From: a virus
Direction: 5' to 3' (one strand)
IMG/VR virus record: IMGVR_UViG_3300019487_000051
Location: 1 to 43,094 of that record
DNA length: 43,094 bases
Part shown: positions 1 through 43,094 of the stretch, piece after piece
How the letters are laid out: the number at the start of each line of letters is the position of its first letter
How positions within the stretch are numbered: position 1 is the first letter of the stretch
Program-made: the position numbers and the translations under genes
The notes under the pieces: model-generated
The model's database searches: none
Told to the model about the DNA's origin: nothing
Seen by the model: the letters and a program-made list of their open reading frames with translations, nothing else

Positions 1-123
1 GAACATAAGAAAGCGGTGATGACTATCGGAGATGAAAACGAAGAGGTCGTAACCAAACGTCTCTATCCGAAAACCACCGGGACTGCCAGCTGCTACCAAT
101 TCTTCCGGCCGTGTTTGTTTCTC
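1..123. repeat. Terminal overlap: bases 1-123 are identical to 42972-43094 (circular or circularly permuted genome, unique length 42971 bp)
   Basis: Direct comparison of the first and last lines of the window. The repeat lies inside an ORF that continues across the junction. Confidence 0.95.
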
Positions 124-246
124 CAACATTGCAAAAGCGCCAGACTGACACCGTTTGGTAACGAGCTTGTTCAGAAGGAGGATGATTACGTCGATGTCTA
201 CACAAAGGAGGTAACGGATGGACAAGCGAGAGGAGGTAGCGAATGA
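1..246 (+). CDS. C-terminal part of the Cas4-like exonuclease (1-123 duplicates 42972-43094)
   Basis: Frame 1 translation EHKKAVMTIGDENEEVV... equals the last residues translated from 42972 onward. Stop at 244-246 overlaps the next ATG (ATGA). Confidence 0.6.
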   Translation, partial: EHKKAVMTIGDENEEVVTKRLYPKTTGTASCYQFFRPCLFLQHCKSARLTPFGNELVQKEDDYVDVYTKEVTDGQARGGSE

Positions 247-1097
247 ACCCACCAACCTTTCTGATGTACGGTGAATGGGGGATGGAGAAAACCCGTACGG
301 GGGTGTTGAAATTCCCCAAACCCCTAGCCGATTTCGATTTCGAGGGCGGTACAACCAGCCTACGAGGTGACTTGGAACTCACCGAACCCCCGCCTAACCT
401 TCCCGCGCAGTTCACAGCCTACCACTGTAAAACCGAACCATTCCCCGGGCCGGTTTACATTCGGCATTACAACACCGGGGAGAGGAAGCAATACCTCACC
501 GTCCTCGAAGACATTGCGGCGTTGAAGATGATCGCACGAGGGTTGAAACTAGCCAGCGTTCTCGGCGATGGAGTTAGCAATTTTAGCAAACTCGCACAGA
601 TCTACACCACCGGCTTGCCGTTGACGGACAAGCAGAAACGTAAGATGTCAGAGGAGGAGATCCGAGAATTCGAACTAGGTGTCAGCCTAGCCGGAATTGA
701 AGACTGGAATCCGATAAATGAAAGGCTGAGACAAGTCGTCCGGTCCATCCGTGACTTCCGTTCACTCGGTTGTCTTGTTGTTTGTACCTGCCTCGAACAA
801 CTCGAGATGGAAGGCTTCGGCACACCCAACCCAGTTGTTACCGGAGGTAAGCCAAACCTTCCAGGTAAAACTCGAGGTGAGATCCCCGGCGACTTTGACG
901 AAGTCTGGCACATTGCGAACGTGAAACTCGCAAACCCGGAAGGTGGCGTTCGGGAGTTTCGTGCCGCCAGAACGGCTCCGCATGGAATCTGGCATGCGAA
1001 AAGCCGGTTGAACCTTCCAGATCCGTTGAGCTTGGAGAAGATCCCCACCATCATCTCTCGGCTTATATCCAATTCCAACCAGGAGGCAACAACATGA
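243..1097 (+). CDS. Sak4-like / AAA_24-type RecA-family ATPase (recombination)
   Basis: N-terminal FLMYGEWGMEKT at the Walker A position (degenerate: Glu replaces the usual Gly before Lys-Thr). Later hydrophobic strand LVVCTCLEQ and C-terminal HAKSR, as in AAA_24 phage proteins. ATGA coupling on both sides. Lies between an exonuclease and a DUF669-like gene. Confidence 0.5.
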   Translation: MNPPTFLMYGEWGMEKTRTGVLKFPKPLADFDFEGGTTSLRGDLELTEPPPNLPAQFTAYHCKTEPFPGPVYIRHYNTGERKQYLTVLEDIAALKMIARGLKLASVLGDGVSNFSKLAQIYTTGLPLTDKQKRKMSEEEIREFELGVSLAGIEDWNPINERLRQVVRSIRDFRSLGCLVVCTCLEQLEMEGFGTPNPVVTGGKPNLPGKTRGEIPGDFDEVWHIANVKLANPEGGVREFRAARTAPHGIWHAKSRLNLPDPLSLEKIPTIISRLISNSNQEATT

Positions 1098-1558
1098 GTA
1101 GCGAGTTTGATGATTTGAAAGAAAGCGGGGCAGGAGTTGTGACAGAACCGGAAGAAGTTGTCGGAGGCAGGGCAGTCCCAGCAGATGATTGGGAAGTACC
1201 CGTCACGGAAGAAGACATCGAGGCGTGTAAGTTCCCAATGAACATCTGGACGAACGTTCGTGTCGACAAGGCGTTCAAAGGGGTTGGTAAAGAAAGCAAA
1301 CAGCCTCTGATCAACTGGCGGTTGGTTGCTACGAACGAGCCCTACATCGGCCAGAGCGTGCTCTACACGACCAGTTTGCAGAAACATGCGCTGTTCAGCC
1401 TGAACAACCTGTTTGAGGTGGTACGATTCAAACCCGTTCGAGGTTGGAAGCCGAAAGACTTGTACAACTTCGAGTTGGAGATCATCGCCGAGGGTGGTAG
1501 CTACAACGGCAAGGCGGTTATCAACGTCAAGGGCATGCGTCCGAAGGCGATACTGTAA
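1094..1558 (+). CDS. DUF669-like protein (putative ssDNA-binding partner of Sak4)
   Basis: 154 aa with an acidic N-terminus. Sits immediately after an AAA_24-type gene, the usual DUF669 synteny. The call rests on position and general resemblance only. Confidence 0.4.
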   Translation: MSSEFDDLKESGAGVVTEPEEVVGGRAVPADDWEVPVTEEDIEACKFPMNIWTNVRVDKAFKGVGKESKQPLINWRLVATNEPYIGQSVLYTTSLQKHALFSLNNLFEVVRFKPVRGWKPKDLYNFELEIIAEGGSYNGKAVINVKGMRPKAIL

Positions 1559-1647
1559 CATCCCGCCTCAGACCACCGCCAGTAGAATTCGTCTTGGTCA
1601 TGGCGAGGCAGAGTGTTGGGAGGCGGAAACTAGCCTGACCAGCTAGT

Positions 1648-1688
1648 CGGAGAGAGTCGACAGATTGGACGGTCATCGACTCTCTCCG
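1648..1688 (+). promoter_or_regulatory. Perfect 13-bp stem / 15-nt loop hairpin in the 163-nt leader upstream of queC
   Basis: cggagagagtcga (1648-1660) is the exact reverse complement of tcgactctctccg (1676-1688). No downstream T-run, so it is not a canonical intrinsic terminator. Confidence 0.5.
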
Positions 1689-1721
1689 CTGTAATCGAAC
1701 CTATAAAGGAGGCAACAGCAA

Positions 1722-2396
1722 ATGAAAGTACTCGTGATTCTTAGCGGAGGGCTTGATAGTACAGTCGCACTTGCGAGAGCGATCGATCTCCATGCACAAG
1801 TCAACGCATTGACTTTCTACTACGGGAGTAAACACAACGGGCGGGAGAACGAAGCCGCGATGGAGATTTGTAAACACTACCGCATCCCGCAACATGTGAT
1901 GAATTTGATGTTCATGAAACAGTTCAACTCAGCTCTGACTACTCGAGGGGAGGAAATCCCCCAAGGACATTACAGTGCGGAGAACATGTCCCGCACAGTT
2001 GTTCCGGGAAGGAATGCTATCCTGCTTAGTGTCGCTGCCGGATGGGCGGTAAACATCGGAGCACAGGAAATTTGGTACGGAGCACACGTCGGAGACCATC
2101 CGATTTACCCCGATTGCCGCTACGAATTCATCCACGCAATGCACAAAGCTCTGCTCCTCGGATATGGAGTAGACCTCCACGCTCCGTTTGTTGAAATGAC
2201 CAAAACACAAATCGTGAGAGAGGGGCGCGAGTTACACGTTCCGATACATCTAACTTACAGTTGCTACAACGGAGATGAGGAACACTGTGGCCGGTGCGGG
2301 ACTTGTGTCGAACGTGCAGAAGCATTCGCGTTAGCTGACGTTCCCGACCCAACAGTCTACACCGACCCAGAGTTCTGGAAGGGAGTGTGCCATTGA
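1722..2396 (+). CDS. queC: 7-cyano-7-deazaguanine (preQ0) synthase QueC
   Basis: PP-loop VLSGGLDSTVAL near the N-terminus. C-terminal Zn-site cysteines SCYNGDEEHCGRCGTCVERAEAF. RBS AAGGAGG upstream. Confidence 0.9.
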   Translation: MKVLVILSGGLDSTVALARAIDLHAQVNALTFYYGSKHNGRENEAAMEICKHYRIPQHVMNLMFMKQFNSALTTRGEEIPQGHYSAENMSRTVVPGRNAILLSVAAGWAVNIGAQEIWYGAHVGDHPIYPDCRYEFIHAMHKALLLGYGVDLHAPFVEMTKTQIVREGRELHVPIHLTYSCYNGDEEHCGRCGTCVERAEAFALADVPDPTVYTDPEFWKGVCH

Positions 2397-2965
2397 ACGA
2401 GAGAGATCTAAACCCAGATAAAGTTTCCACCGCTACTCGAGAGCTGCTACTCGCGTTAGGAGTAGACCTCACCGATCGGAATTTCAAAGACACTCCCGCA
2501 CGCGTCGCTCGGTTTATGATGGAGCTTTTTCGATCCAAACGATCGGACATGACAGCGTTCACGGAGGAGTACGATGGCATGATTATTCTCCGCGGACATG
2601 AGATGTGGACGTTGTGCCCTCACCACCTATTACCCGTTCGGATGATGGTCAGTATAGCCTACATCCCGTCACAAAGAGTTCTCGGTCTCAGCAAACTCGT
2701 TCGTTTAGTCGAACGCTTCAACACCAAACCATTGATGCAGGAGGAGATGACTCACAGCATCGCGGATTGGTTTGCCGACGGGGAGATAGAAGCCGCAGGC
2801 AGCGCGTGTTACATCACCGGCGAGCATCTCTGCATGCGGATGAGGGGGGTTAAAACCGGAGCAGATGTTGTTACCGCCGCATTTCGCGGGCAGTTACAGA
2901 AACAGAACGATCTCAAGAAAATGTTCATGGATATCGTCTGTGGACGAGAAGGGAGGAAGTTATGA
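2387..2965 (+). CDS. folE: GTP cyclohydrolase I (FolE/QueD-pathway entry enzyme)
   Basis: Signature WTLCPHHLLPV. MQEEMTH corresponds to the QERLT region. About 190 aa. GTG start overlaps the queC stop. Confidence 0.85.
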   Translation: MPLNERDLNPDKVSTATRELLLALGVDLTDRNFKDTPARVARFMMELFRSKRSDMTAFTEEYDGMIILRGHEMWTLCPHHLLPVRMMVSIAYIPSQRVLGLSKLVRLVERFNTKPLMQEEMTHSIADWFADGEIEAAGSACYITGEHLCMRMRGVKTGADVVTAAFRGQLQKQNDLKKMFMDIVCGREGRKL

Positions 2966-3017
2966 AATCTGTGGCCGTTGCTAGATTGCCAAGAACGCCC
3001 TGAGCGTTCCGATAGGA

Positions 3018-4694
3018 ATGTATTATCACTGTCCCGATTGCGGAGCAGATATGTTACCAAAACCCGAAGCATGTAACGGATGTCCGATGAGAAACATCGG
3101 GTTGGGGTTCGTACCTGGTCGCGGGACGCTGTCGCCCGATTTTATCGGTGTCGCACAAGCTCCCGGCAGCGACGAGGTGCATTCAGACGATCCTCAACCC
3201 CTCATCGGACCGAGCGGTAGGGTATTCTCTCGAGCGTTGTATGAGAACAATGTCACTCGGCAGAAAGTCTACCTGACAAATGTTTTGAAATGTCAACCAC
3301 CGAAGGACAAGCTACCGAGCAAAGACATCTTGCTGCCGGCTGTTGCGCATTGCACGAACGCGTATCTACGAAAAGAACTCGCAGTTGTCAAAGGTCCGGT
3401 GCTTGCCATCGGTGGGCTGTCACTGTACCACATGACAGGCAAAGAGCTACCGATCCTGACCTATCGTGGCTACCCGTATTGGAGCGAACGCTACTCTCGA
3501 TGGACAATCGGCACCATCCACCCCGCGATGGTGTTCAAGACTGCTACCGGCTCGGCAGATAAGAGCCCACCCGCGGCCATCATCCCAGCTCTGCAAAGCG
3601 ACATCCGGAAGATAAACCGTTTCACCAAACCAGCAGACATCGAAGAGAACATCGACCCGAGCGAAAGCGACATCCGGTTGGTTGTCGAGCAAGCTCTTGA
3701 CCAACGACTCGTCGCTGTCGACATCGAAACCCCCGGATTTGAAAAAGACGAAGACGAGGTATTCACCAGTGCTAAAGATATCCATCTCATCGGAGTGGCC
3801 ACAAGAGACAACCATGCAATCGTATGCTCCCCGTCGCAGTTTGAACTTCTCCGGCCCATCTTCGACCCACATAATCACGTGGTACAGATCGGGCAGAATT
3901 ATGTATCTGACCTACTCAGCCTATCGGCACGATACGGTTTCTCCGTTTCGGATACGCACGTTGAAGATATCATGCTTCAGTTTCACGCTCTATATAGCGA
4001 CTTACCGAAGCGGTTAGCTGTCATCGCGAGTTTTTTCACCACCCTACCGTATTGGAAACTAAGCAAAAAAGACTGGAAGGCAGGAGTTAGCCCCGAACGG
4101 TTCATGCGTTACAACGCGAAGGACACCATTGCGAACTGGATGTGTTTCCATGCCATGCAACCGTTGATCGAACAAAACGGGCTGACAGACACCTATCAAG
4201 CCATGCTCGGTTTGGTACCTTTCGCTGTGCAAATGTACGAGCTTGGCATCAACACCGATCAGACAACAGCTATGCGCATCCAGCTTGAACACGCGCAAGT
4301 CAACGATGCAATAGTCAAAGCGCTGACAACAGCCCTGCCGGGGTTCAACATTGAAAGCCCGATACAAGTTATGGAGCTGCTGTACGATCGGATGGGATTG
4401 CCGGAGCAGACGCACAAAGTCAAAGGCGTGGTCAAGCGGACAAGTAACGATGAGGCTTTGACCGCTCTGCAGCGGATGTTTCCACAAAACAAAACCCTCG
4501 GTTTGATTCAAACCTATCGAGGGAACAAAAAGATCATCGAGTATATCGACCATCCCGCACGTGGACGCGTTCATAGCTCGTTGAAGATCACTGGTACAGC
4601 TAGTGGGAGGTTAGAAAACCGAGAGCCGAATTTGATGCAACAACCGGATATCGTTCGCGTCGCCTACATCGCGGATGAGGAGTGTGACAGATGA
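3018..4694 (+). CDS. Family A DNA polymerase, N-terminal part: family-4 UDG-like domain, 3'-5' exonuclease and thumb. It ends just before motif A.
   Basis: N-terminal Cys cluster CPDCG...CNGCP, then GVAQAPGSDEV and GTIHPAMV (UDG family 4 motifs). VAVDIETPG (ExoI). TGTASGRLENREPNLMQQP followed by VRVAYIADEE, the conserved Pol I stretch that directly precedes motif A. Confidence 0.85.
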   Translation: MYYHCPDCGADMLPKPEACNGCPMRNIGLGFVPGRGTLSPDFIGVAQAPGSDEVHSDDPQPLIGPSGRVFSRALYENNVTRQKVYLTNVLKCQPPKDKLPSKDILLPAVAHCTNAYLRKELAVVKGPVLAIGGLSLYHMTGKELPILTYRGYPYWSERYSRWTIGTIHPAMVFKTATGSADKSPPAAIIPALQSDIRKINRFTKPADIEENIDPSESDIRLVVEQALDQRLVAVDIETPGFEKDEDEVFTSAKDIHLIGVATRDNHAIVCSPSQFELLRPIFDPHNHVVQIGQNYVSDLLSLSARYGFSVSDTHVEDIMLQFHALYSDLPKRLAVIASFFTTLPYWKLSKKDWKAGVSPERFMRYNAKDTIANWMCFHAMQPLIEQNGLTDTYQAMLGLVPFAVQMYELGINTDQTTAMRIQLEHAQVNDAIVKALTTALPGFNIESPIQVMELLYDRMGLPEQTHKVKGVVKRTSNDEALTALQRMFPQNKTLGLIQTYRGNKKIIEYIDHPARGRVHSSLKITGTASGRLENREPNLMQQPDIVRVAYIADEECDR

Positions 4695-5032
4695 ACGCGT
4701 TAGACGCTTTGCAGCGTATGACCAGCAACGACATTATCGTCGGGACGATAATCGAACTAGACGGTAACAAATACACCGTTATCCGTCTGTCCAAAGCGGT
4801 GGCTATAACGAAGGAGAAAGAACCCGGCTGGTCTGGAGCACAGAACAACCTATCGCAATTTCTTGTCAGACAAGTCACTCCGGAAGAGTCTGTGTTTTAC
4901 TTTTCCACCGAGGAGTGGGCAGTGCTACGTAAGAAGGAGAACGGAACGGTCTTCAGCTTGAACCTACTATGGAAAGTCCAAACCATCGACGAGTTTGTTA
5001 AGGAGAAAGAAAATGTACAACGGACAGAGTAA
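4691..5032 (+). CDS. Hypothetical protein inside the polymerase split
   Basis: 113-aa ORF. Its ATG overlaps the stop of polymerase part 1 (ATGA). No motif recognised. Confidence 0.4.
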   Translation: MNALDALQRMTSNDIIVGTIIELDGNKYTVIRLSKAVAITKEKEPGWSGAQNNLSQFLVRQVTPEESVFYFSTEEWAVLRKKENGTVFSLNLLWKVQTIDEFVKEKENVQRTE

Positions 5033-5201
5033 CAAACCAACTCGTTACGCAGTGCACTGTCCAGTTCATGGGCAGGTCTACCTGACAGAAGACGAACGCT
5101 TTCGCCAGCTTAACAGCTCAGACGATTGCTGGTCCTGTCCTGTGACGACCGATCCTGACGATTTCGGTCTTTGCGGGCGCGAAAAAGGGAGAGTGAGATA
5201 A
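5013..5201 (+). CDS. Small zinc-ribbon-like protein inside the polymerase split
   Basis: ATG 5013 is preceded by AAGGAG at 7-nt spacing. HCPVHG...CWSCP metal-binding pattern. The ORF-track start at 4995 is less likely. Confidence 0.4.
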   Translation: MYNGQSNKPTRYAVHCPVHGQVYLTEDERFRQLNSSDDCWSCPVTTDPDDFGLCGREKGRVR

Positions 5202-5331
5202 TGTACTGGATACCCAGGAAAGTGTGCTGAGTGCAAGACTATCTTCTATGAAGGCGATGCTCGCAAAACTTACAGTCAAATGCCACGGCGGCGCGATTGT
5301 TCTCGGGATTACATTGTGGGTGAAACATTAA

Positions 5332-6153
5332 ATGCCACTGCTATACGCGGATTTCAACCAAATCGAGTTATGGATAGTCGCACTAGAAGCGAACGATGAA
5401 CCCTTCCTTGCCATCCACGCGAGAGACGAATACGTTCACGGAGCAGCTTACGAAGATGTGTTCAAACCAGAACTGTTTTTCGAACCCGGCAAACCGAGAC
5501 GTAAAGAATTCCGTCTGCCAACGGTCACGCATGAAAAACTCAATCGAGCGAAGGCGATACCTCACGGGTTCAACTACAACCGTAAAGGCGCGTCTGTCGC
5601 AAAAGAACACAACTGGACTGAGAGGGAAGGTCGAACCTACGAAGACAAATACTTCACCGTTCATTGGGCAATTCGTGACTGGCATAAGAAAATCGACAAC
5701 GAGGTGTCAAGAGATGGACTGCTACGAAATAAATTCGGTCGGATCAGAAGATATCCGATTAAAGATAACAGTGTCTACAGCTACAAACCTCAGTCCGGAG
5801 CAGCAGACATACTTATACGTGCTATCCCGCGTATATTTGCGCGGCTTACTCTACCATCTCGAATCCTCCTTCCAGTTCACGACTCACTGCTCGTTCAGTC
5901 GCCGTGGGTTAAAATGGAACGAGACGCTCACGTTCTGGTTGAGGAGATGGAGAGACCGATTCCTCAACACAACAACTTCGTCTTCGGGACGGAGCTAAAA
6001 ATCGGTATGAACTGGAAAGACGCTGACGAGGGCAACCCTCTAGGACTAACCACCGTTACATTAGCCAATCTCCCGGAGGCAGTGCGTGAACTCGAAAAAC
6101 GATATCGTAGCAGTCAAACGGCTTATTCGATTGCTACGCGGGGAGAAGTTTGA
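5332..6153 (+). CDS. Family A DNA polymerase, C-terminal part (palm and fingers, motifs A, B, C)
   Basis: Begins MPLLYADFNQIELW (motif A, DYSQIELR-type). RAKAIPHGFNY (motif B). LLPVHDSLL (motif C). Confidence 0.85.
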   Translation: MPLLYADFNQIELWIVALEANDEPFLAIHARDEYVHGAAYEDVFKPELFFEPGKPRRKEFRLPTVTHEKLNRAKAIPHGFNYNRKGASVAKEHNWTEREGRTYEDKYFTVHWAIRDWHKKIDNEVSRDGLLRNKFGRIRRYPIKDNSVYSYKPQSGAADILIRAIPRIFARLTLPSRILLPVHDSLLVQSPWVKMERDAHVLVEEMERPIPQHNNFVFGTELKIGMNWKDADEGNPLGLTTVTLANLPEAVRELEKRYRSSQTAYSIATRGEV

Positions 6154-7516
6154 GACAACTAGTCCGGTGTTTGAAGCGACTCTTCGCTTTCTCCGACAGT
6201 TCCCGATCGACCTAGACGAAGACGATCGTACGCTGTTCAAACAAACAATCTGCACAAGCTTCGGTATAACCGAGGCTCAGTTGAAAACCTACACAGGTGG
6301 AGCGGAAGCTGACATGAACCTCGACAAGGCAGAACGGATACTCACCAGCGAGGATGCTTTCCGGCAGTGTTACCCTCCAAACGGTTTCTGTGCTCGATAC
6401 GACGAACTAACCTCCCACGTCGAGGCTCCGATCACCTTCCATATAATGTGTTTGTTAGCTATTCTCGGGAGTGCTCTTCGTCGTAGAACGTGGATGGAAC
6501 GTGGCTTCTACGATCTCTACCCCAACCTCTCCGTTGTTTTGATAGCCCCCGCTGGAGCGGCGAAGAAAGGTGCTGCGGTCTCTATCGCGGAAGGGTTGCT
6601 ACCTCCGGATCTAGTCAACGTTCTTGCGGAGAAGTTAACCCCGGAAGCTATCATCGAAGCGCTTGCGGAGGAGGAAGCTAACAGCGGTAAAGCCGCCGGG
6701 TTGCTCTGGGCTCCAGAACTCAGCGTGTTGCTCGGTAAACAAAAATACAACGATGGGATGATACCGTTGCTGAACGAACTGCTCGAATGTAAGAAGAAAT
6801 GGAAATCCCGAACAATCTCCCGAGGTGAAACCGAGCTCGGTGACATCTACGTCTCTCTCATCGGAGCGAGCACACCTGACCTCTTCGGGAGCAGTATGTC
6901 CAGCGCCGCACTCGACGGCGGGTTTATGTCTCGGCTGTTCCTCGTTGTCGAAGAGGGTAGTGATCGATCGTTCAGCGAGCCGAAAGTCGACAAGCTCGAA
7001 CTTCGTCGGATGCAGGGAGACATCTTCCGGATATTGCAGAAGCTCGAAGGGGAGATTAAACTATCCAAAGCCGCATACGATCTCTACGACAAATGGTACA
7101 ATACCCCTGACACTCTATCTGAGTTCCACGTCAAACTCGCTCCGTATTTGGAACGGAAGCCGGATCATTGCCTACGTATAGCCATCCTCTATCACTTCCT
7201 TGAACACACCGATCTGGTTATCTGTGACAGCTGCATAGCCTACGCAATCAAAACGATCGAGTTTCTGGAGAAACGCCTCCCGATCGCCTTTAACCGGTTG
7301 TTTGAATCTCGCGATGGAGAAGACGTCTCGTTGATATTGAAAGTCCTCCAACGTAATGGAGGGATGCTCGATCATGACAAGCTCATGGCGAAAACCAAAC
7401 ACCGTATGAGTTTCCAAAACCTGAAAGGACATCTAAGCACCCTTCGAGAGAGCGGTGAGATTAAGGAAGTTCACACCACTCTTGAACACTACTACATCCT
7501 CCGAAGGAAGGATTAA
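6086..7516 (+). CDS. Putative replication ATPase/helicase-like protein with C-terminal winged-helix (DUF3987-like)
   Basis: VVLIAPAGAAKKGAAV (atypical P-loop) and RLFLVVEEGSD (Walker B-like). C-terminal LKGHLSTLRESGEIKEV helix-turn-wing pattern. Lies after the polymerase. GTG start is uncertain and overlaps the polymerase by 68 nt. Confidence 0.35.
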   Translation: MNSKNDIVAVKRLIRLLRGEKFETTSPVFEATLRFLRQFPIDLDEDDRTLFKQTICTSFGITEAQLKTYTGGAEADMNLDKAERILTSEDAFRQCYPPNGFCARYDELTSHVEAPITFHIMCLLAILGSALRRRTWMERGFYDLYPNLSVVLIAPAGAAKKGAAVSIAEGLLPPDLVNVLAEKLTPEAIIEALAEEEANSGKAAGLLWAPELSVLLGKQKYNDGMIPLLNELLECKKKWKSRTISRGETELGDIYVSLIGASTPDLFGSSMSSAALDGGFMSRLFLVVEEGSDRSFSEPKVDKLELRRMQGDIFRILQKLEGEIKLSKAAYDLYDKWYNTPDTLSEFHVKLAPYLERKPDHCLRIAILYHFLEHTDLVICDSCIAYAIKTIEFLEKRLPIAFNRLFESRDGEDVSLILKVLQRNGGMLDHDKLMAKTKHRMSFQNLKGHLSTLRESGEIKEVHTTLEHYYILRRKD

Positions 7517-7518
7517 CT

Positions 7519-7896
7519 ATGTCTGCAAACGAAACCTGGGTTGATTTAGCAAAGACACTCGGTTACGAAACCGAACCGGATATGTGGAAAGACCTATACA
7601 ACATCAAAGACTGGTCGATAGGTAAGATCGCTATCCGGTTGGGGTATAGTAACACCGTTATTCGTCGGCGAATGACTTTGTGCGGGATCCAAATGCGAGG
7701 CAAAGGCGGACCGAACAACAAAGGCAAGGGGAGGAAGATTCTAGACCGCTTCGATCTAGACTTCGTGATGAACGCTCCAGTGAAAACTGTACTTGATAAA
7801 GCGAAAGTGACAGAAAGTACTCTGTGGAGGTATAGACGTGAAGCGAGGAAACAACAGCAACAGCAACCAGTTGCAGATCTGCCTAATCAGCCCTGA
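7519..7896 (+). CDS. Helix-turn-helix DNA-binding protein
   Basis: WSIGKIAIRLGYSNTVIRRRM is an HTH-like segment. Basic region, Gln-rich tail. Confidence 0.45.
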   Translation: MSANETWVDLAKTLGYETEPDMWKDLYNIKDWSIGKIAIRLGYSNTVIRRRMTLCGIQMRGKGGPNNKGKGRKILDRFDLDFVMNAPVKTVLDKAKVTESTLWRYRREARKQQQQQPVADLPNQP

Positions 7897-8632
7897 GAAG
7901 GGTCTCGATACATTCAGTTCATTGACTAGACGGCAATTCGCTCTCGCTCATATCGCGAGGAAAAGTCCGGGGTATTGTGACTATTTCAAACGAATGCGTG
8001 AGAGAGGGGATTATATCATCCTCGACAACGGAGCTTGGGAGCTTGGGGTTAGTATTAGCAACGAAGAGCTAAGCGACCTAGCCGAGCAATGTTATGCGAA
8101 CTGTATCATCCTCCCAGACAGTCCTCATCATAGTTGGAAGACCACAGCAAGTATGACTCTACAATACCTGCTAACATTCGCCAAACCTGGTTATGATTAT
8201 ATGTACGTTCCCAGCGCAGGGGATCGTGATCTCGAAGACTACATCGAAGCGTATAAGTGGGCGAGCACGATCGACCAAATCACCCATATCGGGATTTCTC
8301 GTATGACCGGGAATAAGATCTGGCCGGAGGAGAGTAAAGCTTGGTCGAGAGTTAGACTGGTGCTCGAGATCAAACGTCTTGGTTGTTGGAATAATACAAA
8401 ACGTCACCACGCTCTCGGATGGTTAGGTAGTCTAGACGAATTCCCTTACCTTGACTACCTCGGGTTCGAGAGCCTCGACTTCGGTGGAGCGGTCTGGCGC
8501 GGATACTGCGGTTACAGTATCTTCGACAAAGACTGGCCGGACACGGACGTCGATTTCTTTGCCGAACTCGTCCCAGCGAATCGATCGATCGTTGATCGGA
8601 ACGTCCGGGAAGCGTTGAGTGTACTAGACTAA
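7838..8632 (+). CDS. dpdA: Small TIM-barrel/TGT-fold protein, candidate DpdA-type DNA guanine transglycosylase
   Basis: The order of strand-end motifs parallels tRNA-guanine transglycosylases: YIILDNGAWE (cf. TDSGGFQ), CIILPDSP, YMYVPSAG, HIGISRM, RHHALGWLGS, ESLDFGGAVWRG (cf. DMFDCVxPTRxARxG). Embedded among que genes. The true start is uncertain; an alternative start may lie after 7896. Confidence 0.5.
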   Translation: MKRGNNSNSNQLQICLISPEKGLDTFSSLTRRQFALAHIARKSPGYCDYFKRMRERGDYIILDNGAWELGVSISNEELSDLAEQCYANCIILPDSPHHSWKTTASMTLQYLLTFAKPGYDYMYVPSAGDRDLEDYIEAYKWASTIDQITHIGISRMTGNKIWPEESKAWSRVRLVLEIKRLGCWNNTKRHHALGWLGSLDEFPYLDYLGFESLDFGGAVWRGYCGYSIFDKDWPDTDVDFFAELVPANRSIVDRNVREALSVLD

Positions 8633-8634
8633 CT

Positions 8635-8901
8635 ATGCAACGAAACAGTAAAAAAACTCACTGTCCGAGAGGACATGCATACGACGAGAGGAATACCGGA
8701 ATAGGTCAAACAGCTACTGGGATATACCGGCGCTGTCGAACTTGCGACAGGAGGAGAAAGGAGAAATGGAAACAATGGAAACAATGGAAACAGGATACCC
8801 AATTGCGGAGGAGTTTGATAGCATCCAAGGCGAGGGACATTGGACGGGAACAGCTATGCGGTTCATCCGATTCGCCGGCTGCAACGTTGGAAGGATGCTG
8901 A
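8635..8901 (+). CDS. Small zinc-finger protein (CxxGH...CxxC)
   Basis: HCPRGHAYDERN...YRRCRTCDRRRKEK. The C-terminal part overlaps the queE start and carries the KWKQWKQWKQ repeat. Confidence 0.45.
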   Translation: MQRNSKKTHCPRGHAYDERNTGIGQTATGIYRRCRTCDRRRKEKWKQWKQWKQDTQLRRSLIASKARDIGREQLCGSSDSPAATLEGC

Positions 8902-9464
8902 GAGAGTCTTCAATCGGAGTACAATCAGTCAACGGAGAGCCTTACCACGCGATGTGCACGTTGTGGGACGGTCGAACGTTCGGCTGTGATACAAACTACC
9001 AAAAGCACAGCGCGAAATCTCCCTTTCAACTACTCAGCGCTGCCTGGCAAAGCCACATTTGCCTGACCGGAGGGGAGCCTTTACTTCACGATCTCAGCAT
9101 GCTGATCAGGAAAGCAACGAGGCAAGGGAAGATGATCCATCTCGAAACAAGCGGGACGCGTTATCCGGAATGGCTGCGTGAGGACCCACTCCGCCACCAA
9201 ATCTGGATCAGTGTCTCCCCAAAAGAAGACTGTCTCCCGGAGATGATTTCTCTCGCGGATGAGATTAAGATCCTAGTCGACGAACGGTTTGATGAGAGAC
9301 AGCTACTCGTTAGCTTCCTCAATAACAACAACGTCTACCTTCAACCAGTTAACTACGAGATGACGGTGAATAGGGAAAATCTCGAACGGTGCTTACAGCT
9401 CCAAAAACGCTTCCCGGAATTCCGCATTAGCTGTCAGTTACACAAATTCATGAACGTGAGGTGA
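8766..9464 (+). CDS. queE: 7-carboxy-7-deazaguanine synthase QueE (radical SAM), non-canonical cluster spacing
   Basis: EEFDSIQGEGHWTGTAMRFIRFAGCNV, FGCDTNY and LTGGEPLLH. ATG 8766 with AGGAGG about 10 nt upstream is preferred over TTG 8742. Confidence 0.8.
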   Translation: METMETMETGYPIAEEFDSIQGEGHWTGTAMRFIRFAGCNVGRMLRESSIGVQSVNGEPYHAMCTLWDGRTFGCDTNYQKHSAKSPFQLLSAAWQSHICLTGGEPLLHDLSMLIRKATRQGKMIHLETSGTRYPEWLREDPLRHQIWISVSPKEDCLPEMISLADEIKILVDERFDERQLLVSFLNNNNVYLQPVNYEMTVNRENLERCLQLQKRFPEFRISCQLHKFMNVR

Positions 9465-9970
9465 AAATGAAAACGTCGCAATCGGACTGTCAGTGTACTT
9501 GGGATGATACACACCAATACATCGTTTACAAAGATCCTATCTGCCTGGTTCATAACCCTGTCATCTCAGTGAAAAGCATGGATGCTACTCCCGACCCAGG
9601 TACGGAGACTTTCTCTAGCGGAGCGACGCGAAGCAAACACCCCGAGTTGCAAAAACACCATCTCGTTGCAGAACACGGTCAGCGCCGCCTTGCCTGTCGT
9701 TTCGGCCTTGGAGATACTAACTACCCTCCATACAACTGGAGAAAGGGCATACCGTTCGGTAATCTACTCGATCACCTCGAAGAGCATCTTCTCCGCTTGC
9801 GAACGAAACTTCGAGAGAACAAAAGCTACCGTCCAGATCTTGACGACGACGAAGCTGCTATCGCCTGGGCGGTGTTTGCGATTATGCAGTTTCAGTGTGA
9901 AGGACGAAGTGACGAACTAAACGATGTTTATTGGAACAAAGACAAGGAGGAACGTACCGATGCATCCTGA
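9461..9970 (+). CDS. DUF5664-type (dATP/dGTP diphosphohydrolase N-domain, MazG-like all-alpha) nucleotide pyrophosphohydrolase with N-terminal CxC...CxxH motif
   Basis: FSSGATRSK...RRLACRFGLGDTNYPPYNWRKGIPFGNLLDHLEEHLLRL...DDDEAAIAWAVFAIMQF matches the FxxGAxR / KYxxxNWxKG / RHL pattern of this phage family. GTG 9461 or ATG 9467 start, coupled to the queE stop. Confidence 0.5.
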   Translation: MKMKTSQSDCQCTWDDTHQYIVYKDPICLVHNPVISVKSMDATPDPGTETFSSGATRSKHPELQKHHLVAEHGQRRLACRFGLGDTNYPPYNWRKGIPFGNLLDHLEEHLLRLRTKLRENKSYRPDLDDDEAAIAWAVFAIMQFQCEGRSDELNDVYWNKDKEERTDAS

Positions 9971-10265
9971 TATCGATCTACTTAGGTCAATGGATCAACA
10001 ATTCATCCAACCCGAGAGCACGCGTAACTACGGTAAGTGGATGGGTTTTCAACGCCACGTTAACGAAGCTGGTAAAACGCTTTTGATAGCCCTCCCGGAA
10101 CCCAGTCCGGAACGCACCACCGCTTTCCGCAAGCTTCAAGAAGCTCTCTTCTGGGGGAACCTCGCCGAACAACGTTACAATCCCGAGCAGTATCCGGTGT
10201 ATGAACCTAAAAAACTCGAACCGAACGAACCGAACGAACCGAAGCCGGAAAGGAAGGCCGAATGA
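9960..10265 (+). CDS. Hypothetical protein (EPNEPNEPK repeat near C-terminus)
   Basis: ATG 9960 with AAGGAGG 10 nt upstream is preferred to the ORF-track start at 9924. Stop overlaps the next ATG (ATGA). Confidence 0.45.
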   Translation: MHPDIDLLRSMDQQFIQPESTRNYGKWMGFQRHVNEAGKTLLIALPEPSPERTTAFRKLQEALFWGNLAEQRYNPEQYPVYEPKKLEPNEPNEPKPERKAE

Positions 10266-10540
10266 ATGGCAAAATGTACCTGCAAACTGGAAATAATCGT
10301 GGTCGAACTCGGCCGGGGTTGTCCTATACACAACGCTTCGCACGTAGTGAACTTGACCAACCGGAAGAGAAAAAGCGCACCCAAGCCGATCGGGAGAAAG
10401 CTACGTTCACTTGCTGTCACGGACGCAAGCTCGACTGGAAACAAGCTCGGGTGATCGTTGAAAGATCCGCACCGAATTACTCCGATATCCCGGGAGATGT
10501 TTGTTTGTATGACATCCTGCTTCGAAAGGAGATTAAATGA
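10262..10540 (+). CDS. Hypothetical protein (one of two fully overlapping candidates)
   Basis: ATGA coupling to both the upstream and downstream genes. Confidence 0.35.
   Translation: MNGKMYLQTGNNRGRTRPGLSYTQRFARSELDQPEEKKRTQADREKATFTCCHGRKLDWKQARVIVERSAPNYSDIPGDVCLYDILLRKEIK
10266..10454 (+). CDS. Alternative-frame small CxC...CPxH zinc-binding protein candidate
   Basis: MAKCTCKLEIIVVELGRGCPIHN repeats the CxC-x12-15-CxxH motif seen at the N-terminus of ORF 9461. Same RBS region as 10262. Confidence 0.35.
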   Translation: MAKCTCKLEIIVVELGRGCPIHNASHVVNLTNRKRKSAPKPIGRKLRSLAVTDASSTGNKLG

Positions 10541-10806
10541 ACCTCACACCGAGAAGAATAGGCAAATTCGGTATCTCAGCTGAGTTGCTCGTTACCGTTG
10601 GCTGGGAAAAGCTCGGCCTGGTTTTGGGTCGAACAGGTATGCTTGTTGTTGAAGCTAACTATTGCTTCGACACCCGAGCAATCGAATACACCGCTGTCTG
10701 CCCGATGTTCGATGTAATCCCAGAAGGTGTTTCCGCTCCAACATATCGAGTGGAGATTGAACATCAAGACCACACTCTAAGCATCTACTTCCGGAGGGTA
10801 TCGTGA
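10537..10806 (+). CDS. Hypothetical protein
   Basis: 89-aa ORF coupled on both sides (ATGA at 10537; GTG of queD overlaps its stop). Confidence 0.45.
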   Translation: MNLTPRRIGKFGISAELLVTVGWEKLGLVLGRTGMLVVEANYCFDTRAIEYTAVCPMFDVIPEGVSAPTYRVEIEHQDHTLSIYFRRVS

Positions 10807-11264
10807 AAATCAGTAAGCAGTTCAGCTTCGAGGCAAGTCACATGCTCCCTCGTCATCCTGGTAAGTGCTCTCGCCTCCACGGACATAGCTGGACGGGGCA
10901 TGTAACTATTATCGGAGATGTCAACCCCTCCACCGGGTTTGTAATGGACTACTACCACCTCGGAGAGATCATCCGTAAACGGATATTCGATCCTCTCGAC
11001 CACAAACACCTCGGAGTGCATTACTCTACCGTAGGTGCAAAGGAAGAGTTCTTAGTTCCAGACACTTGGAGAGCACCGATCGATTTCTACCCAAGCAGCG
11101 AAAGACTTCTTCGCTGGATCGTTCAGATGCTCAAAGTCGACCTGCCAAACCTCTACGAGGTTGTTTTACACGAGACTTGCACCAGTGCAGCTATTTGGAC
11201 GTTAAATGACGTCACCGAACCGGATTATGGTTCAGGCATACACATGGACGCTTTCGATCGATAG
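10803..11264 (+). CDS. queD: 6-carboxy-5,6,7,8-tetrahydropterin synthase QueD
   Basis: FSFEASHMLPRHPGKCSRLHGHSW plus VMDYYHL (PTPS/QueD signature). GTG start. Confidence 0.85.
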   Translation: MKISKQFSFEASHMLPRHPGKCSRLHGHSWTGHVTIIGDVNPSTGFVMDYYHLGEIIRKRIFDPLDHKHLGVHYSTVGAKEEFLVPDTWRAPIDFYPSSERLLRWIVQMLKVDLPNLYEVVLHETCTSAAIWTLNDVTEPDYGSGIHMDAFDR

Positions 11265-11275
11265 GAGAAACACAA

Positions 11276-11605
11276 ATGAAACGTTTGCGACCGGCTACAA
11301 CAAAACTGCTTATCGCCCGACAGGATTTCAACTACAAAGGGTTGATTGTCGTTCCCGATGCATCGAAAACCAAACCAACCGTTGGTAATATCATCGCCGT
11401 CGGTCCGGATGTGACGATGTACAAGGAAGGTCAGCGTGTACTATTCACCCGCTTCAGTGGAATTGTCTTCACGGTGATTGATCGTTCTCACTCTCGAGCA
11501 GATCCCAACACAGGAGAGGTGGAGTTCCTAATAATCGACCAGACAGAAGTGTATGCGGAGATTAAAGAGGTGAGTCAGGGCGCCGCAGAAGCGTTCAATG
11601 ATTAA
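11276..11605 (+). CDS. groES: GroES-like co-chaperonin (Cpn10 family)
   Basis: LRPATTKLLIARQ...GLIVVPDASKTKPTVGNIIAVGPDV...GQRVLFTRFSG...EFLIIDQTEVYAEI follows the Cpn10 pattern, including the mobile-loop region. Confidence 0.65.
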   Translation: MKRLRPATTKLLIARQDFNYKGLIVVPDASKTKPTVGNIIAVGPDVTMYKEGQRVLFTRFSGIVFTVIDRSHSRADPNTGEVEFLIIDQTEVYAEIKEVSQGAAEAFND

Positions 11606-11609
11606 CCTT

Positions 11610-11653
11610 TTACAGACGAGATAGACAAGCGGCAAAGTCTATCTCGTCTGTAA
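11610..11653. terminator. Bidirectional hairpin at the convergence point of the two arms
   Basis: 17-bp perfect stem ttacagacgagatagac (11610-11626) / gtctatctcgtctgtaa (11637-11653) with a 10-nt loop. Lies between the stops of groES-like (+) and holin (-). Confidence 0.7.
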
Positions 11654-11656
11654 CAC

Positions 11657-12199
11657 CTAACGTGTATGTCCATTTCCAAGCTTCGCGATAGTATCATCCT
11701 TCCTTGCTGAGCTACTACTACTCCCGAAATAATACCCAAACACATCCTTCCATCCGGCAGCGAGGGCCCCAAGTAAAATCAACAACGTGTCTCGTGATCC
11801 CTCTGGGAAGGTACGGAAGATCAAAGAGAAAATAACCCCGAAGAACGCCGCGTTAACGACAACTGCCAGCAGAGCAGGAACCTTATCCTTTATCAACACC
11901 TCTCGCTGCCTCGCACTCGCTCTGTCAGCTGCGACTATCCTCTCCAACTCCTCGATATGCGCGAAGCCTAACTTCTCCATCTGGAGCTTGAAATTAGCCT
12001 CCGCTTCTTGAGCTTTCAATCTCCCCTCCTCTGTTCCGGTAAGCTTCGTCAACTCCGCTTCTATCGCCTCCGGTTTGACTTCCTTTCCCAACGCGGCGCC
12101 TAACACACTCGCTCCCGCAGTGCCGATCGGTCCTCCAAACGCTGTCGCTGCGACGGATAGAAACGGAAATGCCTTTGACAGAAACGCTTTAGCTCCCAT
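11657..12199 (-). CDS. Holin, GTA_holin_3TM-like
   Basis: Gly/Ala-rich N-terminal hydrophobic segment, coiled-coil, DRASARQRE, two further hydrophobic segments and YYFGSSSSSARKD, as in the 3-TM holins of gene-transfer agents. Adjacent to the endolysin. Confidence 0.5.
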   Translation of the reverse strand: MGAKAFLSKAFPFLSVAATAFGGPIGTAGASVLGAALGKEVKPEAIEAELTKLTGTEEGRLKAQEAEANFKLQMEKLGFAHIEELERIVAADRASARQREVLIKDKVPALLAVVVNAAFFGVIFSLIFRTFPEGSRDTLLILLGALAAGWKDVFGYYFGSSSSSARKDDTIAKLGNGHTR

Positions 12200-12228
12200 T
12201 CAAAACCTCCTTATCGTTAGTAACCCGT

Positions 12229-12609
12229 TTAGTAGCTCCAAACTCCTGGACGAGGATGACTCGCGGGATCGAGATCATCGAGGTGAATAAACCTCCCAGC
12301 GTGGTTCCCTTTCTGATTCACTCCCACCCCGTTAAACTCTCCACTCGCGAGTGCGAGCTCCATCAACTTAAAAGCCTCTGCTCCACTCACAGCGATATCC
12401 ACCGCTCGGCCAGTTGTGTGTGGTCCATTCGTCCCAGTCGAGCTCACAGTAGCATTATACTCCGGACAGCGATAGCCACTGCTAATCACGATCGGAGCAC
12501 CGTAGGTCTTTCTCAACGCATCAAGCTTGTCAACAAACCCCACCTGAATCTTATTCTCCCCGCAGTGCTTGCAAGCAAACTCTTCTGGTTTGAAAAACTC
12601 CCAACTCAT
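12229..12609 (-). CDS. Endolysin, peptidase M15A (Peptidase_M15_3) family
   Basis: FKPEEFACKHCG, SSGYRCPEYN, HTTGRAVDI and FIHLD (Zn ligands H-D-H pattern). Confidence 0.75.
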   Translation of the reverse strand: MSWEFFKPEEFACKHCGENKIQVGFVDKLDALRKTYGAPIVISSGYRCPEYNATVSSTGTNGPHTTGRAVDIAVSGAEAFKLMELALASGEFNGVGVNQKGNHAGRFIHLDDLDPASHPRPGVWSY

Positions 12610-12625
12610 ACCTCACCTCCATTCG

Positions 12626-15600
12626 TTAAAACTTCTCTGGTTTCACCGGTCTAAACCCGAGCAGAGATAGTAACGGGTTATCGCTATCCAACGCTCGGTA
12701 TATGCTCCTCATCTGTTGATACCCCGGAACGAATTGAAACGGGAGTTGGACAAGTCTATGCCTCGCCATACTAGCTTCCACTCCTTCCCCACTCACCCTC
12801 ATCAAATCCTGCATAGTGCTGGTCCAAACACTACCGTTGTACTCTGCAGGGGAGGTCCAAATCCACCTCGAAACATCCGCTCCCATACTTTGGAAAAACA
12901 ACTGCATGGCTTCGTTAACCGCAAACCACCGACCTATCCACGCTACGCGGTGAGTGATAGACCCTCTCGTTGCTCCTCGGATCATGTATTCTATGAACTG
13001 CTCCGGCCACTGACCGTACATACCAAGCACCCGCCCCATCTGACTCCGGATCAGCTGCGGAGCGTTGCCTTTTCTAATCGGCCACTGCGTCGCTTCAACA
13101 ATATACCGGCTAAGCAATCCTGCCGCCTCTTCAATCGGTACGGTTGAGTCTAACGCCTTCAACGTCGCGTTCTTTGCCATACCTTCCTGCAGTATCTCCG
13201 CTCCGCTGTCTTGGAGGAAGTTGTCCAAGTTCTTATCCTTCCTCAACTGCGCAATCGCGAGCTTCGCTCGGTCAAAACTCCCGTTGAATGTTACCACCCT
13301 CCCGAAGTTGTTACCAACGTGGGTGAAATACAAACTCCTCTGCAACATTCCTGGTATATCAGCCAGGTCACCACCTTCCGGCACCGGCGCAACATTATCC
13401 GGGATGGTAGCGGCATACTTCTCCGCCAGCCTCCATCCATCTCCAGTCAAAGCCTTCCCGAAGCCATGTCCGAACCATCTCTCTCCGAGATGCGGATAAG
13501 CTGTTAGGAAGCTTTGCATACCGTCTCTCACCGCCAACGCGGGGCGGAAGCCTAACGAGCTGCTGTATTGTAGCAAGACGAACTTCCTCACGCTGTCTTG
13601 CGACAACCCCATCTTGTCAAACCCCGGGATTTTCGAGAGATACTTATCCATCCAATTCGTCAACGATTGGTAGACAAAATCCGGTTCACCATACATATGC
13701 TGCATGTACTTCGCCACCGGCTCTTTCAACTCCGCTGGGAGCGATCTCCAAGTAGTCTTAGCATTGTCCCACACCGGACCGAGGAATTTCTCTCTCGCTC
13801 CAATCCGAGTGTACTGCATCAACTGCAGTACGGCATCGGTCTCCCTACTCGCTTCCGCCGCTTCATCTTTCACTCTCTCATGCTTCGCGAAGAAGTCAAC
13901 CTCTCTCGGTAGCGATTGCTGCATGAACGGATCGGCCTCGTTCGCTTTTGCTCGGTTCCCGGCTTGCCTCATAAACTCCGCTTGCTCCATCCGAGGAGCG
14001 TAATCTTCAAGGAAAGGCGCACTATCTCCGATGTTGAAAGTCTTAAACAACTGATCATACCTCTCCCGCAGCTTCGCCACGTTATCTAAATCCTCCCGTG
14101 TGAAACTGTTTTTATGTGACACCTCCGCTTTAGCATCCGTTCCCTTCGCCTGCAACCAAGCTCGGTAAGCTATCCTCTTCTCTGGAGTGGTAGTGCCTAA
14201 CATCTCATAAAGCCCTTTATACTCGTTAGACAAAAACCTCTCTAGTTGCATCTGCCCACTGTCAAACGGGAGGTAGATATTATCAAACACCGGTAGTGAA
14301 GTCTGCTGCTGCACACTGTTAAACCAATCTCGAGAGTTTCTAACATACGCAGTCACCGGAGTCAACCCAACATCTACCTTCTCCGTTTGCTTCTTCCCTG
14401 TTAAGAACTCTCTCCGAGAAAGTCCTTCACCCCTCTTCGCCATGAAGCTCGGACCGATCACCCCACTCCTCGGTGGACCCGCCGGCCCCTCCGGCAACGC
14501 GTTAGGTTGCTCCCACCCTTGTATCTTCAACTCCCGTTCCAATGCACTAGTCAGTTCGGGATAGAATACCACATCTCCCATCCCAACATCAAACACTCGC
14601 GCGATGTCTCTAAAAGTGTTGTAGACAAGAAACTCACCATCGACGTTGATCGTCATCCACCGACCGTCCGGACCTACCCGAACCAACGGAGTGTCGAGTA
14701 TCATCTCACCGTAGCGTTGCAACGACCAACTAGGATCCGTTCGGGCTTTCACTCCTGCGAGATAGCTCTGTGCCCACTTATCAAAATAACTCTGCGTGGC
14801 GCTAAAGCTAATCGGATCGATAGACGTTCCTTTCGTAACACGATTAAACGCCCAACGACCGGTTTCTCTCGCTAGTTCGAGTACATGAGAGAGGTCTTTA
14901 TCCAACCGTACAAGTTCTACAATCTCTCGTTGCCCTACTTTAGTCTCCGCCCGTTTGAAAGCCGTCCACAAACGAACAAGGATCTCTTCGTTCGCCTCAT
15001 TCGGCTTGGCGTAAAGATCTGGATACTTCTCCATCAACGAGGTAACCATACCGTTCCAAGCTTCCCTCAACGGCTCACCAGTTGGTCCGGTAGTTTCTAA
15101 CAACCGACTGAAAGTATCTACATCTCCCGGGAGGACGGCTGCGTTAGCGGCATGCACGTCTCTCTGCAACATCGGGAGTTGAGAGTGTAACAAGTGCCCG
15201 ATTTCGTGAACCATCGTCTCGGCAGGTTCGTAATCTCCTACCGCTATCTGCTCCAACGCTCCAGGGATTGTTGCATGATGCAACCCTGCAATACTAGCTG
15301 GTAACTTTGCTCCTCTCGCGTAGGTAACAACAAGTCCTCCAGGGAGACTGACTCGTTTAACACTGCCAGTTTCAAACGAAGCCATCGCTTGTTTTACCAA
15401 GTCCTCTCCCTCCGGCCCGGCTCCTTCAACCGCCATCGCTTCAAACTCCGGAATCAACGCAGCGGAGTGTACTCTCATCCCGTTTTCAGTCAACTCAACC
15501 ATATGTTGTTGTTGTGGGCTGAGAAACTCCTTTGCCGTTTCTAACCTCTCTCGTCTCTCACTCTCCATTGAAGTGCCGTAAGCTTCCAACCCTCGCATCT

Positions 15601-18010
15601 GCGATTCCCTACTAGTCTGCGCAGCGGCTAGCTGAGCTTTCTGTTGTTCAGTGAGGTTGTACCCTTCAACTGTTATGGTCTGACTATACGCTCGAGATTC
15701 CTCCGGCGAAACCCCAAACACCTGCGGGACTGGTTTAGGTACTTCCGGCTCCACTACATGAGTCCACTCCGGCAAGCCTGTTCGGATTGCTTGCTCGAGC
15801 TGTTTTAAAGTCGCCTGCATTGCAGTGGTCTGACTCTTCGGAATCAACCCTTGTTCGAACTGTTGCTTCAACATCTCATAGCGTTGAACAATCCCTGGTT
15901 TGGCGTTCTTAAACCTCTCCATCGTATCACGGTATTTGACATCCAAATCCTCTCCCGGAGCGACAGAGAAATTCGCGTTCAAGCCCTTGATTTTATACTG
16001 CTCCAGCCCGAGCATATTACCTTGATAAACCACATCAGGATAACCCTCTGGACTCTGTCCGATCTCCAACGGGAGCTGGATCTCTCCAACTGTACTCGTC
16101 CCGGCAACTACCTCAGCAGACAACAACGGCGGAGGTTCTCCCTTCGCCTTCTCCATCTGCTGTATCTCCTGCAGCTGTTCGGGAGTGAATCCCGCTTCCT
16201 GCATCGAAACCTCTGTCGGTCTTACAACCTCCTGCGCGACTTGCACCTGCTTCATTCCATGCTCGAACCCTTCACGAGTGAGTTCCCATCCACCTTCAAC
16301 GGTTTCGGCAAGCCCTCTCTCTAAAGCCTCGCCTGCTGGTATACCAAGAGTAGCTTCCACTCCCTCAGCGGTTGTAATCATCCTTGGGTTTTTGCGTCTC
16401 TCCAACCCGGGATGTTTCTCCAACAACACCGCTCGTTCTTCCGGTGAAGTTCGATAGTCTTGAAATTTCTTCTGTATATCCTCAGGTGCTACTGCAACAG
16501 TCGGAACGGTCTCTACTGCGCCTGCGCCTGCGGCAGCTGCTTCCGCTCTCACCTCCGTTGTCTGAGGCTTCTCGCCTTTAATCACCTGTACAGCACTCGG
16601 CTGTAACACAACCTGTGTACCTTCCGCTCGAGCATCCAGTCCCAACGCTCTTAACCTCTCCTCCGCAATCTGAGCCTCCCTCTCATTCCTAGCATCCAAC
16701 GTTGTTACCGCTTCCGGTTGGAACAACTTCCCCAACGCTCCGTAATATCTTGTCAACGCTCCACTCGATCCTTCAATATGTGCTACCACCTGACCGGAGT
16801 CGATAACCTGTTTAACAAACAAATCAACAGCCTCGCCTTGTGCTCCATACGGCATCAGTATCTGCTGACCGTTAGCGAGGTACAACTTCGTCCCGCCGTT
16901 CATCCTCGCGACCGAGCGGTCCACTACCGTCATCGCCTCTGGAGCGGTTCGTAAATTTCCCAAACTATTCTCATACTCCTGCCAAAGCTGCACCCTCTCA
17001 TCCGGCGTCATCTTCTGCAACACTTCAACAAGTTGCCGATTCTGCTTCGCCGAGTTTCCACTCGACCAAGCCCCTTCAATCCGTGCAGCGGGATCGGGAG
17101 TTACATCTCTCGTCGTTTTCGGTGCGTTCCTCCACTTCAACCAGTTCAAAAACGGGGCACTAGCTTTATCAGCTGCTCCTTGAGCCAGACGCTCAAGAGT
17201 GCCAAGAGTAGCACCAGCAACAAGACCATGCACACCTTCAGAAAGCTTTTGCCCTGGTTCGGCGACCATGCTGTTGTACGCTCCGAGATGCACTGCTCCT
17301 TGAACTGCTGAGGTAACGTAGCTCGGTTTGACACTGATAACATCTCCGATTTTTTCGACACTGTATGACCCCCATCTCGGCACAACCGCTCCGATCATTT
17401 TGAACGCCGGAGCGCTACCGATAATATCCCCAACGAGATGAACAGCTGGCTCCTCTATCCCCGGCACGGTCTCTCTTGCATACCGTTGCTGAGCTTTCAT
17501 CTGTCGAGCGGATAACGCATCACTCAACGAGGTAGTCATCTCCGCGACGTTTCTCCCGGCTTTCAAATACCTCTCTCGATCCTTCTCACTCACCAAACCA
17601 GCAATACTCGATGTCAACGCCGTAGCAGGAACGTTTAACGCTCCCACCGTTGCTAACGCGGTCTTGCCAACCTGCGTCGCACCTTCCATAAACAACTCCG
17701 CACCCTTGCTGTATTTCTGCGGCCGAGCAGTGCGTTGCATAAACTCCGAGAAGTACGGCATAGCCTGCTCCGGTGAACCGATTTGCGGAGCGACGTGGTC
17801 TTTGAAATACTGCGCTTGCGCGTCTTGATAAACACTCATCGGGTCGTCGTCTCTCAACCCGATTTTGAACTTAAACTGGTTCCAGGTGAACGGATGAGCG
17901 ATGTCATACGCTTTAGCTTGCTCTGAAGCTTGTACGTCTTCCGGTTCTGGAGCTTTCTCAAACCCCGGGAAGCCCGCCCCTCCATACCGTTCTATAGTCT
18001 CCTCTGGCAT
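12626..18010 (-). CDS. Giant (1794 aa) virion/ejection-type polyvalent protein with HEXXH metallopeptidase motif
   Basis: Uninterrupted 5.4-kb ORF at the distal end of the structural operon. MVHEIGHLLHS is encoded at 15194-15208 (about residues 935-939). No other motif recognised. Confidence 0.55.
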   Translation of the reverse strand: MPEETIERYGGAGFPGFEKAPEPEDVQASEQAKAYDIAHPFTWNQFKFKIGLRDDDPMSVYQDAQAQYFKDHVAPQIGSPEQAMPYFSEFMQRTARPQKYSKGAELFMEGATQVGKTALATVGALNVPATALTSSIAGLVSEKDRERYLKAGRNVAEMTTSLSDALSARQMKAQQRYARETVPGIEEPAVHLVGDIIGSAPAFKMIGAVVPRWGSYSVEKIGDVISVKPSYVTSAVQGAVHLGAYNSMVAEPGQKLSEGVHGLVAGATLGTLERLAQGAADKASAPFLNWLKWRNAPKTTRDVTPDPAARIEGAWSSGNSAKQNRQLVEVLQKMTPDERVQLWQEYENSLGNLRTAPEAMTVVDRSVARMNGGTKLYLANGQQILMPYGAQGEAVDLFVKQVIDSGQVVAHIEGSSGALTRYYGALGKLFQPEAVTTLDARNEREAQIAEERLRALGLDARAEGTQVVLQPSAVQVIKGEKPQTTEVRAEAAAAGAGAVETVPTVAVAPEDIQKKFQDYRTSPEERAVLLEKHPGLERRKNPRMITTAEGVEATLGIPAGEALERGLAETVEGGWELTREGFEHGMKQVQVAQEVVRPTEVSMQEAGFTPEQLQEIQQMEKAKGEPPPLLSAEVVAGTSTVGEIQLPLEIGQSPEGYPDVVYQGNMLGLEQYKIKGLNANFSVAPGEDLDVKYRDTMERFKNAKPGIVQRYEMLKQQFEQGLIPKSQTTAMQATLKQLEQAIRTGLPEWTHVVEPEVPKPVPQVFGVSPEESRAYSQTITVEGYNLTEQQKAQLAAAQTSRESQMRGLEAYGTSMESERRERLETAKEFLSPQQQHMVELTENGMRVHSAALIPEFEAMAVEGAGPEGEDLVKQAMASFETGSVKRVSLPGGLVVTYARGAKLPASIAGLHHATIPGALEQIAVGDYEPAETMVHEIGHLLHSQLPMLQRDVHAANAAVLPGDVDTFSRLLETTGPTGEPLREAWNGMVTSLMEKYPDLYAKPNEANEEILVRLWTAFKRAETKVGQREIVELVRLDKDLSHVLELARETGRWAFNRVTKGTSIDPISFSATQSYFDKWAQSYLAGVKARTDPSWSLQRYGEMILDTPLVRVGPDGRWMTINVDGEFLVYNTFRDIARVFDVGMGDVVFYPELTSALERELKIQGWEQPNALPEGPAGPPRSGVIGPSFMAKRGEGLSRREFLTGKKQTEKVDVGLTPVTAYVRNSRDWFNSVQQQTSLPVFDNIYLPFDSGQMQLERFLSNEYKGLYEMLGTTTPEKRIAYRAWLQAKGTDAKAEVSHKNSFTREDLDNVAKLRERYDQLFKTFNIGDSAPFLEDYAPRMEQAEFMRQAGNRAKANEADPFMQQSLPREVDFFAKHERVKDEAAEASRETDAVLQLMQYTRIGAREKFLGPVWDNAKTTWRSLPAELKEPVAKYMQHMYGEPDFVYQSLTNWMDKYLSKIPGFDKMGLSQDSVRKFVLLQYSSSLGFRPALAVRDGMQSFLTAYPHLGERWFGHGFGKALTGDGWRLAEKYAATIPDNVAPVPEGGDLADIPGMLQRSLYFTHVGNNFGRVVTFNGSFDRAKLAIAQLRKDKNLDNFLQDSGAEILQEGMAKNATLKALDSTVPIEEAAGLLSRYIVEATQWPIRKGNAPQLIRSQMGRVLGMYGQWPEQFIEYMIRGATRGSITHRVAWIGRWFAVNEAMQLFFQSMGADVSRWIWTSPAEYNGSVWTSTMQDLMRVSGEGVEASMARHRLVQLPFQFVPGYQQMRSIYRALDSDNPLLSLLGFRPVKPEKF

Positions 18011-18018
18011 GAGCGTGT

Positions 18019-19536
18019 CTACCTCGCTAGTCTGTCAAGAACTTCCTTCGCTTTTTTCTGATCAGCCGGCGTACCTGGTTGCTGAGGTTGAACCCCTACT
18101 GGTGGAGTCCTCAACCCAAACACATCGATGTAATCCCAAACGGTTTTCTGATCTACTGGGGTCATGCCCATGTCTCTCATGACTTTTTTGATCAGCTCGG
18201 TCTTGGCTTGCTTACTCACCACGCTCTCGCTCTTTAGCATCTGAGCGATGGCGTCGATGTTCGGAACTCTCCGTCGGAGCAAATCATACTCCGCCATGGT
18301 TTTGCTAATATCCGCGGCTTTGCCAGCTAGATACATTGGCATGGTGACCTTCTTCCCTTCAACCGTCAACTCCGCTTTCTCGCCGATATCCCAAGCACCT
18401 TTCTGTTGCTCGATCTGCTTAATCCCAAGCTCCGCGGCTTTCAACTGAGCAAGCATGTTCTGACTTCCCGGAGGTAACCACTCCGGTTGAACCTCAAACC
18501 CTTTCGCAGCAGCGGTAGCCACCCCAACTGCCTGATCCGGACGCATGTTCGGAAAGGCCTCTTTTAACCAGTCAATCACCCTTCCTTGGGTCTGTCGTTG
18601 CTCCGAGCTCAACGTCCGATCAATCGCCTTCTGCGTATCCGTCGTCAATGGAACGTTCGGATCAACTAAACTCACCGCGAGGTTGTCGGCAGCTTCCTTC
18701 ACCAGACCGAGATCCTTAATCCCCTGCATGCGCATGTTGGCCATAAACTGCAGCCCTTTCTGAGACTGTTCCATCCGAGCGACTGCCATTGTTGACGCAG
18801 CTCGTTGCTGCGCCTCCGCAAGGCCGCCAACTACGGTCATAGCTGTCTGACCAAGTCTACCCGCGATCTCGGGGTTAGCTAACGCTACCCTCGCCATTTG
18901 TGGAGGCAAACCGATCATCTGAGCCCATTCTGGTCCGGTTGCAGCTTCCGGAGGAACATTCGCTTGCATTTGCGCCTGCGCCTGCGCCTGCAACGGCATC
19001 AGATCAGCCAAACTTGGACCGGCTTGAGGAGCAGTAGACACATTCTGCACTTGTTGCGCTTGCGCTTGCGCTTGCGGAATAACCCCCATCTGCTGCGCGG
19101 CTTGCGGAGCTGTTCCCGCGTTATCTCGGAGGAAATTCCTCGTCGCCTCCTCACTCAACTGCGCGGAGCTTTTAGGAGGACCGTATCCTCCTTCGATAAG
19201 ATTCTTCGGTAGCTTGACATTCATCGTCTTTTCTACAGCCGCCCGATTTTGTGGGTCTTCGAGCAACTGGCCAAGATCATACCCTAGCTTGTGGAGATTA
19301 AACACATTCTGCGCTCGGGTTTGTAATTCTTGGTGCTTGTTCACCTGTCTACCAATCCAAGCGTTCATCACACCACCGAGTAAGTCAGCCGCGACGTGTC
19401 CTCCGCCGTAACCTCCAAACCCCGGAGTGACTTGCTGGTACGGTTGAAATGGATACCCTGCTACCTGATTCATCGCGGGCATACTCGCCGCTGCTCTTGC
19501 CTGTTCCAACCACGGATCGTCGTTACCGTAAGGCAT
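18019..19536 (-). CDS. Ala/Gln-rich low-complexity virion (internal/ejection-type) protein
   Basis: 505 aa with AQAQAQ tracts encoded by (tgcgcc)n and (ttgcgc)n hexamer repeats near 18965-19080. Lies between the tail genes and the giant protein. Confidence 0.4.
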   Translation of the reverse strand: MPYGNDDPWLEQARAAASMPAMNQVAGYPFQPYQQVTPGFGGYGGGHVAADLLGGVMNAWIGRQVNKHQELQTRAQNVFNLHKLGYDLGQLLEDPQNRAAVEKTMNVKLPKNLIEGGYGPPKSSAQLSEEATRNFLRDNAGTAPQAAQQMGVIPQAQAQAQQVQNVSTAPQAGPSLADLMPLQAQAQAQMQANVPPEAATGPEWAQMIGLPPQMARVALANPEIAGRLGQTAMTVVGGLAEAQQRAASTMAVARMEQSQKGLQFMANMRMQGIKDLGLVKEAADNLAVSLVDPNVPLTTDTQKAIDRTLSSEQRQTQGRVIDWLKEAFPNMRPDQAVGVATAAAKGFEVQPEWLPPGSQNMLAQLKAAELGIKQIEQQKGAWDIGEKAELTVEGKKVTMPMYLAGKAADISKTMAEYDLLRRRVPNIDAIAQMLKSESVVSKQAKTELIKKVMRDMGMTPVDQKTVWDYIDVFGLRTPPVGVQPQQPGTPADQKKAKEVLDRLAR

Positions 19537-19545
19537 GTTAGTCTC

Positions 19546-20832
19546 CTATTGTCCGGGAAATTCGTAATACGGAAGGTTTGGAGCTCCAGGACCTCCACCC
19601 ATAGCCCAAGGATCGAAGCCTGAGTAGGGTACGCCTCCACCACCGCCTCCACCACCGCCAAACCAATTCCCCCACGGAAGCTGGCTGGCTATACTTGCTC
19701 CGGTTTGAATGACATTCTGCCACGGACTAGGTTGGGGAGGTAACCCCGTCGTTCTCGGATACAACTGACTCGCTTGGTTGATATACTGCAGATATGGATT
19801 CGCCCAGGGCTGACTCATCGCCCAGTTTGCTTGTTCTCTACCAAGGCCTGCCTGTTCCAACCCAGTCAAATACTGCCCGAGTTGCATCTGTTGGTTAAAC
19901 CCTAACGGTCCGAGCATTTGCTGGCGTAGAGCGATATCCGCTCCGGTTTGAGCTTTAGAAATGTCCAACCCCCATCCTTGCATCATCGCTCTCGCCCGAT
20001 CGATATCTCTCGCTTCCTGTCCGGCTTGTAACTGCCCAGCCCCAAGCAAACCTTGTAACTGCTGTCCATACCCAGCACGATAGAGTTCGGGTACTTGTAA
20101 CAATGTCTGACTTGCCCCAAGTTGCCTTCCGGCAGCTGCTTCGCCCGCTTGCCTCGTCATCTCAGCGAGAAGAGCGTTTTGGTCCTTTGCTGCCTGACCG
20201 TAGTAGTCTGTAAGCGCCTGACCGTAGCTAGAGCTAAAACGTCCTCCCGGACCAGCAGTTTTCTCTCCAACCTGTGCTCCCCTCTGTGCGATGTTTCTCT
20301 CCTGTGCTGCAACCATCGCGTTCCAAGAATCCATCTGGTTAATCGGCAGTCCGGTCTGAGCGATGTTGGTTAGAAAGCCTTGAGGGTTCTGGATCGATTG
20401 TCTCCAATCCTGTCCCGCTCCAGTGTTTGCTGCGTTGACAATATCCCCACGTAGTCCTTGGAAAGCAGACGAGCCCCCTTCCGGTAGCATCTCACGAACG
20501 AATTGACCGGCGCCTACACCCGGCTGCTGCATGAATCGGTTTGCCACTCCACTGGTGTCTAACTGTGGCTGGCCCGTCCAACTTTGCAGTCCCACCCCAG
20601 CTTGTCCGATATATGGGCTGACATTCGCGTTCAACTGCCCGGGGTAGGGCGACACTCCCTGACCTATTTGTCCTCCGAGATAATTCCCCCATTGTTGCTG
20701 GAGCTGAGGATAAACCGGAGGAACGAGCATGTTGCTTTGCTGGCTTCGCCCTCCTCGACCGAGCAGAGAACTACCGACACCAGCTCCTCCAAGAATCCCA
20801 GCTGCGATAATGCTACTTGTTGCAACCGGCAT
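19546..20832 (-). CDS. Gln/Gly-rich low-complexity virion protein with C-terminal poly-Gly
   Basis: 428 aa, repeated GQ/QQ motifs, GGGGGGGG run encoded near 19630-19660. Confidence 0.4.
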   Translation of the reverse strand: MPVATSSIIAAGILGGAGVGSSLLGRGGRSQQSNMLVPPVYPQLQQQWGNYLGGQIGQGVSPYPGQLNANVSPYIGQAGVGLQSWTGQPQLDTSGVANRFMQQPGVGAGQFVREMLPEGGSSAFQGLRGDIVNAANTGAGQDWRQSIQNPQGFLTNIAQTGLPINQMDSWNAMVAAQERNIAQRGAQVGEKTAGPGGRFSSSYGQALTDYYGQAAKDQNALLAEMTRQAGEAAAGRQLGASQTLLQVPELYRAGYGQQLQGLLGAGQLQAGQEARDIDRARAMMQGWGLDISKAQTGADIALRQQMLGPLGFNQQMQLGQYLTGLEQAGLGREQANWAMSQPWANPYLQYINQASQLYPRTTGLPPQPSPWQNVIQTGASIASQLPWGNWFGGGGGGGGGVPYSGFDPWAMGGGPGAPNLPYYEFPGQ

Positions 20833-20833
20833 G

Positions 20834-21316
20834 TTAAACCTCCTTAATATACCACGTCTCTAGAGGTTGATACCCTCTTCGAAGATACAACTCTTCAACT
20901 CCCGCTGGGCTGGATTTCAACAACGCCAAGATAGTAGCCTGGCAAGCAACGTCTCTTGCCCAACGTTCGAATTCTACGATCAAAATCTCTCCCGCTCCAG
21001 ATCTACGAAAATCTGGGTGAACGAACCAAAACATTTCTTGCGCTTGTACTCTACCACTCGCGCTTTCAGGAAACCTCACTCCTCCAATCGCTGCAATGAC
21101 AAGCCCATCTTCCTCGAGAAGGAAAATCACTCCTATGTTGTTGTTGATAAACATCGCCCAGGTGCCGCTAAAGCTTTCTGGGTTAAACTTTCCCGGCAAC
21201 CCAGCTTCGGTGTAAAACATCTCACCGAGAGGTAACAACCGTTCGAGGTCTGCCACTCTCGCTTGTCTGATAACCCTGACCTTTTGCCCCGTTTGTTCTT
21301 TCACTTGTACGTTCAT
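20834..21316 (-). CDS. GNAT family N-acetyltransferase
   Basis: FWFVHPDFRRSGAGEILIVEFERWARD (acetyl-CoA binding R/QxxGxG/A motif). ATG 21316 overlaps the upstream stop (ATGA), so the ORF-track start at 21364 is unlikely. Confidence 0.6.
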   Translation of the reverse strand: MNVQVKEQTGQKVRVIRQARVADLERLLPLGEMFYTEAGLPGKFNPESFSGTWAMFINNNIGVIFLLEEDGLVIAAIGGVRFPESASGRVQAQEMFWFVHPDFRRSGAGEILIVEFERWARDVACQATILALLKSSPAGVEELYLRRGYQPLETWYIKEV

Positions 21317-21981
21317 TTTGTTGGTGTACTCCTTGTTTGCAGATACTCTACAGGACTGTCCCAATCCTGCATCTCGATGTAGCTTTTCAAATTCCGATTC
21401 CGGACCATCTCCAACGGGCTGAGGATGTTTTTGAGAACGTTGTTCGCTGCGTCGTAGTCGAGATGTTCACACAAGCCTCTCCATACCGCATGCCATTCCA
21501 TCACCTCGATCCACTCCGCGGGAAGCAACACCGTTGTGTTTTCCAACGAGGTTACGTCAGGATAAACCCATCCGAAAAGCTTTAACCGGTAGGTGTTCAG
21601 ATTCGGTATTGGATCGAGGAAGAATTTATCATTCCACCTGGCATACCGCACCGGCACTTGTGCGATGTTGAAATTCGCTTTGATAATCTCCCGGAAGCTA
21701 GTTTTCTTCAACCGTCTAGTTAACGGGGTGCCGTTTGAGTTCACGATTAAAGAGTCTTCCAGCGCCAGCGCCAGAACCGCTCGAATCCCATCCGGGAGAG
21801 GATACTCCCTCTGTCCAGCGACTGTTAACTGCGTGGCGTATCGTTGGAGCTCGACGAAAGGATACCTCGCTGCGATGTCTAGATAAGCCTGGATCAACCA
21901 ATTCACCGCGCTAGTTGTGATATCGGTATCCGCTCGGTTCATCCGTTTGATAACTGTCTGGACGCTATCGTTGATAATCAT
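21313..21981 (-). CDS. Virion structural protein (adaptor/tail-proximal), function unassigned
   Basis: 222-aa ORF coupled on both sides within the tail block. Confidence 0.35.
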   Translation of the reverse strand: MIINDSVQTVIKRMNRADTDITTSAVNWLIQAYLDIAARYPFVELQRYATQLTVAGQREYPLPDGIRAVLALALEDSLIVNSNGTPLTRRLKKTSFREIIKANFNIAQVPVRYARWNDKFFLDPIPNLNTYRLKLFGWVYPDVTSLENTTVLLPAEWIEVMEWHAVWRGLCEHLDYDAANNVLKNILSPLEMVRNRNLKSYIEMQDWDSPVEYLQTRSTPTK

Positions 21982-22352
21982 ATCACAAAAATCCTCAAAG
22001 CAACAGTCGCCGCACTAGCTTTCAAAGTCATCTGCGTGGTCGTCCAAGCAATCGTTCCGGTGTATATAACCGCAGCTTTGTCAACGGAGATAACGATGAA
22101 CCCTACCGGTACACGACCGAGATTATGATCAACGGTAAAGTCTGTATTAGCTACAGCGGGGGAGATGGTGTTTACCCACCTACCCTGTAGGTTGTCAACA
22201 TCCGTACCGTTACCAAAACTAACTTGACCGTTGAGCACGGAAGTGATAGCTTCGACATATTTCTTAACCGAGCCCTGAAACCGGTCGAATATACTCTTGT
22301 AATCCTGATTCTTCCCGGTGCGAGATAGATCTAACTGTATCGGGATTCTCAT
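21978..22352 (-). CDS. Virion structural protein, function unassigned
   Basis: 124-aa ORF with overlapping start/stop junctions on both sides. Confidence 0.35.
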   Translation of the reverse strand: MRIPIQLDLSRTGKNQDYKSIFDRFQGSVKKYVEAITSVLNGQVSFGNGTDVDNLQGRWVNTISPAVANTDFTVDHNLGRVPVGFIVISVDKAAVIYTGTIAWTTTQMTLKASAATVALRIFVI

Positions 22353-23893
22353 GCTTGTCGAGATAGCAACGGTCCACGCTGGAAGTAATTATGCACGATC
22401 TCCTGAATCGCGATCGGAAAGTTCCCGGTCAGTTCCCACTTTATCCTGTTCCCGGATAAGGTAAAATCGAATATCTTGTTTCTTACCCGTCCAGAGCCAT
22501 TTAACCCGAAAGAGCCGGAGAGCGTTTGAGTCTGACCAAACTCGTTCGTCAACGTTAACGTTGCTGTTCCAACACCAAAGTCTCTGTAGACGAATTGCAA
22601 ACGCTTGACAGTTTTGTTCCATCCTACACCCCCGTAGTCGAATTCCTTACTCGGACCGACTAACCAAGTATCAGCGATCGGCAAGCTGTAATCAATCTCC
22701 CCGATGTTGCCGTTGGAAAATCCAAGCGTTAGGTTGTCTACGCTTATCTGGACTCCGGTGAGGTTGATAACCCAGTTTTGTTGTGCGATCGTACCGACCA
22801 AGTCAATAATCCGCACACCATGCAAACTTTTAAACCTGCCGATGGAGGTAACTTTCTTTCCCGTGAAGTATTGTCTTGTCCAACTCTGCGTGTTGAAATC
22901 GAAAACCCACACAGCACCGTTGGGCATGGCGAGCCAGTAAGTGAGAAAATCTCTTCCGGCGGTAGCATCGGGAATGCCTCCTACAACAAGATCGAGATTA
23001 CCTTGCAGAACGTCGTATAGGATAGCCTTCCGGGCTTTGTTACCGATGCGCTGATGGATTTGAGTGTCGAACATGTAGATGTCATCTCGTCCGACAAAGC
23101 AGCAGATATTCCCCCAAGTCGCCAGGCTGTACGGGCAGATGTTCCCGACACCTTCTTTACTGTAGTTCTCAAACGTGAACGGGTTCAACGCGTCGAACGT
23201 CCGAGCGCCGAGGATAATCCGTTCAGGGAAGAACGCTGACAGTCTGTTACCTACAACCGTCAAACCGGTCAACGGATCGGTGCCTTCGAGTAAATCGACA
23301 AAACCGCTTCCGAAACCCGTCCAGTCCGTAGGATCGCCGTCTGCCGGCCATCGAATACGTTGAGGGAATGGCACACCGCCTTCAACGGTGAAACCTGTCA
23401 TAACACGGTTGCCGAAAGTAGTAATATACCTCGCTATCGGAGCAGTTGCATCGAGATCGGTAAACGCTGCAGCTAACCCATCCCAGTTCTTAATCTTATC
23501 CACACCGTTAGCAAACAAAATCCGACCTTGCAAAGACGTTCCGGTGTAGAGGTTAAGATCCGTCGCAGTTAACGTCCCGGTTAGCTGGGTCCAGTTTGTT
23601 CCGATAAACCCATACGCTTTCGTGCGAGTCGCTACGAGAAAGTGTCGATCCCCATCGATGTCATAACCATCTACCTGCCCGTTGATGGCTTGGTCACTAA
23701 TCGCGGTGAACGCCGGTTCCGGACGAGTACGCAAATCCCGTTCGTTCGATAGAAAGTTCGCGATATCCTGAAAGTCGTTATCCTCAATCCGCCATTCAGG
23801 CACTTCGCGGTTAATCCCACCGAACGGTGCGGCCTGCACGAGTTGTTGTAACCTTGCTTGTCTGGGAGGCATTATTGCCACCATTGAACCCAT
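22349..23893 (-). CDS. Large tail structural protein (tube/nozzle or baseplate-like)
   Basis: 514-aa ORF in the tail block. The call is positional only. Confidence 0.35.
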   Translation of the reverse strand: MGSMVAIMPPRQARLQQLVQAAPFGGINREVPEWRIEDNDFQDIANFLSNERDLRTRPEPAFTAISDQAINGQVDGYDIDGDRHFLVATRTKAYGFIGTNWTQLTGTLTATDLNLYTGTSLQGRILFANGVDKIKNWDGLAAAFTDLDATAPIARYITTFGNRVMTGFTVEGGVPFPQRIRWPADGDPTDWTGFGSGFVDLLEGTDPLTGLTVVGNRLSAFFPERIILGARTFDALNPFTFENYSKEGVGNICPYSLATWGNICCFVGRDDIYMFDTQIHQRIGNKARKAILYDVLQGNLDLVVGGIPDATAGRDFLTYWLAMPNGAVWVFDFNTQSWTRQYFTGKKVTSIGRFKSLHGVRIIDLVGTIAQQNWVINLTGVQISVDNLTLGFSNGNIGEIDYSLPIADTWLVGPSKEFDYGGVGWNKTVKRLQFVYRDFGVGTATLTLTNEFGQTQTLSGSFGLNGSGRVRNKIFDFTLSGNRIKWELTGNFPIAIQEIVHNYFQRGPLLSRQA

Positions 23894-26223
23894 TGAACGC
23901 CGAAGCTCTTTGCGGCGGCGGCCAGCTCCTTAATACCGATAAAGTAACGGGTAAGCGTAGAATTCCCTGGTACCTTTGTTGAGTGTGTTGCCACCAAGAC
24001 GTCGTCAATAAAGAACTTAAACTCTGTCGCCCCAGAATTCCAGCGAATGCGTAGCCGGTAGAGCGTGTTGGTGGCGATTGCAACTGAGGTAGTGGTCACC
24101 TCAGGGGTACCGCTAGAATTATCAGACGCACACCGCCAGAACGCTGTGCCGTCGACGTCCGTCGCGTACCTGAACATCGCGTAATCGATCGCAGGCGTGC
24201 TGGATGCCGGGTCAGCTGGATCTGATAAAAATAACCCAACAAATGTACGGATATCGGAAACCGTACCGCTAGGTGCAAGCAAGAATCTTGTCGCCCACTC
24301 GCCCTCGTTCCATCGGAACTGAAACAACGTGGCTGTTGAATTCAGCTCAGCGCGATTTGACCCACCGCCTGCGCTTGTTTGAATGACAAATTTGCCAGCA
24401 CCACCAGAACCGAAGGACGCCGTACCAACGGCGGATAAACCACTCGGCGATCCATCGTTGATATCCAGCGCTGTTCCACCATTAAGCGCGTAATTCCGAA
24501 TCAATAGATTCTTTGCCGGGTCAAATATCGAGTTAGGTGTTGAGCTACCTCCACCCTGAATACTCCGCCAGGCATACACGTCTGAGGAGTCCTTATCGCA
24601 TATCTCAGCGGTGTCAGCAACTCCCGCGCCTCCATCGACTCGGAAGAGATAACCACGTTTCGTGCTGTCACAAGTTGGCTTGGTTCCGGTTAGGATCTGT
24701 AACCCGCCATCTTGCGGGAGACGAAATGTATCGGTTATTGTGGTACTACCGTTCGGCGTTGTACTAAACACCCATCTCGAGCCATGTGCGGAAGCTGTGT
24801 GAGTCTGTGTCGCTTCGGTAAAAGCCCGCGCTGTACCAAAGAAACCCGTACTGTCGTAGGCATTTGACGAAAGACCGAGCATCCAGTCACCGCTCTGTAC
24901 CGCCGACGGTGCTCCGATACTTCCACGGGATTTGTACGCTCGAAAGCCTGCACTATTCCCCGGAGGTGCATCTGCATCCGCGCGTTGAGAGCTAATCACT
25001 CCGTTATGGGATCCGGCGCTCGCGACGCTCAGTCCTTCATCCGTCAACGCGGCGGTTGATCCAATACCTACAAACTTGTTAGTCTTGTCGTAAACAAACT
25101 CCGCCTCACCTCCGAACGTTCCGCTATCGTTAAACTGAACGTTGGTGTTTGCTCCTCCCGGCGACGTACCGACTGATATACAATTCCCCCAAGCTCCGTT
25201 TTCATAACACCGGAATTTATTCAGCACGGAGTCGTAGAATAGATCGCCATTCACCCCAACCGAAGGGTCTGCCGTATGCGCTCCGATGTTAACACCAGCG
25301 TTAGTACCATTCGGGTTGAACGTTTGTTTGATCCCGTCAGCCCATAGGTTAAGAAAGTCAGTAGCTGCAGCGACAATACTCGCGTTAGGGAAGGTGACCG
25401 TTCTAGTCGTTCCAGTTGTAAACCCGTCAACCTCGAATCTAAGCAACTTCGTCGCATCAATCGATCCCTTCACAATCGCGGTGGTATCGGTAAATGGAGG
25501 AACGGAGGCAGCAATGTCTATCGAAACGACCCCACCTCCGTTATCTGTTAACGTACCGTTCGTAACACGAGCTTCAATAACATTCGGCACGTCCGGAGTG
25601 CCATCTTGCTCACGAACACGGAGAACCGAGCCATTCGAACTTCCTGTCCCGCCATTCGCCGGTGGCAAAACTCCACTAACTGCCGCGCTGCTCGCGAGAT
25701 TAATTGCACCAAAATCCGGTTGACCACCAGCATTGGGTACACGAAACACCTGATTCGCCAGACCAACGCTCGATGTTTTAATCGGAAGAGTATTGTTGCC
25801 CAAAAGGACCGTATCGAGGGTAAAGGAGTTTGCACCTGTACCTCCATTCGGAACAGTTAACACTCCAGCTGTCGCCAACGCGCTGAGCGTGACGTTGAGC
25901 AGTTTCGTTGTTGGGAAGTTATTACCTTGGATCAGGATGTCTACAACCTGATCACCGAGAAAGAAATCGAAATAACCGTTGCTATCCGATACTATCGGTT
26001 GAGATTTAACAACCGTACCGGTAATGTTGCTGAAGATCGTAACGGGGGTGTTAGTACCGGGAAGGTAGACTCGGACCTGAGCTCCAGCCATCACCGAGCC
26101 GTCCGTTCGACGGACTTGTTGAATATAGTGTTGATACGTCGAGGCGAACGCGTTAGAGACAAATAGCAAAAACGCGAACAGCCATGTTAACGTGGCGGGA
26201 ACTTGCTTGTTTCGTACTTCCAT
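23872..26223 (-). CDS. Tail fibre/spike protein with N-terminal hydrophobic leader and carboxypeptidase-regulatory-like domain
   Basis: GGAGG RBS 10 nt upstream of ATG 26223. N-terminus LTWLFAFLLFVSNAFAS. VRVYLPGTNTPV...SDSNGYFDF (CarboxypepD_reg-like). Long Gly/Thr/Ser-rich fibre-like body. Confidence 0.5.
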   Translation of the reverse strand: MEVRNKQVPATLTWLFAFLLFVSNAFASTYQHYIQQVRRTDGSVMAGAQVRVYLPGTNTPVTIFSNITGTVVKSQPIVSDSNGYFDFFLGDQVVDILIQGNNFPTTKLLNVTLSALATAGVLTVPNGGTGANSFTLDTVLLGNNTLPIKTSSVGLANQVFRVPNAGGQPDFGAINLASSAAVSGVLPPANGGTGSSNGSVLRVREQDGTPDVPNVIEARVTNGTLTDNGGGVVSIDIAASVPPFTDTTAIVKGSIDATKLLRFEVDGFTTGTTRTVTFPNASIVAAATDFLNLWADGIKQTFNPNGTNAGVNIGAHTADPSVGVNGDLFYDSVLNKFRCYENGAWGNCISVGTSPGGANTNVQFNDSGTFGGEAEFVYDKTNKFVGIGSTAALTDEGLSVASAGSHNGVISSQRADADAPPGNSAGFRAYKSRGSIGAPSAVQSGDWMLGLSSNAYDSTGFFGTARAFTEATQTHTASAHGSRWVFSTTPNGSTTITDTFRLPQDGGLQILTGTKPTCDSTKRGYLFRVDGGAGVADTAEICDKDSSDVYAWRSIQGGGSSTPNSIFDPAKNLLIRNYALNGGTALDINDGSPSGLSAVGTASFGSGGAGKFVIQTSAGGGSNRAELNSTATLFQFRWNEGEWATRFLLAPSGTVSDIRTFVGLFLSDPADPASSTPAIDYAMFRYATDVDGTAFWRCASDNSSGTPEVTTTSVAIATNTLYRLRIRWNSGATEFKFFIDDVLVATHSTKVPGNSTLTRYFIGIKELAAAAKSFGVQWVQWWQ

Positions 26224-26432
26224 CGCTGATTAACCTCCAAGTTATCTTGAACTTGCTTCTCTTGAGTCCAGCCGTTAACCTCTGGCAACGGCAACAGCTT
26301 CTCCGAGGTGACTTTACTATCGGTGATTTTAAACCCACTCCTAGCGCTGAGTAAGACAAAAACAGTCACAACGCTGTTAGGGAAGTAATTCGGAGCGAAG
26401 TAGTTGTTTAGAAAGTAGTTTGGAGCGAACAT
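26187..26432 (-). CDS. Possible small ORF filling the 218-nt gap upstream of the fibre gene
   Basis: ATG lies 9 nt after the upstream stop with no clear RBS. Contains a FAPNYF...FAPNYF duplication. Overlaps the fibre gene start by 37 nt. Confidence 0.25.
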   Translation of the reverse strand: MFAPNYFLNNYFAPNYFPNSVVTVFVLLSARSGFKITDSKVTSEKLLPLPEVNGWTQEKQVQDNLEVNQRWKYETSKFPPR

Positions 26433-26441
26433 AACGTTACG

Positions 26442-27257
26442 TTACGCAGGAGGAGTCAATACAACCGTGACCCGATCTCCGAGCAGGGTAACATTCGCGG
26501 TGATTCTCGTCGTCCCTGGGTTGTTAGCTGCCTCGATCGTTACAGCAGTTGTGCCCGCGCCTGAAAGTACTCCGGCAAGTGCGGAGGCGATAACCGCCAA
26601 AGCCTGTCGAGCGTTAATCCCGGTTTCGACAACAATCTGGTCAAGCCCGTCGGATTGGAGCTCGACTCGGCCTGCGGCATCGGTTAGAAGCTTATTCGCA
26701 GGTGTGATGAGTATCGGTAGATTGTCCTTAAACAACTGGCCGTACGAACCAGCCGTCCGACCTTCGGAAGTGAGCTCGTCCCAAATCGAGTTGATAAGAG
26801 CAACCAACTGCGCCGCGTCAACAAACACCGCTCCTGCAGATGTGTTAATCTCTCCTGCTCCTGCTCCGTCTTTGACAGTAACTACCGGATAGCCTGCTGT
26901 GTCGGGAGCTGCGACTGCGGTGCCATTCCACTGTCCGACGTTGACACGATAGTCGCCAAGAGACTCGGGGTATAGAGTAAGCACCGGGATGATTGCGTTA
27001 GCGGAAGATGTTTTTACAACAACAACAACACCGTCTCCGTTCATCTCAGCATCGGTGAGGTCTAGGAAATACGTTCCACTCGCTCCGATCTCAGTTGCCT
27101 CGTTCGTACAGTCAACGAACGCTGCACCGTCAATTGAAACCTCGGAGTCAAGTGCGGTGGCTCCGGTAATTAAAGCCCCCGCGGTATCGTGGATCGGAAA
27201 ATACGCCCGATACGCTACGTTTTTACGAGGAACTGGAACAGCATCAGAAGCAGACAT
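26442..27257 (-). CDS. Virion structural protein (tail/fibre associated)
   Basis: 271-aa ORF, Ala/Gly/Thr/Val-rich beta-type composition, in the tail block. Confidence 0.35.
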   Translation of the reverse strand: MSASDAVPVPRKNVAYRAYFPIHDTAGALITGATALDSEVSIDGAAFVDCTNEATEIGASGTYFLDLTDAEMNGDGVVVVVKTSSANAIIPVLTLYPESLGDYRVNVGQWNGTAVAAPDTAGYPVVTVKDGAGAGEINTSAGAVFVDAAQLVALINSIWDELTSEGRTAGSYGQLFKDNLPILITPANKLLTDAAGRVELQSDGLDQIVVETGINARQALAVIASALAGVLSGAGTTAVTIEAANNPGTTRITANVTLLGDRVTVVLTPPA

Positions 27258-27265
27258 ACCTCACC

Positions 27266-27703
27266 TCACAAAGCTTGTAGAAAATACTCTAATGAGACCC
27301 CAGATCCTGTTGGAATGTTGATTGCAGCAGGCACTCCATTGCTATCGGTGAAGACCGTTCGCGCTGCCATGTTGCCGGCAACTACGTCGTCAAACACTCC
27401 AATCTCGAAGATATCTAACCCCGAGCCGCTGATAAACATCGCGGTTACGTGCAACGTGTCACCTGCAAACGCGGTTGTTTCGATAGCCATACTACCTAGC
27501 TGTCTGAGCACCTCAGCGACGAGAGCTATCTGATCCGGTGCGGGGGTAGTTGTTCCCGTCCCAATCGCGAGGTATTGGAATGCGTTTAACAACACCCCAG
27601 TGAGTGCTCGGATGTTTAACGCGGCAAGAACGTAAGTCTCTTGATTCGAGCCTTGATAAACCTTACCGTTGACTGTTATCTTCCAACGACCTTTAATCTT
27701 CAT
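27266..27703 (-). CDS. Virion structural protein
   Basis: 145-aa ORF tightly packed between neighbouring genes. Confidence 0.35.
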   Translation of the reverse strand: MKIKGRWKITVNGKVYQGSNQETYVLAALNIRALTGVLLNAFQYLAIGTGTTTPAPDQIALVAEVLRQLGSMAIETTAFAGDTLHVTAMFISGSGLDIFEIGVFDDVVAGNMAARTVFTDSNGVPAAINIPTGSGVSLEYFLQAL

Positions 27704-27704
27704 A

Positions 27705-28334
27705 TCAGGCCTTCATGATGAACGCAACTTCGAAATACGCAGGTAACGTACTCCCTAGATCAGTGGTAAAGGCGTGAATGTGTGGGTCTATCGCTACAAC
27801 GATCGTCAACGGAGCAGCACTTGAAACCGTAGTCGAACCGGTATTAACTCCAGTCAATCCGTTGTGGGTGTGAGTGTCGGATCCGCCAGTTGCTCCGGGA
27901 TTAGTTGCTGGAGGAGCTCCGCGTACAAATCTAGATCGGAGGTCTGGCGTTCCAGCTGTTCCGTCACATAACTTCCATCCAGTGGGTATGCTAGCAAGCG
28001 TCCCGGACCACATAACAATCGTTCCGGCGGGTACTCCAGCGTTTGGTGTTTTCCAAGTCGTACCGTCGTCATATTTAACATCCCCCGTAACGTCATGAAT
28101 CCACAACGCTCCAGGAGCGTTAATGTTATTCGCGGGAGTGGTGGATTGCAAAAAGACTTTCCCGCTTCCGGGGCGATGATATCCCGTCGCCGCGGTATCG
28201 CTTAACGGGAAGAAGTGCTCAACATCCACTCGCTCGCGGACTTGATTCTTAAACGTCCGAATCACATCCCCGAGAGTGCTAGCCAGATCGGTATCAGCAG
28301 GTACTGCTTCGTTCCAAGCAAAGCTAAACGGCAT
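27705..28334 (-). CDS. Tail fibre protein with phage tail collar domain
   Basis: GTIVMWSGTLASIPTGWKLCDGTAGTPDLRSRFVRGA matches the tail collar consensus (GxIxxW...PxGWxxCDG...PDLRxRF). Confidence 0.6.
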   Translation of the reverse strand: MPFSFAWNEAVPADTDLASTLGDVIRTFKNQVRERVDVEHFFPLSDTAATGYHRPGSGKVFLQSTTPANNINAPGALWIHDVTGDVKYDDGTTWKTPNAGVPAGTIVMWSGTLASIPTGWKLCDGTAGTPDLRSRFVRGAPPATNPGATGGSDTHTHNGLTGVNTGSTTVSSAAPLTIVVAIDPHIHAFTTDLGSTLPAYFEVAFIMKA

Positions 28335-28337
28335 AGG

Positions 28338-28472
28338 CTAACACTCCTTTTCGGGGTGTAAGATAACCCACGATCCAGACCAAGCACATCCCGGACAGTG
28401 GTTCATCTGTTCAATTTCAAACATGTACACAAACGGTGATTGCTTACCGCATCTCGGACAGATAACAATCAC
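28338..28472 (-). CDS. Possible small zinc-ribbon protein (GTG start), or the downstream part of a frameshifted gene
   Basis: CPRCGKQ...x17...CPGC. The GTG at 28472 lies 4 nt after the stop of ORF 28477-28734. The longer ORF-track version (to 28691) overlaps that ORF out of frame. Confidence 0.3.
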   Translation of the reverse strand: MIVICPRCGKQSPFVYMFEIEQMNHCPGCAWSGSWVILHPEKEC

Positions 28473-28476
28473 CTGC

Positions 28477-28734
28477 TCAGTAGACTCCAGCGTCAACGCC
28501 TTCTTCGAAAGCTCGGTCGTCAAGCCAAGTCCCTGGTTCTGGTCTTCCATCGGAGAGTATCTCCGGAATGCGTTCGTATCGCGTCCACGCGATCGGGTTG
28601 TCAAAGCATCCATGAACGATACACAACCACATCCCTCGTTGTCGTACAAGCTGGCTACTTCGAACGGTAATCCCACACCGATCACAAACATGCCAAGGGT
28701 CGAAGCTAATCCCCCGGCGACCTATTGCTCCCAT
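28477..28734 (-). CDS. Small zinc-binding protein
   Basis: WHVCDRCG...LCIVHGCFD. Its ATG overlaps the stop of the upstream basic micro-ORF (TAATG). Confidence 0.45.
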   Translation of the reverse strand: MGAIGRRGISFDPWHVCDRCGITVRSSQLVRQRGMWLCIVHGCFDNPIAWTRYERIPEILSDGRPEPGTWLDDRAFEEGVDAGVY

Positions 28735-28835
28735 TAATAACCTCCTCTCCGAGATTTCTTTTTCTTCTTCTTCGGAGACATACCGGATTCTTTCTGTCTC
28801 GGGGCACGATCTACTCCCGGTTTCTTCTGGTTCAC
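28734..28835 (-). CDS. Possible 33-aa highly basic peptide
   Basis: GTG 28835 is preceded by AAGGAGG at 8 nt. Translation MNQKKPGVDRAPRQKESGMSPKKKKKKSRRGGY. Stop overlaps the next ATG. Below the ORF-track size cutoff. Confidence 0.3.
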   Translation of the reverse strand: MNQKKPGVDRAPRQKESGMSPKKKKKKSRRGGY

Positions 28836-28849
28836 GATTACCACCTCCT

Positions 28850-29125
28850 TTAGTTACAAATAATCGTTAGCTTGCCGCTTTGCAACGTTTCGATAAGCAA
28901 GCCCTCCACCCAACCGCAACTCAAACGTTCCATCTCGAAATCGTTCGCCTCACTTGCTTTCGCATCGAAGATCAACCTCGAACCGGAGGCATTCTTAACC
29001 GTAGCTTGATGCCCTATTGCAGTAGGTCCGCTCCAGATGATCGATACAACATTAACCCAAGTAAGCCAGACGGGAGTTGCGCCGGGGGTATCGATAACAA
29101 AATATCTCGGTCCGATCTGATTCAT
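28850..29125 (-). CDS. Head-proximal structural protein, function unassigned
   Basis: 91-aa ORF directly downstream of the capsid gene. Confidence 0.35.
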   Translation of the reverse strand: MNQIGPRYFVIDTPGATPVWLTWVNVVSIIWSGPTAIGHQATVKNASGSRLIFDAKASEANDFEMERLSCGWVEGLLIETLQSGKLTIICN

Positions 29126-29192
29126 TGTTTTCGTCTCCGAAAATGAGGGAGAGTGATATGCTACCCTCCCTCGAGAGGTAATCTACCCTCCG

Positions 29193-30149
29193 CTAAGTTC
29201 CTGCAGTTCCCCAAGTACCCCGCCAGTTCGACGCGCCATCGCTTGCACGATAGAACGCGACGTGTTTCACTGACCGAGTGTCGAAATCATCCGCCATGTC
29301 CTCGTCAAGCTGTTGCCGATCGAAGTGAATCAGCTTGTGGCCGGATTTCTCTGACGTACCAAACCAGGCCTTCGTCGAGGTAAGATACCGTGAGATAAAC
29401 GGCACCAGACCTTTGTCCTGGATCGAGCTGATGGTGTTCTCTGCACTGTACGGCTTCCATGCGGAGCCAAGCAGCTCTTCCGCGACCCATCGCAGTTCAG
29501 GTGGAACGATCAGATTACGGATCACCTCCTTGACCAGAATACCTCTGCCGTCGATCATTCTCTCACATTGGTTGATCATCAGCTGGATACCACTGTAAGA
29601 CAAATCGATATCAGTAGCTGGTCTGTTGGGATAGGTGCCTTGGGTATACGCACCTACACCAACGATGGAGGCTGGAACTGCAACGGTAGCTGGCAACCCG
29701 CCTAGCATCGGATGGGCAGCGTTAAACAGAGAGACACCGTCGACCGTGACTTGGGTAGTGAACCCAAGATTAAACACGTTCCAAGCGTTGGTCTCTCTCT
29801 TGTGATGGGCTGTCCGAGCAAAGTTCTGCGGCACTTTGCTGATCAGGTCGTATTGATCATCCTGAACCAGCTCGAAGGACATCCTCACACCCTGACCGTG
29901 AGTCGTGTGGGTAAAACGGTAAGTCCCACCTTGAATCACATCGTCGTAGACGATCGGCTGGCCTTCTGGCTTGTCCGGCATCGGACCGGTACCAGCGAAT
30001 TCAACATCGTCTTCATACGCTTTGTCACTCCCCATCACGTTGAAGATTTTGTCATACTCGCTTTCCCGTTGAGTAAGCTCGACCCATTGGTTGAATAGCT
30101 CGTGAAGGCCGGGAGCCATCAATTGTGCTAAATTTCCACGTACCATCAT
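29193..30149 (-). CDS. Major capsid protein (HK97-fold type)
   Basis: 318 aa. Lies downstream of portal, scaffold and small head genes. The N-terminal pattern LHELFNQW...YDKIFNV..S.KAYEDDVEFAGTG resembles capsid families. No search was run. Confidence 0.55.
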   Translation of the reverse strand: MMVRGNLAQLMAPGLHELFNQWVELTQRESEYDKIFNVMGSDKAYEDDVEFAGTGPMPDKPEGQPIVYDDVIQGGTYRFTHTTHGQGVRMSFELVQDDQYDLISKVPQNFARTAHHKRETNAWNVFNLGFTTQVTVDGVSLFNAAHPMLGGLPATVAVPASIVGVGAYTQGTYPNRPATDIDLSYSGIQLMINQCERMIDGRGILVKEVIRNLIVPPELRWVAEELLGSAWKPYSAENTISSIQDKGLVPFISRYLTSTKAWFGTSEKSGHKLIHFDRQQLDEDMADDFDTRSVKHVAFYRASDGASNWRGTWGTAGT

Positions 30150-30154
30150 GATGA

Positions 30155-30715
30155 CTATGCACCTCCCATCTGAGCTGCAGCGGGAAGGAAGCGGAAGAAC
30201 AGTCTTCCGCTATCCCGCCCAGCGTCTCCGGGATAGACTCCCGTGATCACAACGCTGTCAGTTTTTGTTTTGTCGATGAACCAGTAGTTGTTGCTGTCTT
30301 TTGTTAGCCCATAAGACTTGCCTACATCTGTCTCAAGGGCAGTAATGCCTTCCAGGACAACACCTTGAAACTCGGTAGTGTCGTCTGCAAGTTGTACTCC
30401 GATCGATCCGTCGTTGAGCGGAGCACCACGGGGAATATTTACCGCTAGTGATTGATTTGGTACCGAACCGAACGTCAGAGTCTTCGCCACACCAACTGTG
30501 GTGAGGTTGGATGCCGCCTCGATTGCAATACCGGCGACCTTGCTAGTCGCCACTACACCCGACCACTCTCTTACACCGCCCTCTACAGCGTTATCACGAA
30601 AAACAGGCGTGCCTTCCTTGAAAGTCTGGCTTGCCTTTTCCTGATATCTGCGGATAGCAGGTGAGGAATCCTGAGTAGTTCGGGCTACGACGATTGGTAC
30701 TGCCTTTCCAGCCAT
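30155..30715 (-). CDS. Head decoration/auxiliary capsid protein (DUF2190-like)
   Basis: 186 aa, beta-rich, VAGIAIEAAS-type motif, immediately upstream of the capsid gene. Confidence 0.3.
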   Translation of the reverse strand: MAGKAVPIVVARTTQDSSPAIRRYQEKASQTFKEGTPVFRDNAVEGGVREWSGVVATSKVAGIAIEAASNLTTVGVAKTLTFGSVPNQSLAVNIPRGAPLNDGSIGVQLADDTTEFQGVVLEGITALETDVGKSYGLTKDSNNYWFIDKTKTDSVVITGVYPGDAGRDSGRLFFRFLPAAAQMGGA

Positions 30716-30804
30716 TGCTGTCGTCTCCTTTCACTCAAGTTTAACAGAAGCGAGCGAGCGAGTAGTCAGGTGCAACTCACTTTACAACAAAAAACTTGTT
30801 ACGT

Positions 30805-31308
30805 TTACTGCTTCGATGCACTCTGGATCATCTTATCCAGGTCTTTCTCATCAGGTGTGTATGGAGTAATCTGTCCACCGCTTTTCCTACCCAACTGATG
30901 CAGTTCTTCCTGAGCTTTCTCAAAACTCTTACCTGCGGCGAGTTTGCTCCGGAGAACGACTGATTTGATCGCTGAGGCGTATCGAGACTCAGCGATTTTC
31001 ATCAACACCACATCGCCGTTGTAGAAGCGACCGTCTTTTGCTACAATTGTGGTGTTTACGTCGCTTGGAGAGCAAAACTCAAACCCTTCCGCCTGCGCCT
31101 GCGCCAACATTTGCCCGTCGCGAGATCTGTAATTCACCCAACGACAACGGATGCCTGGGATTTTGTACTGCACTTCGAATGTATCCGGCGGCATGAGATC
31201 GATCGCGTTGATAGACTCATCGCTGATGATCTCGCTTTCGTGACGCGGAGTGTAAAACTTCTGCTCGGTCGTAGCTGGTTTCGATTGTACTGGTTTGTTA
31301 TCTGACAT
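30805..31308 (-). CDS. Head-module protein, function unassigned
   Basis: 167-aa ORF between the scaffold-like and decoration-like genes. Confidence 0.35.
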   Translation of the reverse strand: MSDNKPVQSKPATTEQKFYTPRHESEIISDESINAIDLMPPDTFEVQYKIPGIRCRWVNYRSRDGQMLAQAQAEGFEFCSPSDVNTTIVAKDGRFYNGDVVLMKIAESRYASAIKSVVLRSKLAAGKSFEKAQEELHQLGRKSGGQITPYTPDEKDLDKMIQSASKQ

Positions 31309-31988
31309 TAGCTCACCACCTTGATCGTCGCTTTACGTGCTGCGTATTGCTGAGGGGTTAGTTTGAACCTCGCTGCCATTTTCAACTCCTCAGCGGAGAG
31401 CTGTCCGGCAGGGTCTGGAGGAGCTGGAGGAGCTCCTGGAGAGGGTGGCTCACTGTAAGCTGCGACTAGATTCGGGTTGGTAGCGTAGTCTTTGACATGT
31501 CGCCCTCTCACCCGTTCGATCGTGATATCCCACGTTTTGGGGTTCATAAGATAATTCGGGTGGAGCTCTTTCAACATATCGTCGATTTCCTTCCCCCAAA
31601 GCTTAAACTCCTGCGAGTAACGCTGCTCCATCTGCGTTCGCATGAGATGATAGCTTGTGTTCATCATCGATTGCATCAGCGGCTGGGCTTGCTCTTGAAA
31701 CGCTGCTTGAGGGTCTGTCCACCATTTCGTCTTAATATCCTCAGGTTTCGGTGGCTGCATCGGTGGCTGCTGTTGCTGTTGAGGAGCAGCCAGTCTCATT
31801 AACAACTCCTCGTTCGCTCGTTTGTACTCCTCAAGCGAACCGCGAAGAGTTTGATTTTCGGTTTCAGCCACCGCTAAGCGTTGAGTAGCGTCGGGAGTAG
31901 CAGGCGCAGGTGCAGGCGCAGGCGCAGGCGGCGTTCCTGGCAAACTACCTGGCGGTGTTACCGATTTCGGGGGTACTGGATCTGGCAT
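31308..31988 (-). CDS. Scaffolding-like protein
   Basis: AAGGAGG RBS 9 nt upstream. Pro/Ala-rich N-terminus (PAPAPAPAPA) followed by a predicted coiled-coil. Lies between portal and capsid. Confidence 0.4.
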   Translation of the reverse strand: MPDPVPPKSVTPPGSLPGTPPAPAPAPAPATPDATQRLAVAETENQTLRGSLEEYKRANEELLMRLAAPQQQQQPPMQPPKPEDIKTKWWTDPQAAFQEQAQPLMQSMMNTSYHLMRTQMEQRYSQEFKLWGKEIDDMLKELHPNYLMNPKTWDITIERVRGRHVKDYATNPNLVAAYSEPPSPGAPPAPPDPAGQLSAEELKMAARFKLTPQQYAARKATIKVVS

Positions 31989-32107
31989 TTTCTGTTGCCT
32001 CCTTGAATTGTTGTTCTATTTGGACCAACTTATCAACATACGATGGGAGGTCTCTGATACTTTTCAACGTATCCAAACCTCCCTGCGCTCGGAAGATATC
32101 TTTCATC

Positions 32108-34054
32108 TCACTGGATCGTACCAGTTCCCTCTGTCCCTTCCGCTCCAAGAAGCCTAGGGTTTGGAGGAGGAGCCCCCATTCCGGGAGTTGGAAGAGCTTG
32201 CGGAGGCCCTCCTTGTGGTCCAAGAGCCATCTGTCCTGGCTGTTGAACTGCTGGGGCGGGGAGTTTGGGTAGAACTCGTTCTGTGTCTCCACTTTCGAAA
32301 CTCCTTAAGATATTGTGCATCAAGACGCGACTGCCGTCGTAGATGCTTGATAGGAATTGGAACATCTGTGGGTTTGTTTGTTGGAACTGTTGCATCATTT
32401 GTACAAGTTGGATAACTTGCTGGTAGTACTGCTGCATGGTTTGAGCAAGCATCGTAGAGGTTTGTTTTTCCACCTCACGGTTCAGCGAAGCGTTACTCGC
32501 TGTCAGGTCCATCTGCAACTTCGGGTAGTTTTGAATCTGTTGCAAAATCCTCTGCGAACGTTCGGGACCGAACTTTTCCAACAGCTTTTCATGCACTCCA
32601 CCTATGTGGTAGCTTTTCAAACAAATTCTCGCTGCGCGGGTGATCGCCGAACGGATATCCATGATATTCATATCCGTCCGCATGTTGCCTTCTTGCAACA
32701 TAGAAAGCGTACCGCTAGCGGTATAGACTCCTCGTTTGCCGCCCATCGCTCCGGCACCATAACCGATCATTGGTGGGCTGACGCCACTTCGCCGTTCAGC
32801 AAGGTCGAGTGCGATGCGCTCTTCTTCAAACGGGAAGGTTGTTGGAGTACCAAGCGACTCCGCTCGAATGTCATCCGGGTCGTCGACAATAATCGGTTTG
32901 CCGGGGAAGATCGGGAAGCTGATATCAACGAAGCTATCTTTCTTCACCACGAAGACTTTGGTGTTGCCGATCGTAGCGTTGTCTCGACGTTGGTTGTGAA
33001 TTGTGCTTGCCTCTTCCTGTCCGAGTTCAAGAACCTCAGCAAAGCCGCGGCCGTGCCACATATCGTCCCGTGGGAATAGCCTCCCTCCGACGAAAACGTT
33101 GTCGATGTCGTCTCCGGTAACGTATGGGTTGTGGATCAACCGAACGATTGTATCACTCGCTTTGTGATAAGTACCGATGATCTGGTAATACCTCCCTTCG
33201 GTAAGAGGATAGCGTAGCCAGCACTCATCGAGAGTGTAGCGATTCTGTCCGTAGGTAACTATCCCAGCACTGTTTTCTTGTTGTTGCTCGGCAACGGTCG
33301 CACTGGAGTTGTCCGGGCCACGTTTAAGTAGTTCTTTGACCTTATCCATGTCATAGAACCCCATCCACGCTCGGTGCTCGAGTACTTCCTTCTCCAACCT
33401 CACTCTGTGAGCTTTGAACAACGAATCGCGGATGTTTCTCACTCCCAACGGCCACATCAACCAATCGGTAAGCGGGATTTTTGTCGGCTTCGGCCCGTCG
33501 TATTTGGTAACCGTTCGTTCGACAGCCGAACCTGGCTGTATTCCCGGTTCGACTATAATCTCCCGTTCAGTACTATACGGGACTTTCATCACGCTACTAC
33601 CGAGTTTGATGACATCGAATATCCAGTCTTGGCTGCAGTTGTAGAAGTCCAACTCGCTCTCATCCATCGCTGCGTGTTGCATGAAAGCTTCGAGATCGCG
33701 CTTCGCGTCTTCCGGGAGGTCGCCGAAGACTTTGAACGTAAACAACGGATCGGTTTTGAAAATGAGCGACAGGATACGCGCGACCAGCGTATCAGTGTGG
33801 ATGGCGACGAGCTGAACAACGAAATTGCTTGCTCGATGCCACGGAAAGTTCTTGACTTTCTCAAACGGTTCGCCGTTATATATCCGACGGAAGCGAGGGA
33901 TGTCTGTATCGTAGAGCTGTTTCGTCCCCCGTTCGGATTTGTCGAGATACTCTCGTAGGGCTCGTTTGAGCTCGGTTTCTTTCTCTGTAGTCAGCCTAAT
34001 CGGGATTGCTTTCAGCATATGAACGTTATCTACTCCACAGTCTGATTCCGCCAA
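32108..34054 (-). CDS. Portal protein
   Basis: About 640 aa. Lies in the head block upstream of the scaffold-like and capsid genes and downstream of terminase (a fibre/beta-helix cassette intervenes). N-terminal FPWHRASNFVVQL-type segment, Gln-rich C-terminal tail. The TTG 34054 start is doubtful; ATG 34018 is an alternative. Confidence 0.6.
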   Translation of the reverse strand: MAESDCGVDNVHMLKAIPIRLTTEKETELKRALREYLDKSERGTKQLYDTDIPRFRRIYNGEPFEKVKNFPWHRASNFVVQLVAIHTDTLVARILSLIFKTDPLFTFKVFGDLPEDAKRDLEAFMQHAAMDESELDFYNCSQDWIFDVIKLGSSVMKVPYSTEREIIVEPGIQPGSAVERTVTKYDGPKPTKIPLTDWLMWPLGVRNIRDSLFKAHRVRLEKEVLEHRAWMGFYDMDKVKELLKRGPDNSSATVAEQQQENSAGIVTYGQNRYTLDECWLRYPLTEGRYYQIIGTYHKASDTIVRLIHNPYVTGDDIDNVFVGGRLFPRDDMWHGRGFAEVLELGQEEASTIHNQRRDNATIGNTKVFVVKKDSFVDISFPIFPGKPIIVDDPDDIRAESLGTPTTFPFEEERIALDLAERRSGVSPPMIGYGAGAMGGKRGVYTASGTLSMLQEGNMRTDMNIMDIRSAITRAARICLKSYHIGGVHEKLLEKFGPERSQRILQQIQNYPKLQMDLTASNASLNREVEKQTSTMLAQTMQQYYQQVIQLVQMMQQFQQTNPQMFQFLSSIYDGSRVLMHNILRSFESGDTERVLPKLPAPAVQQPGQMALGPQGGPPQALPTPGMGAPPPNPRLLGAEGTEGTGTIQ

Positions 34055-34395
34055 GCGTACGCGGTATACGAATTATCTGATTCACCAAACTAACTACGAT
34101 AGGTGGGAACCACCATAATCGCCAAGCTTGGTTCAAAAGCGCTCCGGAAGCCATTAATTCCCCGCTCCTGTAAGGTTCATTGAAGTCGTACCGGTTACTG
34201 TGATGATCTCGCTTGGTTGCTGTTCAAGCAACAACACTCCCGAGCAACAAATACCGGTCGGTTGAGGTTTCGAGTTGGTAAGCATCCATTATAGTGCGTC
34301 TAACCGAAAGTTGAGATATCTGCCGTCGCTCCACCGGTATTTGCGTTCGCAAGTTCAAGGTTCGTGCGCACGTAGTGCTTCAACTCGCGCTCGCG

Positions 34396-35280
34396 CTATA
34401 GCTTGCCCCTCAGATCATCATAACCGTGACAATGCAGGTCATACGTACGCATGTTGATAACAGATCTTACCGCTACCTGACTTGATGTGTTGGTGAAGCA
34501 GGTTACCTCAGAACCACCACGGAACCCTGAACCGTCGCTCGCCAGTGCATTAAAGTTGACATTGCTTGGCGCGACATTCGCAACGTCTGGGTCAGTCACG
34601 GTCATAAGGATGGACTCAGTGCCCGCGGTGATCGCATCAATCGCGAGCCTGGCCTTGCACTTAACACCTAACGGGGTGGCTACCACGATCAATTGTCGTG
34701 AGGTGGTGATTGTCCCGCCGAGTGCGCCCGTTGACGATTGCGTGGTCTTCCACCTAAAGTAGTCTCCGGTCTGCACAAATGGTCGAATGATGCCAGTGCC
34801 GTCAGTCAAAACCGCGCCAATTCGTCGCTTTGCGGTGTAACCTGCCGGCATGGTGGGTGCCGAGACGCTCGTTGAGAGCAGGATGTCGCAGACGCCGTCA
34901 GCATCCGTCCTGATCAACCAGACATGATACCAGGTTGAGTTGGCCTTATTGCCGGTGTCAAGGCCTCCCTGACCGGTTCCTGCCACAAAGTTTGCATCAA
35001 GACGTTTCGTGATCGAGGCGGCCAGCTCTAAGTCAAATGTATCTGCGCCAGAACGTGCGACCCCAACCGCGACATCAATATCATTCGTGGCATCTGCAAC
35101 GTTGTTCGAGATTGTCAGGCCGTCAATATAGCCAAGTGGTAGAGTGGCCCCTGATAGCGCCGCCACCTCCGCCTCAAGGGCAAGCACGGCCACCTCAACC
35201 AGGTCAAGTTCAGCAGCAATGGCATCAACCTGCGCCTGTGAGGCCCCACCCGTTTGTTGCCCCTGTATCTGAATGCCCAT
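34396..35280 (-). CDS. Tail fibre-like / receptor-binding-type protein
   Basis: N-terminal coiled-coil (AQVDAIAAELDLVEVAVLALEAEVAAL), then PLGYIDGLTIS and a beta-rich body, a pattern seen in short phage fibres. Confidence 0.4.
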   Translation of the reverse strand: MGIQIQGQQTGGASQAQVDAIAAELDLVEVAVLALEAEVAALSGATLPLGYIDGLTISNNVADATNDIDVAVGVARSGADTFDLELAASITKRLDANFVAGTGQGGLDTGNKANSTWYHVWLIRTDADGVCDILLSTSVSAPTMPAGYTAKRRIGAVLTDGTGIIRPFVQTGDYFRWKTTQSSTGALGGTITTSRQLIVVATPLGVKCKARLAIDAITAGTESILMTVTDPDVANVAPSNVNFNALASDGSGFRGGSEVTCFTNTSSQVAVRSVINMRTYDLHCHGYDDLRGKL

Positions 35281-35288
35281 GATTGCCC

Positions 35289-35621
35289 CTATCCAAGAAT
35301 GCCTGAGATCTGAATGGTCTCTACTGCAGAACCATCAACCGTGATGGTCTCTGGAATGATCGGGTTAGACCGAAGCGTGGTGGATGAGATGCTGATGTTT
35401 GCAAACGGGCACGATGTGGCGCTCGCCGGTGGGACCGCGATCATCATCTGCGCCTCGCCAGTCATCCCCTTACCACCAATGAAGATAAAGCCAACGTTCA
35501 CGCGCCTTTGCGAGATGATGATGGTATCCCAACGACGCGGTGAGGCCATCGATGGGAAGGCGGTGATCAATCGGATCGGAACCCCAGGTGTCAGGAGCAA
35601 ACTTCCAATGAATTCCAGCAT
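35289..35621 (-). CDS. Hypothetical protein in the fibre cassette
   Basis: 110-aa ORF, 8 nt upstream of the fibre-like gene. Confidence 0.35.
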   Translation of the reverse strand: MLEFIGSLLLTPGVPIRLITAFPSMASPRRWDTIIISQRRVNVGFIFIGGKGMTGEAQMMIAVPPASATSCPFANISISSTTLRSNPIIPETITVDGSAVETIQISGILG

Positions 35622-35918
35622 GTTAACTTCTAAGTAAAGTCGTAGGTGAGCTTCTCAAGTTCAGGATACGCCCCAACAAGTGCCACCAAGAGATCCCTTA
35701 AGGCCCGCTGCATCGAGAACTCAGACAGCCGCGACAGTTATCTTATACTCAAACACCTTGGGGATTACCCCCTGCCCCAGACGTTCTGGTAAAGGTAATC
35801 TTTGTGGCATTGCAGCTGGCATAGAATGCCTCAGAATCTTGGACCACCGCCCAATCAGCGGCGGTGGTCAGCTCAAGCAGGGGTGGTAACGTCGTACAGG
35901 CATGCTTCATAATGCTCC

Positions 35919-36806
35919 TTACACCGGACGGGCAGTTGACCAACCAGCTTCTGTTGCGTTGGCCATATAGAGAATACCTGTGCCGATCGTGATAACCGCT
36001 GCTTGGTTGGTTGCGTTAGCGAAGCGGCAACCGGTGATACTTCCGATGTTGGCGTTATCACTCAACAGGATGAAGTCGGTTGGTGCTACACCGGCTTCGT
36101 TACGATCGAAGATGCAATCACGTAGCCAGAGTTCGATGAAATGATCGGCAGCGGCAATTCCGACGTGAACGGTGGTCAGGTCATGGAACCAGCAATTCCG
36201 GAAGAGGATTTGAGTCGGGAAACCGTTGAGATTGGCGCCACCGATAATACCGTTGACTCCCCAAGCGATCTCGCAGTCTTCGAAGATGATGTCTCCGCAG
36301 CCTTGCAAAACGACCTGGCCGGCTGGGTTGGCTGCTTCGTTACCTTCGAGTTTGCAACGGTAGGCTCGGAAACGAGCGACATTGACAGAGTTACTTCCGA
36401 TTTTGAGGCTGTGAGCACCAGTTGCTTCGCTAGCAACGCCGATGTTGATCAACGTAACGTCGTTTGCCAGGACTTGCAAACCGGCGTGTCCGACGGTTGC
36501 TGGTTCGATAAACGCAGCACCGCGCGAGGCAAGGCTGTCGGCTACACCGATAAGAGTGATACCGGTGAGAGTTGCCGGAATGACGAGATTGCCCTCGACA
36601 TATGCTCCGGGAGCGAGGAAGGCAACGTCACCCGGTTGCATCAACGTGAACAGTTCTGTGAGCGTTTGGACTGCCTGGCCTTCACCAACGTACCAGACGT
36701 TCTTCGCGTTGGGAAAGCCCCATTGTACAGGAGTGCTTCTAGCCTCCAGAACACCGGTGAAGGCGTTCGGGACGAGGTCCGGAAAGGTTAGTGATGCAGG
36801 TAGCAT
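35919..36806 (-). CDS. Right-handed beta-helix (pectate-lyase fold) protein, candidate tailspike/depolymerase
   Basis: Repetitive short beta-strand periodicity with Gly/Asn/Ile/Val turns (NLVIPATLTGITLIGV, NDVTLINIGV, GDIIFEDCEI, ILFRNCWFHD), typical of parallel beta-helix repeats. Confidence 0.45.
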   Translation of the reverse strand: MLPASLTFPDLVPNAFTGVLEARSTPVQWGFPNAKNVWYVGEGQAVQTLTELFTLMQPGDVAFLAPGAYVEGNLVIPATLTGITLIGVADSLASRGAAFIEPATVGHAGLQVLANDVTLINIGVASEATGAHSLKIGSNSVNVARFRAYRCKLEGNEAANPAGQVVLQGCGDIIFEDCEIAWGVNGIIGGANLNGFPTQILFRNCWFHDLTTVHVGIAAADHFIELWLRDCIFDRNEAGVAPTDFILLSDNANIGSITGCRFANATNQAAVITIGTGILYMANATEAGWSTARPV

Positions 36807-36814
36807 TTTACCTC

Positions 36815-37225
36815 CTATTGTATACGATTGTTTGTAGGTGGTTTACCGATACGTTCGGTAGCCACGGTATTGCTCGGAGCACTTTCAAGAACAGCGGTAG
36901 TTATCCGAGCGTCTACAGCTGTCACCGCGTAGTAGGTGAATTTGAACCCGGGGGTGAAGCTAGCGTTGATCGTTGTTGTCCGAGAGGTTTTGGGGACTGT
37001 TTTTAACTCGATAAAGGTTTTGGTCAGGTCATCGACCCATTTAAGAGAGAAGTGAGTGATCTGTGCCTCGTCTACGGGATTGTAATCCCACGTAAACGTA
37101 GCAACGTCACCCGTGACCTTCTTCACTGTCATCGTTGGCGGACTGATCTGAGCGCGAAGCAACGGGAGAGGAGATAGGAAAAGCAGTAAGAGGGAGAATG
37201 CGAAACGTTTTGCTCGGTTAGGCAT
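36815..37225 (-). CDS. Signal-peptide-bearing FN3/Ig-like domain protein
   Basis: ATG 37225 lies 1 nt after the TerL stop. MPNRAKRFAFSLLLLFLSPLPLLRAQ looks like a Sec leader. FTWDYNPVDEAQITHFSLKW is FN3-like. Confidence 0.45.
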   Translation of the reverse strand: MPNRAKRFAFSLLLLFLSPLPLLRAQISPPTMTVKKVTGDVATFTWDYNPVDEAQITHFSLKWVDDLTKTFIELKTVPKTSRTTTINASFTPGFKFTYYAVTAVDARITTAVLESAPSNTVATERIGKPPTNNRIQ

Positions 37226-37226
37226 G

Positions 37227-38819
37227 TTAGTAACCTGTCCTTTCGTTGACGTTGCTCTCCAACTTCCGGATGACTGATCGATAGTGTTCGGTTTCTTGCT
37301 CACTCACCGGGCGGCGACAGATCTCATCGCTATGGGAGTAGGCATCGAGCAAATCGACTGTTACTCCGCTTGGAAAGGAGATGTATTCGTTGAAAAACTC
37401 CGTATCGGTGTCGATGAGATAGACTTTACCGGTTTCGAAACGTGGCTGGCAGGCACGAATGCGCTCTTCCTTACTCTTGGTCGTGCTTTTGTTAAACACG
37501 ATCAAGTTCATACGTTTATGCTCGGTGCGAGCTTTATACGCCATGTAGTTTTTGAGGTGGGCATCGCCTCCGTAGCCTTCAATCCCGCATTTCTGCGCTC
37601 GATAGGTTTCGTAAAACTCAAACCCGCGTTGCATCATACGGTCCGTGGAGGTCTTCTCTGCCCAGGTTCGGATGATCCAGTGGTTGTCGTCTTTGTCGAC
37701 TCCAACGACAAGCACGGCGTTGCGGGCTTTGCTCGACTTACCTTCCCGCGCCGGGTCGATGAGAATGAAACGGTTGAGTTGATCGAAAAAGACAGACTTG
37801 TTGTCTTCGGCAACGAGACGTTTGGTCTTCCGCCCGTTAGCATCGAGTTCTTCGATAAGTTTGAAACGCTTCAACCATTCAGGTTCGAAGTCATGTGCAC
37901 CTGGGGCGATTGGATTGTTGAGATACTGACAGCTGTAGACATAACTACCTTGCTTCCGTTCGATTCGACGGAGGTCAGGAACGCTGAACCGCTCGGGGAA
38001 GATCGACTGACCGTCTTCGATTGCACTTCGCGTGTGGAATTCGTATTCCGGTTCGTTCTCTCGAATCCAACTATTCAAATCGCTAAACGACCAACGGTTA
38101 CCGATAACAAGACTGCTAGCAGTTTCGGGACGGTCGTAAGCGCCTTCGAGAAGAACGTGGTATTCGATCACCCGTTTCATTACAGTCTCGCTGTCGGCGG
38201 CTTCCTTGCCAACGAGATCGTCCTCGATGATGAGGTCGTAATGCCGAGATTGCAGAGCGTTACCTACCCCGATAGCTTCGAACGTGCTCTCGGAGAAGTT
38301 TAACGAACGTTTTAAACAAAGCTCGGAGTCGTTCCATTTGGCGTTAGACTCCGGTAGGACCTCTGGCCAAACACCGCGGAGGATCTGATTCTGTTCGAAT
38401 TGATAGCGGGTACTACGCAGGATCTTTTTCGCGTTCTCATCGACACCGGAGACAAGTAGGATGCGAAGGTTTGGATCGTGGAGAGATTGAAAACGTAGTG
38501 CTTCGGTTTCGCTTGCGAGGTTGGTTCGAATGGCGTAGTCGACATCGCTGTCGGTCATTGGCAAAGCCAACCAGACAGGGTAGCTCTTCGACGCAACGGT
38601 TGTTTTGAAATGACCGCGAGGGAGTTCCCAAACTTGTTTGGTACGCAAGCGCTGGAGAGATAGACAGAGCAGGAGGTGAAGACTTGGGGTGATCAGTCGA
38701 AAACCAAGAACGACCTTGCTGAAATAAAACAAGCTGAGTAAGGAGCGGACGCGTATCTCTCGCATCAAATCAACCTCGTTTGTCGAGGTTATCGCTCGTT
38801 CAAGTGTGTTGGTTTGCAC
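37227..38819 (-). CDS. terL: Terminase large subunit
   Basis: WELPRGHFKTT (Walker A-type), LIIEDDLVG (Walker B), nuclease-domain start FILIDPAREG...VLVVGVD. Confidence 0.8.
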   Translation of the reverse strand: MQTNTLERAITSTNEVDLMREIRVRSLLSLFYFSKVVLGFRLITPSLHLLLCLSLQRLRTKQVWELPRGHFKTTVASKSYPVWLALPMTDSDVDYAIRTNLASETEALRFQSLHDPNLRILLVSGVDENAKKILRSTRYQFEQNQILRGVWPEVLPESNAKWNDSELCLKRSLNFSESTFEAIGVGNALQSRHYDLIIEDDLVGKEAADSETVMKRVIEYHVLLEGAYDRPETASSLVIGNRWSFSDLNSWIRENEPEYEFHTRSAIEDGQSIFPERFSVPDLRRIERKQGSYVYSCQYLNNPIAPGAHDFEPEWLKRFKLIEELDANGRKTKRLVAEDNKSVFFDQLNRFILIDPAREGKSSKARNAVLVVGVDKDDNHWIIRTWAEKTSTDRMMQRGFEFYETYRAQKCGIEGYGGDAHLKNYMAYKARTEHKRMNLIVFNKSTTKSKEERIRACQPRFETGKVYLIDTDTEFFNEYISFPSGVTVDLLDAYSHSDEICRRPVSEQETEHYRSVIRKLESNVNERTGY

Positions 38820-38824
38820 GTTAG

Positions 38825-39310
38825 CTAATCTCTCTCTGAAAGCTCTCCACCAGCGACGATTTGCGTCACAGCGACTTGTTGAGCGGTTTGTAAAGCCAAC
38901 GCAGCTTGCTCGGCTGTGATGTGGAAATGTACCGCTGGAACGGTGTTCTTTTTGCTCTCCAAACCGAGAGTTGAGCGGTCAAGGATCTCTGCGGAAGCTG
39001 TCAGCCGAACTCGATCGTTACTACCGTGCATCATAATCCTCGCGATTTCATTCACCGCGCTTGCTGCACTGTCGTTTATCAGTTTTTGCAGATCACTCCC
39101 ACGCTCTTCAAACTCCAAATCCCAGTCAAGACAGACCTGACGTACAGTTTCCCGAGCTTTAGCTCTAAAACTCGGCTTCGCTGCCGCTCGCCTCAACGCG
39201 TTGATATTCCACCCCATGTCACTCGCGGCCTCGCTGAGCGATTGACCACTCACCATGCGGCGCAACAGCTCTTCATCCCGTGCCTCTTGTACGATTTCAT
39301 GAACCGACAT
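38825..39310 (-). CDS. terS: Terminase small subunit (HTH)
   Basis: N-terminal HTH (QSLSEAASDMGWNINALRR). First gene of the late operon, immediately upstream of terL. Confidence 0.5.
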   Translation of the reverse strand: MSVHEIVQEARDEELLRRMVSGQSLSEAASDMGWNINALRRAAAKPSFRAKARETVRQVCLDWDLEFEERGSDLQKLINDSAASAVNEIARIMMHGSNDRVRLTASAEILDRSTLGLESKKNTVPAVHFHITAEQAALALQTAQQVAVTQIVAGGELSERD

Positions 39311-39361
39311 AGGCTACCTCTCCCCCGTTGCTCACTACCCACCCTTTTCACTTTCGCCCTT

Positions 39362-39391
39362 ATTATAACATGTTTTGATTGTTTATGTCAA
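39362..39391 (-). promoter_or_regulatory. Near-consensus sigma70-type promoter for the minus-strand (structural) arm
   Basis: On the minus strand: TTGACA (39391-39386), 18-nt spacer, TGT-TATAAT (39367-39362). About 50 nt upstream of the terS ATG. Confidence 0.65.
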
Positions 39392-39549
39392 CGAACGTTT
39401 TTGCTTCCATTGCCTTTTCAATGACCCTAAACGCAAACCGGTACCAACTTTGTATTGAGTGTTTACGCGGTTGAGGCGATAAGGCATTTTTAGGGGCGCG
39501 GGGGTTTATAGAATCGTAAGATATAGTAAAATTTATCCGAAAAAATCTC

Positions 39550-39578
39550 GTGACTAAAGATTTTTTCTGTGTGATAAT
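39550..39578 (+). promoter_or_regulatory. Sigma70-type promoter P1 (extended -10) for the first early ORF
   Basis: GTGACT (39550-39555), 17-nt spacer, TGT-GATAAT (39573-39578). A 9-bp inverted repeat aaaaaatct/agatttttt (39540-39548 / 39558-39566) brackets the -35. Confidence 0.5.
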
Positions 39579-39633
39579 GATTACATGATCATTTGGATCA
39601 CACTTTAACCTATACCTACAGGAGGGTATAACT

Positions 39634-39864
39634 ATGGCAACTCAATACAATAGTTTTGAACAGATGGTGAAAGCTCTCGGTGAGAGGAAGGTGATGGGGA
39701 TTGTCAACCTACACTTCGAGAGAGAGATGAAGAGAAAGGAGTACAACGAGGTCAGGAACCAGGATCCGGTTGTGATCGAGAAGAGAAAGGCTTACCAGAA
39801 GGACCGCAATGCCAAGATCAAGCTGGCCCTACAGATGTTGGAGGAACGGGAAGGGAAGAACTAA
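39634..39864 (+). CDS. Early protein, function unknown
   Basis: 76-aa Lys/Glu-rich ORF with GGAGGG RBS 8 nt upstream, downstream of P1. Confidence 0.5.
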   Translation: MATQYNSFEQMVKALGERKVMGIVNLHFEREMKRKEYNEVRNQDPVVIEKRKAYQKDRNAKIKLALQMLEEREGKN

Positions 39865-39875
39865 CCCCTGATCGG

Positions 39876-39906
39876 GAGGTGAACGAAGATTGTGTTCGTT
39901 CACCTC
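39876..39906 (+). terminator. 12-bp perfect hairpin directly after the early ORF (no T-run)
   Basis: gaggtgaacgaa (39876-39887) / ttcgttcacctc (39895-39906), 7-nt loop. Confidence 0.4.
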
Positions 39907-39918
39907 TCAAGAGAGAGG

Positions 39919-39943
39919 TTAGAATGGGATGGCCGCTCAACGA
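39919..39943. repeat. 25-nt perfect direct repeat, copy 1 (ttagaatgggatggccgctcaacga)
   Basis: Identical 25-mer at 40934-40958. Confidence 0.9.
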
Positions 39944-40013
39944 ACTATTTTCAATGACCCGGTCATTGATCGTTAACTGTCCGTTCTTTGATTATCTCGT
40001 TGAAAACAAAGGA

Positions 40014-40038
40014 GTTAGCATCAATGAACGACCTTTTT
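40014..40038. repeat. Perfect 25-nt inverted repeat, left copy
   Basis: gttagcatcaatgaacgaccttttt. Exact reverse complement at 40252-40276. Confidence 0.95.
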
Positions 40039-40090
40039 GAAAAAATCGACAAAAATAGAATGTTTGTGTGTGTAGAGGTATAAAAGTTTG

Positions 40091-40124
40091 TTTGTATATG
40101 TTTGTATATGTTTGTATATGTTTG

Positions 40125-40130
<6 letters not shown>
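40091..40130. repeat. Four tandem 10-bp units TTTGTATATG (last unit ...TATA), iteron-like
   Basis: Read directly from lines 40081-40140. Confidence 0.95.
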
Positions 40131-40180
<50 letters not shown>

Positions 40181-40181
40181 T

Positions 40182-40199
40182 ACACATACACATACACAT
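40182..40199. repeat. (ACACAT)3
   Basis: Read directly. This CA-rich stretch mirrors the TG-rich left half of the core. Confidence 0.9.
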
Positions 40200-40251
40200 A
40201 CAACCGTATACATGTATAAACACTCTCCCGCGATGAGAGCCTGAAAAAGCG

Positions 40252-40276
40252 AAAAAGGTCGTTCATTGATGCTAAC
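40252..40276. repeat. Perfect 25-nt inverted repeat, right copy
   Basis: aaaaaggtcgttcattgatgctaac is the reverse complement of 40014-40038. Confidence 0.95.
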
Positions 40277-40447
40277 TCGTTTAGAATCAACGAGTTACAC
40301 AACGAACCGACAGTGTATGATCAAAGAACGGGTCATTGAAAAAAGACCATTGAGCGGACAGGAGATAGCAAAAAGTTTGGTTGACCTCACCAGGCGATAC
40401 GCTATATTCACGGTCCAGGTCTTGAACGACCAGACAAGATAAATTTC

Positions 40448-40473
40448 TTGTATCGTTACGATACAAATTTTTT
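40448..40473 (+). terminator. Weak terminator-like hairpin with T6 just upstream of P2
   Basis: ttgtatcg (40448-40455) / cgatacaa (40459-40466), 3-nt loop, then attttttc. Confidence 0.3.
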
Positions 40474-40475
40474 CG

Positions 40476-40504
40476 TTGATTTGTTCAGTGGAGTGTGTTA
40501 TAAT
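40476..40504 (+). promoter_or_regulatory. Sigma70-type promoter P2 (extended -10)
   Basis: TTGATT (40476-40481), 17-nt spacer, TGT-TATAAT (40499-40504). About 35 nt upstream of ATG 40540. Confidence 0.6.
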
Positions 40505-40539
40505 ATATCCAACAATCAATACAGGGAGGGAGACAGGTT

Positions 40540-40851
40540 ATGAACAAACGTTTAGCAATGAACAAGTCAACTGCCTGGAGAGAGAAACACTCCTGGGATT
40601 TGTTCGGAAAGCGATTGGTTGGGAGGTGTTCGAACTGTTCGGGGAACAACACTGTCCTCCGACGATACGACAACAACCAAACATGGTGTGATTGTTGTCT
40701 AACTCACAACGTGAGAGTGGAAACATTCGGTCGAGTGAGCTCGAGCTCGGACAAGAAGGTCTCCGTCCGAGAGTTGAAAGAGAGACTACGCGCTATCGGA
40801 GTTAGTTGGGAGAGTTTACACGAGAAAGCCGAGATGGTAAAAGGAGACTAG
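40540..40851 (+). CDS. Early zinc-finger protein with SAP/HeH-like C-terminal motif
   Basis: GGAGGGAG RBS. CSNCSG...CDCC. VSVRELKERLRAIGVS resembles a SAP/HeH DNA-binding motif. Confidence 0.5.
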   Translation: MNKRLAMNKSTAWREKHSWDLFGKRLVGRCSNCSGNNTVLRRYDNNQTWCDCCLTHNVRVETFGRVSSSSDKKVSVRELKERLRAIGVSWESLHEKAEMVKGD

Positions 40852-40852
40852 C

Positions 40853-40984
40853 ATGGACAGTGAAGAGTTCAAAGACAAACTCGACAAGTTAGAAGCTGTC
40901 GTGAGGAAGCTAGCGACTCGAGATCGTAACCGCTTAGAATGGGATGGCCGCTCAACGAGGTCGAAACCCGTGGGTCGTTGCTGA
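40853..40984 (+). CDS. Possible 43-aa early ORF (may continue by frameshift into the overlapping 50-aa ORF 40944-41096)
   Basis: ATG lies 1 nt after the upstream stop. Translation MDSEEFKDKLDKLEAVVRKLATRDRNRLEWDGRSTRSKPVGRC. Below the ORF-track size cutoff. Confidence 0.3.
   Translation: MDSEEFKDKLDKLEAVVRKLATRDRNRLEWDGRSTRSKPVGRC
40934..40958. repeat. 25-nt perfect direct repeat, copy 2
   Basis: Identical to 39919-39943. Here it lies inside small overlapping ORFs and contains an ATG (40944). Confidence 0.9.
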
Positions 40985-41228
40985 AGTTAAAGGCGGCTTC
41001 TTCCGCGTGATGAAGGACTGGGAAGCCGTCGATTTGGACGATGTTGTCGAGCACTGGCGAGGACTTCATCACCATCAAGGAGGACGAGTAACATGAGCAA
41101 ACTTGAGCGGGGGAGGTTTACCATATCCCCGCGCACGAGTCGATGCTGACCCGAGAATGTGCGCGAGGTGAGGGACTAGATGTTCATTGAAATTCAAAGA
41201 CCCTTTCAGTCGGTCATTGAAAATACTC

Positions 41229-41257
41229 GTTGACATTCACTTTAGAGTGTTATATAA
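41229..41257 (+). promoter_or_regulatory. Consensus sigma70 promoter P3
   Basis: TTGACA (41229-41234), 17-nt spacer, TATAAT (41252-41257). Two TCATTGAAAT boxes lie 30 bp apart just upstream (41184, 41214). Confidence 0.7.
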
Positions 41258-41328
41258 TACGGGTAGGCTTGAAACAAGCAACAGAGACAGAAGGTGGTAA
41301 CCCCACCAAACAACAAAGGAGAGCCAAC

Positions 41329-41619
41329 ATGGCGAATATCGAAATCGATGTCGACGCGATCAAAAGCGAGGTAAGTGCGCTGAGCAAGGAGCAGTTGGAA
41401 GAGCAGGTGTTGAAACTGCGCACGAGACAGAAAATCCAGCAGAAGCGCAACTACGGTTCGGACAAGCAGAAAGAATACCAGTTGAAACAACGTGAGAAGC
41501 GGTCGTTGCTCATCGCTCGCGCGAAGGAACTTGGGATCTTTGACGAGATCGATCGCAAGGCGAACGAGGCCGCGGAGGAGAAGCTGGCGGAGGAAACGGC
41601 GGACGAAGACGCCGCGTAG
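41329..41619 (+). CDS. Early coiled-coil, acidic-tailed protein
   Basis: ATG 41329 with AAAGGAG RBS. The ORF-track start at 41230 lies inside promoter P3 and is rejected. Confidence 0.5.
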   Translation: MANIEIDVDAIKSEVSALSKEQLEEQVLKLRTRQKIQQKRNYGSDKQKEYQLKQREKRSLLIARAKELGIFDEIDRKANEAAEEKLAEETADEDAA

Positions 41620-41660
41620 AGGCAGTAGCAACCCTTCCGTTTGAAAGGAGGTGATTGGAA

Positions 41661-41897
41661 TTGGCTCAAACGGGGTGGAAGAAACGTAAAGATGGAGAGG
41701 ATGCGGTAGGACACATCACAGTCAAAACCAAAACGAACAAAGCAGGTTTGGCCGCATACGACGAAGACGGCGATGAGGTCTACGGAGGCACTTGGGGTGA
41801 GCAAGCTCCTGAAGGAGTTTTTGACCTCCTCAAGAAAGTCGCGGCTGATGTAACCGCTGTCAGGGAGATACTTGAACGGAGTTTGAGGTTTGAGTGA
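41661..41897 (+). CDS. Early protein, function unknown
   Basis: In-frame TTG 41661 lies 9 nt after AAGGAGG. TTG 41655 is the ORF-track alternative. Confidence 0.4.
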   Translation: MAQTGWKKRKDGEDAVGHITVKTKTNKAGLAAYDEDGDEVYGGTWGEQAPEGVFDLLKKVAADVTAVREILERSLRFE

Positions 41898-41905
41898 AAC
41901 GTTTG

Positions 41906-41935
41906 GGGAGCGTTGATAGAAGCGGCAACGCTCCC
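41906..41935 (+). promoter_or_regulatory. 10-bp perfect hairpin between early ORFs
   Basis: gggagcgttg (41906-41915) / caacgctccc (41926-41935). Flanked by ttt upstream and aaaaa downstream, so it is not a canonical terminator on either strand. Confidence 0.35.
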
Positions 41936-41949
41936 AAAAAGGAGGTAGG

Positions 41950-42045
41950 GTGAAAAACATCTTCTACACGATCCTCAGCATCGCTATCGCGGTTGTCACA
42001 ATCAACTGTTTGGAAATCGCGATAAAATTCCTATTCGTGAGGTAG
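41950..42045 (+). CDS. Possible 31-aa single-pass membrane peptide
   Basis: GTG 41950 follows AAAGGAGG. Translation MKNIFYTILSIAIAVVTINCLEIAIKFLFVR. Below the ORF-track size cutoff. Confidence 0.3.
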   Translation: MKNIFYTILSIAIAVVTINCLEIAIKFLFVR

Positions 42046-42051
42046 GTACCT

Positions 42052-42288
42052 ATGATCCAACCATATCAGCAACGAATGATAGACGAACTGAAGGAGTTGC
42101 AAGAACGTTTGACGAAACTGCTAGTGTTCCTCGGTGATGAGGTGTTTACCAAGCTACCAACAAAAGAGAAAGCCCTCCTAGTAGCGCAAGCCACCACGAT
42201 GCGTCGGTATGCAGGGATCCTAGACAGACGAATCAAGCAATTCCGAGCAAGGAGGGCGAATGATCAGCAATTCAAGGAGGGCGAATGA
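42052..42288 (+). CDS. Small helical phage protein
   Basis: 78 aa; MIDELKELQERLTKLLVFLGDEVFTKLPTKEKALLVAQATTMRRYAGILDRRI. Its stop overlaps the exonuclease ATG (ATGA, 42285-42288). No family recognised with confidence. Confidence 0.5.
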   Translation: MIQPYQQRMIDELKELQERLTKLLVFLGDEVFTKLPTKEKALLVAQATTMRRYAGILDRRIKQFRARRANDQQFKEGE

Positions 42289-42295
42289 TCAGCAA
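42248..42295 (+). repeat. Tandem duplication (23-nt perfect copies, 25-nt period) of the RBS plus start region caaggagggcgaatgatcagcaa
   Basis: Copies at 42248-42270 and 42273-42295. Each carries AAGGAGG and an ATG (42260 and 42285). Confidence 0.9.
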
Positions 42296-43094
42296 CTATA
42301 GTCGGATAAAGGAATTCCGGCTCTGCAAACGCAAAGACTACTTCTCCCGCGTGAAACGATGGACGAGTTCAACCCCAAGGCTCGAGCTCGACTACGGTAC
42401 GGCAATCCACACCGCCATTCCAACCTGGTTTCAGACAAAGAGCGTTGACAAAGCCTGCGCGGCTTTCGACGAGTCGTTCAACAAATACCTCGAAAACCCA
42501 TACCTGCTTCCCGAGCAACAAGATGAAGGTCTCGCTATGCAGAGACTAGGTCATTTGTCTATTCAAAGCTACTGTGAGACCTGGAAGGAAGATTTCACGT
42601 TGATCTTCCCGGAATACCAGAGCAAAGCGCCTCTGTTAGACGGGAAGCACGAGCTGGCTTTCCGCACAGATGCAGTGATAAGCGTTGGTGGAGCGTTGTG
42701 GTTGCTTGAGAGAAAAACACTGAGCAAAAGCATCAGCGTTAACACGATCATCGAGAGTTTCGCGATCGATGAGCAACCGACCGCGTACATTATCGGGTTG
42801 AGGAAGAAAACCGGCTTGCCAATCACCGGTTTCATCTTAGAGATTGTACGCAAAACAACCATCCCAGAGATCATCCGAGAAGCTATCGTACGCTCAGCGG
42901 AACAACTTTACGACACTGAACTCGGCCTTTACGAAACCATCGACGAGATGGAACAAAGAGACAAAGAACTTGAACATAAGAAAGCGGTGATGACTATCGG
43001 AGATGAAAACGAAGAGGTCGTAACCAAACGTCTCTATCCGAAAACCACCGGGACTGCCAGCTGCTACCAATTCTTCCGGCCGTGTTTGTTTCTC
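42285..43094 (+). CDS. PD-(D/E)XK Cas4/RecB-like exonuclease. It runs off the window end and continues at 124-246 after circularisation.
   Basis: ATG 42285 is preceded by AAGGAGG. Nuclease motif RTDAV...LWLLERKT (D...ExK). N-terminal Cys (RLCKRK) plus C-terminal CYQFFRPCLFLQHC, typical of Fe-S Cas4-like phage exonucleases. The frame is continuous with ORF 16-246. Confidence 0.6.
   Translation, partial: MISNYSRIKEFRLCKRKDYFSRVKRWTSSTPRLELDYGTAIHTAIPTWFQTKSVDKACAAFDESFNKYLENPYLLPEQQDEGLAMQRLGHLSIQSYCETWKEDFTLIFPEYQSKAPLLDGKHELAFRTDAVISVGGALWLLERKTLSKSISVNTIIESFAIDEQPTAYIIGLRKKTGLPITGFILEIVRKTTIPEIIREAIVRSAEQLYDTELGLYETIDEMEQRDKELEHKKAVMTIGDENEEVVTKRLYPKTTGTASCYQFFRPCLFL
42972..43094. repeat. 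Second copy of the 123-bp terminal overlap
   Basis: Identical to 1-123. Confidence 0.95.

Follow-up and report, generated by a model that had tools for sequence, protein, structure and literature searches.

Does a phage that makes preQ0 put this base into its own DNA, and in what form? The question is raised by the 43,094-nt stretch analysed here (the window), the whole genome of an uncultured, podovirus-like phage of ~43 kb. It is complete, with 42,971 bp and a further 123 nt of terminal overlap, so a gene absent from it is absent from the phage itself. We found four preQ0 biosynthesis genes and one gene for a DpdA3-type transglycosylase, all five on the + strand; Pfam scans assign the remaining ORFs to replication, lysis and structural functions. 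On the basis of this gene set we favour, with moderate confidence, the reading that a 7-deazaguanine, most probably 2'-deoxy-preQ0, takes the place of guanine in the phage's own DNA.

The first-pass annotation had named all four preQ0 genes, and both lines of evidence agree with it: each ORF gave significant profile matches, and every motif it quoted occurs in the translations. QueC, the preQ0 (7-cyano-7-deazaguanine) synthase (1722..2396, +, 224 aa), matches Pfam PF06508 at 5.7e-64 and carries SGGLDS and a zinc cluster, C-x8-C-x2-C-x2-C. The folE gene (GTP cyclohydrolase I; 2387..2965, +, 192 aa) shares its first 10 nt with the end of queC, and its product, with the CPHH motif, matches PF01227 (GTP_cyclohydroI) at 2.5e-45 and scores 161.7 bits on NF006826 (cutoff 162). 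The ORF of queE, which encodes the radical SAM enzyme 7-carboxy-7-deazaguanine synthase, opens at 8742; translation probably starts at the ATG at 8766, which follows the Shine-Dalgarno sequence AGGAGAAAGGAGAA and is also chosen by the gene caller of the sequence collection, giving a 232-aa protein (8766..9464, +). QueE contains SIQGEG, CDTNY and TGGEPLL and matches PHROG 2076 'QueE-like' at 3.6e-26, TIGR04322 at 2.3e-22 and TIGR04508 at 4.3e-21, the latter two under their equivalog cutoffs. Its cluster motif is unusual, C39-x24-C64-x9-C74-DTNY, and this cysteine pattern is kept together with GGEPL in five related loci. We counted the non-canonical spacing and the sub-cutoff equivalog scores of QueE against the main reading. 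QueD, the 6-carboxytetrahydropterin synthase (10803..11264, +, 153 aa), carries CSRLHGHSW and matches PF01242 (PTPS) at 3e-28 and TIGR03367 at 3.5e-22 (78.6 bits, cutoff 89.25).

Which base these enzymes would deliver depends on QueC and on what follows it. Among all window ORFs of at least 40 aa, phmmer found no match to QueF, DpdL, DpdN, a kinase, a PRTase, a dUTPase-like protein or MazG, and the complete genome holds neither a Gat-QueC nor an ArcS-like gene. The earlier statement that QueF and a QueC-fused or ArcS-like amidotransferase are missing thus holds over the whole genome in Pfam scans and phmmer searches. We call the base preQ0 because QueC is canonical and nothing encoded acts downstream of preQ0, which supports the 2'-deoxy-preQ0 predicted at first pass. 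It is quite unlikely, in our estimate, that the same system instead yields 7-amido-7-deazaguanine (dADG), either because QueC releases its amide intermediate or because the DpdA3-like enzyme prefers the amide. Such an outcome is known from Campylobacter phages, which combine DpdA3 and QueC* (a proposed ADG synthase) with an incomplete preQ0 pathway and have 100% dADG (PMC10516641). An 'H-x-GD...YPDCRYEFI' segment of the window QueC is also common to QueC* and mycobacteriophage QueC, unlike the 'CETD' of the E. coli type. However, the window QueC reaches 200.8 bits on the preQ0-synthase equivalog NCBIfam TIGR00364 and passes its cutoff of 150.3, whereas Campylobacter QueC*, taken as a control, stays below it at 140.3 bits; identity is 36% to QueC* versus about 50% to the nearest phage homologs, those of cluster-B mycobacteriophages.

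The proposed inserting enzyme is encoded at 7838..8632 (+, 264 aa), with a GTG start and GGAGG 7 nt upstream. Sequence searches in Pfam, NCBIfam, PADLOC and PDB gave no match for this ORF, to TGT or otherwise. Its AF2 model, of very high confidence (pLDDT 95.6, pTM 0.92), has a TGT fold: in a Foldseek search against PDB, all of the top 50 hits were tRNA-guanine transglycosylases (E~1e-6, probability 1.0). A fold search of BFVD returned CGPG_00065 of Cellulophaga phage phiST (M4SLA5), the first member of the DpdA3 type, in near-complete superposition (TM 0.82/0.83, rmsd 2.9 A), far better than phage DpdAs annotated as queuine tRNA-ribosyltransferase (TM 0.4-0.5). By tblastn the ORF leads to the same phiST protein and to the 'DpdA' of Flavobacterium phage vB_FspM_immuto, with 28% identity to immuto DpdA3 at a BLASTP E of 2e-16. 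In profile comparison by hhalign, the match to TGT stayed at a probability of 13-26% (E 4e-4 to 2e-3). The TGT/DpdA-fold relationship on which the first-pass annotation had staked its reading is found by model and fold searches. That sequence profiles alone fall short of TGT was counted against the main reading.

The sequence family of this protein (2,776 representatives) keeps D63 and D214 invariant and D94 and H191/G194 nearly invariant. These map by hhalign to D89, D264, D143 and LMG245 of E. coli TGT (D63/D214/D94/H191-G194, respectively), and D63, D214 and D94 to D102, D280 and D156 of the Z. mobilis enzyme; by analogy with TGT, we propose D63, D94 and D214 as catalytic residues. With bacterial TGT and DpdA the protein thus shares the (beta/alpha)8 barrel and the aligned catalytic aspartates, including the nucleophile. 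Unlike them, it lacks both the CxCxxC...H zinc site and the C-terminal subdomain, falls about 110 residues short of their length and is missed by PF01702; no DpdB-like ATPase partner, as in the bacterial Dpd system, was identified in the window. The window transglycosylase is a distant member of the DpdA3 family (Hutinet et al. 2023, PMC10516641), a minimal 264-aa barrel that forms its own clade with the DpdA3 proteins of related contigs. Of the DpdA-type enzyme expected here, the TGT fold and catalytic aspartates therefore stand; identity with classical DpdA1, DpdA2 or bacterial DpdA was set aside for a barrel that lacks the zinc subdomain and is invisible to Pfam. The zinc/C-terminal subdomain is the part by which TGT holds nucleic acid, and we counted its loss, together with the acidic pI of 5.4, against a DNA-acting enzyme.

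TGT itself, whose fold this is, modifies tRNA. We considered whether the genes might serve RNA, supplying preQ0 or queuosine for host tRNA, with the TGT-like protein as a tRNA-modifying enzyme or in some unrelated function. DpdA3 activity on DNA has no published biochemical proof, and the absence of modification when DpdA3 genes were expressed in E. coli (PMC10516641) was counted against the main reading. Nevertheless, the missing zinc/C-terminal part is the one with which TGT binds tRNA, and the nearest relatives by both structure and sequence are DpdA3 proteins from phages whose DNA is fully substituted. Moreover, QueF is absent, while tRNA insertion in bacteria needs preQ1; we found no tRNA genes in the phage genome, and every relative has its DpdA3 gene inside the replication module. 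We regard an RNA role as highly improbable and infer that DNA is the substrate and preQ0 the inserted base.

How far substitution might go is suggested by the known DpdA3 phages. Guanine is replaced to 100% in phiST, immuto and Campylobacter phage CP220, by dDG, fdPreQ1 and dADG, respectively (PMC10516641). Since guanine is fully replaced in these three analysed DpdA3 phages, substitution in our phage may by analogy be very high or even complete. The window resembles these systems in its ~260-aa transglycosylase with 27-28% identity and a TGT fold invisible to the Pfam TGT profile, in FolE, QueD and QueE encoded near a family-A polymerase and, as in immuto, in an NTP pyrophosphatase and GroES in the neighbourhood. 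It differs in that its enzyme belongs to a separate clade, its pyrophosphatase is a PF18909-type protein and no MazG, no P-loop kinase is adjacent, and its genes lie dispersed in the replication module. Whereas phiST has DpdL and immuto has QueF/DpdN, the window combines DpdA3 with a canonical QueC and no later enzyme, hence preQ0 as the predicted base. Phages with DpdA and FolE/QueD/QueE/QueC carry dPreQ0, and the DpdA1 phages among them (Escherichia phage CAjan/Seuratvirus, Pseudomonas phage iggy, cluster-B mycobacteriophages) share the gene set and the predicted base with our phage. Unlike the window, they have a larger DpdA1 (329 aa and pI 7.9 in the mycobacteriophage), a compact operon and partial substitution: 0.1-30% for DpdA1 and about 16-32% for published dPreQ0 levels, with no complete dPreQ0 substitution among them. 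The phage adds a case to the known DpdA3-type system and is no new kind of system.

The scattering of the que and dpdA genes among replication genes, described at first pass, is real and reflects lineage-specific shuffling inside the replication module. The dpdA3-like gene directly follows the polymerase, a primase/helicase-like DUF3987 gene and a gene for a basic tandem-HTH protein (7519..7896, +, 125 aa, pI 9.9). The PolA-DUF3987-HTH-DpdA3 order is kept in seven related contigs, where the que genes are more compact. The five-gene set recurs in related contigs; QueC is present in the P0003 contig and in the three loci whose sequence extends far enough upstream to show it. PolA-DUF3987-HTH is the replication backbone of the lineage. 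The HTH gene shares its last 59 nt with the start of the dpdA3-like gene, in 7 related loci a homolog immediately precedes DpdA3, and the HTH protein's profile weakly matches TyrR/Csa3-type HTH domains. A relative with neither que nor DpdA3 genes, MW202554.1, still has an HTH homolog and a MazG pyrophosphatase. Since this relative keeps an HTH gene and a pyrophosphatase of another type, neither gene is probably a dedicated accessory, and the HTH protein is probably replication-module backbone and not part of the pathway. The suggestion that interleaved genes are accessory components therefore goes mostly unsupported; the PF18909 enzyme stays a possible, unproven helper.

This enzyme, a PF18909 (DUF5664)-type dNTP pyrophosphohydrolase (9461..9970, +, 169 aa), matches PF18909 (dGTP_diPhyd_N) at 1.7e-6 (28.3 bits, cutoff 27), and the same family is the precomputed annotation of its protein clusters. 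Homologs were found neither in the phage collection nor in PDB nor in 80 related loci, the gene is missing from seven related loci, and the AF2 model is unusable (pLDDT 41.8). A PF18909/DUF5664 family member hydrolyses dATP, dGTP and dUTP to dNMP (PMC12884076). This opens a pre-replicative route, which we judge unlikely: the PF18909 enzyme would convert dGTP to dGMP, depleting dGTP and providing substrate; the DpdA3-like barrel would swap guanine for preQ0 on dGMP as a deoxyribose-5-phosphate transferase; and kinases would rebuild dPreQ0TP, whose incorporation by the phage polymerase would give complete substitution.

Such a route would fit the nucleotide-pool enzymes that surround DpdA3-like genes in lineages independent of each other. 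Of 80 viral loci, 68 have a gene of the DCD/dUTPase fold immediately downstream, and in 15 a dNMP kinase gene separates the two; phiST, immuto and a contig of a Eubacteriales MAG have MazG-type pyrophosphatases next to DpdA3; P-loop kinase-like genes flank it in phiST, immuto and Vibrio phage D479; and Rhizobium phage RHph_I1_18 has a DpdA3-DUF3310 fusion followed by a dUTPase. However, the 80-locus counts are not independent, because many of these contigs come from related marine myophages. Neither a kinase nor a PRTase is encoded in the window, no pyrophosphatase or kinase occurs within 10 kb in seven close relatives of its DpdA3 clade, and the MazG of the DpdA3-less relative marks pyrophosphatases as common backbone genes. 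A direct precedent exists in Z-genome phages, in which DmtZ, a 2'-deoxyribose-5-phosphate transferase that exchanges bases, acts together with a dNTPase of the Dut-like (DutZ) or DUF5664 kind (PMC12884076). As there, one base would be replaced and a PF18909/DUF5664 enzyme lies near a base-exchanging enzyme; yet DmtZ has an NDT fold and was shown biochemically to act on dAMP, whereas the window enzyme has a TGT fold. For the Wayne DUF5664 enzyme, kcat is ten times higher on dATP than on dGTP (PMC12884076), which we counted against the nucleotide-level route. We take this likeness as a lead for the nucleotide-level alternative, with no claim of membership. Uniformly acidic DpdA3 proteins without a nucleic-acid-binding subdomain would suit nucleotide substrates, and a route of this kind might also account for the lack of modification in the E. 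coli tests, but post-replicative insertion is the published view (PMC10516641).

Our default is exchange on phage DNA, which would take place during or after replication. FolE would convert GTP to dihydroneopterin triphosphate, QueD would form 6-carboxytetrahydropterin, and QueE 7-carboxy-7-deazaguanine; QueC would then use ATP and ammonia to make preQ0 through the 7-amido intermediate. The bare DpdA3-type barrel would swap guanine for preQ0, with D214 as the putative nucleophile forming a covalent sugar intermediate and D63 and D94 placed as in TGT. If so, the phage DNA would resist restriction enzymes with G in their sites and escape host defences, and would be exposed to host 7-deazaguanine glycosylases. 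Neutral with regard to full protection is the mild rarity of G/C-containing palindromes in the genome, with an O/E of about 0.9, and of 0.79 for GATC.

The 264-residue ORF at 7838-8632 (+), which the first-pass annotation had read as a small TGT-fold protein in the place of a DpdA-type DNA transglycosylase, could not be identified by sequence alone. Searches against Pfam, NCBIfam, PADLOC and PDB sequences (phmmer) gave no match, and a 102-sequence family profile compared with PDB and Pfam left only faint DUF6610 and TGT traces. Since the sequence and profile searches all failed, the fold call needed a real test, and only structure prediction together with Foldseek resolved the identity. The AlphaFold2 model from the family alignment is a (beta/alpha)8 barrel (pLDDT 95.6, pTM 0.92), whose first 50 Foldseek matches in the PDB are all tRNA-guanine transglycosylases (E ~1e-6, probability 1.0), bearing out the TGT fold. 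Among predicted viral structures (BFVD), the best match is a 422-aa protein (TMq 0.84) of the same length as the DpdA3-DUF3310 fusion of Rhizobium phage RHph_I1_18, rank 2 is the 259-aa phiST protein M4SLA5 (TM 0.82/0.83, rmsd 2.9 Å), and classical phage DpdA/TGT proteins rank far lower. Pairwise comparisons lead to the same proteins: tblastn reaches phiST at 8e-5, exactly on CGPG_00065, and Flavobacterium phage immuto at 3e-9, on a gene annotated 'DNA guanine transglycosylase DpdA', while BLASTP against immuto DpdA3 yields 28% identity (E 2e-16) and phmmer gives 1.9e-10 and 1.4e-13 for homology to phiST CGPG_00065 and immuto DpdA3. CGPG_00065 is the founding DpdA3 member, from the study that assigned the distant TGT-like fold by HHpred against PF01702 (PMC10516641).

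Profile comparison, suggested earlier as a check on this ORF, succeeded in part: empty in the four databases, it became weakly significant by hhalign against a 5-sequence TGT profile (E 7e-4, probability 26%). The local alignment pairs D214 with the D264 nucleophile of E. coli TGT (Zm D280), D94 with D143 (Zm D156) and the HALG motif with TGT LMGVG; D63 pairs with E. coli D89 (Zm D102) in a permissive setting only. Throughout the 102-sequence alignment D63, D214, Y46, R171 and N255 are invariant, and N64, E68, P93, D94 (at least 90%), G152, H191 and G194 nearly so. The conserved aspartates match the TGT nucleophile and the other catalytic aspartates, and we assign them a putative catalytic role. 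In contrast to canonical TGT, bacterial DpdA and DpdA1, which combine a PF01702 match with a zinc subdomain (CxCxxC...H), the window protein has neither; among the family members, a PF01702 match occurs in 1 of 102, at 0.0054. Because the TGT zinc ligands C302/C304/C307/H333 have no counterpart and the chain ends 50 residues past D214, we regard the protein as a DpdA3-type minimal TGT barrel. An 88-aa Cys/His-rich ORF at 8635-8901 (HCPRGH...RCRTC), which begins immediately downstream of the DpdA3 stop codon and runs into the start of queE in a different frame, was considered as a substitute for the zinc subdomain and rejected: its slot is filled in six relatives by an unrelated Cys-less family that has no homolog in the window, and it is absent from the collection's gene calls.

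Homology, predicted fold and the co-encoded 7-deazaguanine genes together argue for placing the ORF in the DpdA3 subfamily; this membership, like the gene identities, the fold and the conserved aspartates, comes directly from computation. An exhaustive HMMER search (E<=1e-3) expanded the family to 2,776 representatives of about 250-280 aa. In a neighbor-joining tree the window protein belongs to a separate clade, and the branches to phiST and immuto are long. When GTDB genomes were scanned twice for cellular homologs, only two MAG contigs came up, both viral-looking. DNA exchange activity has been demonstrated for no DpdA3, and expression tests in E. coli gave negative results (PMC10516641).

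The four preQ0 biosynthesis enzymes first recognized by their motifs were all recovered by profile, namely QueC (1722-2396, +; 5.7e-64), FolE (2387-2965, +; 2.5e-45), QueD (10803-11264, +; 3e-28) and QueE (8766-9464, +; phage QueE PHROG, 3.6e-26). The best NCBIfam matches of QueE are two QueE equivalog models, at 2.3e-22 and 4.3e-21, both below their cutoffs. Its cluster motif at residues 39-74 reads C-x24-C-x9-C-DTNY, as against the canonical CX3CX2C or CX14CX2C, and is also unlike the C-x3-C-x8-C of the phiST and immuto QueEs. Yet the protein has GGEPL, and since the unusual cysteine pattern, C-x(20-35)-C-x9-C-DT, is conserved in QueE of five diverged related contigs, it is probably functional, judging from sequence. 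A perfect 9-nt tandem repeat of 3.1 copies (AATGGAAAC) at 8765-8792 is read as MET-MET-MET in QueE, at its N-terminus, and as KQW-KQW-KQW in the alternative frame.

No QueF, Gat-QueC, ArcS, DpdL, DpdM/N-type, kinase, PRTase or dUTPase-like gene was detectable anywhere in the genome, so that the absence of QueF and of a Gat-QueC/ArcS-like amidotransferase holds across its complete length. As no gene acts beyond FolE, QueD, QueE and QueC, preQ0 should be the free base that is produced. One rival product, dADG, has a precedent in Campylobacter phages, which carry DpdA3 and QueC* (a proposed ADG synthase) with an incomplete preQ0 pathway and contain dADG in their DNA (PMC10516641). We therefore scored QueC proteins against the NCBIfam preQ0-synthase equivalog TIGR00364 (cutoff 150.3 bits). 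The window QueC passes at 200.8 bits, as do those of mycobacteriophage PenguinLover67 (167.4 bits) and Escherichia phage Skure, a Seuratvirus (241.6 bits), whereas Campylobacter CPt10 QueC* fails at 140.3 bits. The window protein also aligns with the PP-loop SGGxDS and the Cys4 zinc site, and is about 50% identical to mycobacteriophage QueC as against 36% to QueC*. It is thus predicted to be a preQ0 synthase that forms the nitrile rather than an ADG-type enzyme; dPreQ0 is the better call for the inserted base, and dADG stays as its rival.

The genome is complete, with 42,971 bp closed by a terminal overlap of 123 nt. This exact direct repeat (1-123 = 42972-43094) reflects either overlapping ends in the assembly of a genome that is circular or circularly permuted, or else a pair of short direct terminal repeats. 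Lysis, tail, head, SU10-type portal and terminase genes occupy the - strand, and replication and early genes the + strand at about 0.2-11.6 kb. The latter block opens with an AAA_24 ATPase (243-1097) and a 154-aa ORF (1094-1558), followed by QueC and FolE. Next come the N-terminal part of PolA (3018-4694; UDG-like, 3'-5' exonuclease and the start of the polymerase domain), two small ORFs (4691-5201), the C-terminal part of PolA (5332-6153), a DUF3987 primase/helicase-like gene (6086-7516) and an HTH protein (7519-7896). The DpdA3-like ORF, QueE, a PF18909 pyrophosphohydrolase (9461-9970), three small ORFs (9924-10806), QueD and a GroES-like gene (11276-11605) complete it. A megablast search with the initial 12 kb matched none of 50,697 phage records, the relatives reached through terminase and DUF3987 were all at <=31% identity, and Rfam and tRNA scans of the window gave no matches.

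One DpdA3 clade unites the window with seven IMG/VR contigs (33-50 kb) and one JGI contig (P0003), and in all of them the order PolA - DUF3987 - HTH - DpdA3 is kept. After DpdA3 there is in most cases a small conserved ORF and then GroES, the latter lying after DpdA3 in five related loci. The que genes are placed differently. Wherever sequence reaches, the seven IMG/VR contigs have QueD-QueE-FolE as a compact block upstream of PolA, and QueC further upstream adjoining the AAA_24 gene; the JGI contig has QueC between the halves of a split PolA, where the window has two small ORFs; and the window, compared with these relatives, has QueE and QueD downstream of DpdA3. Because the relatives keep the core order with differently placed que genes, the scatter is lineage-specific shuffling inside the replication module, not designed interleaving.

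Among GenBank records, the nearest is podovirus MW202554.1, from Manatee Spring. Besides DUF3987 and ORFs for UDG/exonuclease and polymerase, it encodes a MazG pyrophosphatase and an HTH homolog (E 2e-6); it has neither que genes nor DpdA3, and a ParB-methyltransferase fusion instead. The HTH protein is basic, overlaps the DpdA3 start and keeps its upstream position in 7 loci, and we considered whether it serves DpdA3 specifically as a DNA-binding partner. This was not retained as specific evidence because a homolog occupies the same backbone position in MW202554.1, which lacks DpdA3. The gene content of that record speaks against the HTH protein, and against an NTP pyrophosphatase as such, being dedicated accessory components, as had been suggested for some of the interleaved genes.

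The family-A polymerase is broken just before motif A ('...IADEECDR*' / 'MPLLYADFNQIELW'). Its two parts, of 558 aa and 273 aa, jointly span the intact 806-837-aa polymerases of relatives, with only ~15-20 junction residues unaligned between them, and the 637-bp insert (4695-5331) accommodates two ORFs, one of 113 aa and a Cys-rich one of 68 aa that weakly matches DUF723. The MW202554.1 polymerase is split at another site, between the exonuclease and polymerase domains. At the N-terminus (3018-3560) a Cys cluster precedes a domain of the uracil-DNA-glycosylase superfamily (PF03167, 1.3e-11), and this UDG-polymerase fusion is also seen in relatives.

The best-supported mechanism is the standard one, in which the phage would make preQ0 from GTP and the DpdA3-type barrel would replace guanine with preQ0 by way of a covalent intermediate between Asp and the sugar, an exchange that may reach all guanines by analogy with phages phiST, immuto and CP220. 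For this scheme we infer DNA as the substrate, and likewise which base is inserted and how far substitution goes. The neighbours of DpdA3-like genes elsewhere bear on a different reading. Across 80 viral loci from IMG/VR (L010-L089), a DpdL-like gene lies just upstream in 67 and a dCTP-deaminase/dUTPase-fold gene just downstream in 68, with a dNMP kinase between DpdA3 and the latter in 15; most loci thus have a fixed module of DpdL-like, DpdA3, optional dNMP kinase and dCTP-deaminase/dUTPase-fold protein. A phosphoribosyltransferase of the PF00156 family, also found in immuto, is nearby in 21 of the 80, and FolE, QueD and QueE are usually near, with QueC in only 4. In other lineages, MazG-type pyrophosphatases adjoin DpdA3 in phiST, immuto and a Eubacteriales MAG contig, P-loop kinase-like neighbours occur in phiST, immuto and Vibrio phage D479, and in RHph_I1_18 (L120 5001-6269) a dUTPase directly follows the DpdA3-DUF3310 fusion.

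This frequent embedding among nucleotide-pool enzymes, the acidity of DpdA3 proteins (mean pI about 5.3), their lack of a nucleic-acid-binding subdomain and a precedent in Z-genome phages make it conceivable that DpdA3 swaps the base on dGMP before replication. DpdA3-type barrels would then be nucleotide-level exchangers (dGMP + 7-deazaguanine base -> 7-deaza-dGMP + guanine) and not DNA transglycosylases. In the window, the PF18909 enzyme would turn dGTP into dGMP, both feeding the exchange and starving the polymerase of dGTP, and the genome would consequently be built entirely with dPreQ0. Such a route would be the guanine counterpart of the DutZ/DUF5664 + DmtZ route of Z-genomes, in which a Dut-like or DUF5664 (PF18909) dNTPase is paired with a base-exchanging deoxyribose-5-phosphate transferase at the nucleotide level (PMC12884076). 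The window protein at 9461-9970, a candidate dATP/dGTP diphosphohydrolase (dNTP -> dNMP), scores 28.3 bits against PF18909/DUF5664 (cutoff 27); it has only two homologs in 5.8 billion proteins, and its AF2 model, from an alignment of only 2 sequences, reaches pLDDT 41.8. However, phmmer and Pfam searches did not find it in seven related loci, and the idea that it is a conserved pathway member in this clade was dropped. Moreover, the window has no kinase, and pyrophosphatases are common backbone genes. The nucleotide-level case for the window is therefore weak, and we consider this account of DpdA3 unlikely, preferring preQ0 synthesis followed by exchange in DNA.

Several observations on related loci accompany this comparison. 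The protein adjoining DpdA3 in phiST, CGPG_00066, is a P-loop AAA_18 kinase-like protein. Some family members (P0110, L120) consist of the DpdA3-like barrel and a C-terminal DUF3310; we found no function for DUF3310 in the literature, and the idea that it is a disguised PF18909 was discarded, there being no BLASTP similarity. On JAZSRA010000109.1 (L102 4721-7460), a 39-kb contig binned with the Eubacteriales MAG, QueC, a MazG-type pyrophosphatase and a DpdA3-like gene lie side by side, making it another lineage that combines DpdA3 with QueC. A close clade relative has a phosphoribosyltransferase between FolE and PolA (L026 2340-2840; PF00156, 1.8e-15), which could recycle released guanine or make the 7-deazaguanine nucleotide.

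Restriction-site avoidance was tried as an indirect measure of how far the DNA is modified and dropped, the effect being mild. G/C-containing palindromes are mildly under-represented in the whole window (mean O/E 0.92 for 4-mers and 0.89 for 6-mers; GATC 0.79, z -3.8; GGCC 0.74), and AT-only palindromes show no under-representation.

Taken as a whole, the feature is real, a divergent member of the known DpdA3-type 7-deazaguanine DNA modification systems in an uncultured podovirus lineage, and its first reading was correct. 7-deazaguanine DNA is one of the main protections that phages have from restriction enzymes and Cas9. No transglycosylase subfamily is less well understood than DpdA3, which correlates with total guanine replacement; to our knowledge, nobody has reconstituted it. 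Dedicated host glycosylases target 7-deazaguanine DNA (bioRxiv 10.1101/2025.10.29.685425). Comprising five genes and lacking both a tailoring enzyme and a kinase, the system in the window is about the smallest yet seen in the DpdA3 family. It also defines a separate clade, for which we predict fully or highly substituted dPreQ0 DNA, a product of which we found no published report. For these reasons it would be convenient for asking whether DpdA3 acts on DNA or on nucleotides, and it is a possible enzyme source for restriction-resistant DNA. Apart from this value as a minimal system, the finding is ordinary and well explained, and would hold little surprise for a specialist.

Three minor features complete the description. 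A 113-aa ORF at 9924-10265 matches the Acb2/Tad1 hairpin domain below threshold (PF24729, E 0.0014; 19.2 bits, cutoff 27), which hints at an anti-defence sponge, yet is probably due to chance. The GroES-like co-chaperonin (Cpn10, 1.4e-7) ends the + strand block, and in immuto GroES/GroEL are located after the polymerase. Finally, a single 1,794-aa ORF at 12626-18010 (- strand) takes up an eighth of the genome and holds the window's only Walker-A-like motif; its counterpart in MW202554.1 carries the annotation 'large tegument protein'.

What the first reader, a model, noticed from the sequence alone, without database searches (positions are those of the whole stretch)
4600..5400. Family A DNA polymerase split exactly before motif A by a 0.64-kb insert carrying two small ORFs
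Part 1 ends ...PNLMQQPDIVRVAYIADEE-CDR-stop at 4694. Part 2 starts at 5332 with M-PLLYADFNQIELW. Joined together, IADEE..LLYADFNQIELW reproduces the continuous Pol I sequence (IRxAFxAxEGxxLxxADYSQIELR). The break is therefore a precise interruption of an otherwise intact enzyme; motifs B and C and both catalytic Asp are present in part 2. The insert holds a 113-aa ORF coupled by ATGA to part 1, a 62-aa Zn-ribbon ORF with its own RBS, and about 130 nt of non-coding sequence ending in TAA-ATG. It could be a genuinely two-subunit polymerase, as annotated in some podoviruses. It could also be a mobile insertion, such as a group I intron or a freestanding homing-type cassette, although I recognise no endonuclease motif. 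Part 1 also carries a UDG family-4-like domain with an N-terminal Cys cluster.
Basis: partly seen in the sequence, partly recalled or inferred. Interest (0 to 1): 0.62.

Follow-up and report, generated by a model that had tools for sequence, protein, structure and literature searches.

The report
Inherited two-gene phage DNA polymerase
This soil phage encodes its only DNA polymerase as two separate genes cut in a surface loop just before the catalytic motif A; relatives share the cut but carry different genes in the gap, so it is an inherited two-piece enzyme of a kind already seen in other phages, not an intron or a recent mobile insertion.

Summary
A family A polymerase (UDG-like + 3'-5' exonuclease + thumb) ends at 4694. 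Its motif A-B-C half starts at 5332. The two halves are colinear with uninterrupted relatives of about 800-880 aa.

Four related metagenomic phages share exactly this break but carry different gap contents:
- This window has a 113-aa ORF, a 62-aa zinc ORF and a frameshifted gene remnant.
- One relative has six small ORFs.
- One has a different zinc-ribbon ORF.
- The most distant has only queC, with 11 nt and 1 nt of spacer, which leaves no room for an intron core.

Both halves are under purifying selection (dN/dS 0.07 and 0.18), and they are the only polymerase in this complete 43-kb genome. Rfam finds no intron. There is no intein, no unusual RNA structure, and no HNH, GIY-YIG or T5orf172 nuclease anywhere in the genome.

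The best reading is one ancient gene fission, two separately translated subunits that reassemble, and a gap that now acts as an ordinary slot for small accessory genes.

The same structural site is split independently in OM43 phage MEP401, and a PHROG family of N-terminal halves ends there. Earlier notes of this scan report similar splits on other DNA. This is a new member of a known kind.

The parts
3051..4694 (+). PolA part 1. It holds a family-4-UDG-like domain, a 3'-5' exonuclease (DIE, NYVSD, YNAKD), and the thumb and first palm strand, ending ...AYIADEECDR*. The ORF is open from 3018, but the conserved start is M12 at 3051.
   Evidence: Relatives start at the equivalent of M12. The gene call of the collection is 547 aa. 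dN/dS against L002 is 0.07.
4691..5032 (+). 113-aa ORF of unknown function, predicted all-beta. Its start overlaps the part 1 stop (ATGA). The conserved core begins at M10 (4718).
   Evidence: It is 70% identical over 104 aa to the 150-aa ORF of L002 (E 2.7e-54). There is no Pfam or PHROG family. The AlphaFold model has pLDDT 48 and is unusable. The ORF is absent from the gap of the JGI relative.
5013..5201 (+). 62-aa zinc-binding ORF with conserved C16-x2-H19 ... C42 ... C54, its own AAGGAG, and a 20-nt overlap with the 113-aa ORF.
   Evidence: It is 59% identical to the 76-aa ORF of L002. Both orthologues give a sub-threshold match to DUF723 (E 0.007 and 0.014). DUF723 is a Zn-finger DNA-binding module of T5orf172 homing endonucleases (bioRxiv 10.1101/2023.03.23.533998).
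5201..5331 (+). Remnant (pseudogene) of a 56-aa double-CxxC zinc-ribbon gene. The ATG-TAC-TGG start is kept. An 11-nt deletion then shifts the frame, and the second CxxC is lost. The stretch ends in TAA directly before the part 2 ATG.
   Evidence: The local alignment score to the L002 56-aa protein is 56, against a shuffle mean of 21-24 (sd 4-5), with 0 of 5000 and 0 of 3000 shuffles as good. See also the tblastn result. RNA folding gives z = +0.34, so there is no special structure.
5332..6153 (+). PolA part 2. It holds motif A (D7, E12), the fingers with motif B (RAKAIPHGFNY), and motif C (H183, D184).
   Evidence: dN/dS against L002 is 0.18. The relatives P0002 and P0003 start at the same residue.

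Best explanation
The polymerase gene of this phage lineage underwent one ancient fission in the beta-turn between the palm strand before motif A and the motif A strand (about Taq E602-W604).

Both halves are now ordinary genes of one replication operon. Part 1 is about 61 kDa and holds UDG-like, exonuclease, thumb and first palm strand. Part 2 is about 32 kDa and holds motif A, fingers and motif C. They are translated separately and are inferred to reassemble non-covalently into one active UDG-PolA. Reassembly of split halves has been shown biochemically for other split phage enzymes.

The space between the halves has no role in joining them. It behaves like any other gene junction of this module, where small, mostly zinc-binding ORFs, and in one relative queC, are gained, lost and left to decay.

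Shown here: the colinearity, the inheritance of the cut, the variable gap content, the purifying selection, and the absence of intron, intein and nuclease signatures.
Inferred: co-transcription, separate translation, and assembly into an active enzyme.
For: 1. The pieces abut. Pfam DNA_pol_A covers positions 17-132 in part 1 and 154-381 in part 2. The contiguous relative P0004 reads ...IIIPDDPEKDLIVVADFEQIELW where the window reads ...AYIADEECDR* / MPLLYADFNQIELW.

2. The same cut occurs in relatives:
- L002/L003: part 1 is 86% and part 2 is 84% identical, with a 1.76-kb gap holding 6 ORFs.
- L005: part 1 is 70% identical and ends ...IADEECDA*, followed by a different zinc-ribbon ORF.
- The JGI contig of P0003: part 2 is 47-50% identical and starts MPLGYIDYNQLELW. 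Its gene order is FolE, part 1 (550 aa, UDG+PolA), QueC (215 aa), part 2, DUF3987, with spacers of 11 and 1 nt.

3. The split clade is monophyletic (100/97) inside a clade of contiguous 800-880-aa UDG-PolAs. MW202489 has an uninterrupted 780-aa gene.

4. dN/dS is 0.07 for part 1 and 0.18 for part 2. All catalytic motifs are intact.

5. The complete DTR genome has only these two PolA pieces and no PolB.

6. There is no Rfam match at E<=10. No promoter or terminator signal lies in the gap. The start and stop codons overlap.

7. Precedents: Aeh1 NrdA and phage 25 gp43A/B reassemble and are active (PMC2988022). OM43 phage MEP401 has the same PolA site split.
Against: - No transcript, protein or activity data exist for this uncultured phage.
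- Only four relatives are known. For the most informative one (the JGI contig) only the gene table could be read, not the DNA.
- Splitting inside the catalytic palm is structurally more demanding than a split between domains.
- No complex model could be computed with the tools on hand.
Confidence: 0.8

Rival explanations
1. The cut was made by a homing-endonuclease cassette that inserted next to the highly conserved motif A coding sequence. The nuclease has since been lost, and the small zinc ORFs are its debris, for example a stand-alone DNA-binding finger. This is a statement about origin. It is compatible with the best explanation for the present state.
For: The same structural site is split independently in MEP401. 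The profile of PHROG family 12241, made of N-terminal halves, ends there. The 62-aa ORF and its orthologue give weak DUF723 matches. DUF723 is a Zn-finger DNA-binding domain of T5orf172 homing endonucleases. The gap contains a decaying gene. Earlier scan notes on other genomes describe endonuclease-split PolA genes (these are leads only).
Against: No HNH, HNH_3, GIY-YIG or T5orf172 domain occurs anywhere in the genome or in the six gap ORFs of L002. The DUF723 scores are below the Pfam cut-off. Small zinc ORFs also sit at other junctions of the module and move between junctions, so they are not specific to the polymerase gap.
Confidence: 0.3
2. The insert is a self-splicing intron (group I or II), or is otherwise removed at RNA level, so that a single polypeptide is made.
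For: Group I introns are well known in phage PolA genes (SPO1, T7-like phages; cited in PMC10580990). About 130 nt of the gap is not an intact ORF.
Against: No Rfam family matches at E<=10 in 4000-6500. The 5195-5345 stretch folds no better than shuffles (z +0.34) and is a gene remnant. The gaps of relatives are 1.76 kb of tightly packed ORFs, or queC with only 12 nt of spacer. Nothing is conserved between them that could form a ribozyme core. The part 1 stop overlaps the next start codon, as in coupled translation.
Confidence: 0.03
3. The polymerase is a broken pseudogene, and the phage relies on a host polymerase.
For: The gene is interrupted inside its catalytic domain.
Against: dN/dS is 0.07 and 0.18. 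All catalytic residues are kept. The same cut persists to about 50% divergence. Part 2 keeps a start codon placed exactly at the cut in every relative.
Confidence: 0.04
4. Assembly or sequencing artefact, or a protein-level join by a split intein.
For: None beyond the interruption itself.
Against: The same cut appears in records listed under separate sample accessions: ENA, two Logan runs and JGI. Only 3-4 residues follow, and 1-2 residues precede, the homologous sequence at the cut. That leaves no room for intein halves, and Pfam finds none.
Confidence: 0.01

Closest known systems
Split DNA polymerase of OM43 phages MEP401/MEP402 (ORF13 / ORF14 / ORF15; Microbiol Spectr 2023, PMC10580990; OP830906)
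   Same: It is a family A polymerase cut at the same structural position. MEP401 part 1 ends ...IKTLFLSRYGE* and part 2 starts MILNADAKALEW, 5 residues before the motif A Asp. The gap holds a small ORF of unknown function and no recognisable endonuclease. The authors also left the mechanism open.
   Different: MEP401 lies in a distant PolA clade in the tree, so the event is independent. It has no UDG domain. Its gap holds a single 78-aa ORF (237 nt between the halves). It is a marine phage with no 7-deazaguanine genes.
'Genes-in-pieces' of T4-like phages: Aeh1 nrdA-a/mobE/nrdA-b (Friedrich et al. 2007, PMC1851037) and phage 25 / 44RR gene 43A/43B (reviewed in PMC2988022)
   Same: An essential replication enzyme is cut inside a functional region into two separately translated polypeptides. 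In those phages the polypeptides co-purify and are active. This is the mechanistic model adopted here.
   Different: The enzymes differ (class I RNR and family B polymerase). A homing endonuclease gene or an untranslated spacer sits in the gap. Here no nuclease is present and the gap content differs between relatives.
Exo/pol gene fission in S-SBP1-like T7-like cyanophages (Czernecki et al. 2023, PMC10201439) and Pseudomonas phage LUZ24 (gp25 exonuclease subunit ... gp34 'DNA polymerase part II', NC_010325)
   Same: This is PolA gene fission with unrelated small genes between the pieces. LUZ24 has eight genes between gp25 and gp34. Assembly is inferred from modelling.
   Different: Those cuts lie between the exonuclease and polymerase domains. 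Here the cut is inside the palm of the polymerase domain itself.
UDG-PolA fusions (N4-like cluster 17 and unclassified UDG-PolAs such as SPO1; PMC10201439)
   Same: The architecture is the same: an N-terminal family-4 UDG-like domain, a 3'-5' exonuclease and a PolA domain.
   Different: Those enzymes are single polypeptides of 800-900 aa. Here the last ~270 aa are a separate gene.
Group I introns in phage PolA genes (SPO1/SP82, T7-like phages)
   Same: They interrupt a phage family A polymerase gene near conserved motifs.
   Different: No ribozyme core, no intron-encoded endonuclease and no conserved non-coding sequence is found here.

Membership tests
Family A DNA polymerase (Pfam PF00476) | Profile match above the curated cut-off | tested here: met
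   Part 1 scores 51.4 bits and part 2 scores 78.2 bits, against a cut-off of 34.3. PDB hits are to Bst, Taq and Klenow.
Family A DNA polymerase (Pfam PF00476) | Catalytic motif A (DxxxxE), motif B (O-helix K...Y) and motif C (HD) | tested here: met
   All are read directly in part 2: D7...E12 in DFNQIELW, K74...Y82 in RAKAIPHGFNY, and H183-D184 in VHDS. D7 aligns to Taq D610.
Family A DNA polymerase (Pfam PF00476) | Polymerase activity of the product | not testable with these tools
   This needs expression of both halves.
Genes-in-pieces split phage enzyme (Aeh1 NrdA, phage 25 gp43A/B, MEP401 DNAP) | Two separate ORFs that are colinear with a contiguous homologue, each with its own start and stop | tested here: met
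   There is no missing segment. The turn is 1 residue longer than in P0004 and about 3 residues longer than in Taq.
Genes-in-pieces split phage enzyme (Aeh1 NrdA, phage 25 gp43A/B, MEP401 DNAP) | Homing endonuclease gene in the gap | tested here: not met
   There are no HNH, HNH_3, GIY-YIG or T5orf172 matches in the genome. The gap ORFs have no nuclease family. This feature is also absent in MEP401 and 44RR.
Genes-in-pieces split phage enzyme (Aeh1 NrdA, phage 25 gp43A/B, MEP401 DNAP) | Halves associate and are active | not testable with these tools
   This is inferred from purifying selection on both halves and from the absence of any other polymerase.
Group I / group II intron | Match to an intron covariance model, or a conserved structured core | tested here: not met
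   Rfam at E<=10 gives only two chance hits to unrelated families. Folding gives z +0.34. The queC gap of the relative has 12 nt of spacer.
Group I / group II intron | Spliced mRNA | not testable with these tools
Split intein | N- and C-intein blocks at the new termini | tested here: not met
   Only the residues CDR follow the homologous sequence in part 1, and only M(P) precedes it in part 2. Pfam finds no intein family.
Family 4 uracil-DNA glycosylase (domain of part 1) | Four Fe-S cysteines and the C-terminal HP(S/A) motif | tested here: met
   In the alignment to TM0511 and Tth UDG (E 5e-15), C19, C22, C92 and C112 are matched and H168-P-A is present.
Family 4 uracil-DNA glycosylase (domain of part 1) | Catalytic motif GE(G/A)PG | tested here: inconclusive
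   The window reads AQAPG where TM0511 reads GEGPG. Whether activity is kept cannot be told from sequence.

The most novel reading that the evidence does not exclude
The beta-turn just before motif A is a recurrent, convergent fission point of family A polymerases. It has been hit independently in at least this soil UDG-PolA clade and the marine MEP401 clade, and probably in further lineages (a PHROG family of N-terminal halves; orphan proteins such as P0031 that start 6 residues before the motif A Asp). The likely cause is that homing elements target the motif A coding sequence. Once cut, the site persists for long periods as a neutral cargo slot that can even capture DNA-modification genes such as queC. 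This would make intra-catalytic-domain PolA heterodimers a widespread and unstudied enzyme form.
Probability: 0.3. Interest if true: 0.5.

Novelty: new member of a known kind. Interest (0 to 1): 0.3.

Why it matters
It shows that a replicative family A polymerase can persist over long evolutionary distances, down to about 50% identity, when cut inside its catalytic palm. This gives a natural and apparently well-tolerated split point, about Taq 602-604, that protein engineers could use for split-polymerase designs.

For annotation, such halves should be called subunits rather than pseudogenes or intron-containing genes.

The variable gap, which holds queC in one relative, illustrates how fission sites turn into ordinary gene-insertion slots in a phage module that also encodes 7-deazaguanine DNA modification.

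Tried and rejected
1. Near relatives in GenBank phages (blastn) and IMG/VR: none. JGI metagenome scans: none. DNA of the JGI contig could not be fetched, so only its gene table was used.

2. The six-frame Pfam match ran from part 2 across the TAA up to profile position 118. This suggested a relic duplicate of the pre-motif-A segment (SARLSS...). A profile of that segment built from 65 contiguous PolAs scores the true end of part 1 at 37 bits, but does not place the upstream stretch among its top-scoring hits, which apart from the true part 1 end were all shuffles at or below about 3 bits. The extension is an alignment artefact.

3. I tested whether the last codons before part 2 are a remnant of the L002 83-aa ORF. 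The result was not significant (249 of 3000 shuffles as good), and I dropped the idea.

4. The AlphaFold2 model of the 113-aa ORF has pLDDT 48. It was too poor for a fold search, so none was run.

5. The short part-2-like proteins found by word search (P0152-P0185) are fragments of bacterial Pol I, not splits. Loci fetched with P0031 hold contiguous polymerases, so the context of that third possible lineage stays unknown.

6. Promoter and terminator scan: nothing in the gap.

Full report
**What is there**

The window is a complete 43,094-bp virus record with direct terminal repeats.
- An ORF open from 3018 ends ...PNLMQQPDIVRVAYIADEECDR-TGA at 4694.
- A 113-aa ORF starts in the ATGA overlap at 4691.
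- A 62-aa ORF with its own AAGGAG runs 5013-5201.
- Part 2 starts at 5332, directly after a TAA, with MPLLYADFNQIELW.

Pfam places a UDG domain, a 3'-5' exonuclease and DNA_pol_A profile positions 17-132 in part 1, and positions 154-381 in part 2. PHROGs agrees.

Alignment to solved structures puts part 2 D7 on Taq D610, the motif A aspartate, and the end of part 1 near Taq 600. From my knowledge of the Taq sequence (...RRAFIAEEGWLLVALD610YSQIELR), the cut lies in the turn between the strand before motif A and the motif A strand. Compared with the contiguous relative P0004 (...IIIPDDPEKDLIVVADFEQIELW), nothing is missing and the turn is one residue longer.

The exonuclease motifs (DIE, NYVSD, YNAKD) and motifs A, B and C are intact by direct reading.

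**Relatives**

GenBank phages and IMG/VR hold nothing close. The protein collections gave three relatives.

1. L002/L003 (farmland soil). Part 1 is 86% and part 2 is 84% identical, with the same ends (...IADAECDA* and MPLLYADFNQIELW). The gap is 1.76 kb with six ORFs of 133, 150, 76, 86, 56 and 83 aa. The 150-aa and 76-aa ORFs are orthologues of the window's 113-aa and 62-aa ORFs, at 70% and 59% identity.

2. L005. Part 1 is 70% identical and ends ...IADEECDA*. It is followed, again with overlapping stop and start, by a different zinc-ribbon ORF (CGRC ... HCPDCGA).

3. The 27.7-kb JGI contig that carries P0003. Part 2 is 47-50% identical and starts MPLGYIDYNQLELW. Its gene table reads FolE, part 1 (550 aa, UDG + DNA_pol_A), QueC (215 aa), part 2 (253 aa), DUF3987. 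The spacers are 11 nt and 1 nt.

All more distant relatives are single polypeptides of about 780-880 aa. In a maximum-likelihood tree of the motif A-to-C region, the three split sequences form one clade (100/97) inside the contiguous UDG-PolA group.

**What this excludes**

- Intron. An intron needs a conserved structured core. Rfam finds none at E<=10. The only stretch of the gap that is not an intact ORF folds no better than shuffles. The queC gap of the JGI relative leaves 12 nt in all.
- Split intein. There is no room for one, because only 3-4 and 1-2 extra residues sit at the two ends.
- Pseudogene. dN/dS is 0.07 for part 1 and 0.18 for part 2. The start codon at the cut is preserved in every relative. 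These pieces are the only PolA, and there is no PolB, in a complete genome.
- Assembly error. The same cut appears in records listed under separate sample accessions (ENA, two Logan runs and JGI).
- Active homing cassette. The genome has no HNH, HNH_3, GIY-YIG or T5orf172 domain, and the gap ORFs of the window and of L002 match no nuclease family.

**The gap**

The '130 nt of non-coding sequence' is a gene remnant.
- It keeps the ATG-TAC-TGG start of the L002 56-aa double-CxxC protein.
- It then lacks 11 nt and continues in another frame as YPGKCAECKTIFYEGD..., where L002 reads FPGECFECGEHFNEGD....
- It has lost the second CxxC.
- The similarity beats all of 5000 residue shuffles and 3000 nucleotide shuffles.

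Small zinc ORFs also move between other junctions of this module.
- A stop-containing remnant of the L005 gap ORF (ICGRC*...YYHCPDCGADM) lies upstream of part 1 in the window (2964-3053).
- A CP(K/R)GH...RC(R)xC ORF sits after DUF3987 in L002 but after dpdA in the window (8635-8901).

The polymerase gap therefore behaves like any other gene junction in this module. The 62-aa ORF has a sub-threshold DUF723 match in both orthologues. DUF723 is a Zn-finger DNA-binding module of T5orf172 homing endonucleases. This is the only hint, and a weak one, of a past homing element.

**Mechanism proposed**

One ancestral fission occurred. The halves are co-transcribed within the replication operon: there is no promoter or terminator signal in the gap, and the stops and starts overlap. 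Part 1 and part 2 are translated separately and assemble non-covalently by completing the palm sheet.

The assembly step is inferred. The precedents are Aeh1 NrdA-a/b and phage 25 gp43A/B, which reassemble and are active (PMC2988022; Friedrich et al. 2007, PMC1851037). A further precedent is the modelled exo/pol heterodimer of S-SBP1-like cyanophages (PMC10201439).

**Comparison with what is known**

Split PolA genes are described in several phages:
- an uncultured cyanophage lineage (bioRxiv 10.1101/325100);
- S-SBP1-like phages, cut at the exo/pol boundary;
- LUZ24, which has an exonuclease subunit and 'part II';
- OM43 phages MEP401/402 (PMC10580990).

I read the MEP401 genes. Its part 1 ends ...LFLSRYGE* and its part 2 starts MILNADAKALEW. 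That is the same structural site as here, in a distant PolA clade. The profile of PHROG family 12241 ends at that point for both MEP401 and this window.

Earlier notes of this scan also list PolA genes split at or before motif A on other DNA. I treat those as leads only. Unlike some of those cases, motif A here is in frame and needs no recoding.

This window is therefore a new member of a known kind. The new elements are:
- the UDG-PolA architecture of the split enzyme;
- evidence that the cut has been inherited through deep divergence while the gap content turned over, including queC;
- the observation that the same turn was cut independently in two clades.

**Verdict**

The two-subunit reading is supported (confidence about 0.8). 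The intron and mobile-insert readings are not supported for the present state, and an ancient homing origin remains possible. Interest is moderate to low (0.3).

Noticed in passing
window 5542-5574 (part 2 residues 71-81, NRAKAIPHGFN): Motif B has His at the position of E. coli Pol I F762 / Taq F667 / T7 Y526. By my recollection this residue governs dideoxynucleotide discrimination. The split clade keeps His (P0003 reads AKAIPHGLNY), while contiguous neighbours have Leu (P0004 GPLGMIY, P0006 AVPLGFQY). The Arg usually four residues before the motif B Lys is also displaced.
   Followed up: no
window 3150-3164 (part 1, AQAPG): The family-4-UDG-like domain keeps the four Fe-S cysteines and the HPA motif, but reads AQAPG where TM0511 reads GEGPG. 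UDG-PolAs have been linked speculatively to modified-base phages (PMC10201439). This phage carries a 7-deazaguanine gene set.
   Followed up: partly
window 2964-3053: In the frame of part 1, the stretch between folE and the conserved part 1 start reads EICGRC*IAKNALSVPIGMYYHCPDCGADM. It looks like a stop-containing remnant of the zinc-ribbon ORF that in relative L005 lies downstream of part 1 (KICGRC...QYHCPDCGAMV; tblastn E 6e-4). The 3018 start and the first 'Cys cluster' are therefore probably not part of the polymerase.
   Followed up: partly
window 8635-8901; L002 6234-6425: A small ORF with THCP(R/K)GH...RC(R)xC sits after dpdA in the window but after the DUF3987 gene in L002. It has no Pfam family. 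This is another example of small zinc ORFs occupying different junctions in close relatives.
   Followed up: partly
JGI contig of P0003 (gene table only): queC lies between the two polymerase halves, whereas in the window and in L005 it lies upstream of folE. The deazaguanine genes are reshuffled within the replication module between relatives.
   Followed up: partly
window 6086-6153: The DUF3987 (primase/helicase-like) ORF, as listed from a GTG, overlaps the end of part 2 by 68 nt. L002 has the same kind of overlap (59 nt). The true start was not examined.
   Followed up: no
representative proteins P0007, P0009, P0010, P0015, P0017: Several ~430-aa relatives start at the beginning of the polymerase domain. 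They could be contig-end fragments, or a second fission type at the exo/pol boundary in the sister clade. Their context could not be looked up.
   Followed up: no

Follow-up and report, generated by a model that had tools for sequence, protein, structure and literature searches.

Does a short open reading frame among the preQ0 synthesis genes of a phage, whose product is small and has no zinc site, encode a DpdA-type enzyme that places a 7-deazaguanine in DNA, or does it encode another kind of glycosyl-transfer enzyme that was co-opted into the same pathway? Both answers had been offered by a sequence-only reading of positions 1 to 43,094 of IMG/VR record IMGVR_UViG_3300019487_000051, a stretch of 43,094 nucleotides (nt) that we refer to as the window. 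A repeat of its initial 123 nt occupies positions 42972 to 43094, and the window is therefore a complete phage genome of ~43 kb. Its GC content is 51%, no near-identical phage was found for it in GenBank, and neither tRNA genes nor Rfam matches were detected in it. Our analysis supports the assignment of the gene to the DpdA3 subfamily as a divergent member, with guanine exchange in DNA as its predicted activity. The alternative of a different glycosyl-transfer enzyme received no support.

The gene, dpdA3, lies at positions 7838 to 8632 on the plus strand and encodes a minimal (beta/alpha)8 barrel like that of tRNA-guanine transglycosylase (TGT), of 264 amino acids (aa) from a GTG start codon, with the extent that had been proposed. 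It is a real gene, because a word-indexed search of 5.8 billion proteins returned metagenomic homologues at 75% and 37% identity and profile searches returned ~2,800 to 3,300 relatives. As had also been read from the sequence, it overlaps the preceding gene for a small helix-turn-helix (HTH) protein (positions 7519 to 7896, plus strand; 125 aa; weak HTH_50 and HTH_58 matches) by 59 nt. In our alignment of the HTH protein (A5), the core is conserved and the tail is variable, and the 59-nt overlap falls within this variable tail. The start codon had been called uncertain on account of the overlap, and it is less so than claimed. The first conserved strand (ICLISP) begins at residue 14, so that translation can start only at GTG 7838 or at TTG 7871. 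A Shine-Dalgarno sequence, GGAGG, is located inside the HTH gene at positions 7826 to 7830 (plus strand), 7 nt before GTG 7838, and no comparable site was found upstream of TTG 7871. In relatives, the start is usually an ATG that corresponds in position to 7871, with GGAGG or GGAG at −12/−13, a spacing equal to that in the window; TTG 7871 was rejected as the start because the GGAGG of the window precedes GTG 7838 instead. An N-terminal extension of ~10 residues is also present in the two closest homologues of the window protein. These features support GTG 7838 as the translation start.

When the window protein was compared with GenBank phages by tblastn, 20 records were matched. [quoted passage not shown]" These are the two proteins on which Cui/Hutinet et al. 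defined the DpdA3 subfamily in 2023 (PMC10516641). In pairwise BLASTP comparisons, the window protein was 27% identical to CGPG_00065 (E value, 1e-11) and 28% identical to the immuto DpdA (E value, 2e-16); it is homologous to both founders. The sequence-only reading had suggested a minimal or divergent DpdA subfamily without a zinc site, and this was correct, but the subfamily had already been published as DpdA3, of which the protein described here is a new and divergent example.

General annotation resources do not recognize the protein. No match was obtained in Pfam even at an E value of ≤1 (including TGT, DpdA, and DUF6610) or in NCBIfam, and the sole PHROG match was to PHROG 20335, of "unknown function." An exhaustive HMMER search with three sequences, namely the window protein and its 75%- and 37%-identical homologues, identified 2,776 cluster representatives at E values of ≤1e-3, 787 of them at ≤1e-10, and a profile of eight DpdA3-like proteins, including the founders, matched 3,282 proteins. 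Of these 3,282 matches, nearly all among the best 120 listed were 262 to 271 aa long, and a few of the matches listed carried the JGI name "queuine/archaeosine tRNA-ribosyltransferase." Among 268 family members retrieved, the median length was 265 aa, and none contained a CxCxxC motif. Small size and missing zinc ligands thus characterize the family as a whole: the protein, which had been described as unusually small, is so relative to TGT but not within its family. The TGT-clan Pfam models were the only ones matched more than once by members, and weakly (DUF6610, five matches; DpdA, two; TGT, one); the five DUF6610 (PF20314) matches came from 124 relatives, with a best E value of 0.027. No TGT was detected when the PDB sequences were searched, whether with the protein alone or with profiles; the only matches, to a designed TIM barrel, a morphine dehydrogenase, and PipY, were dismissed as chance level.

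Within DpdA3, the window protein lies on a sparsely sampled branch. Apart from one short metagenomic contig (75%), no homologue exceeded 37% identity, and the remainder were at ~35% or less. We gathered 80 IMG/VR loci and 80 metagenome loci of relatives. A set of 86 DpdA3 loci (the window, 5 GenBank phage loci, and the 80 IMG/VR loci) was clustered at 50% identity into 13 clusters, with the window as its own single-member cluster.

A first AlphaFold2 (AF2) model built with three sequences was poor (pLDDT, 64), and its Foldseek list mixed TGT with generic barrels. This model was replaced by a run with an alignment of 124 diverse relatives (A3), which reached a pLDDT of 95.1 and a pTM of 0.91. 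The resulting model comprises eight beta/alpha units and a C-terminal helix, with disorder confined to residues 1 to 10. Structure prediction followed by Foldseek had been proposed as a check of the assignment, and the best 50 PDB matches listed for this model were all tRNA-guanine transglycosylases (E values, 1.4e-6 to 6e-6; TMq, 0.50 to 0.59). Against predicted viral structures (BFVD), the top match was an unnamed 422-aa protein (E value, 5e-18; TMq, 0.85), followed by a 259-aa phiST protein (E value, 1.3e-17; TM, 0.81/0.83; rmsd, 2.9 Å) whose length equals that of CGPG_00065. Lower in the list were phage proteins annotated as queuine tRNA-ribosyltransferases and a protein of Vibrio nt-1.

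Three residues, D63, R171, and D214, are invariant in A3, and P19, L36, Y46, N64, E68, P93, D94, H191, G194, E201, and N255 are kept in at least 90% of its sequences. Profile-profile alignment (hhalign) of A3 with a bacterial TGT profile gave an E value of 7.4e-4 and a probability of 26%, the template being shallow (seven sequences) and without secondary structure, and this score is not by itself decisive; the alignment with E. coli Tgt alone was weak (6.9% probability). The former paired LPD94 with FD143EC, HALG with YLMG, and SLD214 with MFD264C (E. coli numbering), and a full-length run at relaxed thresholds added YIILD63NGAWE, paired with PILTD89SGGFQ. Two correspondences drawn by eye were recovered in this way. 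YIILDNGAWE (residues 59 to 68), which had been likened to TDSGGFQ, contributes the pairing of ILD63NG with TD89SGG, and ESLDFGGAVWRG (residues 211 to 222), which had been likened to the motif with the catalytic Asp, contributes that of SLD214FGG with MFD264CV. In Zymomonas mobilis TGT, D102 and D156 form the purine pocket and D280 is the nucleophile (PMC5699537). D63, D94, and D214 (codons at positions 8024 to 8026, 8117 to 8119, and 8477 to 8479, plus strand) align with these three residues and are their probable counterparts.

The zinc site of TGT is missing. Cysteines occur only at positions 15, 47, 85, 89, 183, and 224 of the 264-aa protein, and CxCxxC is therefore absent, as had been noted; after D214 the sole cysteine is C224, and after H191 there is no histidine. 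The earlier reading had taken LGCWNNTKRHHALGW (residues 181 to 195) for the region corresponding to the zinc motif. This placement was wrong, since the segment precedes the catalytic Asp, and its partner in TGT is the stretch that finishes with RYLMGVG. The relaxed alignment sets, in its low-confidence tail, the CDCYTC zinc loop of TGT opposite DTDVDFF (residues 235 to 241) and H333-N334 opposite R254-N255; cysteine and histidine are absent from this stretch (residues ~235 to 255). In the DpdA3 protein, the barrel and the active-site aspartates are kept, and both the insertions of TGT and its Cys3His zinc subdomain have been lost. Downstream of dpdA3, an 88-aa Cys/His-rich product (positions 8635 to 8901, plus strand) was considered as a detached zinc subdomain and rejected; it matches HNH-endonuclease PHROGs, appears to be an HNH-like remnant, and has no homologue beside dpdA3 in the other fetched loci.

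The genes around dpdA3 provided clues about the base that it would use. All of those named here are on the plus strand. The gene for 7-cyano-7-deazaguanine synthase, queC (positions 1722 to 2396), matched PF06508 (5.7e-64) and TIGR00364 (1.7e-59, above the cutoff), and its product is a stand-alone domain with no amidotransferase fusion. It is followed by folE, encoding GTP cyclohydrolase I (positions 2387 to 2965; PF01227, 2.5e-45). The 7-carboxy-7-deazaguanine synthase gene, queE (positions 8742 to 9464), matched a QueE-like PHROG (3.6e-26) and, below curated cutoffs, the NCBIfam QueE models (2e-22); judging from GGAGGAG at positions 8750 to 8756, its start is probably ATG 8766. The gene for 6-carboxytetrahydropterin synthase, queD (positions 10803 to 11264), matched PF01242 (3e-28), and the CxxxHGH motif that defines QueD (PMC10516641) is intact in its product as CSRLHGH. 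Searches of the whole window with locally built HMMs seeded from phages detected neither QueF nor DpdL nor a dNMP kinase. With FolE, QueD, QueE, and QueC encoded and QueF and DpdL absent, the predicted free base is therefore preQ0.

Replication genes are interspersed with this pathway. A Sak4/AAA_24 gene lies at positions 243 to 1097. A family A DNA polymerase (PolA) spans positions 3018 to 6153 in two open reading frames (3018 to 4694 and 5332 to 6153), between which the DNA_pol_A profile is split (17 to 132 and 154 to 381). It is followed by a DUF3987 primase/helicase-like gene (positions 6086 to 7516), identified by PF13148 (8.4e-13) and a DNA primase PHROG (5.7e-22), and then by the HTH gene and dpdA3; synteny shows that these last three genes form a conserved block. 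A gene at positions 9461 to 9970 encodes a MazZ-2/DUF550-like dATP/dGTP diphosphohydrolase domain (PF18909, 1.7e-6; 28.3 bits versus a cutoff of 27). Its GTG start overlaps the queE stop, and the putative substrate preference of its product is read solely from its family (PMC8342488). A GroES gene is located at positions 11276 to 11605. The minus-strand block contains structural and lytic genes (i.e., those for an SU10-like portal, an adaptor, a terminase, a capsid protein, an M15 peptidase, and a GNAT protein).

This arrangement recurs among relatives. The metagenome loci include a large soil/sediment phage lineage, to which the window belongs, with genomes of ~45 to 50 kb and a common gene order, namely QueC, Sak4, QueD, QueE, FolE, PolA, DUF3987, HTH, and DpdA3. 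Most of the long metagenome loci carry the full FolE/QueD/QueE set and many carry QueC, and que genes were found near DpdA3 in most of the 166 fetched loci. In 43 other loci, dpdA3 is immediately preceded by a homologue of the HTH gene, most often with an overlap of 0 to 104 nt. DpdA3 is fixed within the replication module of this lineage. The MazZ-like gene was rejected as a conserved partner, because within the lineage it was found only in the window and in one other locus (L159), where it likewise follows queE.

The analysis establishes to which family dpdA3 belongs, how its product is predicted to fold, which residues are conserved, what its gene neighborhood is, and where its translation starts; that the substrate is DNA, that the inserted base is preQ0, and how much of the G is replaced are inferred. 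By analogy with TGT and DpdA, the enzyme probably exchanges guanine for preQ0 in phage DNA through a TGT-type covalent mechanism. FolE, QueD, QueE, and QueC would convert GTP to free preQ0 (7-cyano-7-deazaguanine). D214 would attack C1′ of a deoxyguanosine in the phage DNA and guanine would leave, after which preQ0, held in the D63/D94 pocket, would attack the covalent intermediate. The product in DNA would be dPreQ0; were the pathway to end with the amide instead of the nitrile, it would be dADG. The modified genome would be shielded from restriction enzymes. All G has been reported as replaced in three phages with DpdA3, namely CP220, phiST, and immuto (PMC10516641). This complete replacement suggests that DpdA3 acts at or close to replication; its gene is part of the conserved PolA/DUF3987/HTH/DpdA3 block. 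DpdA3 had been judged "unlikely to insert preQ0" on the basis of phiST and Campylobacter phages (PMC10516641); the window phage and many relatives do encode QueC. The authors of that study favored post-replicative insertion by DpdA3, and their attempts to test the enzyme in E. coli failed (PMC10516641).

Of the competing explanations, the one that survives best places the exchange before replication, and we regard it as unlikely. DpdA3 would swap the base on a mononucleotide rather than on DNA (dGMP + preQ0 → dPreQ0-MP + guanine), the MazZ-like enzyme would convert dGTP to dGMP, thereby depleting the competitor and supplying the substrate, and kinases would make the triphosphate, which the phage PolA would incorporate to yield 100% replacement. 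In a related form, DpdA3 would act strictly at the replication fork. Both the loss of the zinc subdomain and insertions and the translational coupling of the MazZ-2-like gene to queE, with its homologue after queE in L159, are consistent with this scheme; reviews tie the zinc subdomain to dimerization and the loop insertions to tRNA recognition. MazZ enzymes of Z-genome phages convert dGTP to dGMP (PMC8342488). The MazZ-like gene also counts against exchange in DNA: if the DNA substrate has to be made from dGTP, a (d)GTP/dATP diphosphohydrolase encoded nearby would seem counterproductive. In addition, enzymes of the dNTP pool with unrelated folds adjoin dpdA3 in independent DpdA3 clusters. A DCD/dUTPase-fold gene is immediately downstream of dpdA3 in three loci (L013, L014, and L015), a P-loop kinase-like gene is upstream in two (L041 and L049), a weak MazG match occurs in another (L092), and a dNMP kinase gene directly follows dpdA3 in Vibrio phage D479. 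Immuto encodes an NTP pyrophosphohydrolase and a thymidylate kinase, phiST encodes a MazG/dUTPase-like protein, and dNMP-kinase-like open reading frames are present in 64 of the 86 loci. The complete replacement in DpdA3 phages, the ADG nucleoside detected in infected cells, and the failure of DpdA3 to modify E. coli DNA (PMC10516641) are also compatible with a nucleotide-level exchange.

Several observations weigh against it, however. The complete window genome contains no dNMP or NMP kinase, and none of the 80 metagenome loci gave a kinase or PPase-model match; the MazZ-like gene has the restricted distribution already described. Large phages cluster genes of nucleotide metabolism in any case, and the count of 64 of 86 is dominated by two big clusters. 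Literature searches found no nucleotide-level route for deazaguanines, and no member of the TGT superfamily is known to use mononucleotides. The published preference for post-replicative insertion also counts against it.

A TGT that modifies host or phage tRNAs (i.e., queuosine- or archaeosine-type insertion) would fit the identity of the closest solved structures, which are tRNA-guanine transglycosylases, and the historical presumption that phage TGT-like genes act on tRNA. It is nevertheless highly improbable for a protein without the TGT insertions and zinc subdomain, encoded within a replication module of a genome that has no tRNA genes, in a subfamily whose phages have fully substituted DNA. 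An unrelated TIM-barrel enzyme of the hydrolase or aldolase type, resembling TGT through its generic fold only, might be suspected from the lack of Pfam and NCBIfam matches, TM-scores to TGT of just 0.5 to 0.6, and the presence of homocitrate synthase among the matches of the first, low-confidence model, but we give it hardly any credence, because the best 50 PDB matches listed for the good model were all TGT, an independent alignment of sequence profiles puts the invariant residues at the catalytic and pocket aspartates of TGT, the weak repeated Pfam matches of members were to the TGT clan only, the phiST homologue was assigned to PF01702 by HHpred at 98.8% (PMC10516641), and que genes persistently accompany the gene.

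Of the DpdA subfamilies, DpdA3 is the least understood; it is tied to complete G replacement in phage DNA and is unrecognized by current Pfam, NCBIfam, and PHROG annotation. About 3,000 "hypothetical" proteins of the DpdA3 type can now be named. The window is a compact, complete genome that combines DpdA3 with a full preQ0 pathway and a MazZ-like gene and does without QueF, DpdL, and a kinase; this small, well-defined gene set is suited to testing which base DpdA3 inserts and on which substrate. Should exchange in the nucleotide pool or at the fork prove true, it would explain the 100% replacement, the lost zinc subdomain and insertions, and the failed modification of plasmids in E. coli.

Compared with known systems, the window shares with the Z-genome cluster (PurZ-MazZ-DatZ; S-2L and phiVC8) a MazZ-2/DUF550-type diphosphohydrolase encoded inside a base-replacement gene cluster. 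Unlike that cluster, it has neither PurZ (none of its genes is of PurZ size) nor DatZ, and the partners are que genes and DpdA3. With bacterial TGT (Z. mobilis and E. coli, PF01702), the window protein has in common the (beta/alpha)8 barrel, the aligned aspartates, and, presumably, a mechanism through a covalent intermediate. It is ~110 residues shorter, has neither the insertion that follows the first Asp motif nor the Cys3His subdomain, shows no HMM-level match, and has DNA rather than tRNA as its presumed substrate. Bacterial DpdA (bDpdA), DpdA1, and DpdA2 (PF23859) and DpdA4 (DUF6610, PF20314) resemble it in their proposed insertion of 7-deazaguanines into DNA and their location beside preQ0 genes, but the window protein matches neither PF23859 nor PF20314. 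DpdA4 is found in archaeal viruses; the structural genes of the window are those of a phage. Those four groups modify 0.1 to 30% of G, whereas DpdA3 phages replace all of it (PMC10516641).

The closest parallels are the DpdA3 founders. PhiST encodes DpdL but not QueC and makes dDG, and immuto, which encodes QueF together with a formyltransferase, produces fdPreQ1; the pathway of the window ends with QueC, and preQ0 is therefore predicted for it. The window protein, at 27 to 28% identity, also differs from both founders in its 11-residue N-terminal extension and in the overlapping HTH gene upstream. It nevertheless shares with them the sequence family, the fold, the length of ~260 aa, the absence of a zinc motif, the same invariant Asp residues, and a position beside FolE, QueD, and QueE in a phage region devoted to replication or nucleotide metabolism.

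A small gene whose product resembles a two-HTH protein always lies directly 5' of dpdA3, the gene for the small, zinc-free TGT-like protein DpdA3, in the lineage of soil and sediment phages (positions 7519 to 7896 in the window, and 43 related loci, such as L103, L120, and L129). In most loci, the variable 3' tail of the HTH gene overlaps the dpdA3 start by 0 to 104 nt, and the Shine-Dalgarno sequence of dpdA3 is located inside the HTH gene. At L049, an independent DpdA3 locus, a weak HTH_50 match was detected just downstream. The HTH protein may be a DNA-binding partner of DpdA3, or the arrangement may merely reflect conserved synteny.

Genes for dNTP-pool enzymes were also found near dpdA3. 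In independent DpdA3 clusters, such a gene adjoins dpdA3 or is at most one ORF away (L013, 9146 to 9703; L014, 8762 to 9403; L015, 9053 to 9583; L041, 7402 to 7995; L049, 4937 to 5482; L003, 8861 to 9406), and the folds of the encoded enzymes vary (dCTP-deaminase/dUTPase-like, P-loop kinase-like, or dNMP kinase). Of the 86 loci analyzed (the window, 5 GenBank phage loci, and 80 IMG/VR loci), 34 carry a DpdL-like (i.e., QueD-derived) gene.

Between queE and queD, the window encodes a protein with a MazZ-2/DUF550-type dATP/dGTP diphosphohydrolase domain (9461 to 9970; PF18909, barely over the threshold), and the gene begins at a GTG that overlaps the stop codon of queE. Among 172 fetched loci, a homolog was detected only in L159, where it likewise directly follows queE. 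Neither PurZ nor DatZ was found in the window genome. At the other end of queE, an 88-aa Cys/His-rich ORF (8635 to 8901) matching HNH endonuclease PHROGs (2.9e-12) overlaps the queE start by >100 nt in a different frame and is probably a decayed homing-endonuclease remnant. At the queE start, the 9-nt unit ATGGAAACA occurs in three tandem copies (8766 to 8792), which encode MET-MET-MET or KQWKQWKQ, depending on the frame. A further ORF of 113 aa (9924 to 10265) has a weak, sub-threshold match to the Acb2/Tad1 hairpin domain (E value of 0.0014; 19 bits versus a cutoff of 27); it is a possible anti-defense nucleotide sponge.

The family A DNA polymerase of the window is split into an N-terminal ORF (3018 to 4694; DNA_pol_A profile positions 17 to 132) and a C-terminal ORF (5332 to 6153; profile positions 154 to 381). 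The halves are about 0.64 kb apart (4695 to 5331), with two small unknown ORFs between them (4691 to 5032 and the Cys-rich 4995 to 5201), and an Rfam search matched no intron model for the split. The polymerase is a single ORF of approximately 830 aa in relatives such as L054 and L107; on the contig encoding the protein P0003 it is likewise split (N-terminal 550 aa and C-terminal 253 aa), with QueC in between. The N terminus of the window's N-terminal ORF carries a family-4 uracil-DNA-glycosylase-like domain (3018 to 3600; PF03167, 1.3e-11; TIGR00758, 3.9e-18), a fusion also present on the P0003 contig and notable given that the window phage probably replaces a base.

Because an exact 123-bp direct terminal repeat was identified (1 to 123 and 42972 to 43094), the window represents a complete phage genome of approximately 42,971 bp, terminally redundant or circularly assembled. 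A 1,794-aa ORF on the minus strand (12626 to 18010) is kept across the lineage. Within the structural block, a GNAT acetyltransferase gene (20834 to 21364, minus strand) adjoins the SU10-type adaptor gene (21313 to 21981, minus strand). Like the adaptor, the portal (32108 to 34054, minus strand) resembles its SU10 counterpart, suggesting that the phage is an SU10-like podovirus.
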